This document shows positions 1 to 64,000 of a stretch of DNA of 64,000 nt, in pieces; position 1 is the first letter of the stretch, and each line of letters opens with the position of its first letter. Under the pieces are notes generated by a model, which saw only the letters and a program-made list of their open reading frames with translations, was not told where the DNA came from and did not search any database. The position numbers and the translations under genes were made by a program. Origin of the DNA: Myxococcota bacterium (lineage in GTDB: Bacteria > Myxococcota_A > SURF-8); NCBI GenBank assembly GCA_963674735.2, contig CAXXQS010000002.1, positions 2,080,001 to 2,144,000 on the forward strand, written 5' to 3'.

Positions 1-1
1 C

Positions 2-217
2 CTGCTGTTGCTGACCGCCTGCGACGCCTTCAGCTGCACCGAAGCCCGCGGCACGCCTTTCGATATTCAGGACGGCGAGGAGTTGAACTTCGAGGCGGCG
101 GCGGGCGTCACCTATATTGTCGTCGTGGATGGCTACGGCGACGCGGCCGGCAGCTACACCCTCGATGTCGTTTGCGATGCGAATGCGGACGGCGACGGCG
201 AAGGCGAGAGCCAGTAA
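2..217 (+). CDS. 3' end of a secreted protein (PPC/pre-peptidase C-terminal-like beta domain), truncated by window edge
   Basis: Open frame from the window edge to TAA at 215-217. Motif GVTYIVVVDGYGDAAGSYTLDV resembles PPC-like domains; acidic DGDGE tail. Confidence 0.6.
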   Translation: MLLLTACDAFSCTEARGTPFDIQDGEELNFEAAAGVTYIVVVDGYGDAAGSYTLDVVCDANADGDGEGESQ

Positions 218-1032
218 GCGCAGCGCAGTTCCGGCGGACTCCCCAATATGTCTGCAAAAAACGTAACGAAGGATGGGCAACGTATTGCCCACCTCTGTCG
301 TGATCCAATTGTATGCCATATGGTGATATTCTAAGCTGCAGGATGGCGGGAGCCCGGCCGTATCGAAGCATGAGCGATTTATCCTTCCTCGGAAGCTGTG
401 ACCCGCTGCTAAGCTCTGTTATTTCTCGCTTCGACCTATGCAAGTTACTGTTATGACATAGGTTATGTGTGTTTTTCTCCCCTGTTTCCGGTCGTATCTC
501 GACGCCATTCGGCTGAAATCGAACTAATGAAGTCATTTCAATAGGATAGGACACCATCGAACGAATACTCTCAGAATAATATATTTAATATATATTAAAA
601 CGCCTCGTTTTTCCGTCCGAAAGCGGCTCTGTTCGTCGCTATTACGGGGTGGACGCTGGAGCGACGTGATTGTTTTCAGCCTCTGTTGACGGGGTGAATT
701 CGCGTTTGCCGGTGACGTCGGGAGCGCTCGGGGCGGTGTGCAGCCGGACGAACTGGAGCGAGGAACGAGCGGGCACGTGTGACGTATTACGGCAATCCCG
801 GTAATCCGATATGAAACAAACTTTACCCCCCTGCAAAAGGCCGAAAAACCCAATGATTTCGGGAAAACGAAAAACGAGCTCCTGAAAACGGCGCACCGGG
901 CGCATCGAGGTCATTTCAGGTAATCCGGCAAAAAACGGCCTGCGCCCTCGATTCGGTCGTTTCGACCGTTTTCGCCCGTCGCGGCGAAAGCACCGAACGG
1001 CGCATCCGCCGCACGCGCCTTTTTGCTGCGTT

Positions 1033-1215
1033 CACGGCATTTCAATTCCAAGCTTTTCACCGATTTCCACCTACTATAATTCGTCTTACGGGGTGCCATG
1101 GGCCAAGCCTGTGGCTTGCCCATGTTCTTTTCACGGGCAAACCTGACGGTTTAGCCCGTGCCACCCATCATCGATCGAAGATGATTCGAGACTCAATCAG
1201 AATGGAAACGCCCTA
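1033..1215. mobile_element. 183-bp MITE/REP-doublet-like repeat, copy 1
   Basis: Ungapped near-identity to 4781-4963. Right end GAAACGCCCTA is the reverse complement of the left end TAGGGCGTTTC of copy 2. Internal palindromes at 1091-1124 and 1132-1166. Confidence 0.8.
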
Positions 1216-1307
1216 TGGCACCGTTTCCTTTCCTTTCCTTTTTTCTCGAATTCTGTTACATCTTGGGGGGTTGACGCGGTGCGACAGACGCCGCAGGGAG
1301 GATGCTG

Positions 1308-2972
1308 ATGCAAACAGCTTACGACGCCATCGTGATCGGAGGCGGGATAAACGGCTGCGGCGTGGCGCGCGACCTGGCGCGCCGGGGCGTGAAGGTCGCC
1401 CTGATCGAAAAAGGCGATTTCGCCATGGGCACGAGCTGGGCCAGTTCGGGCATGATCCACGGCGGAGTGCGCTACCTGCTTTCCGACGTGCATACCACGA
1501 AAAAATCCTGTCTGGATTCGGGCTACATTCAGAAGATTGCACCGCACATGATCTTCCGGATTCCGCTGTTGTTTCCGGTGCTCAAGGGCGACGGCTTGGC
1601 GGGGCGCATCAACCTCGAAGGAGCCACCGCGCTGTTTACTCTGTACGATCGCTTTCAGCCGCTTAAGGGTGGGAAAGAACACGTGCGACTGTCGCCGGAG
1701 GAAACCAAACGCATCGAACCGCAGATCGACGCCGACTTGCTGGGTGCGGTGGCGACCGACGAATGGGGCATCGACGTTCCGCGTCTGTGCATTGCCAACG
1801 CCATCGACGCCGCCGAGCACGGGGCCGATCTGCTGAGCTGGACGCGCGTCACCGCAGTCGTCAAGGAGGCGGGCGCCGTGGTCGGTCTCGATGTGGAAGA
1901 CCGCCTTTCGGGCGAGCGCCGCCGCCTCACCGCCAAACAGGTCGTCAACTGCACCGGTCCCTGGACGCCCGAAATGGCCAAGCTGGCCGGTGTCACCGTC
2001 GATTTGCGGCCCGCCAAGGGCGTGCACCTGGTGCTCGATCGACGCATCAGCAACGTGGGCGTGATCTGCACCGCCGTGGACGGCCGCCAGGTGTTCATCA
2101 TCCCGCACGAAAACATGAGCCTGATCGGCACCACCGACGACGATTTTTACGGCGATCTCGACGACATCTCCATCCTGGAAGACGAAATCGCGTATCTGAT
2201 GGATGCCGTTTGCCACATTCTGCCGGGCGTCAAACAGGCGCGCATCGTCAAAACCATTGCCGGGGTGCGGCCGACGTTGTACGAGCGCTCCAAATACGAA
2301 GACGATCTCACGCGCGACCACCGCGTGTACGACCACGAAACGCGCGACCACCTGCCGGGTTTCATCACCCTGACCGGCGGCAAGCTGGCCGCCTACCGCA
2401 TCATGGCCGAGGAAACCGCCGACCTGGTCTGCGCCAAGCTGGGAGTCGATGCGCCCTGCACCACGCACACGGCGCCGCTGCCCGGCGGCGAATCCACCCC
2501 CGACGCCGACGAACTGGCGGGCGAGTTCGGGCTCGACCCATATATGGTGCGTCGCCTGATTTTCCGTCAGGGTGCGCGTGCCCGCCGTGTATGCGAAATG
2601 ATTCGCGAGACGCCCGCCTACGGGCATTACGTGTGCGCCTGCGAGCCGGTGACCGAAGCGGAAATCCGTTACGTCATCCGTCACGAACACGTGCGGCGGC
2701 TCTCCGACCTGATCGGCCGCTGCCGTCTGGCCGAAGGCCCCTGTCAGGGTTTCGGTTGCGCGATCCAGGCCACCATGATTTTCGGCGAGGAACGGCGGCT
2801 ATCCACCGATGAAAGCGCCATGGAAGGGCTCAACCTGATGCAGGAAAAATGGCGCTGGCGGCGCGACACGCTCGAAGGTCCGCAGCTGGCGGCCGAAGAA
2901 CTTTACCGCATGGTCTACCAGGCACTGCTGGACCCCGCTCGGGTGTTGAAGCAGCGCGAGGAGGTCTTCTGA
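1308..2972 (+). CDS. glpA: Anaerobic glycerol-3-phosphate dehydrogenase subunit A (FAD-dependent, C-terminal BFD-like 2Fe-2S)
   Basis: IGGGINGCGVARDLARRG FAD motif, GMIHGGVRYL, GGKL, CACEPV...GPCQGFGC. RBS GGAGG before ATG 1308. Confidence 0.85.
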   Translation: MQTAYDAIVIGGGINGCGVARDLARRGVKVALIEKGDFAMGTSWASSGMIHGGVRYLLSDVHTTKKSCLDSGYIQKIAPHMIFRIPLLFPVLKGDGLAGRINLEGATALFTLYDRFQPLKGGKEHVRLSPEETKRIEPQIDADLLGAVATDEWGIDVPRLCIANAIDAAEHGADLLSWTRVTAVVKEAGAVVGLDVEDRLSGERRRLTAKQVVNCTGPWTPEMAKLAGVTVDLRPAKGVHLVLDRRISNVGVICTAVDGRQVFIIPHENMSLIGTTDDDFYGDLDDISILEDEIAYLMDAVCHILPGVKQARIVKTIAGVRPTLYERSKYEDDLTRDHRVYDHETRDHLPGFITLTGGKLAAYRIMAEETADLVCAKLGVDAPCTTHTAPLPGGESTPDADELAGEFGLDPYMVRRLIFRQGARARRVCEMIRETPAYGHYVCACEPVTEAEIRYVIRHEHVRRLSDLIGRCRLAEGPCQGFGCAIQATMIFGEERRLSTDESAMEGLNLMQEKWRWRRDTLEGPQLAAEELYRMVYQALLDPARVLKQREEVF

Positions 2973-4279
2973 TGGCGGGACGCGTACTGGTGATCGGACG
3001 AGGTTTGGCGGGATCCATGGCGGCCCTGGCGGCCCGGCAGGCCGGAGCCGAGGTGACGGTGGCCGCGCGGGCCTACGGGCGCACGGCGTTGTGTTCGGGG
3101 CTGATCGGTTTGGCCGCGGCCCCGCATCCCAAGGAGCCGCTGCCCCTCGATGCCGCGGTCTTGCGGCTCTTGCAACGCAATGCCCGCCATCCCTACGGGC
3201 GTTTCGCCGACCCGGTCGGGGCCATCGATGAGGCGGTGCGGCTTTTTCTGGACGCCACCGGCGACCTGTATCGCCATCCCTTCGACCCCGACTCGCCGCC
3301 CCTGCAGTTTCCGAACGAAATCGGCACCGTCACCCGCGCCCATCTCGGGCCGGTGACTTTCGCGCGGCTGGGACGCCCCTCCGACGGCGAGGCGCTGGGG
3401 ATCGTAGCCTTCGACGACTACCCGCGTTTTCGGGCCGACTTCATGGCGCGCGCCTGGTCGGCTTTCCACGCCGACACGGGCGAAACCCAACGCTTCAAGG
3501 TGTTGCGTACCACGCTCAACAGCGAGGGCCGTCTGCTCGCGCACCCGGTGCAGGCCGCCCGGCTTTTGGAGGACGACACCGTCCTCACGCTTGTGGCGGA
3601 GCGTCTCAAGCGCGCCCTTGACGGAACACGACCACCCTTGCTCATCTTCCCGCCCGTTCTCGGCCTGACGCACCCCGACGTGGCGGCGAAACTCGAAGAG
3701 CGTTTAGAGGTGCCGGTGCGCGAAGCCGCGGCTGCCCAGGCTTCCCTGCCGGGCCTGCGGTTGATCAACCGTCTAACTCAAGCGCTGGCGGCGGCCGGAA
3801 TCGATCTGCAAAAAGGCGAGGTCGCCGAACTCGACACGCCGGAGGCCGGTCCGCTTAATTGCCGCCTGCGCGACCACTCCGGACAGACGCAGACCCTCAG
3901 CGCCGATGCGGTGGTGCTGGCCACCGGCAAATTCCTCGGCGGCGGCATCGTCGCCCGCAACCGACGTTTTTCCGAGCCCATCGCTCAAGCCCCGCTCATG
4001 CTGGGCGGCCGACGCGTGGAAGAGGTCTTCATGGGACGCCTCACCGATGTGGACTTCGCGTTACCCCAGCGCTTTGCTCGGGTGGGGGTTTCCACCGACG
4101 AGCAGGGGCGCATTCTCGGCATCAAGGGACACGGACTGCATCCGCGTCTGTTTGCGGCGGGCCAACTGCTGGCCGATTTCGACCCCTTCATGGACGGCTG
4201 CGCCGAAGGCGTGGACCTGGCCACCGGCTGGCTGGCCGGACGCTCGGCGGCGCTGGCGGCCGAGGAGGTGACGGCATGA
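2972..4279 (+). CDS. glpB: Anaerobic glycerol-3-phosphate dehydrogenase subunit B-like flavoprotein
   Basis: VIGRGLAG, SLPGLRL, VVLATGKFLGGGI, LFAAG motifs. ATG overlaps the glpA stop (TGATG). Confidence 0.8.
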   Translation: MAGRVLVIGRGLAGSMAALAARQAGAEVTVAARAYGRTALCSGLIGLAAAPHPKEPLPLDAAVLRLLQRNARHPYGRFADPVGAIDEAVRLFLDATGDLYRHPFDPDSPPLQFPNEIGTVTRAHLGPVTFARLGRPSDGEALGIVAFDDYPRFRADFMARAWSAFHADTGETQRFKVLRTTLNSEGRLLAHPVQAARLLEDDTVLTLVAERLKRALDGTRPPLLIFPPVLGLTHPDVAAKLEERLEVPVREAAAAQASLPGLRLINRLTQALAAAGIDLQKGEVAELDTPEAGPLNCRLRDHSGQTQTLSADAVVLATGKFLGGGIVARNRRFSEPIAQAPLMLGGRRVEEVFMGRLTDVDFALPQRFARVGVSTDEQGRILGIKGHGLHPRLFAAGQLLADFDPFMDGCAEGVDLATGWLAGRSAALAAEEVTA

Positions 4280-4722
4280 AAAAGCTTTTCGCCACCCTGT
4301 TGATCGGGCTCTACCTCATGCGCCACCTGGCCTTGCGCTGGCTGGGCAAGCTGCTGCCGTTTCTGCGTTCCAAACGCAGCGGCGAACAGGCCTTCGCCGA
4401 CAACTACCGCGCCGATGGTATCGTGTCGTTGCCCCCGGAAAGCGTCGCCGATCTGGCCGCCCTGCAAGGCTGCATCCGTTGTGAATTGTGCGACGCCCTG
4501 TGCGATCGCACCGCCACCCTGTCGCGCGTTTTCTTCAACGGGCCGTCGTTGCTGGCCTCCACCCACTCGCGGTGTCTGCCCGACCTCGCCTATGCACGCA
4601 GCTACCGGTCGGAATACGCCGCCTGCGGCGATTGCGAACGCTGCATGGACGCCTGTCCCACCGGCGTTCCCTTGAAGCGGATCGTCGAACTGATGGATCG
4701 CATGACGCCCGACAACCCCTGA
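4276..4722 (+). CDS. Small 4Fe-4S dicluster protein with N-terminal hydrophobic helix (GlpC-like ferredoxin module only, 148 aa)
   Basis: CIRCELCDALC and CGDCERCMDACP motifs. ATGA overlap with glpB; RBS GAGGAGG. Confidence 0.75.
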   Translation: MKKLFATLLIGLYLMRHLALRWLGKLLPFLRSKRSGEQAFADNYRADGIVSLPPESVADLAALQGCIRCELCDALCDRTATLSRVFFNGPSLLASTHSRCLPDLAYARSYRSEYAACGDCERCMDACPTGVPLKRIVELMDRMTPDNP

Positions 4723-4780
4723 AACGCCGCGTGTAAGCAGCCGTAATCCGGCTGCGGGGAAGCGACGGGCGCGGGACGTC

Positions 4781-4963
4781 TAGGGCGTTTCAGTTCCAAG
4801 CTTTTCATCGTTTTCCACCCACTCCAATTCGGCTTACGGGGTGCCATGGGCCAAGCCTTTGGCTTGCCCATGCTGTTTTCACGGGCAAACCTGACGGTTT
4901 AGCCCGTGCCACCCATTAACAATCGAAGATTATTCGAGACTCAATCAGAATTGGAACGCCCTG
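4781..4963. mobile_element. 183-bp MITE/REP-doublet-like repeat, copy 2
   Basis: Direct repeat of 1033-1215. Imperfect terminal inverted repeats TAGGGCGTTTCAGTTC ... GAATTGGAACGCCCTG. Confidence 0.8.
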
Positions 4964-4981
4964 GCGCGTTGTCACATTCGC

Positions 4982-5035
4982 TTGACGCGTGCGGCGAATC
5001 GGACTAGAACTAACGAGTGAGTGACTGCTCACTCG
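4982..5035 (+). promoter_or_regulatory. Candidate sigma70 promoter followed by a palindromic operator
   Basis: TTGACG-N17-TAGAAC, then perfect inverted repeat CGAGTGAG-N6-CTCACTCG (5014-5035) upstream of the deacylase gene. Confidence 0.55.
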
Positions 5036-5093
5036 ATACGGACAAAAGCAAGGCCGCAGGCTCGATGCGCGAAGCGGCGGGAAAGGACGAACG

Positions 5094-6839
5094 ATGCCAT
5101 TGGACGTGATTATCGAGAAGGCTTTGATCTACGATGGAACCGGGCGCGCCCCCGTACGCAACGATGTGGGGATTCAGGGCGATCGCATCGCTTCCGTGGG
5201 GAACCTGAGCGAAGTCCCGGCGGTCAAGCGCATCGATGCGCGCAACCTGGCTTTGTCTCCGGGTTTCATCGACGTGCATTCCCACGCCGACATGACCCTG
5301 CATCGAGCCGACCATCACAAATACCTCGAACCGTTGGTTCGCCAGGGTATCACCACGTTCGTGGGCGGCAATTGCGGAGTGGGCATGGGCCCCATCAGTG
5401 ATAAAAACCCGGATATTCAGTACCAGTTCTACAATTTCTTCCTGGGTGAGGATATTCGCCCGCATCTGCACTGGAAGAGTTACGGCGAGCTGCTCGACCA
5501 TTATGAAAATCAGGGGCTGCTGCTCAACAGCGCCGTTCTGGTGGGCCACGGTATTTTACGCATGGATGCCATGGGCGACAGCACCGAGCGCGCCAGCATG
5601 GACGACGTGCGTTGCATGCAGCACAAGCTGGCCGAGTGTTTGGAAGCGGGCGGCATCGGCCTGTCCACCGGCCTGATGTACTTTCCCGGCCTGAGTTCCG
5701 ACGAGCACGAACTGACGCAACTGGCCCGTACCGTACACGACTACAACGGCGTATTCACCTCGCATCTGCGCAGCTACAATTCCGATACGTTGATGAACGC
5801 CATCGACGAGGTGCTGGAGATCGGTCGCTCGGCCGAAGTGCCGGTGCAGATCAGTCACCTGTTCTGGGTGCCCAACTTCCCCGAGCCGCTGGGGACGGCC
5901 ATGAAATGGGCCACCAAAGGCTTGAGCTACCTCTACAATAAAAAGGAACTGCCCATTCCGCTCGACGGTGCCACCAAGCCGTTTCTCAAGCGCGTGGCGC
6001 AGCAGATCGAGCAAGGATTCCCGGTGGGCGTCGACGCCATGCCCACCACCGCCGGATTCACGCACCTGTTGGCCTTTTTCCCGCCCTGGAGTTTGCAGGG
6101 AGGCGAGGAAGCCGTCAAAAAGCGCATTTCCGACAAAACCGAGCGCAAGAAGATCCGGCAAAGCATCGAGAACGGTCAGCCGATCTGGCCGCATCGCGGT
6201 CCCGACCAGTGGTCGATGAATTTCTTCAAAGTGATGGGCTGGGACTGCGCTTTCGTGATGAGCGTCGTAACGGAGAAGAATCAGCGCTTCATCGGCAAGA
6301 ACTTCGTGCAGATCGGCGACGAGTTGGGCAAACACCCCTTCGACGCCATGTGCGATATGCTGCTGGAGGAAGACGCCCGCGTGCTGATCTTCGAAACGAC
6401 GACCTATCCGGGCGATCCGCTGATCGAGCGTTCGCTGTACGGCACGCTGCTCGATCCCAACGTGTCCATCGTCACCGATACCATCCTGCTCGGCTTCGGG
6501 CGTCCCTCGCACCTGTTTTACGATTGTTTCCCCAAGTTCCTCGGCCTCTATGCGCGCGACTGGAACAAGCTGTCGTTGCGCGAAGCCATCCGCAAGTGCA
6601 CCTCGTTGCCCGCCAGCCAGTTGCAGATCAAAAATCGCGGTATCGTGCGCGAGGGCTACTACGCCGATCTGGTTCTGTTCGACAAGGACACCATCCAGAC
6701 CCACTCGACCGTCGAAAATCCCGACCGCTTCCCCAGCGGCATCCATTCGGTTTTCATCAACGGCAAGGCGGTGGTGGACCCCGACGGCTTCCATCCCGAT
6801 CCGCGCCCGGGTAAGCTGCTGAGACGCGGACGCGCCTAG
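5094..6839 (+). CDS. N-acyl-D-amino-acid deacylase / D-aminoacylase family amidohydrolase
   Basis: LSPGFIDVHSHAD, QGITTFVGGNCG, GLSTGLMY, SHLR, YADLVLFD motifs. Confidence 0.85.
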   Translation: MPLDVIIEKALIYDGTGRAPVRNDVGIQGDRIASVGNLSEVPAVKRIDARNLALSPGFIDVHSHADMTLHRADHHKYLEPLVRQGITTFVGGNCGVGMGPISDKNPDIQYQFYNFFLGEDIRPHLHWKSYGELLDHYENQGLLLNSAVLVGHGILRMDAMGDSTERASMDDVRCMQHKLAECLEAGGIGLSTGLMYFPGLSSDEHELTQLARTVHDYNGVFTSHLRSYNSDTLMNAIDEVLEIGRSAEVPVQISHLFWVPNFPEPLGTAMKWATKGLSYLYNKKELPIPLDGATKPFLKRVAQQIEQGFPVGVDAMPTTAGFTHLLAFFPPWSLQGGEEAVKKRISDKTERKKIRQSIENGQPIWPHRGPDQWSMNFFKVMGWDCAFVMSVVTEKNQRFIGKNFVQIGDELGKHPFDAMCDMLLEEDARVLIFETTTYPGDPLIERSLYGTLLDPNVSIVTDTILLGFGRPSHLFYDCFPKFLGLYARDWNKLSLREAIRKCTSLPASQLQIKNRGIVREGYYADLVLFDKDTIQTHSTVENPDRFPSGIHSVFINGKAVVDPDGFHPDPRPGKLLRRGRA

Positions 6840-6861
6840 CCGGTCCGATTCGGAATCGTTC

Positions 6862-6889
6862 AAGCGTCGCCTCTGCGGCGCTTTTTTCT
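6862..6889 (+). terminator. Intrinsic terminator
   Basis: AAGCGTCGC-CTCT-GCGGCGCTT stem followed by a T run. Confidence 0.7.
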
Positions 6890-6966
6890 TTGGTGCGATT
6901 GCGTGGCGGGGCGCGTCTTCGACGGGCTCCCGGCACTGCGCTCGCATCATCGCTTGCGTTTTTGTC

Positions 6967-7155
6967 CCCTTTCTTTGCGCGTCCAAAGAAAGGGAACCGA
7001 AAGAAAGGACGCCCGGGGTTCGCCTGGACGTCTTGCGACGTCCCCGCGTCCGCTCGGCGGGCGCTGCGGAACTCGCCGGACGTCGTCCGGCTCAGACAGT
7101 CCTCGCGCACCCTCCGCCGCCCGGCCCCGTCGGCGAACACGGGGGGAAGAGGGGA
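6967..7155. other. Structured intergenic element (hairpin with pseudoknot potential)
   Basis: 11-bp perfect stem 6967-6977/6984-6994. Loop GCGTC is complementary to GACGC at 7008-7012. Further small hairpins downstream. Confidence 0.45.
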
Positions 7156-7274
7156 TGATCACAAAATCATTTCGAGAAACAAGCAGTATGAACAACTTGT
7201 TGCCCATCGCTTTGATAACGCTTATCCCCGCCGTTGGAGCGCGTCTCCGACGGGCTCCGAACAATCCTTATTCT

Positions 7275-8009
7275 TCAGGGGTGAAGCAGACGGGACTTTC
7301 CCTGTTCCGCCTGGAGCGGCAGAGCGGCGTTGCACCACTCTTCCAGGCTTTCGCGCAGGCGGTTGCGTTTGTCTTCGTTCGAGGTCCAGGGCATACGCGA
7401 GATATCGATGCGTGCCCAGCTGAAATCGGCTGCATGGCGTCGGACGATGCCGCTGCCGCGGAAGGGATGGTTGATCATCACCTTGTTGTGAAAACGCGGC
7501 GACAGACAATCCGCCAAGCTTTGCAGGATGTCGGGGCTGCAACTGTTGGCGCAACAGCTCAGGCTGACAAAGGGACGCGGGGAACCGGGATCGAGATCGT
7601 TGAGTCCCCCGATTTCGGCCATGCTGTAGCAATCGAGCCCCAGCATCATGCGGTCGCAGGAAACCGCCGACAGCTTGACATGGTATGGACCGTAGTAATT
7701 TTCGACCAGCCGTCGAATGGTATCGGGCTTCAAATTGCCGCGGTAGGTGGCGGGGTAGCCGGGCGTTTTTACGCGCACGGCGTGTCGATGATGCAGGTCG
7801 TCGGCTTCGCGGTTCATATCGACGATCAGGTGTGAAACGGCGGCCATCAAACACAGCTCGGTTGCGTCTTCCAGTGCAAAAATCTCGCGTGCCGCCAGAT
7901 CGGCGGCTTCCATCAAGGTCTGACGCGGCAAGGCGCACAGGCCCTGCACTTCGGTTGGAACAAGCGTTCCGGTATTGGGAACAGACAACACGATCGGGAG
8001 TCTGGACAT
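7275..8009 (-). CDS. N-formylglutamate amidohydrolase (HutG)-fold protein with degenerate active site
   Basis: LPIVLSVPNTG, LIVDMNR, YYGPYH, LDCYS, INHPFRG match the FGase pattern. RBS GAGGAAGG before ATG 8009. Confidence 0.7.
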   Translation of the reverse strand: MSRLPIVLSVPNTGTLVPTEVQGLCALPRQTLMEAADLAAREIFALEDATELCLMAAVSHLIVDMNREADDLHHRHAVRVKTPGYPATYRGNLKPDTIRRLVENYYGPYHVKLSAVSCDRMMLGLDCYSMAEIGGLNDLDPGSPRPFVSLSCCANSCSPDILQSLADCLSPRFHNKVMINHPFRGSGIVRRHAADFSWARIDISRMPWTSNEDKRNRLRESLEEWCNAALPLQAEQGKSRLLHP

Positions 8010-8244
8010 GACGCACCTTCCTCGGTCGGCGAATGCCAAGTAAATTAGACTGACGTAATGCTATTTTTTCCGAATCGTGCCCGTTCGCCTTCAACCGCCA
8101 AGAATGCGGCCACTGAAACTCCGACCCTTGAGCTTCTTCAAACGATCCGTGCCACGATGCAAAAGTACCTTCACTCCTATCTTACCTTGCCTGGGTCGTC
8201 AAGCGAATTCGGGAAAAGCCGCGAAAATAAAATGCAACTCTCTC

Positions 8245-8273
8245 TTGACGCCGTGTCAGACTGTTGGTACGCT
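8245..8273 (+). promoter_or_regulatory. Candidate sigma70 promoter of the metF-hdr operon
   Basis: TTGACG-N17-TACGCT with TG extension, about 200 nt upstream of ATG 8471. Confidence 0.55.
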
Positions 8274-8470
8274 AAATACAGTACAGATACAATCAATCGC
8301 GAGAACACCTTCTGTTCATGCTGCGGTTCAAGATTCGTACTGTTCCCTTTGCTGCCCCACTACCCCGCTCAAACGGCGCACAATCCGATTCGTAAACAGC
8401 CCGAATGGAGATCAAGAAGTCACACCGGACTTTCCGGTAATCGGTCCCCCCTTCAGAAATGGGAGGTGCT

Positions 8471-9343
8471 ATGACTTTCTCTCAGTCCATCGGGGAGAAC
8501 GGATTCGCCTTGATTGCCGAGGTCGATCCGCCCAAGGGCGTCAATCTCGACGATTTCGAGCATCACGCGCAATCGCTCAAATCCCGTGTCGATACCCTCG
8601 CGGTAACCGACAACGAGCACGCCGTGATGCGCATGGCTCCCTGGGCTCCCTGCCATCGTCTCATCACGCTCGGCTTCGACCCCTGGATCGTCCTCAACGC
8701 TCGCGACCGTAACCGACTGTCTTTGCAGGCGGATCTGCTCGGGGCGGCGGCGCTGGGGGTGCGCCACGTGCTGGTGAAGGAGGGGCTCGATCCCGATTGG
8801 GGCGATCAGCCCATGGTACGCAGCAGCGGCGACCTGGATATGGTCACCATGGTCAAATGCGTCCAATCCCTCAACAACGGGAGGGATCTGGGAGGAGAGG
8901 AACTGAACGGGAAACCGGCCTTTTCCATCGCGGCGGGTCTGGAGCTGTCGGACGACATCGGCACCAATCGCAAACGCGCCGACCAGATGATGGAGCTGGC
9001 CGAGCTCGGAGTCGATACGGTCGTGCTCGGTCCCACTTACGACCGCAATATTCTGGACCTCTTCGCCGAGAAAGCGGAGAGTGCCGATATCACGCTCATC
9101 GCCACCTTGATGCTGTTGAAATCGGTGGCCATGATTCGGTATCTCAACCACCTGCCCGGTGTTCCGGCCGTCCCGCATACCTATCTCAAAGACATGCTGG
9201 ATGCCCCGGTGAAGACGCAGGCGGGGGTGGAAATCGCCGCTACCTTCTACAAGGATCTGCAAGAGGTCTGCCGGGGGGTGCTGTTGCAAGGCCTGGGCTG
9301 GGGTCCGCGTTTGATCCCCTTCCTGGACCGGATCGGGCGCTGA
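8471..9343 (+). CDS. Methylenetetrahydrofolate reductase-like paralog (divergent)
   Basis: AEVDPPKG, VTDN, RDRNRLSLQADLLGAAALG align with the MetF at 17171. RBS GGAGG. Confidence 0.8.
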   Translation: MTFSQSIGENGFALIAEVDPPKGVNLDDFEHHAQSLKSRVDTLAVTDNEHAVMRMAPWAPCHRLITLGFDPWIVLNARDRNRLSLQADLLGAAALGVRHVLVKEGLDPDWGDQPMVRSSGDLDMVTMVKCVQSLNNGRDLGGEELNGKPAFSIAAGLELSDDIGTNRKRADQMMELAELGVDTVVLGPTYDRNILDLFAEKAESADITLIATLMLLKSVAMIRYLNHLPGVPAVPHTYLKDMLDAPVKTQAGVEIAATFYKDLQEVCRGVLLQGLGWGPRLIPFLDRIGR

Positions 9344-9344
9344 T

Positions 9345-10931
9345 ATGACCGCAGGGCGCAGCATGTCGGTCGGGTCGATCACCCAGTCGCTGTTCAATGC
9401 CCTGGACGGATTGGGCTCGCCGCTGATGCTGGCTACCATCATCGAAGGCACCCCGAACGGCGTGCTGGTGGCCGACCGCCGCCACATGATCCATTACGCC
9501 AATCCTTCCGCCCTGCGTATGACCGGTTTCGACATCGACGACTTGCAGGATCGCAGCATTCCCGATCTGCTGGGTTTGACGGAGGCGGAAGTCGCCGTCG
9601 AATGTCGGTCGTTGGCCGGACCGCCCGAAGCCCTTGAAAAACGACCGCGCCACGAACTGATTATCGTCAACCGCACGAGCGGCGAGCGCTATTACGTCGA
9701 AGCGAGTTTTCTGCGTCCCCATCCGGAGCACGACCGCTACGCGGTTTTACTGGTGGACATCAACGAGCGCAAGCAACTCGAAATCGAACTCAGGCGACGC
9801 AATTCGTTTTTCCACAAGCTGATCGATTCGTCGGTGGACGGCATCATCGCCTCCGACATGAAGGGCCGCCTGATTCTGTTCAACCAGGGCGCGCAACAAC
9901 TGCTCGGCTATACCGAAGAGGAAGCGCGGCGGGACGTGCATGTCACCAAGCTGTATCCCGAAGGGGAGGCCGAATCCATCATCCGCCGCATGCGTTCGGA
10001 CCAATACGGCGGCCGCGGCAAGCTGTTGCGTCATGAACTGGTGGCCATCACCAATACCGGAACGGCGATTCCGATGAGCTTTTCGGGCGGCATCATTTAC
10101 GATGACGGCCAGGAAATCGCCACCTTCGGGATCTTCACCGATCTGCGTCGCATCCAGAAGGCCGAAGAGGACTTGCAGCAGACGCATCAGATGCTGCAGC
10201 AGTCGGAGAAAATGGCCGGACTGGGACGTCTGGCGGCGGGGGTGGCGCACGAAATCAACAACCCCATGTCGGGGATCATGCTCTACGCCAATCTGGCGCG
10301 GGAGGAATTGGGCGACGAACACGCCTCGGCCGCCGATCTGGATGTCATTATCCGTGAGGCGGAGCGCTGCAAAACCATCGTTTCCGACCTGCTGGAGTTT
10401 TCTCACGAGCACGCCTACGACATGGGCTGCGTCGATCTCAACGATATCATCACCAAAACCCTGGCGCTTTTGGAAATGCAGCCGCTGTTTCACAACATCC
10501 GGCTCGAACTGGATCTCGATCCCGAGTTGATGTCCATTCAGGGGAACGCCGCCAAGCTGAGCCAGGTGGTCATGAATCTGCTGATCAATGCCGCCCAGGC
10601 CATGGACGGGCGCGGCGTGTTGCGGGTGGCCAGCCGGACGCGCGCCCACGGCGGTATGGTGGAATTGAGTATTGCCGACAGCGGTCCGGGCATCGATGCG
10701 GTCAATCTGCCGCGCATCTTCGATCCGTTTTTCACCACCAAAGCGCAGGGCAAGGGCACCGGTCTGGGCTTGAGCGTGTCGTATGCCATCGTGAAAGAAC
10801 ACAAGGGCACCATCCGGGCTCGTTCCGAAGAAGGGAAAGGGGCTACCTTCATGCTGCGCTTTCCCATTATGGAAACGGGCTGTGGGGGTCGCCGGGAAAC
10901 GGAAACCATCGGCCGGGAGGAAACGTCATGA
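9345..10931 (+). CDS. Cytoplasmic PAS-PAS sensor histidine kinase (NtrB-like)
   Basis: Two PAS-like segments, AHEINNP H-box, NAAQA, DSGPG, FDPFFTTK, GTGLGL. No obvious TM helix. Confidence 0.9.
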   Translation: MTAGRSMSVGSITQSLFNALDGLGSPLMLATIIEGTPNGVLVADRRHMIHYANPSALRMTGFDIDDLQDRSIPDLLGLTEAEVAVECRSLAGPPEALEKRPRHELIIVNRTSGERYYVEASFLRPHPEHDRYAVLLVDINERKQLEIELRRRNSFFHKLIDSSVDGIIASDMKGRLILFNQGAQQLLGYTEEEARRDVHVTKLYPEGEAESIIRRMRSDQYGGRGKLLRHELVAITNTGTAIPMSFSGGIIYDDGQEIATFGIFTDLRRIQKAEEDLQQTHQMLQQSEKMAGLGRLAAGVAHEINNPMSGIMLYANLAREELGDEHASAADLDVIIREAERCKTIVSDLLEFSHEHAYDMGCVDLNDIITKTLALLEMQPLFHNIRLELDLDPELMSIQGNAAKLSQVVMNLLINAAQAMDGRGVLRVASRTRAHGGMVELSIADSGPGIDAVNLPRIFDPFFTTKAQGKGTGLGLSVSYAIVKEHKGTIRARSEEGKGATFMLRFPIMETGCGGRRETETIGREETS

Positions 10932-11482
10932 CGTTGCCCGAGATCAGACCGGCGGAGGGCAGCCGCCACCTCAAGCGCGAACTGAAGGCGGCCGGACTGG
11001 ACGTGGCGGCCTGTTACCAGTGCGGGCGTTGCTCGGCGGGCTGTCCCATCGCGCCGTTTTACGATCTCTTGCCCATGCAGGTGATTCGTCTGGCGGCTTA
11101 CGGGATGGAACGCGAACTGATGCAAAGCCACACCATCTGGCTCTGCGCGTCTTGTGAAACCTGCTCGACGCGCTGCCCCAACGCCATCGATATCGCGGGG
11201 GTGATGGATTTTCTGCGCGAGTGGGCCTTGAGCCACGGTCTCGAACCGGCCGAGCCGCGCGTGGCCGCTTTCCACAAAGCCTTTTTGCACTCCATCGAGC
11301 GCGGGGGACGCACCTTCGAGTTGGGCATGATGGGACGCTACAAATGGCTGAGCGGCGACTGGTTTGGGGATATGGGGCTCGGCTTGAAAATGCTGGGACG
11401 CGGCAAGCTGCGTTTGATTCCGCAGGGCGTGAAGGACAAGCGCGGGGTACGGCGTTTGTTTATCCGCGCCGGGAAGGATTGA
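10928..11482 (+). CDS. hdrC: Heterodisulfide reductase subunit C
   Basis: CYQCGRCSAGCP and IWLCASCETCSTRCP; precedes hdrB. Confidence 0.9.
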   Translation: MTLPEIRPAEGSRHLKRELKAAGLDVAACYQCGRCSAGCPIAPFYDLLPMQVIRLAAYGMERELMQSHTIWLCASCETCSTRCPNAIDIAGVMDFLREWALSHGLEPAEPRVAAFHKAFLHSIERGGRTFELGMMGRYKWLSGDWFGDMGLGLKMLGRGKLRLIPQGVKDKRGVRRLFIRAGKD

Positions 11483-11485
11483 CGC

Positions 11486-12355
11486 ATGAAAATGGCCTAC
11501 TATCCGGGCTGCTCGTTGGAAGGCAGCGCTAAGGACTGCGACCGCTCCGTGCGGGACGTGGCGGCGCGCCTCGGGGTCGAGCTGGTCGAACTGGAAGACT
11601 GGAGTTGTTGCGGGGCGAGTTCGGCTCATATGACCAACCAACGCCTGGGCATTCTACTGGGCGCGCGCAACCTTTTGATTGCCGAACGGACCGGCCTCGA
11701 CGTGCTGGTGCCCTGTTCCGCCTGCTACCAGCGTCTGAAAGCCGCCGATCACGCCTTGCGCGCGGATCCGGTGGCTTGGGAGGTGGAGCGCTACGAACCT
11801 GAATTCGAAATCGTGCACCTCTCGCGTTTTCTGGTGCAGCCGCAGGTGTTGGCCCTGTTGAAAGAGCGGGTGACGCATCCGCTGAGCGGTCTGAAGGCGG
11901 CTTGCTATTACGGTTGTTTATCGCTACGACCGCCCGACCTCACCGGCGCGGCCGATGCCGAGCAACCGCAGGCGTTGGCGCAGGTGATGGAGGCGTTGGG
12001 CGTCGAGGCGGTGCCCTGGAGCCATGCCACCGAATGTTGCGGCGGCAGCCTGACGGTCGCGCGGCCCGATATCTCGCGGCAGTTGGTGGGCGATCTGGTG
12101 ACGGCGGCGCGGCGCGGCGGGGCGGATGTGATCGTCACGGACTGCCCCATGTGTCAAGCCAATCTCGAATCGCGCCAGTTGGATCTGGCCGAGAACGAAA
12201 ACCTGAAAATGCTGCCGGTGATGTTCCCGACGGAACTGGCCCTGCTGGCCTTGGCGGAGGAAAAAACAGCTCCGCGTTTTCCGGCGCATCTGATCGATCC
12301 CGGACCGGCGCTTATGGCCGCGTTGACGGCGACGGAGGAAGCCCATGAAGCCTGA
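11486..12355 (+). CDS. hdrB: Heterodisulfide reductase subunit B (two CCG domains)
   Basis: YYPGC, WSCCG, PCSACY, YYGC, ECCGG, DCPMCQ. Confidence 0.9.
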   Translation: MKMAYYPGCSLEGSAKDCDRSVRDVAARLGVELVELEDWSCCGASSAHMTNQRLGILLGARNLLIAERTGLDVLVPCSACYQRLKAADHALRADPVAWEVERYEPEFEIVHLSRFLVQPQVLALLKERVTHPLSGLKAACYYGCLSLRPPDLTGAADAEQPQALAQVMEALGVEAVPWSHATECCGGSLTVARPDISRQLVGDLVTAARRGGADVIVTDCPMCQANLESRQLDLAENENLKMLPVMFPTELALLALAEEKTAPRFPAHLIDPGPALMAALTATEEAHEA

Positions 12356-15300
12356 CGACCCCGGCAAGCAGGCGCGTTCCGCCTCGGAGGCGGCAGACGG
12401 CCAACCGACGGCGGGTCCGCCGGTGGGCGCGGTGCTGGTGGTGGGGGGCGGCATCAGCGGCATGCAGAGTGCGCTCGATCTGGCCAACGGCGGCTTCAAG
12501 GTATATCTGGTCGAGGCCGCTCCGGCGGTGGGCGGACGTATGGCCCAGCTCGATAAAACCTTTCCCACCAACGATTGCGCCATGTGCATCGTATCGCCCA
12601 AACTGGTGGAACTGGGGCGTCACAAGAACATCGAGTTGCTCACCTATAGCGAGGTGGAAGCGCTCGAAGGCGAGATGGGGCATTTTACCGTAACGGTTCG
12701 ACAACGACCGCGTTTCGTCGATCCCGATGCCTGTACCGGTTGCGGCGCCTGCGAGCAGGCCTGCCCGGTTACGCAGCGTGCATATTTCCCCGAAGCGTCG
12801 TCCGACGGAAGCCCCGCCAAGCCCAAACGCGGCGGTGAAAAGCGCGTCTTGCCGTTCCGATCCGAGGCGCGTCCGCAGTTGAACGACGCCCCCGCCTGGG
12901 GCTTTTCGGTGGACGAAGACGCCTGCAAGAAATGCGGAATGTGCGCGCGCGCCTGTCCGGTGGCCGCGATTGACTGGGAGAAAAAGCAGGTAGCCCATAT
13001 CGATCCCGATGCCTGCATCGGCTGCGGCAGCTGTTATGTGGTGTGCCCGCCCAAGGCCGACGCCATCCGTATCGCGAACGCCGCCGAATGGCAACGCGGG
13101 GTGGGCGCGGCGCTTCTGGCGCGGTCGGCGGCCTTGAAGAAGGCGGCCACGGCGCAGGATGAATCCGATTGCCTGCGCTGCGGACTGTGCCAGGTGATGT
13201 GCGACAAGGTGATGGGTGTCAGCGCTCTGCGCCTTACGAAAGACGGCATCGAGACGGCCCGGGACGTGTGTCAGACCTGCGGGGCCTGCGTGTCGGTGTG
13301 CCCGGTGGGCTTTTTGTCGATCGACAAGATGAGCGTCCACACGCCGCGTCCGCTTTTGAGCGACTTCAACGAACGGCTCGCACCGCGCAAGCCGGTGTAC
13401 ATCCTCTATCCGCAGGCCGTGCCGCGCGTGCCGGTGATCGATACGGAGGCCTGCGTGCGCCTCAACAGCGGCCATTGCGGCACCTGCGCCACCCTGTGCG
13501 ACGCCGGAGCGATTCGCTACGACGACGCCGAGAAGCTGCGCCGCTTCGAGGTCGGCTCGGTGATTTTGTCGCCGGGTTACGAGGTCTTCGATGCGGCCCG
13601 GCGCGGCGAATTCGGCTACGGCGTGTATCCCAATGTCATGACCAGCCTCGAATTCGAGCGTCTGCTCTCCGCCTCGGGGCCTACCAGCGGCGAGATCCGC
13701 CGCCCGTCCGACGACACTCACCCCAAGCGCATCGCCTGGATTCAGTGCGTGGGATCGCGGGACGTCACCTGCCAGCGCGATGCCTGCTCGTCGATCTGCT
13801 GCATGTACGCCACCAAGGAAGCCGTCATCGCCCGCGAGCACGACAAGCGTATCGAGGCGACGGTGTTCTATATCGACATGCGCAGCTTCGGCAAAAACTT
13901 CGACAGCTACGTCGAACGCGCCCGCTCGCATTACGGCGTGCGCTACCTGCGCGCCATGGTCAGCCGCATCTACGATGATCCGGTCACTCACGATATGGAA
14001 CTGCGCTATGTGGATGAGGCCGGGGAGCAAAAACGGGAAATTTTCGATCTGGTGGTGTTGAGTGTGGGGGTACAGACGGGCTCGACGGCGCGCAAGCTGG
14101 CCGAGCGGCTGGGAGTCGAGCTCGATTCCCTGGGCTTCGCCGCCCATTCCGCACTCAGACCGTTGGCCACCAACCGGCCCGGCATCTTCGTATCCGGCGT
14201 GTTCAGCGCCCCGAAAGACATTCCCGAGACGGTCAGCGAAGCCAGCGGCGCGGCGGGCGCGGCGGCGGCCGAGCTGCAACTTGCGCGTCATACGCTCACC
14301 GCGCAAAGCGACTTTCCCCCGGAAAAAGCCGTCAACGGACACGATCCGCGCATCGGCGTGCTCGTGTGCCATTGCGGCATCAACATCGCCTCGGTGGTGG
14401 ACGTGCCGGATGTGGTCGAATACGCCCTGAGCCTGCCGCATGTGGTCTACGCCGAGCATCCGCTCTACACCTGCTCGCAGGATACCCAGGAACGCTTGCG
14501 CGACCTGATCGGCGAACACGACCTCACCCATTTGGTGGTGGCGGCCTGCTCGCCGCGCACCCACGAACCGGTGTTCCAGGAAACCATGCGCCAGACGGGC
14601 CTGAATCCCTACCTGTTCGACATGGCCAACATTCGCGATCAATGCAGTTGGGTGCATCCTTCCGAACCCGAGCGTGCGACCGCCAAGGCTAAACGGCTGG
14701 TGTCGATGGCCGTGGCCAACGTGGCGCAGGCCGAAGCCCTGCACGACCACGAGTTCCCGGTCGACTCGCGCCTGCTGGTGATCGGCGGCGGGGTGGCGGG
14801 CATGTCGGCGGCGCTGTTGGCGGCGCGTCAGGGTTTCGGCGTGTATCTGGTCGAGAAGGAAGCGGAACTGGGCGGCCTGCTCAATCGCCTGCGCCGAACG
14901 GTCGAGGGCGAGAATGTGTTGGCCTATATGCATTCGCTGATTCAGGCCTTGAAAGACGAGCCGAAGGTGCAGGTCTTTCCCGGATCGGAAGTGGTGGCGC
15001 ATAGCGGTTTTGTGGGCAGTTTCGAAACGGAGATCATGACGCCCACCGGCGCGAGCCGCGTGGTCAAGCACGGGGCGACGATCGTCGCCACCGGCGGGGG
15101 CGAGGCGCGTCCCGATCTGTATTGCCTGGGCAGCCACGAGCGCGTCGTCACCCAGCTCGATCTGGAAGGCATGCTGGAAACGGAAGATGGCTTGGACCAG
15201 GCCGCGCCGCAGGTGGCGATGATTCTCTGCGCCGGGTCGCGCGACGACGCCTTTTTGCCCTACTGCTCGCGCGTGTGCTGCAACCAGTCGATCAAAAATG

Positions 15301-16052
15301 CGCGGGCGCTGATGGCCCGTTATCCCGAAGCCCGCGTGGATGTGCTGTACCGCGATATCCGTAGCTATGGATTGGGCGAACAGGCCTACCGCGAAGCGCG
15401 CCGCGCCGGAGTCAACTTCATTCGCTACGATCCCGACACCAACCCGATTCAGGTCGAACCCAAGGGCGTGGGTTTCGAGCTGCGCGTGGTGGATCCGTCC
15501 ATCGCCCGCACGGTGGTTTTGGAGCCCTCTTTATTGGTATTGGCTACCGGGATCGAGTCGGCCGAGGCCGACGAACTGGCCACCATGCTGCGGGTGCCGC
15601 GCAATCCGAACGGCTTTTTCTTCGAGGCCCATGCCAAGCTGCGCCCGGTGGATTTTGCCAGCGAGGGACTCTTTCTGGCCGGATTGGCCCATGGACCGAA
15701 GTCCATAACGGAAACCCTGTCGCAGGCCTCGGCGGCCGTGGCGCGCGCCGCCGTGATTCTATCGAAAGACAGCTTGCGGCTTTCGGGCGTGGTGTCGCGT
15801 GTCGATGCGGAGCGCTGCGCCGTATGCCTGACCTGCGTGCGCGCCTGCCCTTACGGGGTGCCGGTGATCAACGAGGAGCACACCGCCGAAATCAATCCGG
15901 CCTTGTGTCAGGGTTGCGGAATTTGTGCGGCGGAATGTCCGGCCAAAGCCATCACGCTTGGCCGTTATCGTGACGAAAACGTGTTTGCGAAACTGGAAGC
16001 CTATGCGGTGGCCGTTGCGCCGCCGGTTTCCCCGGGAGGTCCGGATGTCTGA
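12345..16052 (+). CDS. hdrA: Large heterodisulfide reductase subunit A (two FAD modules, polyferredoxin insert)
   Basis: GGGISG and GGGVAG FAD motifs, LDKTFPTNDCAMC, QCVGSR...CSSICC, CHCGIN, AACSPR, NIRDQC, LCAGSR...CSRVCC, and eight ferredoxin-type Cys motifs. Confidence 0.9.
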   Translation: MKPDDPGKQARSASEAADGQPTAGPPVGAVLVVGGGISGMQSALDLANGGFKVYLVEAAPAVGGRMAQLDKTFPTNDCAMCIVSPKLVELGRHKNIELLTYSEVEALEGEMGHFTVTVRQRPRFVDPDACTGCGACEQACPVTQRAYFPEASSDGSPAKPKRGGEKRVLPFRSEARPQLNDAPAWGFSVDEDACKKCGMCARACPVAAIDWEKKQVAHIDPDACIGCGSCYVVCPPKADAIRIANAAEWQRGVGAALLARSAALKKAATAQDESDCLRCGLCQVMCDKVMGVSALRLTKDGIETARDVCQTCGACVSVCPVGFLSIDKMSVHTPRPLLSDFNERLAPRKPVYILYPQAVPRVPVIDTEACVRLNSGHCGTCATLCDAGAIRYDDAEKLRRFEVGSVILSPGYEVFDAARRGEFGYGVYPNVMTSLEFERLLSASGPTSGEIRRPSDDTHPKRIAWIQCVGSRDVTCQRDACSSICCMYATKEAVIAREHDKRIEATVFYIDMRSFGKNFDSYVERARSHYGVRYLRAMVSRIYDDPVTHDMELRYVDEAGEQKREIFDLVVLSVGVQTGSTARKLAERLGVELDSLGFAAHSALRPLATNRPGIFVSGVFSAPKDIPETVSEASGAAGAAAAELQLARHTLTAQSDFPPEKAVNGHDPRIGVLVCHCGINIASVVDVPDVVEYALSLPHVVYAEHPLYTCSQDTQERLRDLIGEHDLTHLVVAACSPRTHEPVFQETMRQTGLNPYLFDMANIRDQCSWVHPSEPERATAKAKRLVSMAVANVAQAEALHDHEFPVDSRLLVIGGGVAGMSAALLAARQGFGVYLVEKEAELGGLLNRLRRTVEGENVLAYMHSLIQALKDEPKVQVFPGSEVVAHSGFVGSFETEIMTPTGASRVVKHGATIVATGGGEARPDLYCLGSHERVVTQLDLEGMLETEDGLDQAAPQVAMILCAGSRDDAFLPYCSRVCCNQSIKNARALMARYPEARVDVLYRDIRSYGLGEQAYREARRAGVNFIRYDPDTNPIQVEPKGVGFELRVVDPSIARTVVLEPSLLVLATGIESAEADELATMLRVPRNPNGFFFEAHAKLRPVDFASEGLFLAGLAHGPKSITETLSQASAAVARAAVILSKDSLRLSGVVSRVDAERCAVCLTCVRACPYGVPVINEEHTAEINPALCQGCGICAAECPAKAITLGRYRDENVFAKLEAYAVAVAPPVSPGGPDV

Positions 16053-16509
16053 TTTCGATCCCAATGTGGTGGTTTTCGCCTGCCGTCATTGAGCGTACAC
16101 CGCGGCGGACCTGGCAGGTTCGGAACGGCGTGCGTACCCGGATTCCTTGTCCGTGGTGATGGTCCCCTGCACCGGGCGGGTGGATGAAGGAATGTTGCTC
16201 AAAAGCTTCGAAAAGGGAGCCGACGGCGTGATGGTGGTGGGGTGCCTGGAGGGCGACTGCCATTTCGAGCGCGGCAACTTGCGCGCCAAGGCGCGTGTGG
16301 GTCGCAGCGCCGCCATTCTCGACGCCGCCGGGGTGGGCGGGGCACGCGTACGGATGTTCAATCTGAGCGCGGGCGAGGGAAACAAGTTCGCCGCCTACGC
16401 CAACGAATTCGTCGAACAGATTCGCGACTTGGGGCCGAGCCCGATCAACCGGATTCGACGCGGTTTGCCCGTGTCGCCATCGGCGGCCGAACAGGAGGAA
16501 ACGCCATGA
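16045..16509 (+). CDS. mvhD: MvhD/FlpD 2Fe-2S subunit, selenoprotein (Sec at codon 16)
   Basis: RBS GGAGG and ATG 16045 give MSDFDPNVVVFACRH-TGA-AYTAADLAG, in frame with ORF 16147-16509 (PCTGRVD, GADGV, GCLEGDCHF). TGA at 16090-16092 occupies a conserved Cys position. Confidence 0.9.
16093..16137 (+). promoter_or_regulatory. Bacterial SECIS hairpin
   Basis: Upper stem CGGACCT/AGGTTCG (16106-16112/16116-16122) with a G-led GGC loop starting after a 20-nt spacer from the TGA. Lower pairing includes GTAC/GTAC. Confidence 0.75.
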
Positions 16510-17174
16510 TCATGGGAAGCGCCAAACCCCTGGATGAAATTCTGGCCATGATCGAACCCTACGACCGCATCATCCTGGCGGGTTGCAACGGCTGCGTCAC
16601 CGTCTGCCGCGCAGGCGGGGAAAAAGAAGTCGGGATCATGGCCTCGGCGCTCAGGCTGGCACGCGAAACCGCCGGGCGGCCGCTTGAGATCCGCGAAATC
16701 ACGCTGGAACGCCAATGCGATCCCGAATATCTGGAGGGCGTGCGCCCGTTCATCAGCGACTATCAGGCGCTGTTGTCTATCGCCTGCGGCGCGGGCGTGC
16801 AGTTTATGGCCGAGAAATACCCACGCACCCCGCTTTTACCCGGCATCAACACGGCCTTTATCGGCGTCACCGAACGTCAGGGCGAATGGGCCGAGCGCTG
16901 CCAGGCCTGCGGCGACTGCGTGCTGCACCTCACCGGCGGCATCTGCCCGGTCACCCGCTGCTCCAAGAGTATTTTCCACGGACCCTGCGGTGGGTCCAGC
17001 GACGGGCGCTGCGAGGTGGACAAGAACATCCTGTGCGGTTGGCAACTCATCATCGACCGCCTCAAATCCCTGAACCAGATGGACAATTACCTGAAGCTGC
17101 ACGACATGAAACGCTGGCGCGCCAGCCGGGACGGCGGGCCGCGAAGCATCGTGCGGGAGGACTTGCAGGAATGA
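16506..17174 (+). CDS. metV: Methylene-THF reductase small Fe-S/Zn subunit
   Basis: GCNGCVTVC, ERQCD, ACGAGVQ, ERCQACGDC, GGICPVTRCSKSIFHGPCGG, CEV, CGW. ATGA overlap with mvhD. Confidence 0.85.
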   Translation: MIMGSAKPLDEILAMIEPYDRIILAGCNGCVTVCRAGGEKEVGIMASALRLARETAGRPLEIREITLERQCDPEYLEGVRPFISDYQALLSIACGAGVQFMAEKYPRTPLLPGINTAFIGVTERQGEWAERCQACGDCVLHLTGGICPVTRCSKSIFHGPCGGSSDGRCEVDKNILCGWQLIIDRLKSLNQMDNYLKLHDMKRWRASRDGGPRSIVREDLQE

Positions 17175-18097
17175 AAAGCGGAAGCCAACTCGAACGGATG
17201 TTTGCGGCGGGGCATTTCGTGTTGACCGGCGAATGCGGACCGCCGCGCGGGGCGCGGGCGGAGACGGTACACGAGAAGGCGAAACTCCTCAAGGGCTGCG
17301 TGGACGCCTGCAACGTGACCGACAACCAGACCTCGGTGGTGCGCATGAGTTCCATGGCGGGCTGTTTGCTGCTTCAGCAAAACGGCATCGAACCGACCCT
17401 GCAGATGGTGGTGCGCGACCGCAACCGCATCGCGCTACAGTCGGATATTTTGGGGGCGGCGGCGATGGGCATCGGCAACATGCTGTGTCTGTCGGGCGAC
17501 CACCAGATCTTCGGCGACGATCCGCAGGCAAAAAACGTCTTCGACATCGATTCCATCCAGCTGATCGGGCTGGTTAAAATGATGCGCGACGAAGGCGTGT
17601 TTCCCTCGGGCAAGGAAATCCAGGGTCCGCCCAAGATGTTCATCGGCGCGGCGGTCAATCCCTTCGCCGATCCCTACGAAATCCGCGTACCGCGCCTGGA
17701 GCTGAAAGTGAAAGCGGGGGTCGATTTCGTCCAGACCCAATGCATCTACAACCTGGAGAAATTCGAGCGCTATATGGAAGACCTGCGCAAAAAAGGTCTG
17801 CACGAAAAGGTGTACATCATGGCCGGGGTGACGCCGCTCAAAAGCGCGGGCATGGCCAAATTCATGAAGCGCATGGTGGCGGGCATGGACATCCCCGACG
17901 ACGTGATTGCGCGTGTGGCCGCCGAGCCCAAGGAAAAACAGGCGGATAAAGGCATCGAAATCGCCATCGAGACCATTCAGAGAGTGCGCGAAATCGAAGG
18001 GGTGGCCGGGGTGCACCTCATGGCCATCGAATGGGAAGAGAAAGTCGCCGAAATTACCGAGCGGGCGGGGCTTTTGCCGCGTCCGATTTTGGATTGA
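17171..18097 (+). CDS. metF: 5,10-methylenetetrahydrofolate reductase
   Basis: GECGPPRG, NVTDNQ, RDRNRIALQSD, LSGDH, KVKAGVDFVQTQ, GVHLM. ATGA overlap with metV. Confidence 0.9.
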   Translation: MKSGSQLERMFAAGHFVLTGECGPPRGARAETVHEKAKLLKGCVDACNVTDNQTSVVRMSSMAGCLLLQQNGIEPTLQMVVRDRNRIALQSDILGAAAMGIGNMLCLSGDHQIFGDDPQAKNVFDIDSIQLIGLVKMMRDEGVFPSGKEIQGPPKMFIGAAVNPFADPYEIRVPRLELKVKAGVDFVQTQCIYNLEKFERYMEDLRKKGLHEKVYIMAGVTPLKSAGMAKFMKRMVAGMDIPDDVIARVAAEPKEKQADKGIEIAIETIQRVREIEGVAGVHLMAIEWEEKVAEITERAGLLPRPILD

Positions 18098-18137
18098 ATC
18101 GAGAGACAAGCACGGCAACCCGATAGGAGGAACAAAG

Positions 18138-18521
18138 ATGGAAGCAAGCAAGAAAGTCCTGCTGGTGGATGACGATCCGGATTTCGTGGAAGCGGTCAAA
18201 GTGTTGGTGGTCAAAGCGGGTTACGATGTGGACGTGGCTTACGACGGCAAGGAAGGTCTGGAAAAGATGGACGAGTTCCACCCCGATCTGGTGGTGCTGG
18301 ACGTGATGATGCCGGTGATGGACGGCCATGGGATGTGCGAGGCGCTAAAAAAGAACCCCGCTACGGCCAAAATTCCGGTGATTCTGCTCACGGCCGTGGC
18401 CGATCACGTGACGTCGAGCACCTACACGCATCGGGACATGCTGGAAAGCGACGCGGAAGATTACATTCCCAAGCCGGTCGAGCCGCAGGAGCTGCTGCAG
18501 CGCATTCAACACTGGCTATAG
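18138..18521 (+). CDS. Single-domain response regulator
   Basis: VLLVDDD, LVVLDVMMP, ILLTA, YIPKP. RBS AGGAGG. No output domain. Confidence 0.9.
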   Translation: MEASKKVLLVDDDPDFVEAVKVLVVKAGYDVDVAYDGKEGLEKMDEFHPDLVVLDVMMPVMDGHGMCEALKKNPATAKIPVILLTAVADHVTSSTYTHRDMLESDAEDYIPKPVEPQELLQRIQHWL

Positions 18522-18581
18522 GCAACAATGGGCAAGGGCGTCCGCCTCCGGCGGGCGTCGCGCCCGATGAGGAGCGCCACC

Positions 18582-20090
18582 ATGGGGGCCACAGCAGAGG
18601 TGTTGATCATCGATGACGAACAGGTCATCCGCGACGGCTGTGAACGCGCGCTGTCGTCGGAGGGCTACGCCGTCACCCAGGCCGACGGGGGAAAGCCGGG
18701 GATTCGCTTGCTGGGCGAGCGCGATTTCGATGTGGTATTGCTCGATCTCATGATGCCGGGTATCGACGGCTTCGAGGTGCTGGGGTGGATTCAGAAAAAC
18801 CGTCCGCAGCTTCCGGTGGTGGTCATTACCGGTTTCGCCACGGTGGCGAAGGCCGTCAGCGCCATGAAACAGGGCGCCTTCGACTTCGTCGGCAAGCCGT
18901 TCACCCCCGATTACATCCGCATCGTCGTCCGGCGCGCCATCGAAAAACAGCGTCTGGCGGCGGAAGCCGAGGCCTTGAAAAAGGCTCGCGCGCGTGATCT
19001 GCTGGCTATCGCCGAGGAACAAAGCCGCCTGAAAACGGTTTTCCAGTGCATGATGGAAAGCGTGCTGATCACCAACCGCGACGGCGTGGTGGTGCACCAC
19101 AACCCGGCCGCCGTGAACGTTTTGCAATTGCAGAGCGATCCGGTGATCGGCAAACCGTTGTCGGCTTCGGTGGACGATCCGAAACTGCTGAACATGGTGC
19201 GCGAAGCGGTGGACGAGGCCAAAGGCGTGACGCGGGAATTCGCCCCCGGATCCATTTCGCGCTTGTGGTTGCAGGCGCACTGCTCGCCGATTCTGGACGC
19301 CGATGGCGAGCCCTTGGGATCGGTGACCGTCTTCGAAGACATCACCACCCGGAAACAGATCGACCAGCAGAAGTCGGAATTCGTCGCGATGGTGGTGCAT
19401 GAACTGCGTGCGCCGCTGGCGTCGGTGGAGCAGATGATCTACGCCATGGGCGCCAGCTGCGATCGCATCGTCGGCTCGCCCTGCGAAAACCTGCACGAAC
19501 GCATGACCGCCCGTACGCGCGAGCTTCTGCAACTCATCGCCAACCTGCTCAATTTGTCGCGGCTGGAGTCGGAATCGCTGGTCGTTGCACGCGAGCCGAT
19601 GTGTGGCGACGAGATCTTAAAAAACGTGGTGGAGGTGCTCAAGCCGCAGGCGGAAAAAAAGAACATCGAGTTGGCTTTCGAGAGCGCGCCTTCAGCCTGG
19701 TGGTTCAACGGCGATTACGCCTACATCCGCAGCGCGTTTATGAATGTCGTGGGCAATGCCGTCAAGTACACCCCGGAAAACGGGCAGGTGGAAGTCCGGT
19801 CGCAGATGGCGGGCGGACTGGTGAACGTGTGCATCTCCGACAGCGGCATCGGGATTGGGGCGGATGATCTGGCGCATATCTTCGACCGCTTCTACCGGGT
19901 CTCCACGGCGGCCACGCGCCGCATCACCGGGTCGGGATTGGGGTTGTCGGTGGTGAAAAAAGTCGTCGAGGCGCATAACGGTTTCATCGACGTCCGGTCG
20001 GAACCGGGGCTGGGAACGACGTTCACCCTGAGTTTTCCCATGGTCGATCCCCCTCAAAACGGGAACACTCCGACAGCCGCAGGCGCGTAA
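18582..20090 (+). CDS. Hybrid REC-PAS-histidine kinase
   Basis: N-terminal REC (IIDDE, LLDLMMP, VITG, GKPF), PAS, VHELRAP H-box, NAVKY, DSGIGI, FDRFYR, GSGLGL. Confidence 0.9.
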   Translation: MGATAEVLIIDDEQVIRDGCERALSSEGYAVTQADGGKPGIRLLGERDFDVVLLDLMMPGIDGFEVLGWIQKNRPQLPVVVITGFATVAKAVSAMKQGAFDFVGKPFTPDYIRIVVRRAIEKQRLAAEAEALKKARARDLLAIAEEQSRLKTVFQCMMESVLITNRDGVVVHHNPAAVNVLQLQSDPVIGKPLSASVDDPKLLNMVREAVDEAKGVTREFAPGSISRLWLQAHCSPILDADGEPLGSVTVFEDITTRKQIDQQKSEFVAMVVHELRAPLASVEQMIYAMGASCDRIVGSPCENLHERMTARTRELLQLIANLLNLSRLESESLVVAREPMCGDEILKNVVEVLKPQAEKKNIELAFESAPSAWWFNGDYAYIRSAFMNVVGNAVKYTPENGQVEVRSQMAGGLVNVCISDSGIGIGADDLAHIFDRFYRVSTAATRRITGSGLGLSVVKKVVEAHNGFIDVRSEPGLGTTFTLSFPMVDPPQNGNTPTAAGA

Positions 20091-20099
20091 GCCCGCCGG

Positions 20100-21149
20100 T
20101 CAGATCCAGCGTTCGAGGCAGGCGCGATAAGCGGTGGTCACCACCGGCAGTCCGGCACGGCTCGCCACGGCCGTGCGTCGCCGTTCCATTTCCTCCGCCG
20201 AATCGGTGGGATCGTCGATCACGTTTTCCACGCGTTCCATCAGGCGTTGCAGGGATTTCTCGATGTTGAGGTGGGGCTTGCTTCGTTGCAGGCCCGGCAG
20301 GTCGTCTTCGGCCAAGGCACCGTCGATGTCGAATGCGACGACGAAGGCCCCGGCGGCGAGGGCTTCCCAAACCAGCGGACCGAGAATCCCGCGTCGTTGG
20401 GCGAGCAGGACGCAACGCGTCTCACCGAACAGCGCCGCGCGGGCGGCGGGGCCGGGGTCGGGAAGTCGAGCGGTTGTCCCCAGTTGCTTGTCGGGCAGGC
20501 GTTCCTGAGGACCGAACAGGGTCAGCGGCAGATCGGGCCAGCGTTTGGCGCAGACATCCAGCAGCAAGCGTAGCAGGTTGATATCGGTTTGATCCCAACC
20601 GCCGAGAACCAGACCGCGCCGTTGCCCGATCGGTTTTCGCGGTTTGAAGACCTCCAGATTCACCGGCGCAGGCACAATCGCCAGACGCTCCGACGGCAGG
20701 TAATGTGCCAAAAAGTCATGTTGAGCGGGACTTGTGGCCACGGCTCCGCAAAGCTCGCTCAAAAAGCGGCGGAACGGCCAGGCCGATTCCAGCACTTCGG
20801 GTGAATGCTGAAAGGTCGCCAGCCAGCGGCGCCCGTTGAACGAAGAGCCGGAAAAGGCATCGCCGTAAAGACACCACCACAGGGTGTTCGTCGGCGTGAG
20901 CGGGTCGAGCCGGGCCAGCCATTCCTGCCGGAAAAGCGCTCCCTGACAGAAACGATTGCCGGAACGATCCGCCAGATTGTCGAAACCGTTCATGGACAAG
21001 CGTCCGGCGCTGCGCCGCCAGAGAGGAGCGTTGCAGGCCTGGTTCGCCAGGGCGAAGGCTTCCAGATCGGCCATATGTCCGCCATAAGGATGTTCGGCCG
21101 GTGGCGCAAAACAACGGGTGGGCGGGCCGCTTGGTAAGGACAGGATCAT
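20100..21149 (-). CDS. Glycosyltransferase family 4-like protein (degenerate)
   Basis: N-terminal YGG, IVPAPVNLEVF, C-terminal GILGPLVWEALAAGAFVV resembling the GT4 EGFGxxxLEAMAxGxPVV motif. Confidence 0.6.
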   Translation of the reverse strand: MILSLPSGPPTRCFAPPAEHPYGGHMADLEAFALANQACNAPLWRRSAGRLSMNGFDNLADRSGNRFCQGALFRQEWLARLDPLTPTNTLWWCLYGDAFSGSSFNGRRWLATFQHSPEVLESAWPFRRFLSELCGAVATSPAQHDFLAHYLPSERLAIVPAPVNLEVFKPRKPIGQRRGLVLGGWDQTDINLLRLLLDVCAKRWPDLPLTLFGPQERLPDKQLGTTARLPDPGPAARAALFGETRCVLLAQRRGILGPLVWEALAAGAFVVAFDIDGALAEDDLPGLQRSKPHLNIEKSLQRLMERVENVIDDPTDSAEEMERRRTAVASRAGLPVVTTAYRACLERWI

Positions 21150-22240
21150 CGCGGCCTCTTTTCGAAGCTGCGCCGACGATCGCGTCTGGCCAGGCTACCG
21201 CGCAGGCGTTCGACCAGCGAACGGCGCGTCATCTCGACCAGCGAGGCCATTCCGATGGGCTTCGGAATTTGGGGAAGCAATCCGAAGGCGGTCGCGATTG
21301 CGGGGTCTTCCCAGTCGCTGTGGCGGTTGGGATAGCGGACGCCGTTGGAAGTGGTCACCACGCCCCCAGCTTCCAGAAAATGGCGCAGCGGATTTCCCGT
21401 GGGGCTTTCGAAACCGAACGACGGCAGGGCGAGCGCCATTTCCACATTGGGCAGCCAGTCCAAAGGGTAAGGTCTGGGTTTTGAATACAGTTCGACCGGG
21501 GGCGCAAAGACGTTGCCGAGCTTGGGGACGCTCTGCCGCGGGGTAGCGGAGACGCTGCCATCGGAATACACGGTTATGAAACGTCCGCCCGCCCAGGAGG
21601 GCAGACCCTTGACCGCCGGATCGGCGAAAAAGGCGCGTAACGTGGTGTCGGCGGCGAAACGCCATAACAACGTTTCCGATCGAAACGAGGACATCCGGTC
21701 CCAGGTGGCCAGACGTTCGGGGAAAATTCCCAGGGGAAAGCCGATATCGGCGAAGGTCTCGACCAGTTCGGCGAGACGGGGTTGGTCTTCCCGTTGCGGC
21801 GCCCACATCAAGGTGGCTTCCACCCCGCTATGGCGCAACTCGATCAGCCGTTCCAGCACCCAGGGTAGGTTTTCGGATATCGGTTTGTAAACCACGGTCA
21901 GATCGCAACGTTCGGGGATCAGGGGAACGCGACGCACAAAGGCTTGCTGCACGCCGTCGAACAGGGTGGAGACGACCAAATGAAAATGGGGATGATCGGA
22001 CAGGATGTCGATCAGGGTCAGCAGAGCGGGGTGATCGAGTTCGATGGGCTTTTGCAATTGCAGGCTGATGGGCCGTGGACCGAAAGCCCGTTCGAACGCG
22101 TCGATCCAGCGGCGGACGTCCTCCTCCCAGTTTGCGGCATCTTTTCCCGGCCAACGCCAGTCGATCCATAAACGCGGCATGGATGCCGGCTCGGCGGATG
22201 TTGATGAATTGGCGGAATCGGATTCGAGGTGTTCCGGCAC
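21146..22240 (-). CDS. Hypothetical protein with radical-SAM/SPASM-like pattern lacking cysteines
   Basis: KGLPSWAGGRFITVYSDGSVSAT...LGNVF...PRPYP follows the SPASM/twitch pattern with Cys replaced. GTG start with RBS; ATGA overlap with the downstream gene. Confidence 0.55.
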   Translation of the reverse strand: MPEHLESDSANSSTSAEPASMPRLWIDWRWPGKDAANWEEDVRRWIDAFERAFGPRPISLQLQKPIELDHPALLTLIDILSDHPHFHLVVSTLFDGVQQAFVRRVPLIPERCDLTVVYKPISENLPWVLERLIELRHSGVEATLMWAPQREDQPRLAELVETFADIGFPLGIFPERLATWDRMSSFRSETLLWRFAADTTLRAFFADPAVKGLPSWAGGRFITVYSDGSVSATPRQSVPKLGNVFAPPVELYSKPRPYPLDWLPNVEMALALPSFGFESPTGNPLRHFLEAGGVVTTSNGVRYPNRHSDWEDPAIATAFGLLPQIPKPIGMASLVEMTRRSLVERLRGSLARRDRRRSFEKRPR

Positions 22241-22261
22241 CGGTGAACTCCCTTGGGATCG

Positions 22262-23731
22262 TCAGCCGAGCAACGACCGGTAGGTGTCGAGGTAGTGGCT
22301 GGCGGTGTGATCCCAGGTGAAACTCTGCTCCATCGCACGTTTGGTAATGCGCTTGAACATCTTTTTGTTTTTGTAAAACGAGACGGCGCGCCAGACGGTT
22401 TTGAGCAGTTCCGTGGAATCGTAGGTGGAAAAGCGAAAACCCCAGCCATCGCTGCCGGTTTCGTCCACATCCTTGACGCTATCGGCCAGTCCGCCGGTGG
22501 CACGCACGATGGGAACCGCGCCGTAGCGCATGGCGTACATCTGGTGGGTGCCGCAGGGTTCGAAGCGACTCGGCATCAGCAGAAAGTCGGATCCGGCCAT
22601 AATCGTGTGAGCGATGCGATTCGACTCGATCAGGTTCAGGCCGAACTTGTGCGGGAAGCGCATCTTGATGCTTTCGAACAGCTTATGGTATTTCGGATCG
22701 CCGGTGCCCATCATCACCAGAGTCAGATCGAAGGACATCAGCTTGTCGAATACCGGGCGCAACAGATCGAAGCCCTGGCTGTCGGTCAGACGGGTGATCA
22801 TGCCGATGGTGGGAATGTCCAGATTCGAGGAATCGAGGCCGTTGCGCGCCAGCAGTTCCTTTTTGCAGGCCCGTTTGCCGGTCATGTTGGCCGGGCTGAA
22901 GTTTTCGACGATCAGCTCGTCGCTTTTCGGTTCCCAGGCGCTGTAATCGACGCCGTTGAGGATGCCGATGTAGTCGTCGCCGCGACCGGCGAGTTCGGGT
23001 TGCAAGCCATACCCCTGTTCGGGATCGCTGCGGGTTTCCTCCGCGTACTGCGTGCTGACGGTCACCACCTTGTCGGCGAACAAAACCCCGGCCTTGAGAT
23101 AATTGAGGCGGCTGTTGCGCCGGTAGGGGCCGTCGGGCTCGAAAAGCGACGGTGACAAGCCGATGGTGTCGGCAAACGTTTCTTCGCAATCTCCCTGAAA
23201 CGCCACATTGTGCATGGTCAGCAGGGTCTTGGACTGCTCCAGCGCCGTCGCGTCACCCAAGCCGGATTTGAGCATGGCGGGTAAAAGGGCAGTGTGGTGA
23301 TCGTTGACGTGCAGCAGATCGAAAGCCGGTTTCACTTGAGCGGCCCAACCGATAACCGCTTTTTGGAAAAAAGCGAAGCGCCGGGGGTTGTCGGCGAAAC
23401 CGATACCGTTCGAGGGATTGGTGTAAATGCCGTCGCGACCGAAGAAAGTGTCGTTTTCAATAAAGATAACGGGAACATCGGTGCCGGGCAGGGTGGCGTA
23501 GTGGAAGCGTGCGGGGTGGGTTTCGTGGCCGAGGCGCACCTCCGTCTTCGCCGGGTATTCGCAGGGGTTGATTTCCGTTACCTTGCGGTTTATCTGGCGA
23601 TAAAGCGGTGTGATAATGGTGACATCCAGTCCTTCACGACGCAAGGCGGCCGGGACGCGGGCGGAAAACTCGGCCAGGCCGCCAACATGCGAGAAGGGGA
23701 TTAACTCGGCTGTACAAAACAGAATTCTCAC
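22262..23731 (-). CDS. glgA: Glycogen/starch synthase (GT5)
   Basis: VGGLA, HVNDHHT, TMHNVAFQG, TVSTQYA, GILNGVD, MPSRFEPCG, GAVPIVRATGGLAD. Confidence 0.85.
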   Translation of the reverse strand: MRILFCTAELIPFSHVGGLAEFSARVPAALRREGLDVTIITPLYRQINRKVTEINPCEYPAKTEVRLGHETHPARFHYATLPGTDVPVIFIENDTFFGRDGIYTNPSNGIGFADNPRRFAFFQKAVIGWAAQVKPAFDLLHVNDHHTALLPAMLKSGLGDATALEQSKTLLTMHNVAFQGDCEETFADTIGLSPSLFEPDGPYRRNSRLNYLKAGVLFADKVVTVSTQYAEETRSDPEQGYGLQPELAGRGDDYIGILNGVDYSAWEPKSDELIVENFSPANMTGKRACKKELLARNGLDSSNLDIPTIGMITRLTDSQGFDLLRPVFDKLMSFDLTLVMMGTGDPKYHKLFESIKMRFPHKFGLNLIESNRIAHTIMAGSDFLLMPSRFEPCGTHQMYAMRYGAVPIVRATGGLADSVKDVDETGSDGWGFRFSTYDSTELLKTVWRAVSFYKNKKMFKRITKRAMEQSFTWDHTASHYLDTYRSLLG

Positions 23732-23755
23732 TTTGCACTCCTTTGCGCCTGTCCG

Positions 23756-24790
23756 CTACAGGTGTTGGATGCGGACTTCCCGCAGGTATTGCGCGGCCGT
23801 CTCCGGCGCAACTGGATTGATGTGGAACCCCGTGCCCCATTCGAAACCGGCGATGCGGGTCAAACGGGGGAAAATTTCGAAATGCCAATGGAAATCCGCA
23901 TCGATTGTCTGCCAATAACCCCGCTTGGCTCCGGAAGCGGGATTCGGCGACGTGTGCAGAATCAGGTTGTAGGGCGGAGCGTTCAGCGCGACGCGCATGC
24001 GCTCGAGAATATCGCCCAGGGTTCGCGACAAGGCCCCCAAAAGCGTGTCTGTCGCCAGCCGGTAATCGTGTTGGTGTCGACGCGGGTAGACATGCATCTC
24101 GAAAGGCACGCGCGAGGCGTAGGGGCAGAAAGCCACGATCTGGTCGTCCATGGCCACGATCCGGCTACCGTCGCTGATCTCCTGTTCCACGACGTCGCAG
24201 TAAAGGCAGCGTTCTTTCTGGTCGTAGTGCTCGTAGGCGCTACGCAACTCGGTGGCGACGATGCGCGGCGTGATCGGGGTGGCGATGACCTGACTGTGCG
24301 GGTGGGGCAGGGTGGCTCCCGCCTGTTCTCCGAAATTGCGGAAAACCATCACGTAGCGCAGGCGTCGGTCGAGCATCAGATCCTGCACGCGCTCGCGGTA
24401 AACCTGCAGCAGTTGTCGGCGATGGTCCTGTGCCAGATCGGGTAGATCGTGATCGTGAGCGGGGGTTTCGATGATGACTTCGTGGGCGCCGATGCCGTTG
24501 ACGCGATCGTAAATTCCCACGGCTTTGGGATCCAACTCTCCTTCGACCTGCAGGGCCGGGTATTTGTTGGGCACCACTCGGATGCGCCAGTCCTGCCCGT
24601 TCTGTAACGGTCCATCGGGACCGAAAACGCGAATGGGTTTAGGGGTTTTCTCTTCATTGCCGGGACAGAAGGGGCAGAAGATCGTTTTTTTCGAAGGTGC
24701 GGATTCGTAGAGGTCTTGGGGTCGCCGTCCTCGCTCCGTTGCGATGATTACCCATTGTTTCTGGATCGGATCCAGCCGTAATTCCGGCAT
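23756..24790 (-). CDS. galT: Galactose-1-phosphate uridylyltransferase (GalT/HIT family)
   Basis: MPELRLDP, CPFCPGNE, VVPNKYPAL, GAHEVIIE, GATLPHPHSQ, HWHFEIFPR, AGFEWGTG. Confidence 0.9.
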   Translation of the reverse strand: MPELRLDPIQKQWVIIATERGRRPQDLYESAPSKKTIFCPFCPGNEEKTPKPIRVFGPDGPLQNGQDWRIRVVPNKYPALQVEGELDPKAVGIYDRVNGIGAHEVIIETPAHDHDLPDLAQDHRRQLLQVYRERVQDLMLDRRLRYVMVFRNFGEQAGATLPHPHSQVIATPITPRIVATELRSAYEHYDQKERCLYCDVVEQEISDGSRIVAMDDQIVAFCPYASRVPFEMHVYPRRHQHDYRLATDTLLGALSRTLGDILERMRVALNAPPYNLILHTSPNPASGAKRGYWQTIDADFHWHFEIFPRLTRIAGFEWGTGFHINPVAPETAAQYLREVRIQHL

Positions 24791-25029
24791 CCGGTTCCTC
24801 GCTTCCCCTCGATAGATTCAAACGGGTAGATGCTGTCGCCATCGGCTATGGCGGGTATCCACGTGATGATATCCCGCCTGACCGTGACCGTACAGACCCT
24901 TGCGTGCGTGTTGCAAGGGGCAATCACGTCCAGCGATGGATCGGCTTTCCCTTGCCCACCTATTATGCCATCCCGTCACGCGGTTGCAAGGAAAATTGCC
25001 GGTACATCCGTTAAAAACCGGTTTGGGCG

Positions 25030-25872
25030 CTACTTTTTCTTCGGTAGGTTTTCCCTGGTTTTCTGCTGCTGTTTCTTGAGTATTTCCTTAACCTTTTCGC
25101 GCTCGCCCTCCGGGGCTGTGCGCAGAAGGTTTTCCAGCATCTTGTGGCTGCGATCTTTGTCGACCGGTTTGCCTTTCACGATGTCGAATACCGGACGTAC
25201 CAGGGGGAATTTTCGTTGTTCCATGATCCGATTGGCCAGATCGATGGGATCGATGGCGGGGTCCACCACGCGGAACAGAGCCTTATCTGGCGGCAGACTG
25301 CGCACGAAGACCAGGGGAAAGCTTTCTTCGATTGCGGGGGCATCTTGTGGAGTGGGCGCGTGATCGAAGCTGATTTCCAGCAGGCCGTCCGGCACATACA
25401 GGTCTTTCAGCTTTTTCTCGTTGGTGTACATGTAAACCGGTCGGATATCGTCGATTTCGGGACGTGACTTCACGTACTTGGACAGGGCTTTCCATTTGGT
25501 CTGCGTGGCACCCGGCATCAGGCGCAACAGGTAGATGTTTTTCTCCACCAGAGCCGGGTCGATGACTTCCGATACCACGAGGCGAATGTTTTTATACATC
25601 TCCCTGCGTTGTTCTTTGGTGGGATTTTTTTCTCGGAAACACAGGCCGATGAAGCCCAGATCCTGCTGAAGCATCTGTTTGCCGTCTTCCGTGTGGAAGA
25701 AAACCTGGCGTCCCGGTTCCGTCTTTTTGGGTGCTTGCTGCGGGAGTGCAATGGGCATTTTGGAGGGATCGACCTGAGCGTAAGCCGGAAAACTGCTGAT
25801 GAACAGGGCGCAGGCCAGTAGACATACGACCCAGCTTGGAACGTGGTTGGTTATCGTTGAGGGTTGCACCAT
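25030..25872 (-). CDS. Hypothetical exported protein
   Basis: Long ORF, RBS AAGGAG 8 nt before ATG 25872, signal-peptide-like segment ending AYA-Q. Confidence 0.65.
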   Translation of the reverse strand: MVQPSTITNHVPSWVVCLLACALFISSFPAYAQVDPSKMPIALPQQAPKKTEPGRQVFFHTEDGKQMLQQDLGFIGLCFREKNPTKEQRREMYKNIRLVVSEVIDPALVEKNIYLLRLMPGATQTKWKALSKYVKSRPEIDDIRPVYMYTNEKKLKDLYVPDGLLEISFDHAPTPQDAPAIEESFPLVFVRSLPPDKALFRVVDPAIDPIDLANRIMEQRKFPLVRPVFDIVKGKPVDKDRSHKMLENLLRTAPEGEREKVKEILKKQQQKTRENLPKKK

Positions 25873-25943
25873 CGCGATCACTCCTTATTTTCACCCTGGA
25901 ATAAGCTGTTCGGGAATCGCCGCGTGGACCGATCTCCCGACTA

Positions 25944-25972
25944 AATAAAACCCCCCTCGATCACGAGGGGGG
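25944..25972 (-). terminator. Intrinsic terminator
   Basis: CCCCCCTCG/CGAGGGGGG 9-bp stem followed by TTTTATTT on the minus strand. Confidence 0.75.
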
Positions 25973-26014
25973 TATCTCAGATAACAAGGGGCCGTAGGTG
26001 GATTATTCCTCGCT

Positions 26015-27364
26015 TTAGGCTTCAGTCTCGGCTTCGGCTTCATCCTCGACGGCTTCGGCTTCGGCTTCAACCTCGGCTTCGGCTTCAACCTCGACTTCAG
26101 CTTCAACCTCGACTTCAGCTTCGGCCTCGACTTCAACTTCGACCTCAGCCTCGACTTCGGCTTCCATCAGTTCGAGTTCGAGATCGCCGTCGGTCTCGCC
26201 ATCGACATCACCGTCTGTTTCACCATCGGTATCGCCGTCGACTCCTTCTTCCTGATAGTAGAAAGGTTCGTCGACGCACCAGCATTCCGTCGGACGGGGA
26301 TGGATCAGCTTGTCGGTGCCTTCGTCGCAGGTGTCGCCGCTGCCGCATTCATCGGCGCAGATGCTGTAAGCGCAGTAGCCGTCGGCGGCGCAGTAGCGGT
26401 TGGGGCCCCATTCGTCGGCCGGACAGTCGGAGACGTCCGTGCAGTCCGTGCTTTGGCCTTCGTTGTATTTCACGCAGGTGAGGCCGCGTTTGCAGTAATC
26501 GTACTGCGTCTCCGGGCCTTCGATGGCGTCGGCGGGGATCGGATTGCAGATGTCGCCCATTTCGGCGTCACCGGTAACGTCCGGCTCGAAGAAGCCCGCC
26601 ATGTAAGGACCGCAGTAGCAGCTACCCGAAACATCGCCGGGATACATGGGGAAGTCCACGCCGTCGAGTGTGGGGCATTCGCCGTTAAACAGGCAGGGCA
26701 CCACGCAGAAGGAGAAGCCGCACTCGCCGCCCGTGCACCAGCCCAGCTCGCCCAGCTCGGGGCCGTAGTTGCCTTCGAGGACACGCTGGCAGGCTTCGTT
26801 GGTTTCACAGGTGACACCGGTGAGGGTCAACGCGATGCAGGAATCACCGGGGTTGCAGGAGTAACCCGGCCACATACCCGAGAATTCACATTGCTTGCCC
26901 GGCAAGGACGCGGGATTGGTTTTCAGACACTTGGCCATCGGCTGGCAGTATTTCTGCTCGGCGTCGCCCATAGCGCTGCAGTAATAACCGTCGGGACAAT
27001 CGGCACCGGTGCTGCATTCGGCCAGGCAGAATTTGCCGTCGTTGCCGCTGAGGTCCGACACGTCCATGCAGGCTTCGCCTTCGCCGCAGTAGTACGAGGC
27101 ATAATCGTCATTGCAGGGGGCGCAACTGATTTTCTCGCAAGTGCCTGTTTCGGTGTTGCAGTAAAGACCTTGATCTTTGTAGCAAAGGTTATCGCAGTCT
27201 TCGACCGGATCGTCGCCGTCGACCGGCTGATCGCCGTCCGTGCTCGTATCATCGTCACCGTCGGGGATAAGATTGTCGTCATCACTGCCGCAACCGTAAA
27301 CGGTCATCGCGAGGACCGCGACCAACATCACCAGCAATCCCAATAAAGTCCAGCGCTTCCGCAT
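26015..27364 (-). CDS. Cys-rich acidic lipoprotein with DGD linkers and (EA/EV)n tail
   Basis: Lipoprotein signal MRKR...YGC, many short Cys-rich modules (C...CxxxxDCP), RBS AAGGAGG. Confidence 0.8.
   Translation of the reverse strand: MRKRWTLLGLLVMLVAVLAMTVYGCGSDDDNLIPDGDDDTSTDGDQPVDGDDPVEDCDNLCYKDQGLYCNTETGTCEKISCAPCNDDYASYYCGEGEACMDVSDLSGNDGKFCLAECSTGADCPDGYYCSAMGDAEQKYCQPMAKCLKTNPASLPGKQCEFSGMWPGYSCNPGDSCIALTLTGVTCETNEACQRVLEGNYGPELGELGWCTGGECGFSFCVVPCLFNGECPTLDGVDFPMYPGDVSGSCYCGPYMAGFFEPDVTGDAEMGDICNPIPADAIEGPETQYDYCKRGLTCVKYNEGQSTDCTDVSDCPADEWGPNRYCAADGYCAYSICADECGSGDTCDEGTDKLIHPRPTECWCVDEPFYYQEEGVDGDTDGETDGDVDGETDGDLELELMEAEVEAEVEVEVEAEAEVEVEAEVEVEAEAEVEAEAEAVEDEAEAETEA
26018..26165 (-). 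repeat. 6-bp coding repeat encoding alternating Glu-Ala/Glu-Val
   Basis: GGCTTC/ACTTC/ACCTC iterations on the + strand; protein EAEVEAEVEVEVEAEAEV... Confidence 0.85.
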
Positions 27365-27693
27365 TGTGATAGTCCTCCTTAGAGTCTCATCCGCCAGTTT
27401 GGAGTGATAGGGTAACTCGAGGTGGCAGACGCCATTGAACGTCGACCCACTCTATGTTCGCTCTTGTGGGTTGTCAAGCAATTTTAACGCTTCTTTAATG
27501 TCTTTGGGGTAATTGATCGCTCTGTCTGGAACGCGCCGAGGAGGGGGGGCCGGAGAAGCTTTGTGCGAAAAACTTGACAGACCCGGCCAGTACGCTAGGA
27601 TTAAACGATACGGACTCGTCGCCTCGAACGCCATGACTACCGATTCGGTGGGGGTGGCGGACCGACAACGGCTAATTTTAAGGAGTGATGTCT

Positions 27694-28188
27694 ATGACAC
27701 GGCAGATGCAACGCACGTTTTGGGGTTTTTGGGTCGTGATCGCGATTTTAGGGATGAGCTCTCTGGTTTTCGCGCAAATGAAAACGCCCAGCCCGCTCGA
27801 TAAGTCGGATAGCACGGACGAAGAAGGCTATGAAGACGAAGAAGAAGACGCCGGTGGAATTCACTACGAGGAAAAAGTGGTAACCGAGCTGGACCGCTCT
27901 ACCATCCAGAGCGTCATTAAAAAACGAAACACCAGTATCCTGTATTGCTACGAAAAAGAACTTCAGACCAATCAGGATTTGCGCGGTCGCGTCGTGATCA
28001 ACTTCACCATTCAACTTGACGGCAAGGTAAAGGGTGTCAAAGTGGTGTCCGACAAAACGACGTTGAAAGACAAGAAAGTATCGGACTGCGTACTCGATAT
28101 CATGAAATCGCTGGCCTTTCCGTCGCGCAAAGCCGGGGAGCCGATCGAGATCAATTATCCGTTCAAGTTCGAGCCGAAAGCCAAGTAA
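27694..28188 (+). CDS. AgmX/PglI C-terminal (TonB-C-like) domain exported protein
   Basis: Signal peptide; IQSVIKK...ILYCYEKEL...LRGRVVINFTI...GKV...CV...FP...INYPFKF. Confidence 0.8.
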   Translation: MTRQMQRTFWGFWVVIAILGMSSLVFAQMKTPSPLDKSDSTDEEGYEDEEEDAGGIHYEEKVVTELDRSTIQSVIKKRNTSILYCYEKELQTNQDLRGRVVINFTIQLDGKVKGVKVVSDKTTLKDKKVSDCVLDIMKSLAFPSRKAGEPIEINYPFKFEPKAK

Positions 28189-28210
28189 AGTTAGAGTCTT
28201 CCGATTGTTT

Positions 28211-28240
28211 GCGCCGCGTTCTGCGCGGCGTTTTTCCTTT
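28211..28240 (+). terminator. Intrinsic terminator/attenuator
   Basis: GCGCCGCG-TTCTG-CGCGGCGT followed by TTTT. Confidence 0.55.
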
Positions 28241-28260
28241 TTCAACTCGGGCAGGAAAAC

Positions 28261-28740
28261 ATGCTGCGTGACAGGTCCGCCGTGTGGAGGGGAATTTTCG
28301 CAGTGGTATGGGTGTGTGTGGGAATCGCCGCTTGCGACGATCCTCCCGCGCGTCCGGCCGTTCCGACCCCCTTGCCGTCGCAGGTTGCACCGGAAACACC
28401 GGCCACAGCCGGTTGGCTCGACTTCGATCCGACCAAGTTGAGGAGCGCCGGAGGCATGGATCCGGCCGTTTTCACGCGTGTCATGCAGAAACGCCGCTCG
28501 TCTTTCAAAGTGTGTTATCGCAAAGCGCTGGCCGATAATCCGCAGGCGCAGGGCGACTTGACGCTGCGTTTTACCGTGTCGCCCACCGGCCGGGTCGCCC
28601 AGGTCGAACGGGTGGGGTTGGGGATCGAGCATGCGGCCATGGAAAGTTGCGTGCTACGGGTCGTCCGACGCATCCAGTTCCCGCCGCTCGATGGCAAGAC
28701 TCGTGTAACATTTGAATATCCCTTGCAATTTTATCCATAG
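28261..28740 (+). CDS. AgmX/PglI C-terminal domain lipoprotein
   Basis: IAAC lipobox; FKVCYRKAL..NP..QGDLTLRFTV...GRV...CV...IQFP...EYPLQF. Confidence 0.8.
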   Translation: MLRDRSAVWRGIFAVVWVCVGIAACDDPPARPAVPTPLPSQVAPETPATAGWLDFDPTKLRSAGGMDPAVFTRVMQKRRSSFKVCYRKALADNPQAQGDLTLRFTVSPTGRVAQVERVGLGIEHAAMESCVLRVVRRIQFPPLDGKTRVTFEYPLQFYP

Positions 28741-28749
28741 GAATTGTCG

Positions 28750-30156
28750 ATGGCCCGCGCCGCATGGATTGCCATTTGGATGTGTTGGCTGTGCGCCACG
28801 GCCTTAGCTGCGCCGCGAGAACGGCTCTATGTGTTTCCCGTCGCGGCAAAGACCGATCTTTTGCCCGAAACGGAACGCGGTTATGCCGATGAGATCCTGC
28901 AAGAGGAAATGGCCGCCTTGTTTTGGCTGGAGGTGTGGACTCCGCCGACGCTGGCCGATCATCTGGGGGCTGCGGCGGCGAAAAAAGTGCTGGCCTGTCA
29001 AACACCGGCCTGCGCGCTGCCCCTGCTCAAACGCCACGGCGTGACACGGGCGGTCGTCTTGCGGGTGGAGCGTCCCCGGCGGCGTGTCTTTGCCATTCGC
29101 GCGGCGATTCTATCCGCCACGGGCCGGACCCTGACCCAGGTCGAACGGGAAGAGCGCGGCGGGGCGGGGGAAGTCAAGTATGCCATGCCCGGCTTGATCG
29201 AGCGTTTGTTTGCCGAAGAAATCGCCGCCAACAGCCGCTTTGTCACCGCTGTGGTGGAAACCACCGACATCAGCGCCGGGGCTGCCGACGATCTGCTGGC
29301 CGAGGCTGGCGCGATGAGCGCCCAGGGCAATCCAGACGAGGCCCGCAAGCTTTACCGACGCGCCGCCGAACGGGATTCGGCTCTGGCGGCTCCCTGGTTA
29401 CGACTGGCGGAACTGTCCTTGGCGGACGGCGCGCACAAACAGGCTCTGAACGAAGCTCGTCAGGCCGTCAAGCGAGACGATCGTGACGCGCGCATCTTCG
29501 TGGTGCTGGGGCAGGCGTTTCAGGGAGTCGGACAAACGCGCGAGGCCGAGAAGCGCTACAAGCAAGCCCTCAAGCTGGATGCGCGCAACCTGGAGAGTCA
29601 TTTGCATCTGGCGCGGCTGTATGCGGAGGCCGGTAAGAACGACCCGGCGCGGACCCACTTCGAACGGGCGCGCGAACTGGCTCCCGACTCGGCCGAGCTG
29701 CTGGTCAATCTGGGTTTGGCCTATCGTGCTCTCAATCGCAACGACGATGCCCTCGAAGCGCTTCAGGCGGCCATCGAACGCGATCCCAAACTGGCGGCGG
29801 CCTATCCGCCCCTGGCCGATATCGCCGAGGAAAACAAAGACTTCGCTCTGGCTTCCGACAGTTACGCCGCGTTGACCGAATTGCTACCCGATTGCGCTCC
29901 TTGTTACTACAATCATGGGCGCGTTCTGGAGCAACTCGACGATGGCGAAGCCGCGGCCGGCGCTTATCGGCGTACTATTGAACTTGACGAGACCTTCCAA
30001 GATGCGTATTACAATCTGGGAGTGTTGCTCTTTCGCGCGGACGAACGGTCCGAGGCGAAGCGCTGGTTGAGTGCCTATGTCGAGCGTGAGGACCGTCCCG
30101 ATCAGGCGGCGTTTGTCAAAGAGGCGCGGCGGCTACTGCGCGCAGCGGCGCACTGA
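28750..30156 (+). CDS. Exported tetratricopeptide repeat protein
   Basis: Signal peptide and several TPR motifs (LGQAF..G...EA...YKQAL.LD; LVNLG; AYYNLG). Confidence 0.85.
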   Translation: MARAAWIAIWMCWLCATALAAPRERLYVFPVAAKTDLLPETERGYADEILQEEMAALFWLEVWTPPTLADHLGAAAAKKVLACQTPACALPLLKRHGVTRAVVLRVERPRRRVFAIRAAILSATGRTLTQVEREERGGAGEVKYAMPGLIERLFAEEIAANSRFVTAVVETTDISAGAADDLLAEAGAMSAQGNPDEARKLYRRAAERDSALAAPWLRLAELSLADGAHKQALNEARQAVKRDDRDARIFVVLGQAFQGVGQTREAEKRYKQALKLDARNLESHLHLARLYAEAGKNDPARTHFERARELAPDSAELLVNLGLAYRALNRNDDALEALQAAIERDPKLAAAYPPLADIAEENKDFALASDSYAALTELLPDCAPCYYNHGRVLEQLDDGEAAAGAYRRTIELDETFQDAYYNLGVLLFRADERSEAKRWLSAYVEREDRPDQAAFVKEARRLLRAAAH

Positions 30157-30213
30157 AGCGGGTTCCAGCGGAAAATTGGATTGAAAATCGGTATGACTGA
30201 CAGGAGCTTCAGA

Positions 30214-30705
30214 ATGAAAACGTGGTGCATCGGAGTGGCGGCAATGATGGGGTGTTTGGTGGTTCTGGCGGCGTGTAGCAGCGAGCCGGATTATAGCGCC
30301 GAATACAAGTGGCTGGCGGAACGCACCGACCAGTTTCTCAACCTCTACAGCGTTGCCTACAACAAAGTCAACACGCTGCAGGGCGGCGTGCACCCCTGTA
30401 CCAAAGGGCACAAGGCCGAGCAGGCGGCGTTGTTTCATGCCGTCTTGAACAGCCTGCATGCGTCCTTTGCGAGTTTCCAATCCGATGTGAACACAAAACT
30501 CGGTAAAATGGCCGAAACCGATAGCCGGATCAAAACCCTCCTTTCCACGGTGGACCGGTTGGCCACTCCCTTCATCCGAGCGAGCGACCTGACCCAATGC
30601 GGCAAGTTGGACAAAGCCGGAGCCAAGGCGCGTTTCTACCTGCAAAGTCCGCTGGAAACCCAGGCGGCGGTCAAGCGTTTCCGGGAGAGCATCGACGGCG
30701 ACTAA
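30214..30705 (+). CDS. Hypothetical lipoprotein
   Basis: RBS AGGAG, MKTW...LAAC lipobox. Confidence 0.7.
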   Translation: MKTWCIGVAAMMGCLVVLAACSSEPDYSAEYKWLAERTDQFLNLYSVAYNKVNTLQGGVHPCTKGHKAEQAALFHAVLNSLHASFASFQSDVNTKLGKMAETDSRIKTLLSTVDRLATPFIRASDLTQCGKLDKAGAKARFYLQSPLETQAAVKRFRESIDGD

Positions 30706-30738
30706 AGCCGACGCCTCGCGCGGCAGTAAGGAATTCCC

Positions 30739-31227
30739 ATGGCGGTGACCCGACTCTTTGCCTACGGTCTGCTTCTCAAAGGCATGCGCTATCACGACAG
30801 TCATCTGGCCGGTCAATACGGCTGGGTGACCGGCGGCAGCGCCGAGGGACGGCTGATGTATCTGCCGGAACCGGATTGTCCCGTTATGTGTGCCGGTGAA
30901 GGGAACGTGCAGGGCGAGTTGTACGACATCGAGGACAAGCTGCTGACGGTTTTGGACGGCTTGTTTGGCTACCGCGACGGCCAGCCGGAGCGCAGCGACT
31001 ACGTTCGACGACGGATCGTTGTTACTACCGCCGCCGGCGAAGCGGTCGAGGCTTGGGTGTATGTCGTGCGCTGTGAAGTGGTGCGCACACGCTTTCCCGA
31101 TGCCCGCTTCATCGAAGAGGGTGACTGGCGTGCCGTGGCCGACGAAATCGATCAAAAACGGCGCGACACGCAACGCAAGCGGAATGCGGACGGGAAAAGT
31201 CCCAACTGGATCGAGGATGAGGAGTAG
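30739..31227 (+). CDS. Gamma-glutamylcyclotransferase (AIG2-like) family protein
   Basis: LFAYGLL, VQGELY, LD, YVRR, AWVY, IEEGDW. Confidence 0.8.
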   Translation: MAVTRLFAYGLLLKGMRYHDSHLAGQYGWVTGGSAEGRLMYLPEPDCPVMCAGEGNVQGELYDIEDKLLTVLDGLFGYRDGQPERSDYVRRRIVVTTAAGEAVEAWVYVVRCEVVRTRFPDARFIEEGDWRAVADEIDQKRRDTQRKRNADGKSPNWIEDEE

Positions 31228-31294
31228 TCGGAAACCGCTGTTCTTCTTGTCATCGTGGATAAATGACATGGGGCCGGGAGCGTCCCGAAATCTA

Positions 31295-32248
31295 TCACGC
31301 CTTTTCGCGTCGTGCCCGACGCAATAGAAGCGCCATCCAGATACCCGCCCCGATAACCACCAACAGCGAGATCAACTGCGAGGTGCTGAAACCGCTGGTC
31401 TCGACATAGGGCGTGCCGTCCAGCAGGAAGGTATGACGCCACTCGATCAGCAGCCCGCGCGCCACATCGCCGCGAAACGCCTCCACCACCGAACGTAAGA
31501 TGGGGTAAAGCATCAGGAAACCGAGGGCGATCTGTCCGTGAAAGCGCCGGAAACGCCGCATGCAAAGCAGGATGAGGAAGATGGAAAACTCCCCCGCCGA
31601 CTCGTACAGCTGGGTGGGGTGCAGGGGCGGGGTGCCGATCTGCATCGCCTTCCCGATGGTCGAAAGGGCGGTCTCCTGCATGTAGGGCAGGCTGTTGGCG
31701 GGGAACACGATCCCCAAGGGCGAGTCGGTATAGCGTCCGTAACAGCAACCCGCGCAGAAGCAGCCCAGGCGTCCGACGGCGTGGCCCAGGGGGACGACCG
31801 TCAGGGCGATATCGGCGATCTGCGGGAAAGACAAGCCTTTGCGTTTGACAAACAGCCACCCGGCTCCCAGTGCGCCCAATAAGCCGCCGTACCACACCAG
31901 TCCGCCCTCCCAGAAACGGAAAATCGCCCAGCATTCCGGGGCGTTGAGCGGCAGATTGTGGTTGAGCGGATTGGGTAGTTCGGGGTGGAAACAGGCGTCG
32001 ATATAGTTGCCCGTATTCACGGCCATAAACAAGATTCGCGCGCCCACCAGTCCGGCGAGCAGCGACCAGAAAGCCAGATCGAGGATCAAACCCGGATCGA
32101 TTTTTTCTTTATGAGCCAGCCAGGCCGCCAGCGCGGTACCGAGGGTGAAACCCAGCGCGACCAGTACGCCGTAGCTATGGACTTCGATGGGACCGAATTG
32201 AAAGCCGAAAAGAGTGAAATCGCCGATCCGCAGCAGGATGGGGTGCAT
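31295..32248 (-). CDS. lgt: Prolipoprotein diacylglyceryl transferase
   Basis: MHPIL, SYG, GARI, WEGGLVWYGG, GRLGCF..GCCYG, HPTQLYE, EAFRGD, STSQ. Confidence 0.92.
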   Translation of the reverse strand: MHPILLRIGDFTLFGFQFGPIEVHSYGVLVALGFTLGTALAAWLAHKEKIDPGLILDLAFWSLLAGLVGARILFMAVNTGNYIDACFHPELPNPLNHNLPLNAPECWAIFRFWEGGLVWYGGLLGALGAGWLFVKRKGLSFPQIADIALTVVPLGHAVGRLGCFCAGCCYGRYTDSPLGIVFPANSLPYMQETALSTIGKAMQIGTPPLHPTQLYESAGEFSIFLILLCMRRFRRFHGQIALGFLMLYPILRSVVEAFRGDVARGLLIEWRHTFLLDGTPYVETSGFSTSQLISLLVVIGAGIWMALLLRRARREKA

Positions 32249-32250
32249 GG

Positions 32251-32802
32251 TCAGCCCGCCGGAGTGTCGTTGGGAGGCGTGTCAAGCGCCTTGGCTTTGG
32301 AGGTTTCTTCACGGCGAAAGAGCGACAGCTCGCCGGTTCCGAACAGCATTTCGAACAGCATCAGCGCTACGCCGACCGAGATGAAGACGTCGGCCACGTT
32401 GAAGGTGGGCCAGTGATGGGTGTAGTAATGCCAGTCGATGAAGTCGATCACCGAGGTGTAGGCGATGCGGTCGATGAAATTTCCGATGGCTCCGCCCAGG
32501 ATGCACGACAGTGCGATGATCAGCCCGATCTGCCTGTCTTCGACGCGGCGCAGAAAATAGAAGATGAACGCCACCGCCACGCAGGAAATCATCAGGAAAA
32601 ACGGCACCCGAACGCCGTCGGGCAGATTGGAAAACATGCCCCAGGCGGCCCCGCGATTTTCGACGTAGACGAAATGAAAGAAGTTGTCGATCACGGTGAT
32701 GGCCGGGCGTCCCCGAAGGCCTTTTGCCCACCATTTCGTGAGTTGATCGAGAATGACGGCAACGACACTGATGATGATCAGAATTTTGTATTTTCGCTTC
32801 AC
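32251..32802 (-). CDS. lspA: Lipoprotein signal peptidase II
   Basis: LDQLTK, NRGAAWG, GAIGNFIDR, VIDFI, WPTFNVAD. Confidence 0.95.
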   Translation of the reverse strand: MKRKYKILIIISVVAVILDQLTKWWAKGLRGRPAITVIDNFFHFVYVENRGAAWGMFSNLPDGVRVPFFLMISCVAVAFIFYFLRRVEDRQIGLIIALSCILGGAIGNFIDRIAYTSVIDFIDWHYYTHHWPTFNVADVFISVGVALMLFEMLFGTGELSLFRREETSKAKALDTPPNDTPAG

Positions 32803-33081
32803 GCTGCTTTTCCTTGATCGGCCTGGGGTCGATAGGCTGTCCTGTGCGTAGCCAAACGACTGGAATTGTTGAAGATAAAACGTTTCATGGTCCTTGCGAG
32901 AACCGGCTTATGCTAGCAGATGGGACTCGCCTGTCAAGCAATTTCGCTGCTTGACTTATCCGGTTTAACCGGCATGAGCGCCGAAATCTTCCAGAAATGT
33001 TTTGACGGGGGCTTTTCCCAATGCCAACATAGGGGCAAGATCCATGGAAGAAACGGGCCATACGGCCGGTTGGTGGGGAAT

Positions 33082-34086
33082 ATGGAAGCCGCGATTTACG
33101 TACAGAATCTGACCAAGGTTTACCGCGTCGGGCGGCATCGCGAAGGCGTGTGGGGCGGTCTGCTCGATCTGGTGGCGCGTCGCTCCCAGCCGGTCAAGGC
33201 GGTGGACAACCTCAGCTTCTCCATCGAGCCGGGTGAAACCGTGGGCCTGATCGGACCCAACGGCGCGGGCAAGTCCACCACCATCAAGATGTTGACCGGT
33301 ATTCTCAAGCCCACGACGGGCGAGGTGCAGGTGCTGGGCGTGACGCCCTCCAAGGAACGCAACCGCCACGCGATGCAGATCGGGGTGGTGTTTGGTCAGC
33401 GTACCCAACTCTGGTGGGATCTGGCGGTGATCGAAGCCTTTCGGCTGCTGGGCAAGATCTATCGGGTTCCCCCCGCCGATTTCGAGGCGCGGCTGGCGCA
33501 TTTCAACCGCATCCTCGAATTGGAAGATCTGCTGCACCGGCAGGTGCGCAAGCTGTCGTTGGGGCAACGAGTGCGCTGCGACCTGGCTGCCTCGCTTCTG
33601 CACAACCCGCCCGTGCTGTTTCTGGACGAACCCACCATCGGTATGGATGTGGCCGTCAAAGCGCGTATGCGCACGTTTATCAAGGAGATTCGCAAGAACT
33701 ACGGCACCACCATCATTCTCACCACCCACGATACCGCCGATATCGAGGAGTTGAGCGAGCGCTTGATGATGATCGACAAGGGGATGATCCTGTTTGACGG
33801 CAGTCTGGCCCGCTTCAAAGAAAGCTATGGCCGCACCCGCACGCTGTACATCGATTTCACCGCTGAAGTCGAACTGGAGAGCCTGCGGGCGCTGATTGTC
33901 GACTCCGATGTCAAGCTTTTGCGACCCATGCCCAAGCGGGTGGAGATCGTGTTCGATCGCAACGCCTATACGGCCCAGGATCTGATCGGCAAAATCGGAG
34001 CGCAGTTCCCTATCGGTGATTTCTCCACCGCCGAAACGGCCGTCGAAACCATCGTCCGCGACATCTACGAAGGCTTCTACGCATGA
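33082..34086 (+). CDS. ABC exporter ATP-binding protein
   Basis: GPNGAGKST, VFGQRTQLWWDL, LSLGQ, FLDEPTIG, LTTHD. Confidence 0.9.
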   Translation: MEAAIYVQNLTKVYRVGRHREGVWGGLLDLVARRSQPVKAVDNLSFSIEPGETVGLIGPNGAGKSTTIKMLTGILKPTTGEVQVLGVTPSKERNRHAMQIGVVFGQRTQLWWDLAVIEAFRLLGKIYRVPPADFEARLAHFNRILELEDLLHRQVRKLSLGQRVRCDLAASLLHNPPVLFLDEPTIGMDVAVKARMRTFIKEIRKNYGTTIILTTHDTADIEELSERLMMIDKGMILFDGSLARFKESYGRTRTLYIDFTAEVELESLRALIVDSDVKLLRPMPKRVEIVFDRNAYTAQDLIGKIGAQFPIGDFSTAETAVETIVRDIYEGFYA

Positions 34087-34886
34087 GACGCCTGGGCGCT
34101 TATCTCTATTTCCTACGTTTAGGATTCATGGAGTTGGTCGCTTATCGCATCACCGTGCTCATGCTGGCCTTGTCGGTTCCCATCGTGTTGTTCGCACGCT
34201 ATTACGTGTTGGCCGCGTTATACCAGCGTCCCGGTCAGATGGTGGAGGGCTACAGCCTGCAAGGCATTCTTACCTACCTGATCTGCGCCTGGCTTTTGCG
34301 CTCCTTCTTCCGTAGCGCCGTCGATCGGCGTATCGGGCGTGACGTGCGGTCGGGTGATATCATTTTCGATCTCATGCGCCCGCTCGATTATGCGGTGATG
34401 ACCTTCTTCCGCGCTTTGGGAAAAAGCCTCAACCGTATGTTGTTCATTTCGGTGCCGCTATTGGTGCTGTTTTTGAGCACCGACGTGCTGACTCTGCCGC
34501 GTGAAGCGGCCATGTGGCCGGTCTTTCTTTTAGCGGTGGGCATCGGCTTTCTGATCGCTTTTCAGTTTCAGTTTCTGGTCGGAATTTTCACTTTTTTCAC
34601 CGGCTACAATATCGGGTTGATCTGGACTTTCGATTTGATCGTGCAGGTTTTATCGGGTCTGCTTTTACCGCTGCATTTCTTTCCGGGCGTCATGCAGAAC
34701 TGGCTGATGGCGCTGCCGTTTCGCCATATCTACTACACGCCCACGCAGATTTTCGTCGGTCATATCGCGCCGGGCGAGGCGGTTCCCTATTTGATAAATG
34801 GGGGGCTGTGGGTGATCGGGATGGGGCTGCTCAATCTGGTCGTCTACCGCGCCGGACGGCGGCGGCTGACCATCGCAGGCGGCTGA
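34083..34886 (+). CDS. ABC-2 family permease
   Basis: Six hydrophobic segments, VRSGDI..DLMRP, SG.LLPL.FFP, LPF, C-terminal GG. Confidence 0.85.
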   Translation: MRRLGAYLYFLRLGFMELVAYRITVLMLALSVPIVLFARYYVLAALYQRPGQMVEGYSLQGILTYLICAWLLRSFFRSAVDRRIGRDVRSGDIIFDLMRPLDYAVMTFFRALGKSLNRMLFISVPLLVLFLSTDVLTLPREAAMWPVFLLAVGIGFLIAFQFQFLVGIFTFFTGYNIGLIWTFDLIVQVLSGLLLPLHFFPGVMQNWLMALPFRHIYYTPTQIFVGHIAPGEAVPYLINGGLWVIGMGLLNLVVYRAGRRRLTIAGG

Positions 34887-34925
34887 GCGTTCTCGCCCCT
34901 GTCGATGCGAGTGTGGAAGGTCGAT

Positions 34926-35180
34926 TCAGCTCGGGTCGTTGTCCTCGTCGGAAACCGGTGCGTCGGCGGGTGTTTCTTCCGGTGTGGCGACCGGGGCGAT
35001 CGGGGCCGCCGTTTCCGGACGCGGCGCGTCGGCTTTCCAAATGTAGAGGGCCAGACACGCCAAGCCGAGGCCGAATCCGGGCCAGAAGAAGGCCGTATTC
35101 ACTTTGGCGGCCAAGACACCGCCGAGAACGCCCAGCACCAGCGCGAGTGTCAGCACGATCCAACTCAGCCAACCCGGCAT
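34926..35180 (-). CDS. Small two-TM membrane protein
   Basis: RBS GGAGG; two hydrophobic segments and a Pro/acidic tail. Confidence 0.6.
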   Translation of the reverse strand: MPGWLSWIVLTLALVLGVLGGVLAAKVNTAFFWPGFGLGLACLALYIWKADAPRPETAAPIAPVATPEETPADAPVSDEDNDPS

Positions 35181-35313
35181 GTTTTCCTCCCTTGCACAAT
35201 CAAAAGCCGTTCGATCATCAAGCCCAATGTGAAAGCGGCGGCAAATTCTTTCATCGGGGATTGTTAGCATATGGCAAGCCGCGACGCAACCATGTTGTGC
35301 GTTCGGTATACAT

Positions 35314-35346
35314 AAAAAAACGAAGGGGAGCGTGGCTCCCCTTCGT
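35314..35346 (-). terminator. Intrinsic terminator
   Basis: 12-bp stem ACGAAGGGGAGC/GCTCCCCTTCGT followed by a T run on the minus strand. Confidence 0.85.
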
Positions 35347-35383
35347 CGTCATCCGACAATCAGTCGAAAGCGGTCGGGTCGAC

Positions 35384-36010
35384 TTATTCGCCGGCCAGCG
35401 CCGCAGCGGCGGCCGCCACCAGAGCGTCGGGCATGCAGACGGTCAGGTCGCCGAAAACGGCGTCGGCAGTGGCTTGGTCGAGCAGCTCATCGTCAACCCA
35501 GGTCTGCGGGTCGAAGCAGTTGATGCTGTCTTCGGGACGGCAGTCGGCGTCTTCGGCGCAGGGGGCCAAGCAGATGTTGAAATCTTCGTAGCCTTCACCC
35601 AGGAAGCCGGCGTTGACGCAGGCACCGCCGGTGGAGTCGTCGCACACGCCGCAATCCAGCGCGGAGCAGTAGCCGTTCGGCACTTCGAGGCCGTCCTGGC
35701 CCAGCAGCGCGGCCAAAACCGCGGTGGTCAGGCAGAAGCCGGTGGCGCAGTCGTCGTTGACCGCACAAGCCGCGCCGGCGAGGCCGGTCTCAGGATCGTC
35801 GCCGTCGGGATCGTCGCCGTCGGGATCGTCGCCGTCGGGATCGTCGCCGTCGGGATCGTCGCCGTCGGGATCATCGCCGTCAGGATCGTCGCCGTCGGCG
35901 TCGCCGTCAGGGTCGTCGCCATCGACGTCGTCGTCGTCACTTCCGCAACCACCGAAGGCCAACATACACGCCAGGGCCATGATCAAAAGCAATGCATACC
36001 ATTTTTTCAT
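35384..36010 (-). CDS. Cys-rich lipoprotein with DGDDP repeats
   Basis: RBS GAGGAG, MKKW...GGC lipobox, repeat linker, Cys-rich C-terminal domain. Confidence 0.85.
   Translation of the reverse strand: MKKWYALLLIMALACMLAFGGCGSDDDDVDGDDPDGDADGDDPDGDDPDGDDPDGDDPDGDDPDGDDPDGDDPETGLAGAACAVNDDCATGFCLTTAVLAALLGQDGLEVPNGYCSALDCGVCDDSTGGACVNAGFLGEGYEDFNICLAPCAEDADCRPEDSINCFDPQTWVDDELLDQATADAVFGDLTVCMPDALVAAAAAALAGE
35792..35923 (-). repeat. 15-bp tandem repeat (DGDDP x7, plus DGDA and one more DGDDP)
   Basis: (G/A)GGATCGTCGCCGTC units from 35792 to 35896. Confidence 0.9.
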
Positions 36011-36305
36011 TACGTTCTCCTCTTTCACAATTGTTGACAAGTCTACTTGTTTTTTGGCTTATCGCCGCGCTCCTCTGCCTTTTCCCCACATACAAGTATT
36101 AAAACTTTGCAAATAGTTTTCCATATTCTGCGCGTAATGGTACTCAGTCAGCCCCGTTAAGTCAAGCAAAAGCGTGAATTGGGAAACCGTTTACCTAGTT
36201 TTTTCTTTACATTAGGAGAGACTCATACTAAAAAGGAGACGCCAGAAGTTCGAATTAAAATCATTCACGGCGACAATTTGCCAGCACGGAAAAGGGGTTG
36301 TGTTC

Positions 36306-37805
36306 ATGTATCGCAAATGGTTGGTAAAGTTCATTGCGATGAGCGTGATGTGCTTGGCCGGTCCGGTCTGGGCCAACGGGGTGGAAACCCTGCCCGAGGG
36401 CATATTCGCGGTTGGCCTTAAATTCGGCTACAAATTTGCAAACGAGCGTTTCGACAAAGATTTCAGTTCCGATACCGTCTCAATTGTCGAGGATTATCGG
36501 CTTGTCGTCAAAGGTACCGATATCGACCCCTACATGTTCGCGGAGGACGATGTCGTGGGGCGGCTCGATCCCACCTATAGCAACTATGGTCTACAATTCA
36601 CCGTCACGACTGCCTTCGGGATCACCGACAATCTGGCCGTCATGATGATCCTTCCCATTCAGTACGTGCACAACGAGTTCGGGGTGGAGTTGTACGACAG
36701 CAATCTCTACATGGTGCGCAACGAACGCGGCGAGCCGTCTTTGATCGTCAACGAAGGCTTGAAGGCCGGTTTTTCCAATGCGTCCGAGAAACCGCTGAGC
36801 ACCGAGGAATTTCAAGACGCCCTCACCTGCACCGCCAATACCCAGCTTTGCCGTTTTCGCTACAAGCCGGTGCGCAACTGGTCGCGCTGGGGTTTGGGCG
36901 AGATCATTCTCGGCATGCGCTACAAATTCGCGGAGAGCGAGCACTGGCGGCAGGGCATCACCTTGTTCGGTAAAGTGCCCACCGGTCGGCAGGTGGACAC
37001 GGACGATCTGTTCGACACCAACTTCGGCGATCAGCAGGTGGATATCGGTTTCTGGTACGGCATCGATTACATGCCCATCAAAGACCTCACCTTGAATGTT
37101 AGCTTCGGCTACACGGAGCAGTTGCCGCAGGTGATCAACAAACGCATCTTCTCGACCATGACGGACGAAAATGGCAAAGAAACCGGTGTGTTGCCGTTGA
37201 CCCAATACTGGCAGAAGATGAAAGTGCACCGCGACATTGGTGGTAACTGGGATCTCTACTTCGGTGGCGCCTACAACTTCACCCACTACCTCAATTACTC
37301 CAACGAGTTTTATTTCTTCTGGAAATACCTCGATAACTATTGGGCCGCCGAAGAGATTCCGCGCGACCCCAACGGCGGTCTCTGGACCCCGGATTTCCGT
37401 GCTATGGAGTACGGAACCGACCAGAGCGCCCTGGAAATGACCAACGCCCTGTCCTTCAACACCATCGGTTTCATGCAGCGCGGCGAGTTCCCCATTCCCA
37501 TCATTTTCTCGATCGGTTATACGGTCGGCCTGGCGGGGCAGAACTTCGAGCGCAATCACAGCATCTGGACCTCCATCGATCTGGTGGGCTCAATCTACAT
37601 GTTCGAGGATATGAGTGGCGAGGCCGAGGAAGAAATGACCGAAATGCAGTTGCCCGCCCAGGTGCGCAACGAAGACGAAGCCGACCCGGACGGCTTGGTG
37701 GCGGTGGACGATGCCGAGCCGCAGGAATCGCGTAAAGCGCAGAAGATGCGTGAGGCGATGGAGTATCGCAACACCTTCGGCAAGGTCAACAAATTCGACT
37801 GGTGA
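36306..37805 (+). CDS. Putative outer-membrane beta-barrel protein (MetA-pathway-of-phenol-degradation-like)
   Basis: Signal peptide; AFGITDNL, GLGEIILGMRYKF, KVPTG, FGDQQVD; alternating aromatic/Gly strands. Confidence 0.6.
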   Translation: MYRKWLVKFIAMSVMCLAGPVWANGVETLPEGIFAVGLKFGYKFANERFDKDFSSDTVSIVEDYRLVVKGTDIDPYMFAEDDVVGRLDPTYSNYGLQFTVTTAFGITDNLAVMMILPIQYVHNEFGVELYDSNLYMVRNERGEPSLIVNEGLKAGFSNASEKPLSTEEFQDALTCTANTQLCRFRYKPVRNWSRWGLGEIILGMRYKFAESEHWRQGITLFGKVPTGRQVDTDDLFDTNFGDQQVDIGFWYGIDYMPIKDLTLNVSFGYTEQLPQVINKRIFSTMTDENGKETGVLPLTQYWQKMKVHRDIGGNWDLYFGGAYNFTHYLNYSNEFYFFWKYLDNYWAAEEIPRDPNGGLWTPDFRAMEYGTDQSALEMTNALSFNTIGFMQRGEFPIPIIFSIGYTVGLAGQNFERNHSIWTSIDLVGSIYMFEDMSGEAEEEMTEMQLPAQVRNEDEADPDGLVAVDDAEPQESRKAQKMREAMEYRNTFGKVNKFDW

Positions 37806-37824
37806 GGCGAAAACGAATCGAACG

Positions 37825-37856
37825 AACGGCGGCCTGCGGGTCGCCGTTTTTCGTTT
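37825..37856 (+). terminator. Intrinsic terminator
   Basis: AACGGCGGCC-TGCG-GGTCGCCGTT followed by TTT. Confidence 0.7.
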
Positions 37857-37892
37857 GAGGATTGACGCGGCTTGTGAAAAGCCGAGCGATAC

Positions 37893-39098
37893 TCAGAGTT
37901 TCTTGAGATCCATGGGGGAGGCGCACAGGCTCTGCCCGCCGGTCTCGGTGATGACGTAGGTGTTTTCCGCGCCCACGCCGCCGATGCCCGGCAGAAAGGC
38001 TTTGGGTTCCACGGCGACCACCATCCCCGCCTTGAGGGGCAGATCGATGCGGTCGGCGATCACCGGCCACTCGTCCAGTTCCAGCCCTACGCCGTGACCG
38101 AAAAACTTGACCCGGTTTTCGCCGCAGCCCATGAATCCCGGCGGTTCGCCCGTGGCCTGGACCCAGTCGTTTACCTCGCGAAATACCTCCGCGCAACGAC
38201 GTCCGGGGATGAGCGCCTGGGCGAGGCGTTCCAGACATTCGAGACAGAACAGGTGGGCCTGTTCCACCTCGGCGGGGATGTGTTCGCCGAAATAGAAACT
38301 ACGTGCGTTATCGGCGTGGTAGCCGTTGTGTGAACTGACGATGTCCACCATGAGTGTTTCACCGGATTTGAGCACCTTGAAGCCCGGTCCGGGCGCGGAG
38401 GCCGGGAAGGGCGCTTCGCCGCCCACCGGACCGTCGAAGTTGGTGGGATAGCAAGCGGAATTGCCCGCGACGGCGTAAAGCAAGGTCAGTTCCTGGCCGA
38501 TACGGCGGATGCGTAGAGACCCGCCGTGACCCATGCGGCGCAGTAAGGATTCCAGATCGGCCGAGACATCGAGTTCGGTGAGTCCCACCCGGGCCAAACT
38601 CGGCACGGCGTTGAAGGCCCGTTCGGCCTGGGCGACCGCCTGACGGATCTGCTCCAGTTCCCACTTCGACTTCACCGTGCGTAGCCCGCGCAGGGGCAGG
38701 GTGAGGTCGGCCAGTTTATCGTGCGACAGCTTCGCCGCCAGTCGGACATACAGCGCCGCGCTGGTGATATCGAACGACACTCCCAGCTTGGCATCGCCCG
38801 TCAGCCGGGCGGCGGTGTCGATCAAGGCGCTGAGCCCCGGAAAGGGTTGGGGGGCGAGAGGCGATTCCACTTTGGCGCGGGTGGCGCTCTTGCGGGCGTA
38901 ATAGGTCGGGTCGCCCTGGGCGGGGATCAGCAGCACGGCGTCCTGGATGGAGCCGGTGTAATAGTATAGGTCGGTGGCGTGTTGAATCCAGGCCACGGCG
39001 ATGTCGGCTTCGGCCAGCGCGGTTTGCAGCGCTTGCAGGCGGGTGAGAACTTCGCGTTCGGGGACGAAGGCCATGCGGTGACGTTGAGACGGAATCAC
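37893..39098 (-). CDS. Xaa-Pro peptidase family (M24)
   Basis: DLYYYTG, VDI...GYHAD, GHGVGLELDE, VEPK, GAENT. Confidence 0.9.
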   Translation of the reverse strand: MIPSQRHRMAFVPEREVLTRLQALQTALAEADIAVAWIQHATDLYYYTGSIQDAVLLIPAQGDPTYYARKSATRAKVESPLAPQPFPGLSALIDTAARLTGDAKLGVSFDITSAALYVRLAAKLSHDKLADLTLPLRGLRTVKSKWELEQIRQAVAQAERAFNAVPSLARVGLTELDVSADLESLLRRMGHGGSLRIRRIGQELTLLYAVAGNSACYPTNFDGPVGGEAPFPASAPGPGFKVLKSGETLMVDIVSSHNGYHADNARSFYFGEHIPAEVEQAHLFCLECLERLAQALIPGRRCAEVFREVNDWVQATGEPPGFMGCGENRVKFFGHGVGLELDEWPVIADRIDLPLKAGMVVAVEPKAFLPGIGGVGAENTYVITETGGQSLCASPMDLKKL

Positions 39099-39146
39099 GG
39101 CAAACTCCTGTTGATCAATCGAGGTTCCAGCTTGGTAAACGCCGTT

Positions 39147-40499
39147 CTAATGTCCACCGGCCTTCTTGCCGGTCGGCATGGCTTTCCAAATCGTCAGCAG
39201 CAGGCCGAAGCCGATCAAACTGAACGGCAGCAGGAACACGGGCCAGTAAGCCCAGTTCCATTCGGTGATGAAACCCAGCGCGATGGACTGCAAGCCGGTT
39301 CCGAGGTAGACGAAACCGTCGATCACGCCCACCGCCGTGGCCGCGCCCTGGCGTCCGCCGAAGTCCATGGTGGCGGTGCCCGACAGCAGACCGTGGGTGC
39401 CGATGACCGCGATGGACATGATGAAGCCGATGACGCCCAGAATCCAGCCGTTATGCAGCGAGAAGATCATGCCGAGGGTGGAGACGGCCAGGATGCCGTA
39501 CATCAGTCCGGCGGCCGGTGCGCGCCGCGAACCGAACACCTTGTCGGAGATCACCCCGGCGGTCATGCCGCCCGTGCATCCGGCGATCCACAGCACTGCG
39601 CCCCAATTGTCCATCATGAACTGCCAGCCCTCGGTGAGTCCGGCGGCGATCTGCTCGTTGGCGAAGATGCGGTACCAGTGCATGATGCCGTTGCGCAACA
39701 CGCCGGTGCAGAATTCGATGCCCGCCACGGTGAGAATTACCGGGTTGGTGAGGATGCGTTTGTAGAGGTCCATGGTGCTGATTTTGACGTTCAGATCCTC
39801 ACCCGACGACGCGTCGGCGGTGTCGAAGTTGCTGTGACCGGTTTGGGCGGGCGTATCTTTCAGGATAAACAGCTCGATGAAGAAGAAGCTGAAGAGCAGC
39901 AGGGCGGGAGCCATGAAGACCCACATCACCGCCGATCCGCCGCTGAAGCCCAGACCTTCGGCGAACTGCAGGATACGCGGCGGAACATCGAAAGCCAGGA
40001 AGATACCCGAACTGATCATGACGCCGAAGATGCCCGAGAAAGTGCCGCGTTCGGTGACGTGGAACCAGTTGGCGTTGACTTTGACGATGGAGACCGCGCC
40101 GTAGCTCTGGAAATACATATTGAGGGCGTACAGCAGGATGAAGATGCCGAGAATCGGCGTGGAGGACGGGTCGTCGAGGCCCAGCAGATAGAAGGTGAAC
40201 AGAGCCATCAGCAGGTTCATCAGGCCTGCGCCCGCCGCGCCGATCAGAATGCCGCGCTTGCCCCCGATGCGATCCACCAGCGGTCCGTTGACCAGGAAGG
40301 AAAAGGCATACACCACCGCGCCGATGCCGAAAATCTCGCCGTAATCCGACTTGGTCATCAGGTCGCCCAACTCGGTTTTAGCCACATTCAGATTGTAGCG
40401 GCCCATGTACAGCAGGGCGTAGGTGAGCCCCATGGGAAACCAGTTGAGAAAGCGCCGGTATCTGAATGCCTTGGAATGCAGAACGGCCGGTTGTGCCAT
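39147..40499 (-). CDS. MFS transporter, GlpT/OPA family
   Basis: YALLYMGRYN, NGPLVDRIG, NWF...ERG, LKDTP...G, ISDKVF..RR, ATAVGVIDGFVYLG. Confidence 0.8.
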   Translation of the reverse strand: MAQPAVLHSKAFRYRRFLNWFPMGLTYALLYMGRYNLNVAKTELGDLMTKSDYGEIFGIGAVVYAFSFLVNGPLVDRIGGKRGILIGAAGAGLMNLLMALFTFYLLGLDDPSSTPILGIFILLYALNMYFQSYGAVSIVKVNANWFHVTERGTFSGIFGVMISSGIFLAFDVPPRILQFAEGLGFSGGSAVMWVFMAPALLLFSFFFIELFILKDTPAQTGHSNFDTADASSGEDLNVKISTMDLYKRILTNPVILTVAGIEFCTGVLRNGIMHWYRIFANEQIAAGLTEGWQFMMDNWGAVLWIAGCTGGMTAGVISDKVFGSRRAPAAGLMYGILAVSTLGMIFSLHNGWILGVIGFIMSIAVIGTHGLLSGTATMDFGGRQGAATAVGVIDGFVYLGTGLQSIALGFITEWNWAYWPVFLLPFSLIGFGLLLTIWKAMPTGKKAGGH

Positions 40500-40611
40500 G
40501 ATGAATCCTCTCCATGCGGGTTATCGAATCCGCCAACCCGGTAAGCATACCGATTGGGATTCAAAGCGCAAATGAAAGTTTGACGAGCGGAGGCCGCCGC
40601 GCCGCCTTCGC

Positions 40612-41391
40612 CTATTCCTTGAATTTGGCGGCCGGGGGATCCAGCGCGTTCAGGGAGCGTGTTTCCACCATCAGGGCCGTTGCGCCCACCACGCAGGCGG
40701 GGATGCAGACCAGATTCAGGAAGGGAACGATCAGCAGCAGCATGGCGCCCGCACCGAAACCCACGCACAGCCAGCGGCGGCGGTTTGTGAAATGTACGAT
40801 TTCGCTGAAGGCGTAGCCGTGGCGGCTCATGGGGTAATCGAGATATTCGATGGCCAGAAACCACGAACCCGCTCCCACCGTGACGCCAATCGACAGCAGT
40901 GAGCCGAGACCGGGAATCAGGTTGAGCAACAGGCCCACCAGTAAGATCAGGCCCATGACCATCAGCTTGGCCAGTTCCTTGCGCAAGGTCAGCGCGATGG
41001 CGGCGAAACTGACGGGAAGGTCTTCCTCGGGCACCTCTGGGTCGAGCGCCTGCTCGGTGCGACCCGCCAGGGCGTCGTTGAACGGCGAGGCGATCAGACA
41101 GCCGATGGGGGTAAAGAGGAAATAGGCCAGCAGCAGGGTGACGGCGAACAGGGCGCTTCCCATAATGTACCACATGCCCTGGAGGTACCAGCCGTCCGGG
41201 GGATAAGCCCACACCAGTTCGATGAGGTTGACCCGAAAGATCCACAAAAGGGTGAAACCCACGGTGAACAGCAAAACGTTGATGGCCAGGGGGACGACGA
41301 CCACGCGACGCAGTTGGGGATGGGCCTTGATGATGGAAAAGGCGCTGAAGGGGAAATTGAATCCGTGCAACAGATCCTGAAACAGGGTCAT
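40612..41391 (-). CDS. EI24/CysZ family membrane protein
   Basis: VVPLAIN, IASPFNDALA..TE, LIPGLG, EYLDYPM.R, GFG, VPFLN, P..VVGAT. Confidence 0.8.
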   Translation of the reverse strand: MTLFQDLLHGFNFPFSAFSIIKAHPQLRRVVVVPLAINVLLFTVGFTLLWIFRVNLIELVWAYPPDGWYLQGMWYIMGSALFAVTLLLAYFLFTPIGCLIASPFNDALAGRTEQALDPEVPEEDLPVSFAAIALTLRKELAKLMVMGLILLVGLLLNLIPGLGSLLSIGVTVGAGSWFLAIEYLDYPMSRHGYAFSEIVHFTNRRRWLCVGFGAGAMLLLIVPFLNLVCIPACVVGATALMVETRSLNALDPPAAKFKE

Positions 41392-41546
41392 GACGTCTCC
41401 TTGCCGGTTGGCCCATGGACGGCGGGATGGAAGAACCGATGTCCCGCTGGTGTCCCGTGGGGTCTGGTCTGATGGAAAACGATGCCTTGTTGCCTCTTTT
41501 AACGGATTCTGCTAGAACGGGCAAGACCTATTTACGAGGAGATTCC

Positions 41547-44543
41547 ATGCGCCTGATCGTACTATGCCTGTTTTTCGTGTCCGGGGCCACCGGGCTTGTG
41601 CTGGAAACCGTCTGGTTTCGCCAACTCGCCTTGATCTTCGGGTCCACCGGCTGGGCAGCCGGAACGGTGACCGGAGCCTTTCTGGGCGGGCTGGGGGTGG
41701 GCAGTCTGATTGCCTCGCGCCTGGCCGACCGCCTCAACCGGCGGCTGGCCGTCTACGGCGGTCTGGAGTTGTTTGTCGGTCTGTTCGCCTTGGCGTCGCC
41801 TTGGCTGATCGGGGCGCTGGACGCTTTGCAGTACCGCCTGTTGGGCGGGGCGATGTTGAGTGCCGGTTTCTATGCGGCCGTTCGTTTCGGCGTGGCGTTC
41901 GCGGCGCTTTTACCTGCCACCCTCGCCATGGGGGCCACCTTGCCGTTTCTGGCGCGCGCCGTGACCGAGCGCGAGACGGCCATCGGACGCCGCCTGGGTT
42001 CGTTGTACGGGGTGAACACCCTGGGTGCGTTCGCGGGGGCGTTGATCGGCGGATTTGCACTTCTGCCGATTCTGGGACAGGCGGCGTCCACGCGCGTTGC
42101 GGCCGCAGCGGCGTTGACGGTGGGAGCGGTGGCCCTCGCGCTCGGCCTGGTGTTGAAACCGACGGCCGCCCCGGCGGCCGAGGCGGCGCGCGCCCACGAC
42201 AAACCCCTGCGTCCCTACGTGCTTCTGGCTTTCTTCGTCTTTTCGTCGGGCTTTACGGCCATGCTGATCCAGGTGGCCATGACGCGCCTTCTGGCCATCG
42301 TGTTGGGCAGCTCGGTGTACAGCTTCACGCTGACGGTGGCCGTCTTTCTGGCGGGGATCGGGCTGGGCAGCCTGGTGTACGCCTTCGGCTTGTCGCGCCG
42401 CGTGAGCGACTACCTGGTGTTGGCGGTGTCGCAGGGCGTATTGGCGGGGTCGTTGGCGCTGGCGCTGCTGCTCGTCGACCGCATTCCCGGCTGGCTGTAC
42501 GTCTATGCCGGAACCGACCTGGTGGGGGTTCCCTCGATTTTCTTCGTGCATGCGGGTTTCATCGCCCTGCTGCTGTTTTTGCCGACTCTGGCCATGGGTG
42601 CGGCCTTTCCCGCCGCCATGCGGCTGATCGCCGCCGGGGTTTCCCGGCTGGGCCGCGACGTGGGCTGGGCGTATTTCCTCAACACCCTGGGTTCCATCGT
42701 GGGCAGCTTCGGCGCCGCTTTCGTGTTGATTCCGAATCTCGGGCTGCATGCCACCCTGGTGTACGCCATCGGGCTGGCCATCTTCTGGGCCGGGGCTTTT
42801 TCGGCGATACGCGGCGGCTTTCTGTTGCGGCGGCGCTTGTTGGTGGCCGCGCCGCTGGTGTTGGTGGCGATGCTCATGGCGCAGTCGTTGCCGCGCTTTG
42901 ATTTGGAGCAGCTGACCTCGGGCATGTTCCGTGTGGGGCTGGCCAAGAAAGTGGCGGCGCAGAAATCCAAGGCGCGCTCGACGCTTTTGTATTACCGCGA
43001 CGGACCAGTGGGCTCGGTATCGGTGGAGAAGCTGGGCGATGTTCTGTCGATGCGCGTCAACGGCAAGGTGGAGGCCAGCAATCGATTCGATATGCCCACG
43101 CAGATTTTGGCCGGGCTGCTGCCGGTTCTGTTGCAGGAACGCGCGACAGGTCAGCGGGCGGCGTTGATCGGCTACGGGTCGGGCGTGACCGCCGGGGCCA
43201 TGCTGAGTGCGCCGATTGCCGGTTTGGCGGCGGTGGAGCTGGAGCCGCGTGTTTTGGAAGCGGCACGCTTTTTCAAGGGCGTGAACTTCGCGGCGGAGAG
43301 CGACGAGCGGTTGCAACTCGTAGTGGGCGACGCACGCACGGTGCTGGGGTACAGTGCGTTGAAGTTCGACGTGATCGTCTCGGAGCCGTCCAATCCCTGG
43401 GTGGCGGGGGCGTCGGGATTGTTCACGCGCGACTTTTACGAGCTGATGCGGGCGCGTCTGTCCGAGGACGGTGTGTACGCGCAGTGGGTGCAGCTCTATG
43501 AAATGTCGGCCGAGCATTTGCGCTCGCTGGTGCGCAGCTTCCGGGCCGTTTTTCCCAATACGCTGGTTTTTTCCACCTCCGAACGCGGGGTGGACCTGGT
43601 GTTGTTGGGGCGCGCCAAGCCCTGGACGCTGGATGTGGGGGCGTTGATGGAACGCACGGCGCGACCGGCCGTGCAGGCGGCGCTCAAAAAAGCCGGTGTG
43701 GGCGGCGGGCTGGATATTCTGGCGCTGTTGGCCGTCACCGATGCGGAGTTGCAGGATTTCGTAGGCGAGGGACCGCTCAACACCGACGACAACGGGCTGA
43801 TCGAGTTTGCCGCGCCCAAGGACATGCTGTTTTACGAGGAGTATGCCGAGAACATCGTCGATTTCCATTTCTCGGTCGAACGCGGGCGGCTGCTGCCGCT
43901 TCTGACGAATCTCGGCGATACGCATGAACGGCGTGCCGAGAACCTGGCGCGGATCGCGTTGCATCTGCTGGCGCGCGGGCGCACAGACGTGGCCTATGAA
44001 ATCGCCTCGGCTTCGCGCAAGCAGGCGGTGGTGGCGCTGGCGGACGAAGTGCAGGAAGTGTGCGAGCTGATCTATCTCAAGCCGCGCGAGTGGCCGCCGT
44101 TGCCCAACGGTTGGCTGGTGAGTGAAAGCAAGGGCGAGGGCTACCTGTTGCTGGCGGCGGGCATGTCGCTCGATCAGAACGTGGAGGCGCTGGAAGCGGC
44201 CATGAAGCTGATGGAGGACGATCCCGACCCGCGTTTGCGTTACCTGGCCGGGGCGCTGGCGCTGAAAACCCTGCAATTCGAGGCGGCGGAAAAGTGGCTG
44301 GTGGTCCTGGCGGAGGACGCCGCTTTCCGCGCGGCGCATCCCGAGGTGGATTTCTTCGCGGGCCGGGCGCTCGATCGGCAGATGAAGTTCGGGCAGGCCA
44401 CGCGGCATCTGGCGCGTTACAATCAGGTGCGTCGCAAGCTGGGCTGGCCCCTGGCCTTTTTGCCCGAAGCCGCCCCGGCGGATGCGCCCGTTTCTCCGGA
44501 CGACGCGGCTCCGACCGAAGCCGCACCGCCTCTACCCGAGTAG
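41547..44543 (+). CDS. Fused MFS-like / spermidine synthase-family protein with TPR-like tail
   Basis: Two SG...L..E/Q..W/R membrane repeats, MGATLP, NTLG, IGYGSGVT, VELEP, GDAR, DVIVSEPSNPW, LNTDDN. Confidence 0.85.
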   Translation: MRLIVLCLFFVSGATGLVLETVWFRQLALIFGSTGWAAGTVTGAFLGGLGVGSLIASRLADRLNRRLAVYGGLELFVGLFALASPWLIGALDALQYRLLGGAMLSAGFYAAVRFGVAFAALLPATLAMGATLPFLARAVTERETAIGRRLGSLYGVNTLGAFAGALIGGFALLPILGQAASTRVAAAAALTVGAVALALGLVLKPTAAPAAEAARAHDKPLRPYVLLAFFVFSSGFTAMLIQVAMTRLLAIVLGSSVYSFTLTVAVFLAGIGLGSLVYAFGLSRRVSDYLVLAVSQGVLAGSLALALLLVDRIPGWLYVYAGTDLVGVPSIFFVHAGFIALLLFLPTLAMGAAFPAAMRLIAAGVSRLGRDVGWAYFLNTLGSIVGSFGAAFVLIPNLGLHATLVYAIGLAIFWAGAFSAIRGGFLLRRRLLVAAPLVLVAMLMAQSLPRFDLEQLTSGMFRVGLAKKVAAQKSKARSTLLYYRDGPVGSVSVEKLGDVLSMRVNGKVEASNRFDMPTQILAGLLPVLLQERATGQRAALIGYGSGVTAGAMLSAPIAGLAAVELEPRVLEAARFFKGVNFAAESDERLQLVVGDARTVLGYSALKFDVIVSEPSNPWVAGASGLFTRDFYELMRARLSEDGVYAQWVQLYEMSAEHLRSLVRSFRAVFPNTLVFSTSERGVDLVLLGRAKPWTLDVGALMERTARPAVQAALKKAGVGGGLDILALLAVTDAELQDFVGEGPLNTDDNGLIEFAAPKDMLFYEEYAENIVDFHFSVERGRLLPLLTNLGDTHERRAENLARIALHLLARGRTDVAYEIASASRKQAVVALADEVQEVCELIYLKPREWPPLPNGWLVSESKGEGYLLLAAGMSLDQNVEALEAAMKLMEDDPDPRLRYLAGALALKTLQFEAAEKWLVVLAEDAAFRAAHPEVDFFAGRALDRQMKFGQATRHLARYNQVRRKLGWPLAFLPEAAPADAPVSPDDAAPTEAAPPLPE

Positions 44544-44554
44544 CGTTCCGCCGT

Positions 44555-47500
44555 TTACGGCAGGTCGATGGCGCAGCGGAAGCCGCTGGCGTAGGTCCAG
44601 TTCACCGTTCCTTCGGGCGGCAGGCTGAAACGGTTGGACAGGCGTAGTTCCACCGCTTCGGCGTAGAAGTTGCCGCCGCGCAGGCTGCGGTAGGTGCAGA
44701 CGCCGCCGCTTTCCGAGTAGCAGTCGGCGGTCCATTCCCACACATTGCCGAGCATGTCGTAAAGCCCGAAATCGTTGGGCAGCTTTTCGCCCACCGGGTG
44801 GGTGGCGAAAGAGGCGTTGTCCTGGTACCAGGCGATGGCGTCGAGGCAGCCGGCGTCGTCGCCGCAGCCGTAACGCGAGGTGGTTCCGGCGCGCGCGGCG
44901 TATTCCCATTCGGCTTCGCTGGGCAGACGCGCATCGAGGGCCGCGCAGAACGCCTGGGCCTGGCTCCAGGTCACGTTTTCCACCGGGCAATCGGGACAGC
45001 CGCCGAAGGTGCTGGGGTTGACGCCCATCACCAGCTCGAACTGTTCCTGCGTGATTTCGGTGGCGGTGAGATTGAAGCCGTCGCCCATGTACTGGGTCTG
45101 GCCCGCTTCGTCCGGCTCGCAGTCGGGGTCTTCGATGGAACAGCCCATGGCGAAGGAACCCGGACAGATATAGGCGTAGTCGAGTTCCACCAGCGGTCCG
45201 CTCTCATCTTCCACATCGCCATCTATCACGCTATCTTCATCGCCGTCAGTCGGTACGTCGCCGTCTGTGGGCACATCGCCGTCCGTTGGCACATCGCCGT
45301 CAGTCGGTACGTCGCCGTCTGTGGGCATGTCGCCGTCTGTGGGCACGTCGCCGTCAGTGGGCACGTCGCCGTCGGTTGGGACATCGCCGTCCGTTGGCAC
45401 GTCGCCATCTGTCGGGACGTCGCCATCTGTCGGGACATCGCCATCTGTCGGGACATCGCCGTCTGTGGGCACGTCGCCATCTGTCGGGACATCGCCATCT
45501 GTGGGCACGTCGCCGTCTGTGGGCACATCGCCATCTGTCGGGACGTCGCCGTCTGTGGGCACATCGCCATCTGTCGGGACGTCGCCGTCTGTGGGCACAT
45601 CGCCATCTGTCGGGACATCGCCGTCAGTTGGGACGTCGCCGTCCGTTGGCACGTCGCCGTCTGTGGGCACGTCGCCATCTGTCGGGACGTCGCCATCTGT
45701 GGGCACGTCGCCGTCAGTCGGTACGTCGCCGTCTGTGGGCACGTCGCCATCTGTCGGATCATCGCCATCTGTCGGGACATCGCCATCTGTCGGGACATCG
45801 CCGTCTGTGGGTACGTCGCCGTCAGTCGGTACGTCGCCATCTGTGGGTACGTCGCCGTCTGTGGGTACGTCGCCGTCGGTGGGGACATCGCCGTCTGTGG
45901 GCACGTCGCCGTCAGTCGGGACATCGCCATCTGTGGGTACATCGCCGTCGGTCGGGACATCGCCGTCGGGCTCGTCTCCGTCTATTGGAATGGATTGGGG
46001 CTCACGGGCGCAACGGAAACCGACGCCGTGTTCGTACACCTGCGCCGGGTTGCCGGCGGCCCGCGCCGAGGCGCGCATGGACCAGGTGTAGCAACCCCAA
46101 CAGCCGCCGCGCATCACGCGCTGCGAGCAGTCGCCACCCTCCCAGACGCCGCCATCGGACGGCGCGTCGCTGTAGTCGGGGTGCACGCAGTCGGCCGACC
46201 ATTCCCACACGTTGCCCAGCATGTCGTAAAAGCCCCAGTCATTGGGCGATTTCTGCGCCACTATGTGCGCGTCGGGGCCCTCGCTCCAGGCGATCTCGTC
46301 GAGGCAGGCGTAATCGTCGCCGCAATAAAAACGGGTGGAGGTGCCCGCCCGCGCGGCATATTCCCACTCGGCTTCGGAGGGCAGCCGCCCGCCCACGGAA
46401 CGGCAGAAGCGGTCGGCGTCGTACCAGGTGACGGCTTCCACCGGGCAGTTTCCGCAACCGTCGCTGAAGCTCGGGTGCCAGCCGATGACCTCTTCATATT
46501 GGGACATCGTGACTTCGGTGGCAAGCATTTCGAAAGCCGCTACCGAGACCGCGTGACGCGGTTCTTCGGAACCGGTGGGATGGCAGTCGGCATCGTTGAC
46601 CGAACAGCCCATCTGGAAGCCGCCGGCTGCAACCGGCAGCCAATCGAGGGCGACGTCGGTCACCACCTCGATTTCCTCATCCGTGTCGCCGTCCACATCG
46701 CCATCGGCATCCGGATGACACTCGGCCGGTTCGTCGGTGAGACCGTTGCAGTCGTTATCCAGGTCGTCGCAGATTTCCGCCACGCCCGGATGCACGGCGG
46801 GGTTGTTTTCGTCGCAATCGAGCAGGCCGGGGCAGTCGCCGAAGCCGTCGGCGTCGCGGTCGTTGCGGTCGTCGGCCACGCCGTTGCAGTCCCAGTCGAG
46901 ACCGTCGCAGCGCTCGGCTGCGGGCGAAAGGCCGCCCGTGCATTCAACCTCCACCGCGCAACTGGCCGCATCGATCGCGCAGGCATAGACGCCCGCCGCA
47001 TTGAGGCAGCGTCCGGCCGAGCCTTGGTAGCAGGACTGGGATTGCCCGACGCGCCAATAATCCGGATCGGCCATGCATAGCGCCAAGGGGTCGTGTTCGT
47101 CGGTCGCGCCGTCGCAATCGTTGTCCAACCCGTCGGAGCAGGTGGCGTCGTCGAGTGCGCCGAGGCCGCAGGCCGACACGGTTACAGGGCATTCGTCGGC
47201 GAGATAACCGGACGGGTAGGCGCAGATCCACAGGCCCGCCGAACAGACATTCTGCGCCGCGCCGTCGGCACAAATTCCGGCGGTCGGACAGCGGCTTTCC
47301 ACGGGCGCGTCCGAGCCCGGCAGCGCTTCATCGGTCTGGCCGTCGCAATCGTTATCGCGGTTGTCGCAGGTTTCAGCCGTCGGGCCGACAGCGCCGAGAC
47401 AGGGGCCCCAAGCCGCGTTGGCGCAGAGTTGCGTACCCGTGCTGCACAGGCCGGTGTCGCTGCCGCAACTGCGCGTGAGGTTCTCGTCGGTCTGGCCGTC

Positions 47501-49150
47501 GCAATCGTTGTCCAGTCCGTCGCAGTCTTCCACGCGCGGTCCGACGATGTCGCCCGTGCAGTCGCTCCAGCGGTTGTCGCTGCAGCTTTGCACGCCCGCG
47601 ACGCATTCGCCTTCGTTCGTGCCGCCACAGATGCGTTCGCTGCCGTTGGCGCATTCGAAGCCTTCGTCGGCCTGTCCGTCGCAGTCGTCGTCGCGCTGGT
47701 TGTAGACTTCTTCGCCCGGCGTACAGACCTGATCGAGGCAGGAGCCGCAGCTGCAGTCGTCGTCGCTGTCGCAGGAGCGCACCACCACGCCCTGAATGGC
47801 CAGCCCGCCGTAACCGTATTGGGCGATGAAATCGTAGGTGAACTGGCCGTAGCCGTTGTCGCCCCAATAGGGACTCCAGGAATTGAGGAAGGTGAAGCGG
47901 CGTGAGCTTTGATCGTAGCCGACGATTAAAATGGCGTGGCCGCCGTAGTAGCCGTCGCTGCCGGTCGGGACGTCGATCACGGTGTTGCGTCCCCACACCG
48001 ACCAGGCCGAGCCGTAAACCGGGACGCCGTAAATCACGTTCTGCCCGGCGGCCAGGGCGTCTTCGAGCTGGGAGATGCTACGGCCGTAAACATTGTAGGG
48101 GCCGACGCCGCGCAGGCGACCCAGGGCGTTTTCGTCGAATCCGCTCGGTGCTGATTGCAGCCATCCGATGCAGGAATTACCCGATGCGTAGCCGCTGCAG
48201 TCGTAGGTCCAGGCCTCGTCGGTGACGAGGTAGCGCGAACCGGTGACGGCCGTCACCACGCGCGAGAGATAGGTGCCGTCGGTGCAGGAGAGCGAGAGGC
48301 CCGCCATCGACCAGGCATGAGTTTGCGAAAGATCGGTATTGGTGGAGAGGCTTTCGACCTGCAACGCTTCGAGCCCGTGGACCGTGGCGAAAGCCACGCA
48401 GGTGCCGCAGGCGCCCTGATCGTCGGCCTGGCCGAGCCCATCATCCAAATACTCGCTACGATGATCGACCGCGCTCGGAACGGACAAGGTTGGTTCGCTC
48501 GCTCCGCCGATTTTGGGAAAATACAGCGGAGGCGCATCGCCCAGCGGATTGCCCGGCGGCAGGCAGACGCTGCGTCCGTTGCCGATGTCGAAGGGATTGC
48601 AGCCCGGCGCGGGCGGATCGTCCAGACAGTGTAATTCGTAATCGTAAAAGCCGTCGGGGCACTCGCAGAAGGGTCGGTCGGCTTCGTCGACGAAGCATTC
48701 GCCCACGCCGCAATCAACGCCCTGGCAGGGGTCGGCGGCGTCGTTTGGGACGCAGGCCAGTTTGCGCGCGTGATAGCCGGGCAGGCACAGGCAGGCGGGT
48801 TGTTCGTCGATGACGACACAACGCCCCCAACCGGAGCAAAAAACACCCATGCAAAGATCGTCGCGGACCGCCGCCTCGATCGGATCGTCCGTCGCCGGTC
48901 CCGGATCGACGAGGTCGCTGTCGGTTTCGCTGACGGCCTCGAAATCGCCGTCGCCGCTGATTTCGTCATCGGAATCGCCGTCGAGCGGCACGCAATTTCC
49001 CGAGGCGTCGTCGAAACGTTCGCCCGCCAGGCAAAGACCCGCATCGAAATCGCCGAAATCGCCGCCCAGCGGGCCCGACGAACAGGCTGCCAACAGGCTC
49101 ATGACGATTAAAAGCGATGTGAAATCAGTGATGTAAGAGCGAATCGGCAT
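44555..49150 (-). CDS. Large modular lipoprotein: EGF-like, C1A papain-type peptidase, CDGxDNDCDG repeats, two FGE-sulfatase domains
   Basis: LAAC lipobox; DQGACGTC, GHAILIVGY, FLNSW; EDCDGLDNDCDG-type repeats; RLPSEAEWEYAARAG and YDMLGNVWEW twice each. Confidence 0.9.
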   Translation of the reverse strand: MPIRSYITDFTSLLIVMSLLAACSSGPLGGDFGDFDAGLCLAGERFDDASGNCVPLDGDSDDEISGDGDFEAVSETDSDLVDPGPATDDPIEAAVRDDLCMGVFCSGWGRCVVIDEQPACLCLPGYHARKLACVPNDAADPCQGVDCGVGECFVDEADRPFCECPDGFYDYELHCLDDPPAPGCNPFDIGNGRSVCLPPGNPLGDAPPLYFPKIGGASEPTLSVPSAVDHRSEYLDDGLGQADDQGACGTCVAFATVHGLEALQVESLSTNTDLSQTHAWSMAGLSLSCTDGTYLSRVVTAVTGSRYLVTDEAWTYDCSGYASGNSCIGWLQSAPSGFDENALGRLRGVGPYNVYGRSISQLEDALAAGQNVIYGVPVYGSAWSVWGRNTVIDVPTGSDGYYGGHAILIVGYDQSSRRFTFLNSWSPYWGDNGYGQFTYDFIAQYGYGGLAIQGVVVRSCDSDDDCSCGSCLDQVCTPGEEVYNQRDDDCDGQADEGFECANGSERICGGTNEGECVAGVQSCSDNRWSDCTGDIVGPRVEDCDGLDNDCDGQTDENLTRSCGSDTGLCSTGTQLCANAAWGPCLGAVGPTAETCDNRDNDCDGQTDEALPGSDAPVESRCPTAGICADGAAQNVCSAGLWICAYPSGYLADECPVTVSACGLGALDDATCSDGLDNDCDGATDEHDPLALCMADPDYWRVGQSQSCYQGSAGRCLNAAGVYACAIDAASCAVEVECTGGLSPAAERCDGLDWDCNGVADDRNDRDADGFGDCPGLLDCDENNPAVHPGVAEICDDLDNDCNGLTDEPAECHPDADGDVDGDTDEEIEVVTDVALDWLPVAAGGFQMGCSVNDADCHPTGSEEPRHAVSVAAFEMLATEVTMSQYEEVIGWHPSFSDGCGNCPVEAVTWYDADRFCRSVGGRLPSEAEWEYAARAGTSTRFYCGDDYACLDEIAWSEGPDAHIVAQKSPNDWGFYDMLGNVWEWSADCVHPDYSDAPSDGGVWEGGDCSQRVMRGGCWGCYTWSMRASARAAGNPAQVYEHGVGFRCAREPQSIPIDGDEPDGDVPTDGDVPTDGDVPTDGDVPTDGDVPTDGDVPTDGDVPTDGDVPTDGDVPTDGDVPTDGDVPTDGDDPTDGDVPTDGDVPTDGDVPTDGDVPTDGDVPTDGDVPTDGDVPTDGDVPTDGDVPTDGDVPTDGDVPTDGDVPTDGDVPTDGDVPTDGDVPTDGDVPTDGDVPTDGDVPTDGDVPTDGDVPTDGDVPTDGDVPTDGDVPTDGDMPTDGDVPTDGDVPTDGDVPTDGDVPTDGDEDSVIDGDVEDESGPLVELDYAYICPGSFAMGCSIEDPDCEPDEAGQTQYMGDGFNLTATEITQEQFELVMGVNPSTFGGCPDCPVENVTWSQAQAFCAALDARLPSEAEWEYAARAGTTSRYGCGDDAGCLDAIAWYQDNASFATHPVGEKLPNDFGLYDMLGNVWEWTADCYSESGGVCTYRSLRGGNFYAEAVELRLSNRFSLPPEGTVNWTYASGFRCAIDLP
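45248..45967 (-). repeat. 18-bp tandem coding repeat, 40 units encoding DGDVPT
   Basis: 720 bp = 40 x 18. Only unit 12 (DGDDPT) and unit 36 (DGDMPT) differ in protein; third codon positions vary. Confidence 0.95.
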
Positions 49151-50056
49151 GTTGTCATCTCCCGCATGGCAAACCCCTATTCAAGTGTACAATCGGCTTT
49201 CGGCCCATATTCTTGACCGAAAAGTTAATTGTTATAAACATAGAAATATTTATAGTGTAAAATAAGTGTACACCATTTCGTGCCTGCAACCTCGCAGGCG
49301 GATGGGTCGCGGCTGGGTTGGATAGGCCGAGGCCTCAACGCCGAACGGGAAGTCGAAAAATAGATGTAGAGGAGTTGATAGGCACCCGACCACCCGCAGC
49401 GGCCTTACGGGGGCACACGAAGTAAGGTAGGACTATGAAAATACAAATAAATGCTTGATGCACAAAACCATCGGCGGTCTGTTGCGCGGCCTGCCGCGTG
49501 CGCGGGATGAAATCGTAACGAGCGGGAATCACAAGGGAAAACACGGATTCCGGCGGAGCAAGCCGGGCCAGGTCGAGGCTGTTTTGGTGAAAACGTGAAA
49601 AGATGTGTAAAAACAGGCAGATATCGTATCGACTTTGGCATGCCAAATAAATATAGATAATGGAATATAGTTAATATATTAGAGTATGCGCAACAAAACA
49701 ACCATAGAAACAACGAAAAACAGCTGTATGGACGCGTGAAAACGGAGCGTAACAATGGTGTAAGTGCTCGTAATAAAACATGAATACCGGCAGTACGCAG
49801 AGACCGGCGAGGCTTGCGGAACAACCGCCACGAAGGCCGGATTCGCAGGTTGCGGCGCACAGGTGTGACATATTAGGGCAAGCCGAGTAATCCGACCGGA
49901 AACGTTCCTGGGTGCTCTCGCAACGGCGGCGCAAACCGCGCAGCGGGCGCAACAAGCGCAAAACCACCTGACCGTGCGGGACGGCGAGGAGAGACGTGAT
50001 TATAAAAAAAGAGAGCCATGTGGCTCTCTAAATTGTCGTTAGGCCGGGTGCTCGGC

Positions 50057-51574
50057 TCAGGCCGATTCCGGAGCGGTCTCCTCCGATCGGGTCGGGTCGT
50101 CGCCGGGCGGGTCGTCGTGGCCCGAAGCATCGTCGTCATCATGGTCGGACAACACCTCGACGCCATCGCCGCCCTGGATGATTTTCTTGAAGAACAGGAT
50201 CAAAAGCGGTGAGGAGATGGTCATCAAGCCGATGACGAACCACATGATTTCGCCCTGACACGTGGTGTGCGCCACCACGCCTTCGCAGGCGCCCTCCATC
50301 AATTCGCCGTCGCAGGTGGGCGTTTGCGGACAATAGCCCGCCAGCATGTAACCCGACATGCCGCCGACCATGAGCTTGGCGACGAACATCGGCGCGGCGG
50401 AAAGCGCCATATAGCTGCCCTCGCGGCCTTTGGGTGCGATCATGGCTGTATATTCATACAAACGTGGCGACCAGAACGCCTCGCCCACCGAGAGCACGAC
50501 CACAAACGCAATGGCGGCCCAGTAGGGCGTGATGAAATCGAACGCGCTGCGGGCGCTCGGTCCCAGGCACAGGAAAAACACCGACAGTGACGAAATCAGG
50601 GTGCCGTACACGATCATTTTGAAGGCCGAAACCTTCGCGGTAAAGGCCGTAACCAGCGGCACGATGAAGATGATCAGGAAGGGATTGATGCCGATAATCG
50701 TGCCCCAGGGCGCACCCATGCCGAATTCCCGCTCCATGTATTTTGGAAACGTGGCGTCCATGTGGCGGAAAATAAAGCGTACGCCGATGAGCAGAACGAT
50801 GAATAAGAGGAAGCGCCAGAAACGCGAGGTGGAGGCGATTTCCCACATGATCTGCCAGGGCGCACCCGTTTTGGGTTTGAACTTTTTGGCCTGGCCCTCG
50901 CTGGAGACGTCGATTTCACGCACGAAAAATATCGAGACGATCAGCATCAAGAACGTGGCGATGGTGCCGGTAAACAGAATCAGGCGGTAGTGGGACAAAT
51001 GCGTGGGAGCCATCAGACCCAGGAAATCCGTATCGATCCCCGCTTCGAAGGTGTATTTGAACGCGTCGACCAGCGGCGCGGCCAACAGCGCCGCGATGTT
51101 CATCATGACGTAGAACAGGGAAAAGCCGAAGGAGCGATTCGAGTCGTTGGTGTAGCGGCGAATGCCGGTCATCATGACCGGAATGCCGAGCGCCGTGCCG
51201 ATCGGTAAAATGGTATACAACATCGCCGACATGACGAAGGTACTGTCGGTGACCGTCATGATGAAGCGGCTGATCAGAAGCAGCACCGCCCCCAAAATCA
51301 GGGACCGCCGCACCCCCATGTTGTCGATGACGAAGCCGATCAGAAGCCCGTATACCGAAATCAGCATGCCGAACAGGCCGTAAGCCCAGCCCGCCTCGAT
51401 ATCGCTGAAGCCGAACTCGCGACTGAGGTAGAGAACCAGGATATAGGCCATGGAGAAATAGGCGTAACTCTCCAGAAATTTTAAGAAATAGACGATCCAT
51501 AGTTCACGTGGAGCGCCTTTGAGAACCGTGAATTTTTGTAGAAAGCCCTGCTCGGCCGTCTCGGTCTGACTCAT
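50057..51574 (-). CDS. MFS transporter, POT/peptide-transporter-like
   Basis: FLESYAY, GFSLFYVMMNI, INPFLII, SVGEAFWSP, APKGREGSY. RBS GGAGG. Confidence 0.75.
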   Translation of the reverse strand: MSQTETAEQGFLQKFTVLKGAPRELWIVYFLKFLESYAYFSMAYILVLYLSREFGFSDIEAGWAYGLFGMLISVYGLLIGFVIDNMGVRRSLILGAVLLLISRFIMTVTDSTFVMSAMLYTILPIGTALGIPVMMTGIRRYTNDSNRSFGFSLFYVMMNIAALLAAPLVDAFKYTFEAGIDTDFLGLMAPTHLSHYRLILFTGTIATFLMLIVSIFFVREIDVSSEGQAKKFKPKTGAPWQIMWEIASTSRFWRFLLFIVLLIGVRFIFRHMDATFPKYMEREFGMGAPWGTIIGINPFLIIFIVPLVTAFTAKVSAFKMIVYGTLISSLSVFFLCLGPSARSAFDFITPYWAAIAFVVVLSVGEAFWSPRLYEYTAMIAPKGREGSYMALSAAPMFVAKLMVGGMSGYMLAGYCPQTPTCDGELMEGACEGVVAHTTCQGEIMWFVIGLMTISSPLLILFFKKIIQGGDGVEVLSDHDDDDASGHDDPPGDDPTRSEETAPESA

Positions 51575-51789
51575 GAAACCTCCGCGATGATGGGTGACGG
51601 TTCCATCCAGCTGTGAACATCTGGGACACAAACACCGGCTGCTTCCGGGGTTTGGGATATGGATCGAACCGCCAGAACTTTAGCGAAAATGGAGGTAAGG
51701 GTCAACCTTTTTCGGAAGCATCCCCATCGACAGGCTGGGAAAGCGCAGGCGGGAGTTGGCACGCGTCTCCGGCGGGCGCCGGACGGCGA

Positions 51790-52311
51790 TCATCTGGAAT
51801 TTCGCCGGATTCGTTGGATCTCCTTCTCATCAAGGCCCAAGGAACGCAGAAAATCGTGATGACAGCTTCCCGACAGTTTTTCAAAACCGCAATGCCAGCG
51901 TTGCATTCCCGCTTCATCGAGACCGGACGTGCGAAGAAGCTCGATCCACTGCTCTTTATTCATGACCTGGCCGCTCGCGCTTTTATTATCCTCTTTTAAA
52001 ATACCGACAATCACTTGCTGTTGTCGGCGCAGCGATCCGATTTCCTCATTTAAATCCGACAATCGTTTTTCAAGCGTTGCAAAGTAACTGACGGGACTTC
52101 GTTCTTCAAGTAAGCGCTGAATGTCGGATAACGATAATCCGGCCTCGCGATAGCGACAGATTCGGTGCAAGCGATCCATATCCCGCTTTTCATAAATCCG
52201 GTAACCCGCTTCACTTCGTTTCGACGGGCAAAGCAAGCCGATTGAATCGTAGTACAAAAGCGTGCTGCGAGACAGTCCGAATTCACCTGCCAATTTTCCG
52301 ATGCTGGCCAT
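51790..52311 (-). CDS. MerR family transcriptional regulator
   Basis: SIGKLA..FGLSRSTLLYYDSIGLL.P..RS.AGYRIY, GLSLSDI, coiled coil, ~57-aa C-terminal domain. Confidence 0.92.
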   Translation of the reverse strand: MASIGKLAGEFGLSRSTLLYYDSIGLLCPSKRSEAGYRIYEKRDMDRLHRICRYREAGLSLSDIQRLLEERSPVSYFATLEKRLSDLNEEIGSLRRQQQVIVGILKEDNKSASGQVMNKEQWIELLRTSGLDEAGMQRWHCGFEKLSGSCHHDFLRSLGLDEKEIQRIRRNSR

Positions 52312-52333
52312 ATTTTCACCTGAAACGTCAACG

Positions 52334-52356
52334 AAAAGGCGGGGTCCGAAGACCCC
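52334..52356 (-). terminator. Hairpin terminator/attenuator between the mini-gene and merR
   Basis: Minus strand GGGGTC-TTCG-GACCCC followed by GCCTTTT. Confidence 0.55.
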
Positions 52357-52375
52357 TATCGAGTGTCAGACCGAG

Positions 52376-52552
52376 TTACTTCGAGCTATCCCGAATGCGT
52401 CCGATCTCCTCGGCGTCAATCCCGAGAAGTTCGAGAAATTCCTGATGGTCTTCGCCGGAGAGCTTTTCGAATTCCCGATGGAATCTGTTCAGTCCTTCCG
52501 TATCCAAGCCGGTTTTCTTCAATAAGGTTTTCCATTGTTCCTTGTTTAGCAT
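52376..52552 (-). CDS. 58-aa stand-alone copy of the MerR C-terminal effector domain
   Basis: RBS AAGGA. 31/57 ungapped identities to the C-terminus of the adjacent MerR (NKEQW..LL...GLD..G..R.H..FEKLSG..H..FL..LG.D..EI.RIR). Confidence 0.9.
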   Translation of the reverse strand: MLNKEQWKTLLKKTGLDTEGLNRFHREFEKLSGEDHQEFLELLGIDAEEIGRIRDSSK

Positions 52553-52677
52553 CGTGGTTTCCTTTTTGCGAATTCGTGTGTGCGGGCGATTGGGGCGTCC
52601 CCGGCACGGCGGCACACACATGGGTTTTACATGGCTGTCCGTCTCGCTCGATGATCATCAGCCGCGATTCGAAAAGC

Positions 52678-52708
52678 AGGCTAAACTATGAAGTTATAGA
52701 CAGGTCAA
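52678..52708 (-). promoter_or_regulatory. MerR-type promoter with 19-bp spacer and internal dyad
   Basis: Minus strand TTGACC-tgtCTATAActTCATAGtt-TAGCCT; spacer is exactly 19 nt. Confidence 0.8.
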
Positions 52709-52850
52709 ACAAAATTTGGTTTTTTTATCAGGGTCGTGCATGCGGCATAGCTGACCGGCTCTTGCGAGATAACAGGCGCAAGGACCGGAGCCTGTTGGGA
52801 GACGCGCTCAGATCCGATGAGTGGCACCTTAACCCCCAACAACTCGCCGT

Positions 52851-53696
52851 TTACCAGCCGCAGCCGCGTTCGTACAGATCGTCACCGGCGGCCTGCAGTT
52901 CGTCCCACCAAAAGGTCCACTGGTCGCGGGCGCGCCGGGCGAACTCGGCCACGTCTGTGTCGTCTTCCGCCGCCTGTTGCATCCACTTGCTGTCGAGGTC
53001 GAGGGTGCCGGTGGCGTTGCCGAGTCCCGGTACGCGGGTTGAAAGTCGCGGAACATTCGGCGCCTCGGCCCAGCGGTCGTCGTCGGGCATGGGCAGCAGG
53101 CCCGGCAGGTCGGACCAGGCTTCGATGAAGGTCATTTCCCCCTGGTCGTTGAAGGTGAATTCTTCATAGATCGGGCAGGGTCGGCCATCGTATTCGAAAA
53201 CGATGTAGCAACGTCCGAAGGGCTGGACGGCGAAGGCACGGCAGTCGCGTTCGGGTACGGTTGATGGGTCGAAGCGGCGCAAAATCGCGGCAGTCGATTC
53301 CATCGTCTCCTTGCCATAACCGGTCAACAGCAGCCAGGGCGGCCACTCCCAGCGGGCCACCAAAGCCGAATAATTCGGGACGCTTTCCGGGTCGGCTTCG
53401 ACATCGAGCGTGTCGAAATATTTCAGGCTTTGCTCGATGTAGTATTCGGGCGGCATGGTGGGCGTCAGGCAGGCGGAGCTGGCACCGGGGGTGCCGACGT
53501 TGCGGCAGGACGAGGTGTCTGCGTCCCCGTCACCGTCTACGACGTCGTCCCCATTATCGATCGGATCTGCATCCAGGTCGACCGAATCACGGTCGCCGTC
53601 GGAGGGTGCATCGCCGTCGGTGGCGGATGGGTCGTCACCGCCGCAGCCGAGAAGCAGAAGCCCGATCAGAACAAGCACGAAGCTAGCGTGTCGCAT
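52851..53696 (-). CDS. Hypothetical lipoprotein with DGD linker
   Basis: MRH...LLGC lipobox, acidic linker, globular Trp-rich domain (ARWEWPPWLLLTGYG, CPIYEEFTF). Confidence 0.75.
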   Translation of the reverse strand: MRHASFVLVLIGLLLLGCGGDDPSATDGDAPSDGDRDSVDLDADPIDNGDDVVDGDGDADTSSCRNVGTPGASSACLTPTMPPEYYIEQSLKYFDTLDVEADPESVPNYSALVARWEWPPWLLLTGYGKETMESTAAILRRFDPSTVPERDCRAFAVQPFGRCYIVFEYDGRPCPIYEEFTFNDQGEMTFIEAWSDLPGLLPMPDDDRWAEAPNVPRLSTRVPGLGNATGTLDLDSKWMQQAAEDDTDVAEFARRARDQWTFWWDELQAAGDDLYERGCGW

Positions 53697-53991
53697 GGTT
53701 GGTCTCGCGAATTTTGGGTGCGTAATCAAAACGACTGCTGAATCAGACTTCGCCAGATTACCATAGCTATATCGCTCAGGCAATGCCTTGCCATTTCTAT
53801 TGTACGCTGTTTCTCAATTTCCGGAATCCACCATCGCCCGTCCTGCTCGGTTCGTTTTTCGTCAAACAAGGCTCCTGCCTTGTTTTCGGCGGAATCGGTT
53901 CAGGTGAAAAAGGCAAGACACCATGCGGAGCAGAACAAAGCCCTGTTCCTGTTCAAAGAAAAACACAGCAATCCAGCTGCGGTACGCGATG

Positions 53992-55383
53992 TCACGCGTT
54001 GAGCGCCGGTTTTCGCAATTTGTAGAAGATCCGCAGAGATAAGGCCGTTCCCAAAACGGCGGTGGCGCAGAATCCAAGCAGGATCAGCTGCATGGCCTGG
54101 TTGAACGCGGGAAACGACGCGGCGTTCAAAACCTGATCGCCGACCTTGTAGGCAAGGGCCATGGAAATCGCCACCATGCCGGTGGTCATCCCCAAGGTGC
54201 GCATCTGTCCGGTGACGGCCGTCGCCACCCCGTTTTGTTCCGTCCGAATCGAACTCATGATCAGATTCATATTCGGGGCGGCGAATAGCGCGATGCCCAA
54301 TCCCAGGATTCCAAGCACCAGCATCACCGATAAAATGGGGGTATCGAGATTGAAGGTCGAGGCCCAGCCGAGGCCCACCACGTTCAAGAGCATGCCGCCG
54401 GTAACCAGCGGACCGGACGAAAAGCGGTCTGCCAGACGACCGCAAAGCGGCGATAACGCACTTTGAATGAGGGGTTGGATCACCAAGATCCGCCCCGCCG
54501 TGGCCGGGCTCATGCCGTGTCCGAATTGCAGATACAGGCTCATCAGGAAGGTCATGCCGAAGGTGGAGGAGTAATTGAAAAACTGCAGCAGATTGCCGTT
54601 GCGGAAGGTCGCGTTGCTTCGGAACAGGTTCAAGTCCAGCAGCGGATACGGCTTTTGCGATTCCAGCTTCAGAAACACGATCAGGGCGACGACCGAAATT
54701 CCGATCAGCGGCAGTCCGAGCGCGTTATTCATATTGGCTCCGCCGATCACGAACAGACCGATGGTCAACATGCTCACGAAGGTGCCGGTCCAGTCGAAGG
54801 GATCGACCGAGCGGCGAAAGTCCCGTTCGATGATGGTGAAACCCATAAACAGGGCGCTGAAGCAGGGAATGGCGCCCAGAAAGAACACCCACCGCCAGCC
54901 CCAGGCGTGCGTGATGAGTCCGCCCAAAAACGGACCCGCCGAGATACCCAGATAGACGCCGGCCAGCGCGATGCCCAAAACGCGGCCTCGTTTTTGCGGG
55001 GGAAATCCCTCGATCAGGATCGCCAGGCTGCTCGACATCTGCATGGCGCCTCCGAAGGCCTGGACCGCCCGGACCGCGATAAGCGCTTCGATGCTTTGGG
55101 TAAACCCCAGCGCGACGGTCGCCAGGGAGAAAATCGTCAATCCGCCCAGAAAGATCCAGGCGCGCCCGATCATGTCCGACGCCCTTCCGAAGACGAGGAC
55201 GCACATGGCCGATACGCCGAGGAAAACGGATTCCACCAGGCTCAGGGTCACGCCGTCCGCCGCGAATTCCCGCCCGATGACCGGCAAGGCCACCCCGACG
55301 GAGGAAATCATGAACGGCACGGCAAACTGGGCCGAGGTGACGGCGAAGATCAGCATCCATCTTTTTGACTGCTGGTCCGTCAT
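53992..55383 (-). CDS. MFS drug efflux transporter (DHA2/EmrB-like)
   Basis: VALPVIGREF, FGRASDMIGR, RAVQAFG, GPFLGG, WRWVF, PLLDLNLF. Confidence 0.88.
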   Translation of the reverse strand: MTDQQSKRWMLIFAVTSAQFAVPFMISSVGVALPVIGREFAADGVTLSLVESVFLGVSAMCVLVFGRASDMIGRAWIFLGGLTIFSLATVALGFTQSIEALIAVRAVQAFGGAMQMSSSLAILIEGFPPQKRGRVLGIALAGVYLGISAGPFLGGLITHAWGWRWVFFLGAIPCFSALFMGFTIIERDFRRSVDPFDWTGTFVSMLTIGLFVIGGANMNNALGLPLIGISVVALIVFLKLESQKPYPLLDLNLFRSNATFRNGNLLQFFNYSSTFGMTFLMSLYLQFGHGMSPATAGRILVIQPLIQSALSPLCGRLADRFSSGPLVTGGMLLNVVGLGWASTFNLDTPILSVMLVLGILGLGIALFAAPNMNLIMSSIRTEQNGVATAVTGQMRTLGMTTGMVAISMALAYKVGDQVLNAASFPAFNQAMQLILLGFCATAVLGTALSLRIFYKLRKPALNA

Positions 55384-55844
55384 GCCTTGACCGCCTCGGT
55401 CGCCGCACGCAGGTTCGCAATCAAGCGGTCGAGCATGTCCAAACACAGCGTGCGTTCCTGTCGGCTGAAACCGGCGAACAAGGTGTCGTTATGGGCGCTC
55501 AGCAGGGCCACCAGGGAATCTTGCAACGCGCGGGCTTTGTCGGTGGGGTAGACGCGTTTGCGCCGTCGGTCTTGCGCATCTTCTTCGCGCCGAATCAGGC
55601 CGTCATGTTCCAGGTCGAACAGGGCACGGGCGGTGGCGGCGCGGTCGATGCACAGGGCGCGGGTCAGATCTTCCTGAATGATGCCTTCCCGGCGCAGGAC
55701 GCCCATCAAAAAGCCGATTTTCCCCCGTGCGATATTCAGCTTCCCCAACGGCTCGGCCAGGTAGGCCATGCTCAGGCGATGCAGCATGCTCAAACGGCGG
55801 CCCGGGGATTGTTCCTCGAAGTCAGTCATATTTTTGTGTGTCAT
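55380..55844 (-). CDS. MarR family transcriptional regulator
   Basis: GIIQEDL...LCIDRAATARAL..LE..GLI.R..D..DRRRKRVYPT; stop overlaps the MFS start. Confidence 0.92.
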   Translation of the reverse strand: MTHKNMTDFEEQSPGRRLSMLHRLSMAYLAEPLGKLNIARGKIGFLMGVLRREGIIQEDLTRALCIDRAATARALFDLEHDGLIRREEDAQDRRRKRVYPTDKARALQDSLVALLSAHNDTLFAGFSRQERTLCLDMLDRLIANLRAATEAVKA

Positions 55845-55877
55845 ACGGACCAACCTTTTCTCGCGACTTATCAATAA

Positions 55878-55931
55878 TTGACAAGTCATTTATTGACGAG
55901 TCAACGTATACGACCGGGCGCAAGTTGTCAA
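55878..55931 (-). promoter_or_regulatory. marR promoter with two tandem palindromic operators
   Basis: TTGACA-N17-TACGTT on the minus strand; boxes TTGACGAGTCAA (55893-55904) and TTGACAAGTCAT (55878-55889). Confidence 0.7.
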
Positions 55932-56235
55932 GGGCCTATTGGAAAAGAGGAATTCGGCAGGGGGGCAGGTGAAAAGATGCTTCTCTTTGTTATTGGACGT
56001 GAAACTTTACATGCAAAGTGGTACGAAAACGGGTAGCACGACAGTGCTTTCTGCTCTTATTTGGTATAGAAACTATTACAAAATCTTATTGGTTCAAGAT
56101 TCGGGACGTAGACCAGTTGACAATGTGCCCCGCAACACAAGCCCAATCCGGGATTCGAATAGTTTTCACTTGATTCTCTTTAACCTTATATAATATTGTA
56201 AAAGCACACATTATTTTGTTGGGAGTATTGTTCAG

Positions 56236-57441
56236 ATGGCTTTTATTAAAGATTCATCATCAGATTATTATGAGCCAATGACATCGGAAGAATTCCGCTC
56301 TTTTTACCGTAATGGTCGACGAGAATTTGTAAATATTAGCTTTTTGGATGTTGAACTTGAGAACTTTGATAATATTGAATCAGTAGTATTTTCTAATTGC
56401 ATATTTGAGTCGGTAAAATTTGAGCAACAAATAATTAGGAATCTACGTTTTAAAAATTGTCGCTTTAGTAAAACAAACTTTAATAATAGCCAGTTAAGAG
56501 TATTCTTTCAGGATTGTATTTGTGAGCACCTAAATTTCAAGGCTGACGGCAATGCACTAATAATATTTTATGATAGTCAAATTGACCAGATGTCTTATGC
56601 GGGCAATTTGCGTATTATAGTATGCAAAGGAAAGGTTAAAAAATTAACGATCAAAAACATGTCCGATGTTTCTGCATCACGATTTTCAAATTGCAATATA
56701 GAACGTTTTGAATTTCAAGAAGGAGCAATGTGTAACACTCAATTTGTCTATTCAGAATTACATGAGTTGCGTCTAAAAAAAATAAACCTATCAGGAAGCA
56801 AATTCAAACATTGCACACTCAATATTCTAAACTTTAAAAATATTATTAGCTATGATTACGTTGAATTTGTTAAGTCATCTTTTTCTACAACCATTTTTAC
56901 TACGCCTTTTAATTCACCCATATATCAAGACATACCCTGCAATGGTATCAAACTGGTAGACAATAACGGAGGATTAGAATTTCAGCGTTATCTAAAAACT
57001 CAAGCCTATATAAATGAGTTTGCGAGCCAACACTCCTTTTCAGCTAGCGTCTGGCGTTGGACTTCATGTTACGGCCAATCATTGCTTCTCATTTTAGCCT
57101 GGGCAACACTGTTCTCAATTGGTTTTGGTTTTATTTATCATCTCAATATTACGAGTCTTAATTTTCCAGAGAGTGATCAGGCATGCTATTATCTAAACTA
57201 TGAACTTTTAGGACCGAGGAGTGAAGCTCAAGAAAAAATATTTTCTTCTGTAAATTGCAGGTTTTTCTGGATCAACTCTTATTATTTTAGTTTTGTGACA
57301 TTTACGACACTTGGATATGGTGACATAACAGGAAAAACAATTCCAATACGAATCATTGTTATTCTTGAGTCCTTTTTGGGATATTTCCTTTTGGGGATGA
57401 CTTTGGGTGTAATGGTCAATAAATTTATTGTTAGGCCATAA
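56236..57441 (+). CDS. Pentapeptide-repeat protein with C-terminal two-TM potassium-channel pore domain
   Basis: F.NC.F repeats; W..TS.YGQS; YYFSFVTFTTLGYGDI selectivity filter; ES.LG. Confidence 0.85.
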   Translation: MAFIKDSSSDYYEPMTSEEFRSFYRNGRREFVNISFLDVELENFDNIESVVFSNCIFESVKFEQQIIRNLRFKNCRFSKTNFNNSQLRVFFQDCICEHLNFKADGNALIIFYDSQIDQMSYAGNLRIIVCKGKVKKLTIKNMSDVSASRFSNCNIERFEFQEGAMCNTQFVYSELHELRLKKINLSGSKFKHCTLNILNFKNIISYDYVEFVKSSFSTTIFTTPFNSPIYQDIPCNGIKLVDNNGGLEFQRYLKTQAYINEFASQHSFSASVWRWTSCYGQSLLLILAWATLFSIGFGFIYHLNITSLNFPESDQACYYLNYELLGPRSEAQEKIFSSVNCRFFWINSYYFSFVTFTTLGYGDITGKTIPIRIIVILESFLGYFLLGMTLGVMVNKFIVRP

Positions 57442-57472
57442 TAACTTAAAGATGATTTTCTTTTCTTATTTC

Positions 57473-58459
57473 TCAAGTTCCAAATAAGAATACCTTCCTT
57501 GTTCTAGTTTTCGGCTTTTCCCTCACGCAAATAGAGCCAGGAAATATCAAGTCACATCCTATTAGCCAGCTGTGATCACGCATGTTTTTTAGACAGTCGA
57601 TAACCGCCTGATTTTGATCTACCGAGTCTGTGGCAGAGCAGGTTTTTAACGGCACATCCGCAAGAATTTCTTCTAGATTGCCGGATACGGGGGGCCATTC
57701 AATTTGCCCTCTGTAAACAACTGAGTGGATTTTTTCTCCATTAGCTAGACCTAAATGTCGAATTCCACAGTAAGTCCACCCTGGTTCTTGAGGAGCTGAA
57801 CTTTCAACAAGAAGCATCGGCAACATCATTGACCCATCGTAGCCTGAATCGACCGTAAAACAAGGGGGATCATCACGTCTAAGTTTCCTGTGCCAATTAA
57901 ATTCTTTCAATTTTCCATTTTCATGATATTTCAATGCCCCGATAAACGGGATACACCTTGACCAATCAATCACAACTGTTGGCTTCGGGGTATTCCCCTG
58001 ATATTTGAAGTAGCCGTCTCCATTGTATTTTGCTTCTGAAAGCAAGTCATTTGAACCTGGTACGAAGTAAAATAAATAACCAAAACGACTGCGAGTAACT
58101 TTAGTTGTCCGAGTTTTCATTAGTTTGTAAGCCGACAACATGCTTTTTGCATCTGTAAAATGAGAGGTAATACTACCCTTAAAAGAATTCGAATCATAAA
58201 AATTTTGGATGTTGATGCAAATATAATATCCGCGGCGGTTATACTTATTTGATTTCAGACGCTCCAACTCACGATCTGTCTCTGGATGGCTTTGAAACGC
58301 CTCTAGTGCCATATCCATTCGGTTAGCATACTCGCTATATGTCTTAAGCCAAGTTTGTGCCTGGATATGCGTTTTTTCCCTTGGGCTTTTCAGATACTTA
58401 TTAAATTTCTGAGCATCTGCTTGCTTCTGATTGTTTTTTTTGGAACTGAAAAAAAGCAT
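57473..58459 (-). CDS. Protein with C-terminal clan AA (retropepsin-like) aspartic protease motif
   Basis: FTVDSGYDGSMMLP, LGLANGE, LIGCDLI follow the D[TS]G.../flap/LIG pattern. RBS GGGAG. Confidence 0.6.
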   Translation of the reverse strand: MLFFSSKKNNQKQADAQKFNKYLKSPREKTHIQAQTWLKTYSEYANRMDMALEAFQSHPETDRELERLKSNKYNRRGYYICINIQNFYDSNSFKGSITSHFTDAKSMLSAYKLMKTRTTKVTRSRFGYLFYFVPGSNDLLSEAKYNGDGYFKYQGNTPKPTVVIDWSRCIPFIGALKYHENGKLKEFNWHRKLRRDDPPCFTVDSGYDGSMMLPMLLVESSAPQEPGWTYCGIRHLGLANGEKIHSVVYRGQIEWPPVSGNLEEILADVPLKTCSATDSVDQNQAVIDCLKNMRDHSWLIGCDLIFPGSICVREKPKTRTRKVFLFGT

Positions 58460-58514
58460 ATACAACTCCCGGTGGATTTGTTTTGAAAATATGTTGTTTG
58501 GGGGATAGATTACC

Positions 58515-59690
58515 CTAGCGCTCTACTATAGCTAATGAAAAATCGTCCGACTGAAATTCTGTTAATGCTTTGGGACCAACATCAAAAGTTGAATGACCAA
58601 TTACAAATCTATTCTTATCAGGTGGAACAGCGATAATTCCTGCTTTCAAATTACACTCTTCAAGTTTTTTAATGCAAAGATCATAGTTTGCTTCGATAGA
58701 AAGGAATTCGGAAGCATAGTTTGTATTGATCGTCTTAAAAAATTTACTGAAAGGATTATTTTTAGGAGCTAAGGTTCCAACTGGAACTTGACCGGATGTG
58801 GTAGGCTGTAAACACTCATTTAGTTTATTGTGAGCTGTTTTTAGGGAATGATTATTGTCGAATAAATACCGATTGTTAAAAAGTATGTCAAGCGCTTGTT
58901 CTTTTTGGGTCTCCAACTCTACGATGCGCTCATCGAACCATGTGATATGTGCTGCCCCGATTCCAACGATCCAAATGAAAACAAAAAGTAAATTTGCAAG
59001 CGATAGAAAGGTATGTGTACCCAAAAGCAAAGTAGTGGAACTACCGGAAAGAGAGAGATCCAGAAGAGGCCGAAGAAAACCTTTTGCTTGAAGAAAAGTC
59101 ATAACCACTATGCACACAATGAAGACCCATCGCCAAAGCGATGAATAGCCACATTTTTCATAGGTTCTGGAAAGAGATTGCAATAGGAAGAAAGAGGTAA
59201 GGCCGACAAAAATAAGGTCTGGAAGTTTGTCCCAGTAAAAATAAGGACTATCGGGGTTAAACCAGACTATAGCAACTGACCCACTAGCAGCTAAGAGAAA
59301 CAAGATAAATGGGGATGCCATCTTAATATAATCACCAAATACGTGGGGTGTAGTCTGCTTGCTTCCAAATATTTTTAAAAACTCTGATGAGTATCGCAAT
59401 TCGATCGCGGCCTTTAAAATAAGAGAAGTATTAAATATTGCCAATATGTCTATCAAATACGTTTTGAGCAAGCTTTTGGAAAGGATTTGACAAAAGCCAA
59501 TAACGCCTAAAAAGAAGAACGCAGCTATAAACCATTTTAGAGAAGAAGTGGAGGTTGATTTCCTAGATTTCTCAGCTTTGTATATCGAATAGAGCCATAT
59601 CGATCCAAAAATCGAAATAGCCCCTGTACCTAAGGCGATTAAACCAGAAACCAACTCCAAAGTATTTGGATCGATGTTATTGTTTATCAA
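58515..59690 (-). CDS. Seven-TM membrane protein with soluble C-terminal domain
   Basis: Seven hydrophobic segments in the first ~250 aa, then a coiled-coil-like linker (ERIVELETQKEQAL) and ~140 aa soluble region. Start uncertain (TTG). Confidence 0.7.
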   Translation of the reverse strand: MINNNIDPNTLELVSGLIALGTGAISIFGSIWLYSIYKAEKSRKSTSTSSLKWFIAAFFFLGVIGFCQILSKSLLKTYLIDILAIFNTSLILKAAIELRYSSEFLKIFGSKQTTPHVFGDYIKMASPFILFLLAASGSVAIVWFNPDSPYFYWDKLPDLIFVGLTSFFLLQSLSRTYEKCGYSSLWRWVFIVCIVVMTFLQAKGFLRPLLDLSLSGSSTTLLLGTHTFLSLANLLFVFIWIVGIGAAHITWFDERIVELETQKEQALDILFNNRYLFDNNHSLKTAHNKLNECLQPTTSGQVPVGTLAPKNNPFSKFFKTINTNYASEFLSIEANYDLCIKKLEECNLKAGIIAVPPDKNRFVIGHSTFDVGPKALTEFQSDDFSLAIVER

Positions 59691-59963
59691 ATCGAGAACC
59701 TATCAGAATATTTGCGTAAGTCCTAGCTAACCTCCACAACTTTGAATCATGTATCTAGGAAGTGGGGAATCAAATTAATTCGGAATCTGCCTTAGCAATT
59801 CATAACAAGTAATAAAGACACTAGTCAAGTAATTATTATTCCAGAATTAAATAACTATTATTATATTTCATTAAAATAATACACTAATTATTGTATACAC
59901 ACAATACTTTATTTTCGTTTCGCTTTATTTTTAAATGTCTAAATCCTTTCTTCCCTTTTCCGC

Positions 59964-59992
59964 TTGACATCTTGTGGGTGTCCGTTTATATT
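59964..59992 (+). promoter_or_regulatory. Sigma70 promoter of arsR
   Basis: TTGACA-N17-TATATT. Confidence 0.7.
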
Positions 59993-60029
59993 TTAGTAGT
60001 TGCGTATGTTTGCATATATGCGAGGTTCC

Positions 60030-60425
60030 ATGTCCCAGCTTCAGCCCGACGACCGCCTTTTCGCCATTCACTCAAGCTTCTGCACCGTCATGGCCAACGA
60101 AAAACGCCTGCGCATCCTGTGGCGGCTGGGCGAACACGGCGAACATTCGGTGGGGGAGCTGGCCGAGGCACTCGGTATCTCGATGACCAATGTTTCCCAG
60201 CACTTACGTATTATGCGCGATCAGCGCGCGGTGCTGACACGCAAAGCGGGCCAGACGGTCTACTACCGCTTGTCCAGCCCGAAATTCTTCGAGGGTTGTC
60301 GGCATATCCACGCGGGCCTGGTGGATCTGTACCGCCCGCTCTCCGAGTTGCCGGATCCCCGGACCAGCGCGGCCATCGTGCCGCCGACGGATGCCGATCG
60401 TTCTCCAGCCGCTCCCGAGCGGTGA
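60030..60425 (+). CDS. ArsR/SmtB family regulator
   Basis: MANEKRLRILWRL, SVGELA..LGIS..NVSQHL, RKAGQTVYYRLS. Confidence 0.9.
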   Translation: MSQLQPDDRLFAIHSSFCTVMANEKRLRILWRLGEHGEHSVGELAEALGISMTNVSQHLRIMRDQRAVLTRKAGQTVYYRLSSPKFFEGCRHIHAGLVDLYRPLSELPDPRTSAAIVPPTDADRSPAAPER

Positions 60426-60464
60426 TGATGCGACCCCACGGTCCCTTTCTCAACGAGGCACGCT

Positions 60465-60686
60465 ATGGAAAGAACCTGCAAAAACCATCCCGACCGCCCC
60501 GGCGAACTGTTTTGCGCCAAATATAATCGCTTCCTTTGTCGGGAATGCGCCGTTTGTCAGGATCCCACCCTTTTCTGCCGTTACCGCACCCAGTGCCTGA
60601 TTCACGAATTCGAAAAGCATGGGCGTCCCGACGACGACACGTCGAATGCCCCCGCGACCGGCACGGACGATTCCAGCCCGGTTTGA
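60465..60686 (+). CDS. Small Cys/His-rich (B-box-like) metal-binding protein
   Basis: CKNHPD...C.K....CREC..C......C.....C; RBS GAGG; directly after arsR. Confidence 0.7.
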   Translation: MERTCKNHPDRPGELFCAKYNRFLCRECAVCQDPTLFCRYRTQCLIHEFEKHGRPDDDTSNAPATGTDDSSPV

Positions 60687-61225
60687 TCCACGACTTTGCA
60701 GGATTGTCAGAATCCTGGCACGAACAGTGGCGATTTGCCGTCATGCCTATACCCCACGGTGACATGGGGGGATAAATTGCGTCTTTCCGAGAAGAACAAA
60801 GAAAACTCAGAATTTATAGAAGCTGAAAATCTCGGATTCGCGCAAATAATGCGTATTTCGGCCGATTTTGTTTCATTTCTTTACAGACGCTGTCGTCTCC
60901 TTTTTTTAGCTGTATTATCTGTTAGTTAGATTTTCTTTGCCTTATTCCTATTAAGTATTTCCACATATACGAATAAAGAGTCCGACTTAGGAAAAAATGC
61001 CTAAGATAGTGATATGGTTTGATAATTAATGATAATTACATAATAGTATGTGACAATTGTTTGGAAAGTCACCTGTCAAGATTGTTCATGAGACGGCGAA
61101 AATATTTCGCCAACACCATTTCAGGGATTATTCATATCGGAATTAGGATCTGCACTGTTGGTAGGTAAGATACTGTATTTGTTGATTAATATTAAGTTAA
61201 TAATAAATCGCCGTTCGTTCCGGCT

Positions 61226-61242
61226 TTGGCACATTCCTTGCT
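61226..61242 (+). promoter_or_regulatory. Sigma54 (-24/-12) promoter
   Basis: TTGGCAC-ATTCC-TTGCT matches the consensus, immediately after an AT-rich tract (61178-61208). Confidence 0.75.
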
Positions 61243-61470
61243 GCTATTTATAGCTGTGGACGCCAAGGAAGCTGTCTTCCTTGTGCGCAAGAAACGTGAA
61301 ACCATCTGGATACGAGGCGATCGCTTGATATTTTTGCCGTTCTTCAGATCCGTGTTATGGTTACGTGTCGCGGGTGAAAGCCTGAGCCGTTTCCGGAACA
61401 ACTGGATAGTCGGCGGTTTGTCGATGCAGCCTGTCCCGATTTCCTCCACACGCCGTAAGGAGACACCTAG

Positions 61471-61713
61471 ATGAGCCATTCTTCCTCGGAAACCGCGTCA
61501 TACAATCTGCAGCAAACAGCGGAGAATCGTGTGGCCGTCACCAAACCGGCCGCGCAGGTCGAGACGCTCTACTTCGATGCCGACGCGCATGACGATAGCT
61601 GGTTGACCCGCGTTGCTCCCCGGATGCTCGCTTTCCTCTTCTTGACCGCTGGGATCGGAGTCGGTATCACCTGCATCGTCGGTTTCTTGCACGCGATTAC
61701 GCGCATGCCCTAA
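61471..61713 (+). CDS. Small membrane protein (80 aa)
   Basis: RBS TAAGGAG; one C-terminal hydrophobic segment. Confidence 0.65.
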   Translation: MSHSSSETASYNLQQTAENRVAVTKPAAQVETLYFDADAHDDSWLTRVAPRMLAFLFLTAGIGVGITCIVGFLHAITRMP

Positions 61714-62005
61714 CGGTGTTTCAAGCCAGGCAATCGCACGCGGGCTTCGGTCCGCGTTTTTCGTTTTATGGGAAATGCTTCGCTTTCAGGTCGCGTAATC
61801 TCTTTCGAATCCTGCCTCTGTTGATCCCTTTGCATATTCTTCGGCGGATCGTCTTGCGGATGCGGGCGTGTCGGCTATACTCGTTCCACGCAGCCATCGC
61901 GCAACTTCGCTTTGAAAAGCCCCAGGCCGCTTCAACCTCGTTGAGCCGAGGAATGGACCATTGATCCGGATCACGATTTTTAGAAACAGCCGACGAGCAG
62001 ACCGT

Positions 62006-63544
62006 ATGCGTCGCCTCGTTTCCGTGGTGATGGGTCTTCTTCTCCCGTTTTATCTCGCAGCCTGTCAGTCCATCCCTTACCGCGACGCGCCGTCGACGGC
62101 GGTCGAGAATGCGTCCGCCGAGGCGATCACTTTCGCTTCGACAGCGGAACGTCCCAGCGCCTACCTGCTCGATCCGGCGTCCCGGAAGCTGCAAAGCTGG
62201 AGCCGTCGCGCGCCGCTCGACCTGACATCACGCGTATCCGCTTCCGACCTGGCCGCCGATCTGCGTGGGTTGCGCGCAAGCCTGCTGGCGGTTTATCCTT
62301 TTTCCACGAACCCGGACGCCTTTTCGCCCGCCCAAGCGCAGGCGATTTTCGCCGCCGCCATCGAACGGTGTGCGGGAAGCGGAACGGTCGCGCTTAGCGA
62401 GGTGCTTGTCCCGCTCTTGGCACACTGGCGTTTCGCGACGGGCGATCGGCACTTTCAGCTACAAAACGTCGCCGGGCTGGAAGCGGCTCTGCAGCGGGTG
62501 GGCTGGCGACGCAGCCTCTCTCGTCCGGTCTTTGTCTCCGCCGATCCGGCGACGACCGCACCGGCCTGCCGTTGGGTCGACTCCATTCCTTTGATTTATC
62601 CGAGCGCCCCGTGTATCTGGCGCACGCGCATGCGAAACGAGATGGGGCAATGGGTGCCGGTGTGGATGCTAAGCGCTTTCGCGGATTCCACACCTCAACT
62701 GGTTTGCGAGGGACAACCGGTTCCGCTGCAGCCCGTCGCATCCGTTGCGGAGAACGCGCGCTACGTAAACGCTCCCGACCAACCGGCCTATCGGTTCGAG
62801 CTGCAGAACGGGACCGCCTGGATCCGCCTGCACAGTTTCTCTTCCCGTTTCGATCGCGAGCTGAGGCGTTTCGTCGAGGACGTCGCGCGCCACCGAAAGG
62901 CCCGCCGTCTGGTCGTGGACCTGCGCGGCAACGGCGGCGGAAACAATCGCTACGCCTATGAGTGGTTCAACGCCCTGACCGCCCAACCTCGGGTCGTCGG
63001 GACGGCCAGCCAGCGTTATAGCGCCGACGTCGCGGCCCTGCGCGCGAATCGGGCCGTGTTGGATTGGCTCAGGCGGTCCGACGCGGGCCGACAGGAAGCG
63101 GGAGCCGCCCTGCCCAAGGAGCTGCTTCGTGTGTTCGCAGAGGTGGCGCAGGCTCCCCGTACCGCCGTGGAACAGACCGGAAACATGGAGTGGGGCGGTA
63201 GCGCCGAGCGAGACTACACCGGGCGGATTTGGGTGTTGGTGGACCGGCACACCGCGTCGTCCGCCGAGAATCTGGTGCTGGCCCTGCGCGAACTTCCCAC
63301 GACCCGGATCGTCGGCGAACCCACCGGCGGTTTGATCGAAGCCGGGGAAGTCGGCCTCGTGGTTTTGCCGCGAAGCGGCCTTGTCTGGGGGATTCCCACC
63401 AAGCGTTTCAGCTATGATACTCTGCCGATCTGTGCGGAGGGCGTGGGGATTCCGGTCGATGTTTACCTGCCCGACCTGCCCGATAATCCACTGGAGGCCC
63501 TGCAAGCCTCCGGGTTGTTCGATTCGTCCTTCACGCGACCTTAG
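62006..63544 (+). CDS. S41 family peptidase lipoprotein
   Basis: LAAC lipobox; WIRLHSF, VDLRGNGGG, VLVDRHTASSAE, IVGEPTGG, EGVGIPVD. Confidence 0.88.
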   Translation: MRRLVSVVMGLLLPFYLAACQSIPYRDAPSTAVENASAEAITFASTAERPSAYLLDPASRKLQSWSRRAPLDLTSRVSASDLAADLRGLRASLLAVYPFSTNPDAFSPAQAQAIFAAAIERCAGSGTVALSEVLVPLLAHWRFATGDRHFQLQNVAGLEAALQRVGWRRSLSRPVFVSADPATTAPACRWVDSIPLIYPSAPCIWRTRMRNEMGQWVPVWMLSAFADSTPQLVCEGQPVPLQPVASVAENARYVNAPDQPAYRFELQNGTAWIRLHSFSSRFDRELRRFVEDVARHRKARRLVVDLRGNGGGNNRYAYEWFNALTAQPRVVGTASQRYSADVAALRANRAVLDWLRRSDAGRQEAGAALPKELLRVFAEVAQAPRTAVEQTGNMEWGGSAERDYTGRIWVLVDRHTASSAENLVLALRELPTTRIVGEPTGGLIEAGEVGLVVLPRSGLVWGIPTKRFSYDTLPICAEGVGIPVDVYLPDLPDNPLEALQASGLFDSSFTRP

Positions 63545-63694
63545 GCAAGCGCAATTCCGGGGAGCCCGGCGTCGGCGGCATTTTCGCGAATAGGCGAAAG
63601 CCCTTTTTGGCCGAGAATCGATTTTCTGTTATACTAAAAGTTCGTTATCGGTATCGGACAAGGTGTCGGGGGTTTGCCAGCGCGGGAGGTTTAA

Positions 63695-64000
63695 GTGGGC
63701 GCGCGTTTCAATCCGCAGATGATCGAGCGGGTCGTGTTGAAAGTGGGTAGCAGTTCCATCGTCGGAAGAGACGGCGAGGTGCGTCTGGGGTTTCTGGGAC
63801 AGCTCGTCACCCTGATCGGACGCTTGCGCGCCACCGGACGGGGCGTCACCCTGGTAACCTCGGGGGCGATCGCCATGGGCTATACGCGTCTCGGTTTTCC
63901 CCAGCGTCCCACCGATATTCCCTCACGCCAGGCCTGCGCCGCCGCCGGACAGACCGAGTTGATGACCCTCTATCAGAAGCTGCTCGATACGCTGGGCGTT
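63695..64000 (+). CDS. proB: Glutamate 5-kinase (5' part, runs off the window)
   Basis: Not in the ORF track. RBS GGGAGG and GTG give ...RVVLKVGSSSI...LVTSGAIAMG...RQACAAAGQTELM. Confidence 0.92.
   Translation, partial: MGARFNPQMIERVVLKVGSSSIVGRDGEVRLGFLGQLVTLIGRLRATGRGVTLVTSGAIAMGYTRLGFPQRPTDIPSRQACAAAGQTELMTLYQKLLDTLGV

Follow-up and report, generated by a model that had tools for sequence, protein, structure and literature searches.

The closest described relatives of the operon considered here are found in Moorella thermoacetica and Sporomusa ovata, where gene clusters encode the Hdr-type methylene-tetrahydrofolate (methylene-THF) reductase MetVF-HdrCBA-MvhD (PMC9430772). According to the available text of that source, the second electron acceptor of this enzyme is unknown and its subunits are only loosely associated; its partner acceptor and its coupling to energy conservation are still open. 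Of all steps of the Wood-Ljungdahl pathway, this one is understood least. It has also been reported, in the available text of PMC5736913, that 'phoBR' genes flank metF_1 in the hdr-mvhD-metVF clusters of marine Chloroflexi. The window (the whole stretch of DNA that was analysed, 64,000 nucleotides of a Myxococcota genome) contains an Hdr-MvhD-MetVF operon that departs from the Moorella and Sporomusa clusters by a non-canonical MetF at its head, two histidine kinases and a receiver, none of which is mentioned in the available text of PMC9430772, and by an MvhD that is probably a selenoprotein, a property that the same text does not mention for the acetogens. The setting of the acetogen enzyme is shared, in that acetyl-CoA synthase is encoded in all four genomes searched. 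As in the marine Chloroflexi clusters, the Hdr/MetVF genes have genes for a kinase and receivers set among them, whereas the available text of PMC5736913 describes no non-canonical MetF as a constant partner. No description of such a MetF clade was found in the paper texts searched. Our tentative proposal, whose chances we place a little short of even, is that the non-canonical MetF, here named MetFL, has no catalytic role and binds folate as a regulatory or sensory subunit of the Hdr-MvhD-MetVF module.

All genes of the operon lie on the + strand. MetFL, a non-canonical MTHFR-fold protein, is encoded by the first (8471..9343) within an intact open frame at 8459-9343; residue numbers given here follow the 294-aa translation from 8459, and those of the real protein are lower by 4. 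Because the homologues start at the same ATG, at 8471, which has the putative ribosome-binding site GGGAGGTG just ahead of it, this start and the length of 290 aa are taken as right. The kinase encoded next (HK1, 9345..10931) has a PAS-PAS-HisKA-HATPase architecture by Pfam, and its ATG lies 1 nt past the stop of MetFL in the junction TGA-T-ATG. HK1 is soluble, with no hydrophobic stretch (highest Kyte-Doolittle mean over 19 residues, 1.29), and H302 and C342, the latter 40 residues past the phospho-His, are invariant across 27 orthologues. The start of MetFL, the 1-nt spacing and the lack of a transmembrane input in HK1 had all been proposed in a sequence-only reading of this DNA, which these results bear out.

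The stop codon of HK1 overlaps, as ATGA, the start of a gene for an HdrC-like 4Fe-4S subunit (10928..11482), which was recognised by Pfam Fer4 families and fell short of the cut-offs of two NCBIfam models that it matched, HdrC and QmoC. It is followed by genes for an HdrB-like subunit with two CCG domains (11486..12355; Pfam CCG, 91.6 bits) and, by Pfam and NCBIfam, an HdrA-like flavoprotein (12345..16052). The latter is 1235 aa long and has several 4Fe-4S motifs as well as two FAD-binding parts; the HdrA2 model scored 948 bits on it, under the model's cut-off of 1100. The MvhD gene (16045..16509) contains an in-frame TGA at 16090-16092; when this codon was translated as U, the FlpD profile covered residues 1-123 with 147.8 bits, as against residues 29-123 with 108.2 bits for the open reading frame from 16147. 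MetV (16506..17174; Pfam PF12225, 117.8 bits) is joined to its neighbours by an ATGA overlap at each end, and the gene that follows (17171..18097) encodes a canonical, MetVF-type MetF that has both SGD and QTQ; it scored 134.7 bits against Pfam MTHFR and gave an E value of 3.6e-11 against Thermus MTHFR. The last two genes encode a receiver-only response regulator (REC, 18141..18521; Pfam Response_reg, 95 bits) that holds the canonical DD, D, T and K positions, and HK2 (18528..20090), by Pfam a REC-PAS-HisKA-HATPase hybrid kinase. MetFL opens a specialised Hdr-MvhD-MetVF operon that brings its own phosphorelay, made up of two kinases, one with PAS domains and one of REC-PAS type, and a receiver-only protein. 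The operon includes no response regulator that has a DNA-binding domain. None of the 62 sigma-54-like matches (72 expected) stands out, and one weak sigma-70-like site is found at 8264-8293. The same genome contains a second, plain HdrCBA-MvhD-MetVF operon without MetFL, and neither a kinase nor a receiver was matched within approximately 9 kb on its upstream side and 7 kb on its downstream side.

Related loci were retrieved with an alignment of the MetFL family as the query, the single protein having returned none, and were assigned to three lineages. Cultured carriers include Desulforhopalus singaporensis DSM 12130, Desulfosediminicola flagellatus IMCC35005 and Desulfoprunum benzoelyticum DSM 28570. 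In the lineage of the window (lineage A), 79 of 80 loci show the order MetFL-HK-HdrCBA-MvhD-MetVF-REC(-REC-PAS-HK). HK1 adjoins MetFL in 79 of 80 loci, far beyond chance, with -20 to +18 nt between stop and start in 63 of 74; REC lies 3' of MetF in all 55 loci with room for it, and HK2 lies 3' of REC in all nine that have at least 900 bases of room. In the sister lineage (lineage B), MetFL occupies the same operon position with HdrC directly next to it (7/7 loci), and the kinases are encoded after MetF, approximately 8 kb off; the lineage-B kinase has a Cys-rich N-terminal domain of its own. In the third, HdrL-type lineage (lineage C), the non-canonical MetF heads an HdrL-MvhD-MetVF-REC order with HdrL directly next in 53 of 55 loci; the open reading frame directly 5' belongs to signalling in 49 of the 57 loci scanned (21 kinases and 28 receiver-like proteins), and REC is found 3' of MetF in 18 of 18. 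Adjacency to signalling genes, the absence of which the sequence-only reading would have taken as counting against its proposal, gives a mixed picture: the kinase is adjacent in lineage A, shares the cluster without being adjacent in lineage B, and varies in its placement in lineage C. Since lineages B and C differ in the placement of the kinase, the constant unit is a non-canonical MetF with Hdr/MetVF and a phosphorelay, and not the MetFL-kinase pair alone. The genes for Hdr proteins are the steadier neighbours of MetFL, because HdrC or HdrL directly follows it in lineages B and C, and its tie to them is no looser than its tie to the kinase.

Such a gene order could also result if MetFL were an accessory subunit of the Hdr-MvhD-MetVF complex, either an inactive partner of MetF or a second site for a substrate or effector, while the two-component genes regulate the operon independently. 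The position directly 5' of the Hdr genes in lineages B and C points that way, as does the close spacing at the head of the operon, whose five leading genes overlap or lie 1-3 nt apart as expected of co-produced subunits; furthermore, the loose association of subunits and the unknown second acceptor of the Hdr-type enzyme (PMC9430772, available text) leave room for another subunit. However, the plain Hdr-MvhD-MetVF operons manage without MetFL, and in none of the three lineages was MetFL found without signalling genes in a locus long enough to judge. In addition, MetFL evolves faster than the subunits it would accompany, with a median identity to the window protein across loci of 52% in comparison with 72% for MetF and 73% for MetV. 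We consider an accessory subunit somewhat unlikely. The mirror-tree partial correlations over 49 loci (MetFL-HK 0.40, MetFL-MetF 0.28, HK-HdrC 0.57) are confounded by a shared fast rate, carry no significance test and were set aside, and a complex prediction for HK1 and MetFL scored 0.00 against a mark of 0.32, which, as the controls were not folded, is evidence in neither direction.

The assignment of MetFL to the MTHFR fold was based on Pfam, an AF2 model, VIA-align and residue counts in its family. By sequence, MetFL scored 24.0 bits against Pfam MTHFR (PF02219), for which the cut-off is 24, and 22.9 bits, below the cut-off, in the scan of its own genome; it is 28% identical to the operon MetF (E 1e-34). 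The AF2 model (pLDDT 88.2) aligned with Thermus MTHFR 1v93 over 274 residues with a VIA-align Z of 25.4 and an rmsd of 3.4, the best 23 structural neighbours were MTHFRs without exception, Foldseek returned the MTHFR fold with an E value of 3.2e-13, and the matches in the ESM Atlas were MTHFR clusters and nothing else. MetFL is therefore predicted with confidence to be a TIM barrel of the MTHFR fold. When solved structures were searched by sequence with MetFL alone or with the profile of its family, no MTHFR was matched, and the tie to solved MTHFRs is drawn from the alignment with the operon MetF, the clade-wide profile and the fold comparison. Among MTHFR-fold proteins with other cofactor use, the clade-wide profile gave a weak match to 3ijd alone (E 1.9e-4). 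By their PDB titles, this group includes FAD-independent MTHFRs of Mycobacterium hassiacum and M. smegmatis, and Cthe_2304, which binds two 5-methyl-THF.

When MetFL was aligned with the operon MetF, IAEVDPP (with the Glu), VTDN and RDRNR were found to be kept, whereas LSGD is changed to KEGL and KVKAGVDFVQTQ to LAELGVDTVVLG; in Thermus MTHFR, RGD and TQ stand opposite the SGD and TQ of the operon MetF. The sequence-only reading had named the same kept motifs (E..PP, TDN and RDRNR) and both changes, and the alignment agrees with it. At position 110, equivalent to E. coli Asp120, the 121 family members have H (89), Q (21), I (6), L (4) or R (1), and none has D or E; an Asp is found one residue past this position in 119 of them. 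At position 191, equivalent to Gln183 in the TQ motif of E. coli, they have G (117), A (2) or S (2), and Q in no case, and the profile alignment sets a P of MetFL against the TQ Gln of human and Thermus MTHFR. In 101 canonical MetF representatives, by comparison, the Asp is present at a frequency of 0.99 and the Gln at 0.98. E21, equivalent to the catalytic E. coli Glu28 (PDB title 1zp4), is present in 121 of 121 family members, and TD, RDRNR, GDQP, LGPTYD and the Glu are invariant or close to it. Further canonical positions (K180, H275 and N48), presumably with a part in flavin binding, are lost across the non-canonical clade relative to the 101 representatives. In lineage B, Q or R stands at the position of the catalytic Glu (7/7), and in lineage C a Glu occupies that of the canonical Asp. 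Asp120 of E. coli MTHFR appears in the title of PDB entry 6pey.

Because the Glu is invariant in lineage A and the Asp is shifted by one in nearly all members, altered catalysis is conceivable, with MetFL an active enzyme that acts on a folate-like substrate by a flavin-independent or other hydride or electron route and is co-expressed with Hdr-MetVF. The Glu at the Asp position in lineage C and the strong purifying selection on pocket residues would fit such an enzyme, and precedents exist by PDB titles in a FAD-independent MTHFR (8bgr, Z 17.7) and a 5-methyl-THF-binding MTHFR-like protein (3ijd, Z 19.4). MetFL shares the TIM barrel with these proteins (Z 17-19), which depart from the flavin mechanism or simply bind folate, but the MetFL-family profile gives no sequence match to them and their gene context differs. 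Moreover, lineage B dispensed with the Glu while its operon position remained unchanged, several near-invariant canonical positions were lost clade-wide, and the same operon already encodes a complete MetVF. We therefore regard an enzyme of altered chemistry as improbable.

The search with MetFL found 688 relatives, and 66 columns are invariant across 27 sequences whose identity to the MetFL of the window is 51-64%. The trees split canonical from non-canonical rows with a FastTree support of 99 and an SH-aLRT of 98. Judged by these alignments and trees, MetFL belongs to an old branch of non-canonical MetF proteins on which purifying selection is strong, and is not a recent decayed copy. Of the earlier description as a degenerate MetF paralog, the loss of Asp and Gln in 121 of 121 members stands. 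A functionless, decaying duplicate, for which a Pfam score merely at the threshold and the failure of sequence searches to find a solved structure might speak, is contradicted by the intact frame, the many relatives and invariant columns, and an operon position fixed in three old lineages, and we dismiss it as extremely improbable.

We return to MetFL as a non-catalytic regulatory or sensory subunit. Its branch has given up residues that canonical MetF needs; methylene-THF reduction was most likely lost, and the protein may bind a C1-folate instead. Because this diverged, probably non-catalytic copy opens a conserved operon that combines an Hdr-linked methylene-THF reductase with sensor kinases of its own, MetFL may serve a key step of CO2 fixation as an in-built sensor of folate or as a regulatory subunit. 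In lineage A, it might report the methyl/methylene-THF pool, or the state of the MetVF-Hdr complex, to HK1, and the relay might then tune this second, conditional copy of the methyl-branch reductase of the Wood-Ljungdahl pathway. The loss of Asp and Gln, that of Glu in lineage B, the conserved fold and pocket and the constant proximity of two-component genes speak for the sensor role that the sequence-only reading had suggested; on the other side, the adjacency to a kinase is specific to lineage A, and the 22 longer relatives recovered, all of them fusions of homocysteine S-methyltransferase and MTHFR with 28-37% identity, include none in which MetFL is joined to a kinase, which is weak evidence. 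It is also possible that the kinases sense redox without MetFL, because the lineage-B kinase has its Cys-rich domain and HK1 its invariant Cys.

H-NOX proteins are stand-alone cytoplasmic sensors that are encoded beside input-poor histidine kinases. Similarly, the gene for MetFL, a small soluble candidate ligand-binding protein, directly adjoins that of a soluble kinase, and the two are co-translated; unlike H-NOX, MetFL is derived from an enzyme, HK1 itself contains two PAS domains, and the adjacency holds in one of the three lineages. Catalytically dead paralogues are reported to regulate their active relatives in trypanosomatids, namely the AdoMetDC prozyme and that of deoxyhypusine synthase (PMC6221367, PMC3663545, available text). 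MetFL resembles them in being retained under selection beside an active enzyme while lacking catalytic residues, and differs in belonging to a bacterial operon with a phosphorelay and in that its pairing with MetF is a candidate only. More broadly, the non-canonical clade might consist of enzyme-derived folate sensors whose receiver-only proteins act post-translationally on Hdr-MetVF so as to switch the activity of the complex, or the direction in which it runs, with the C1-folate and redox state, although we find this extended model doubtful. MetFL could represent a new class of metabolite sensor or regulatory pseudoenzyme derived from an enzyme, and its presence, together with a dedicated phosphorelay, at one of the two paralogous copies of the reductase offers a concrete handle on the control of this step. 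When 401 genomes of the window's own phylum were searched with a lineage-C query, mostly canonical MetF was obtained, and six contexts were uninformative. The carriers of the three lineages are sulfate reducers and their relatives, cultured Desulfobulbales included.

MetFL, a diverged 290-aa protein of the MTHFR fold, is encoded by the first gene of a tight operon whose genes all lie on the + strand of the window. According to ORF calls, Pfam/NCBIfam profiles and reading of the junctions, MetFL (8471-9343) is followed by HK1 (9345-10931), a soluble PAS-PAS-HisKA-HATPase kinase, HdrC (10928-11482), HdrB (11486-12355), a 1235-aa HdrA (12345-16052), MvhD (16045-16509), MetV (16506-17174), the operon copy of MetF (17171-18097), the receiver-only protein REC (18141-18521) and HK2 (18528-20090), a REC-PAS-HisKA-HATPase kinase; the genes after MetFL were assigned by Pfam, joined by NCBIfam for HdrC and HdrA. 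One base separates the MetFL stop from the HK1 start, as the sequence-only reading had noted with correct coordinates for both genes, and the pairs HK1/HdrC, HdrB/HdrA, HdrA/MvhD, MvhD/MetV and MetV/MetF overlap. The MetFL start is the ATG at 8471, preceded by GGGAGGTG, where homologues also begin; residue numbers used here refer to the 294-aa translation from 8459. MvhD, whose start (16045) overlaps the HdrA stop, has an in-frame TGA at 16090-16092 in the motif FACRH-U-AYTAADLAG; the FlpD profile matches over 1-123 with 147.8 bits when the TGA is read through and over 29-123 with 108.2 bits otherwise, and MvhD is probably a selenoprotein.

The Pfam MTHFR profile gave MetFL 24.0 bits, just at the cut-off, and the operon MetF 134.7 bits. 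A sequence search of solved structures with MetFL and its family profile returned no match. When the AlphaFold model of MetFL (pLDDT 88.2, low only in loop 111-120) was compared with structures, the top 23 entries were all MTHFRs (Foldseek E 3.2e-13), with 274 residues superposed on Thermus MTHFR (Z 25.4, rmsd 3.4); PDB titles among the matches included 'Glu28Gln mutant ... complex with methyltetrahydrofolate' and 'MTHFR with mutation Asp120Ala'. Pairwise alignment to the operon MetF (28% identity, E 1e-34) confirmed the earlier motif comparison: MetFL has EGL for SGD and LG(P) for TQ, and these SGD and TQ motifs align with RGD and TQ of Thermus MTHFR. Positions 21, 110 and 191 of MetFL correspond to the catalytic Glu28, the active-site Asp120 and the TQ-motif Gln183 of E. 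coli MTHFR. Position 110 is Asp in 0.99 of 101 canonical representatives and His (89), Gln (21), Ile (6), Leu (4) or Arg (1) in the MetFL family (n=121), where Asp follows at position 111 in 119; position 191 is Gln in 0.98 of the canonical proteins and Gly (117), Ala (2) or Ser (2) in the family; and Glu at position 21 is found in 0.93 and in all 121, respectively. Canonical T19, N48, K180, Q189, G216, G235 and H275 are also gone from the non-canonical clade, and TD, RDRNR, GDQP and LGPTYD are fully or almost invariant across the 121 family members. The canonical catalytic residues have been lost differently in each lineage, including the Glu in lineage B (Q or R in 7/7 proteins), which supports the claim that MetFL would be catalytically impaired.

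Searching 1.84 billion representatives with a profile recovered 3419 proteins at E <= 0.001. In a FastTree phylogeny of the window's MetFL and MetF with 125 matches of at least 270 aa, taken from the best 150, MetFL lay inside a 26-row clade without GD and TQ (support 99), and the remaining 101 rows were canonical (support 99). An IQ-TREE quick tree of 51 hand-picked rows split the 15 canonical rows from all the others (SH-aLRT 98) and placed lineages A (the window's type) and B as sisters (SH-aLRT 90) within a 17-row group that also held three singletons (SH-aLRT 98). The MetFL family is large, with 688 matches; most of the 120 listed are 290-297 aa long and share roughly 50-64% identity with the window's MetFL, and Desulfobulbales and Myxococcota-labelled MAGs are their main sources. 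MetFL is not a recent decayed copy. Three cultured Desulfobulbales have 6-8 MTHFR-like genes per genome, each with both A-type and C-type, and acetyl-CoA synthase was encoded in 4/4 genomes searched.

In lineage A (80 loci retained of 129 confirmed), HK1 directly follows MetFL in 79/80, the sole exception being a contig that stops 434 bases past MetFL, and the gap between them is -20 to +18 nt in 63/74 loci; the outliers may reflect wrongly called starts. Downstream, among all 80 loci including contigs ending early, were HdrC (74), HdrB (72), HdrA (66), MvhD (60), MetV (59), MetF (59) and REC (58), with REC after MetF in 55/55 and HK2 after REC in 9/9 loci with room. Lineage B (39-43% identical to MetFL; 7 genomes among 401 sampled) has the order MetFL-HdrC-HdrB-HdrA-MvhD-MetV-MetF-HK-HK2 with a REC gene further on; HdrC directly follows MetFL in 7/7 loci, and the kinases are downstream of MetF in all 4 loci long enough. 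In the two lineage-B kinases examined (L202:14027-15490 and L206:16938-18416), a Cys-rich N-terminal domain replaces the PAS1 of HK1 and may serve to sense a metal or an Fe-S cluster; four Cys are conserved there, as C-x11-C-x2-C and one upstream.

For lineage C, whose proteins share about 30% identity with MetFL, 80 metagenome loci were retained of 446 confirmed. Here a GltD/NfnB-like and HdrA fusion of about 1400 aa, the 'HdrL' type of PMC2702500, directly follows the non-canonical MetF in 53/55 loci with room, and MvhD, MetV, MetF and REC come next, REC after MetF in 18/18 loci with room. Of 59 loci with at least 700 bases upstream, 57 were scanned, one duplicate and one ORF-less locus being dropped. 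The ORF directly upstream was a kinase, mostly REC-PAS-HK, in 21/57 and a small receiver-like protein in 28/57 (10 of the 28 reach Pfam's cut-off); two of the eight misses have a kinase just upstream by tblastn. In 11 loci (L126, L131, L133, L137, L138, L153, L166, L184, L188, L191 and L199) the receiver-like proteins are 123-168 aa long with Glu-Pro in place of the acidic Asp pair, and two of them lack the phospho-acceptor Asp; these proteins look like pseudo-receivers. The constant unit is therefore a non-canonical MetF, the Hdr/MvhD/MetVF genes and one phosphorelay set (PAS kinase, REC-PAS kinase and receiver), in which the signalling genes shift position among lineages and the enzyme genes always begin with the non-canonical MetF.

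Outside the window, its genome carries another HdrCBA-MvhD-MetVF operon (C2:337294-345117), with MetF 64% and MetV 61% identical to those of the window; no match to MetFL, a kinase or a receiver was found in C2 328000-352000. The proposed coupling to signalling is supported in that non-canonical MetF was never seen apart from two-component genes and such plain operons have neither, but the adjacency to a kinase is lineage-specific. In HK1, Cys342 (EAERCK) lies exactly 40 residues past the phospho-accepting His302, the spacing of the redox-active Cys in the RegB redox box; both residues are invariant in 27 orthologues, and mean column identity is 0.80 in PAS2, 0.88 in the DHp region and 0.59 in PAS1. 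Because of this Cys and the Cys cluster of the lineage-B kinases, the operon kinases may themselves sense redox state. The earlier proposal of a folate- or redox-sensing subunit for the kinase is therefore only partly sustained: the residue losses and the two-component co-occurrence favor it, while the steadier Hdr neighbours and possibly redox-sensing kinases do not. Weighing these points, we tentatively favor MetFL as a candidate non-catalytic, folate-binding regulatory or sensory subunit, a reading somewhat short of an even chance. Steadier neighbours than the kinase, the Hdr genes would point to MetFL as an accessory subunit within the enzyme complex and with no signalling role; this second reading is less likely given the two-component co-occurrence, and an enzyme with altered chemistry is improbable. 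A decaying duplicate is ruled out by the conservation of MetFL.

Moorella and Sporomusa have the same six enzyme genes for their Hdr-type MTHFR, for which PMC9430772 and PMC6085437 describe only loose subunit association and a mechanism and second acceptor that are still unsettled. Two-component genes within hdr-mvhD-metVF clusters, as in the window operon, have been reported for marine Chloroflexi (PMC5736913), the sole published mention found; non-canonical MetF is not described in the portion of that paper available, nor was a description of the clade found in the literature searched, supplements aside.

Directly past HK2, the - strand at 20100-23731 carries a glycogen/starch synthase-like gene (22262-23731, Pfam) and two ORFs weakly assigned or without assignment, which are probably unrelated to the operon. 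At 56000-60000 the GC content drops to 0.36, from about 0.6 elsewhere; this stretch, probably a foreign island, encodes a pentapeptide-repeat/ion-channel protein (56236-57441) and has three ORFs with no Pfam match.
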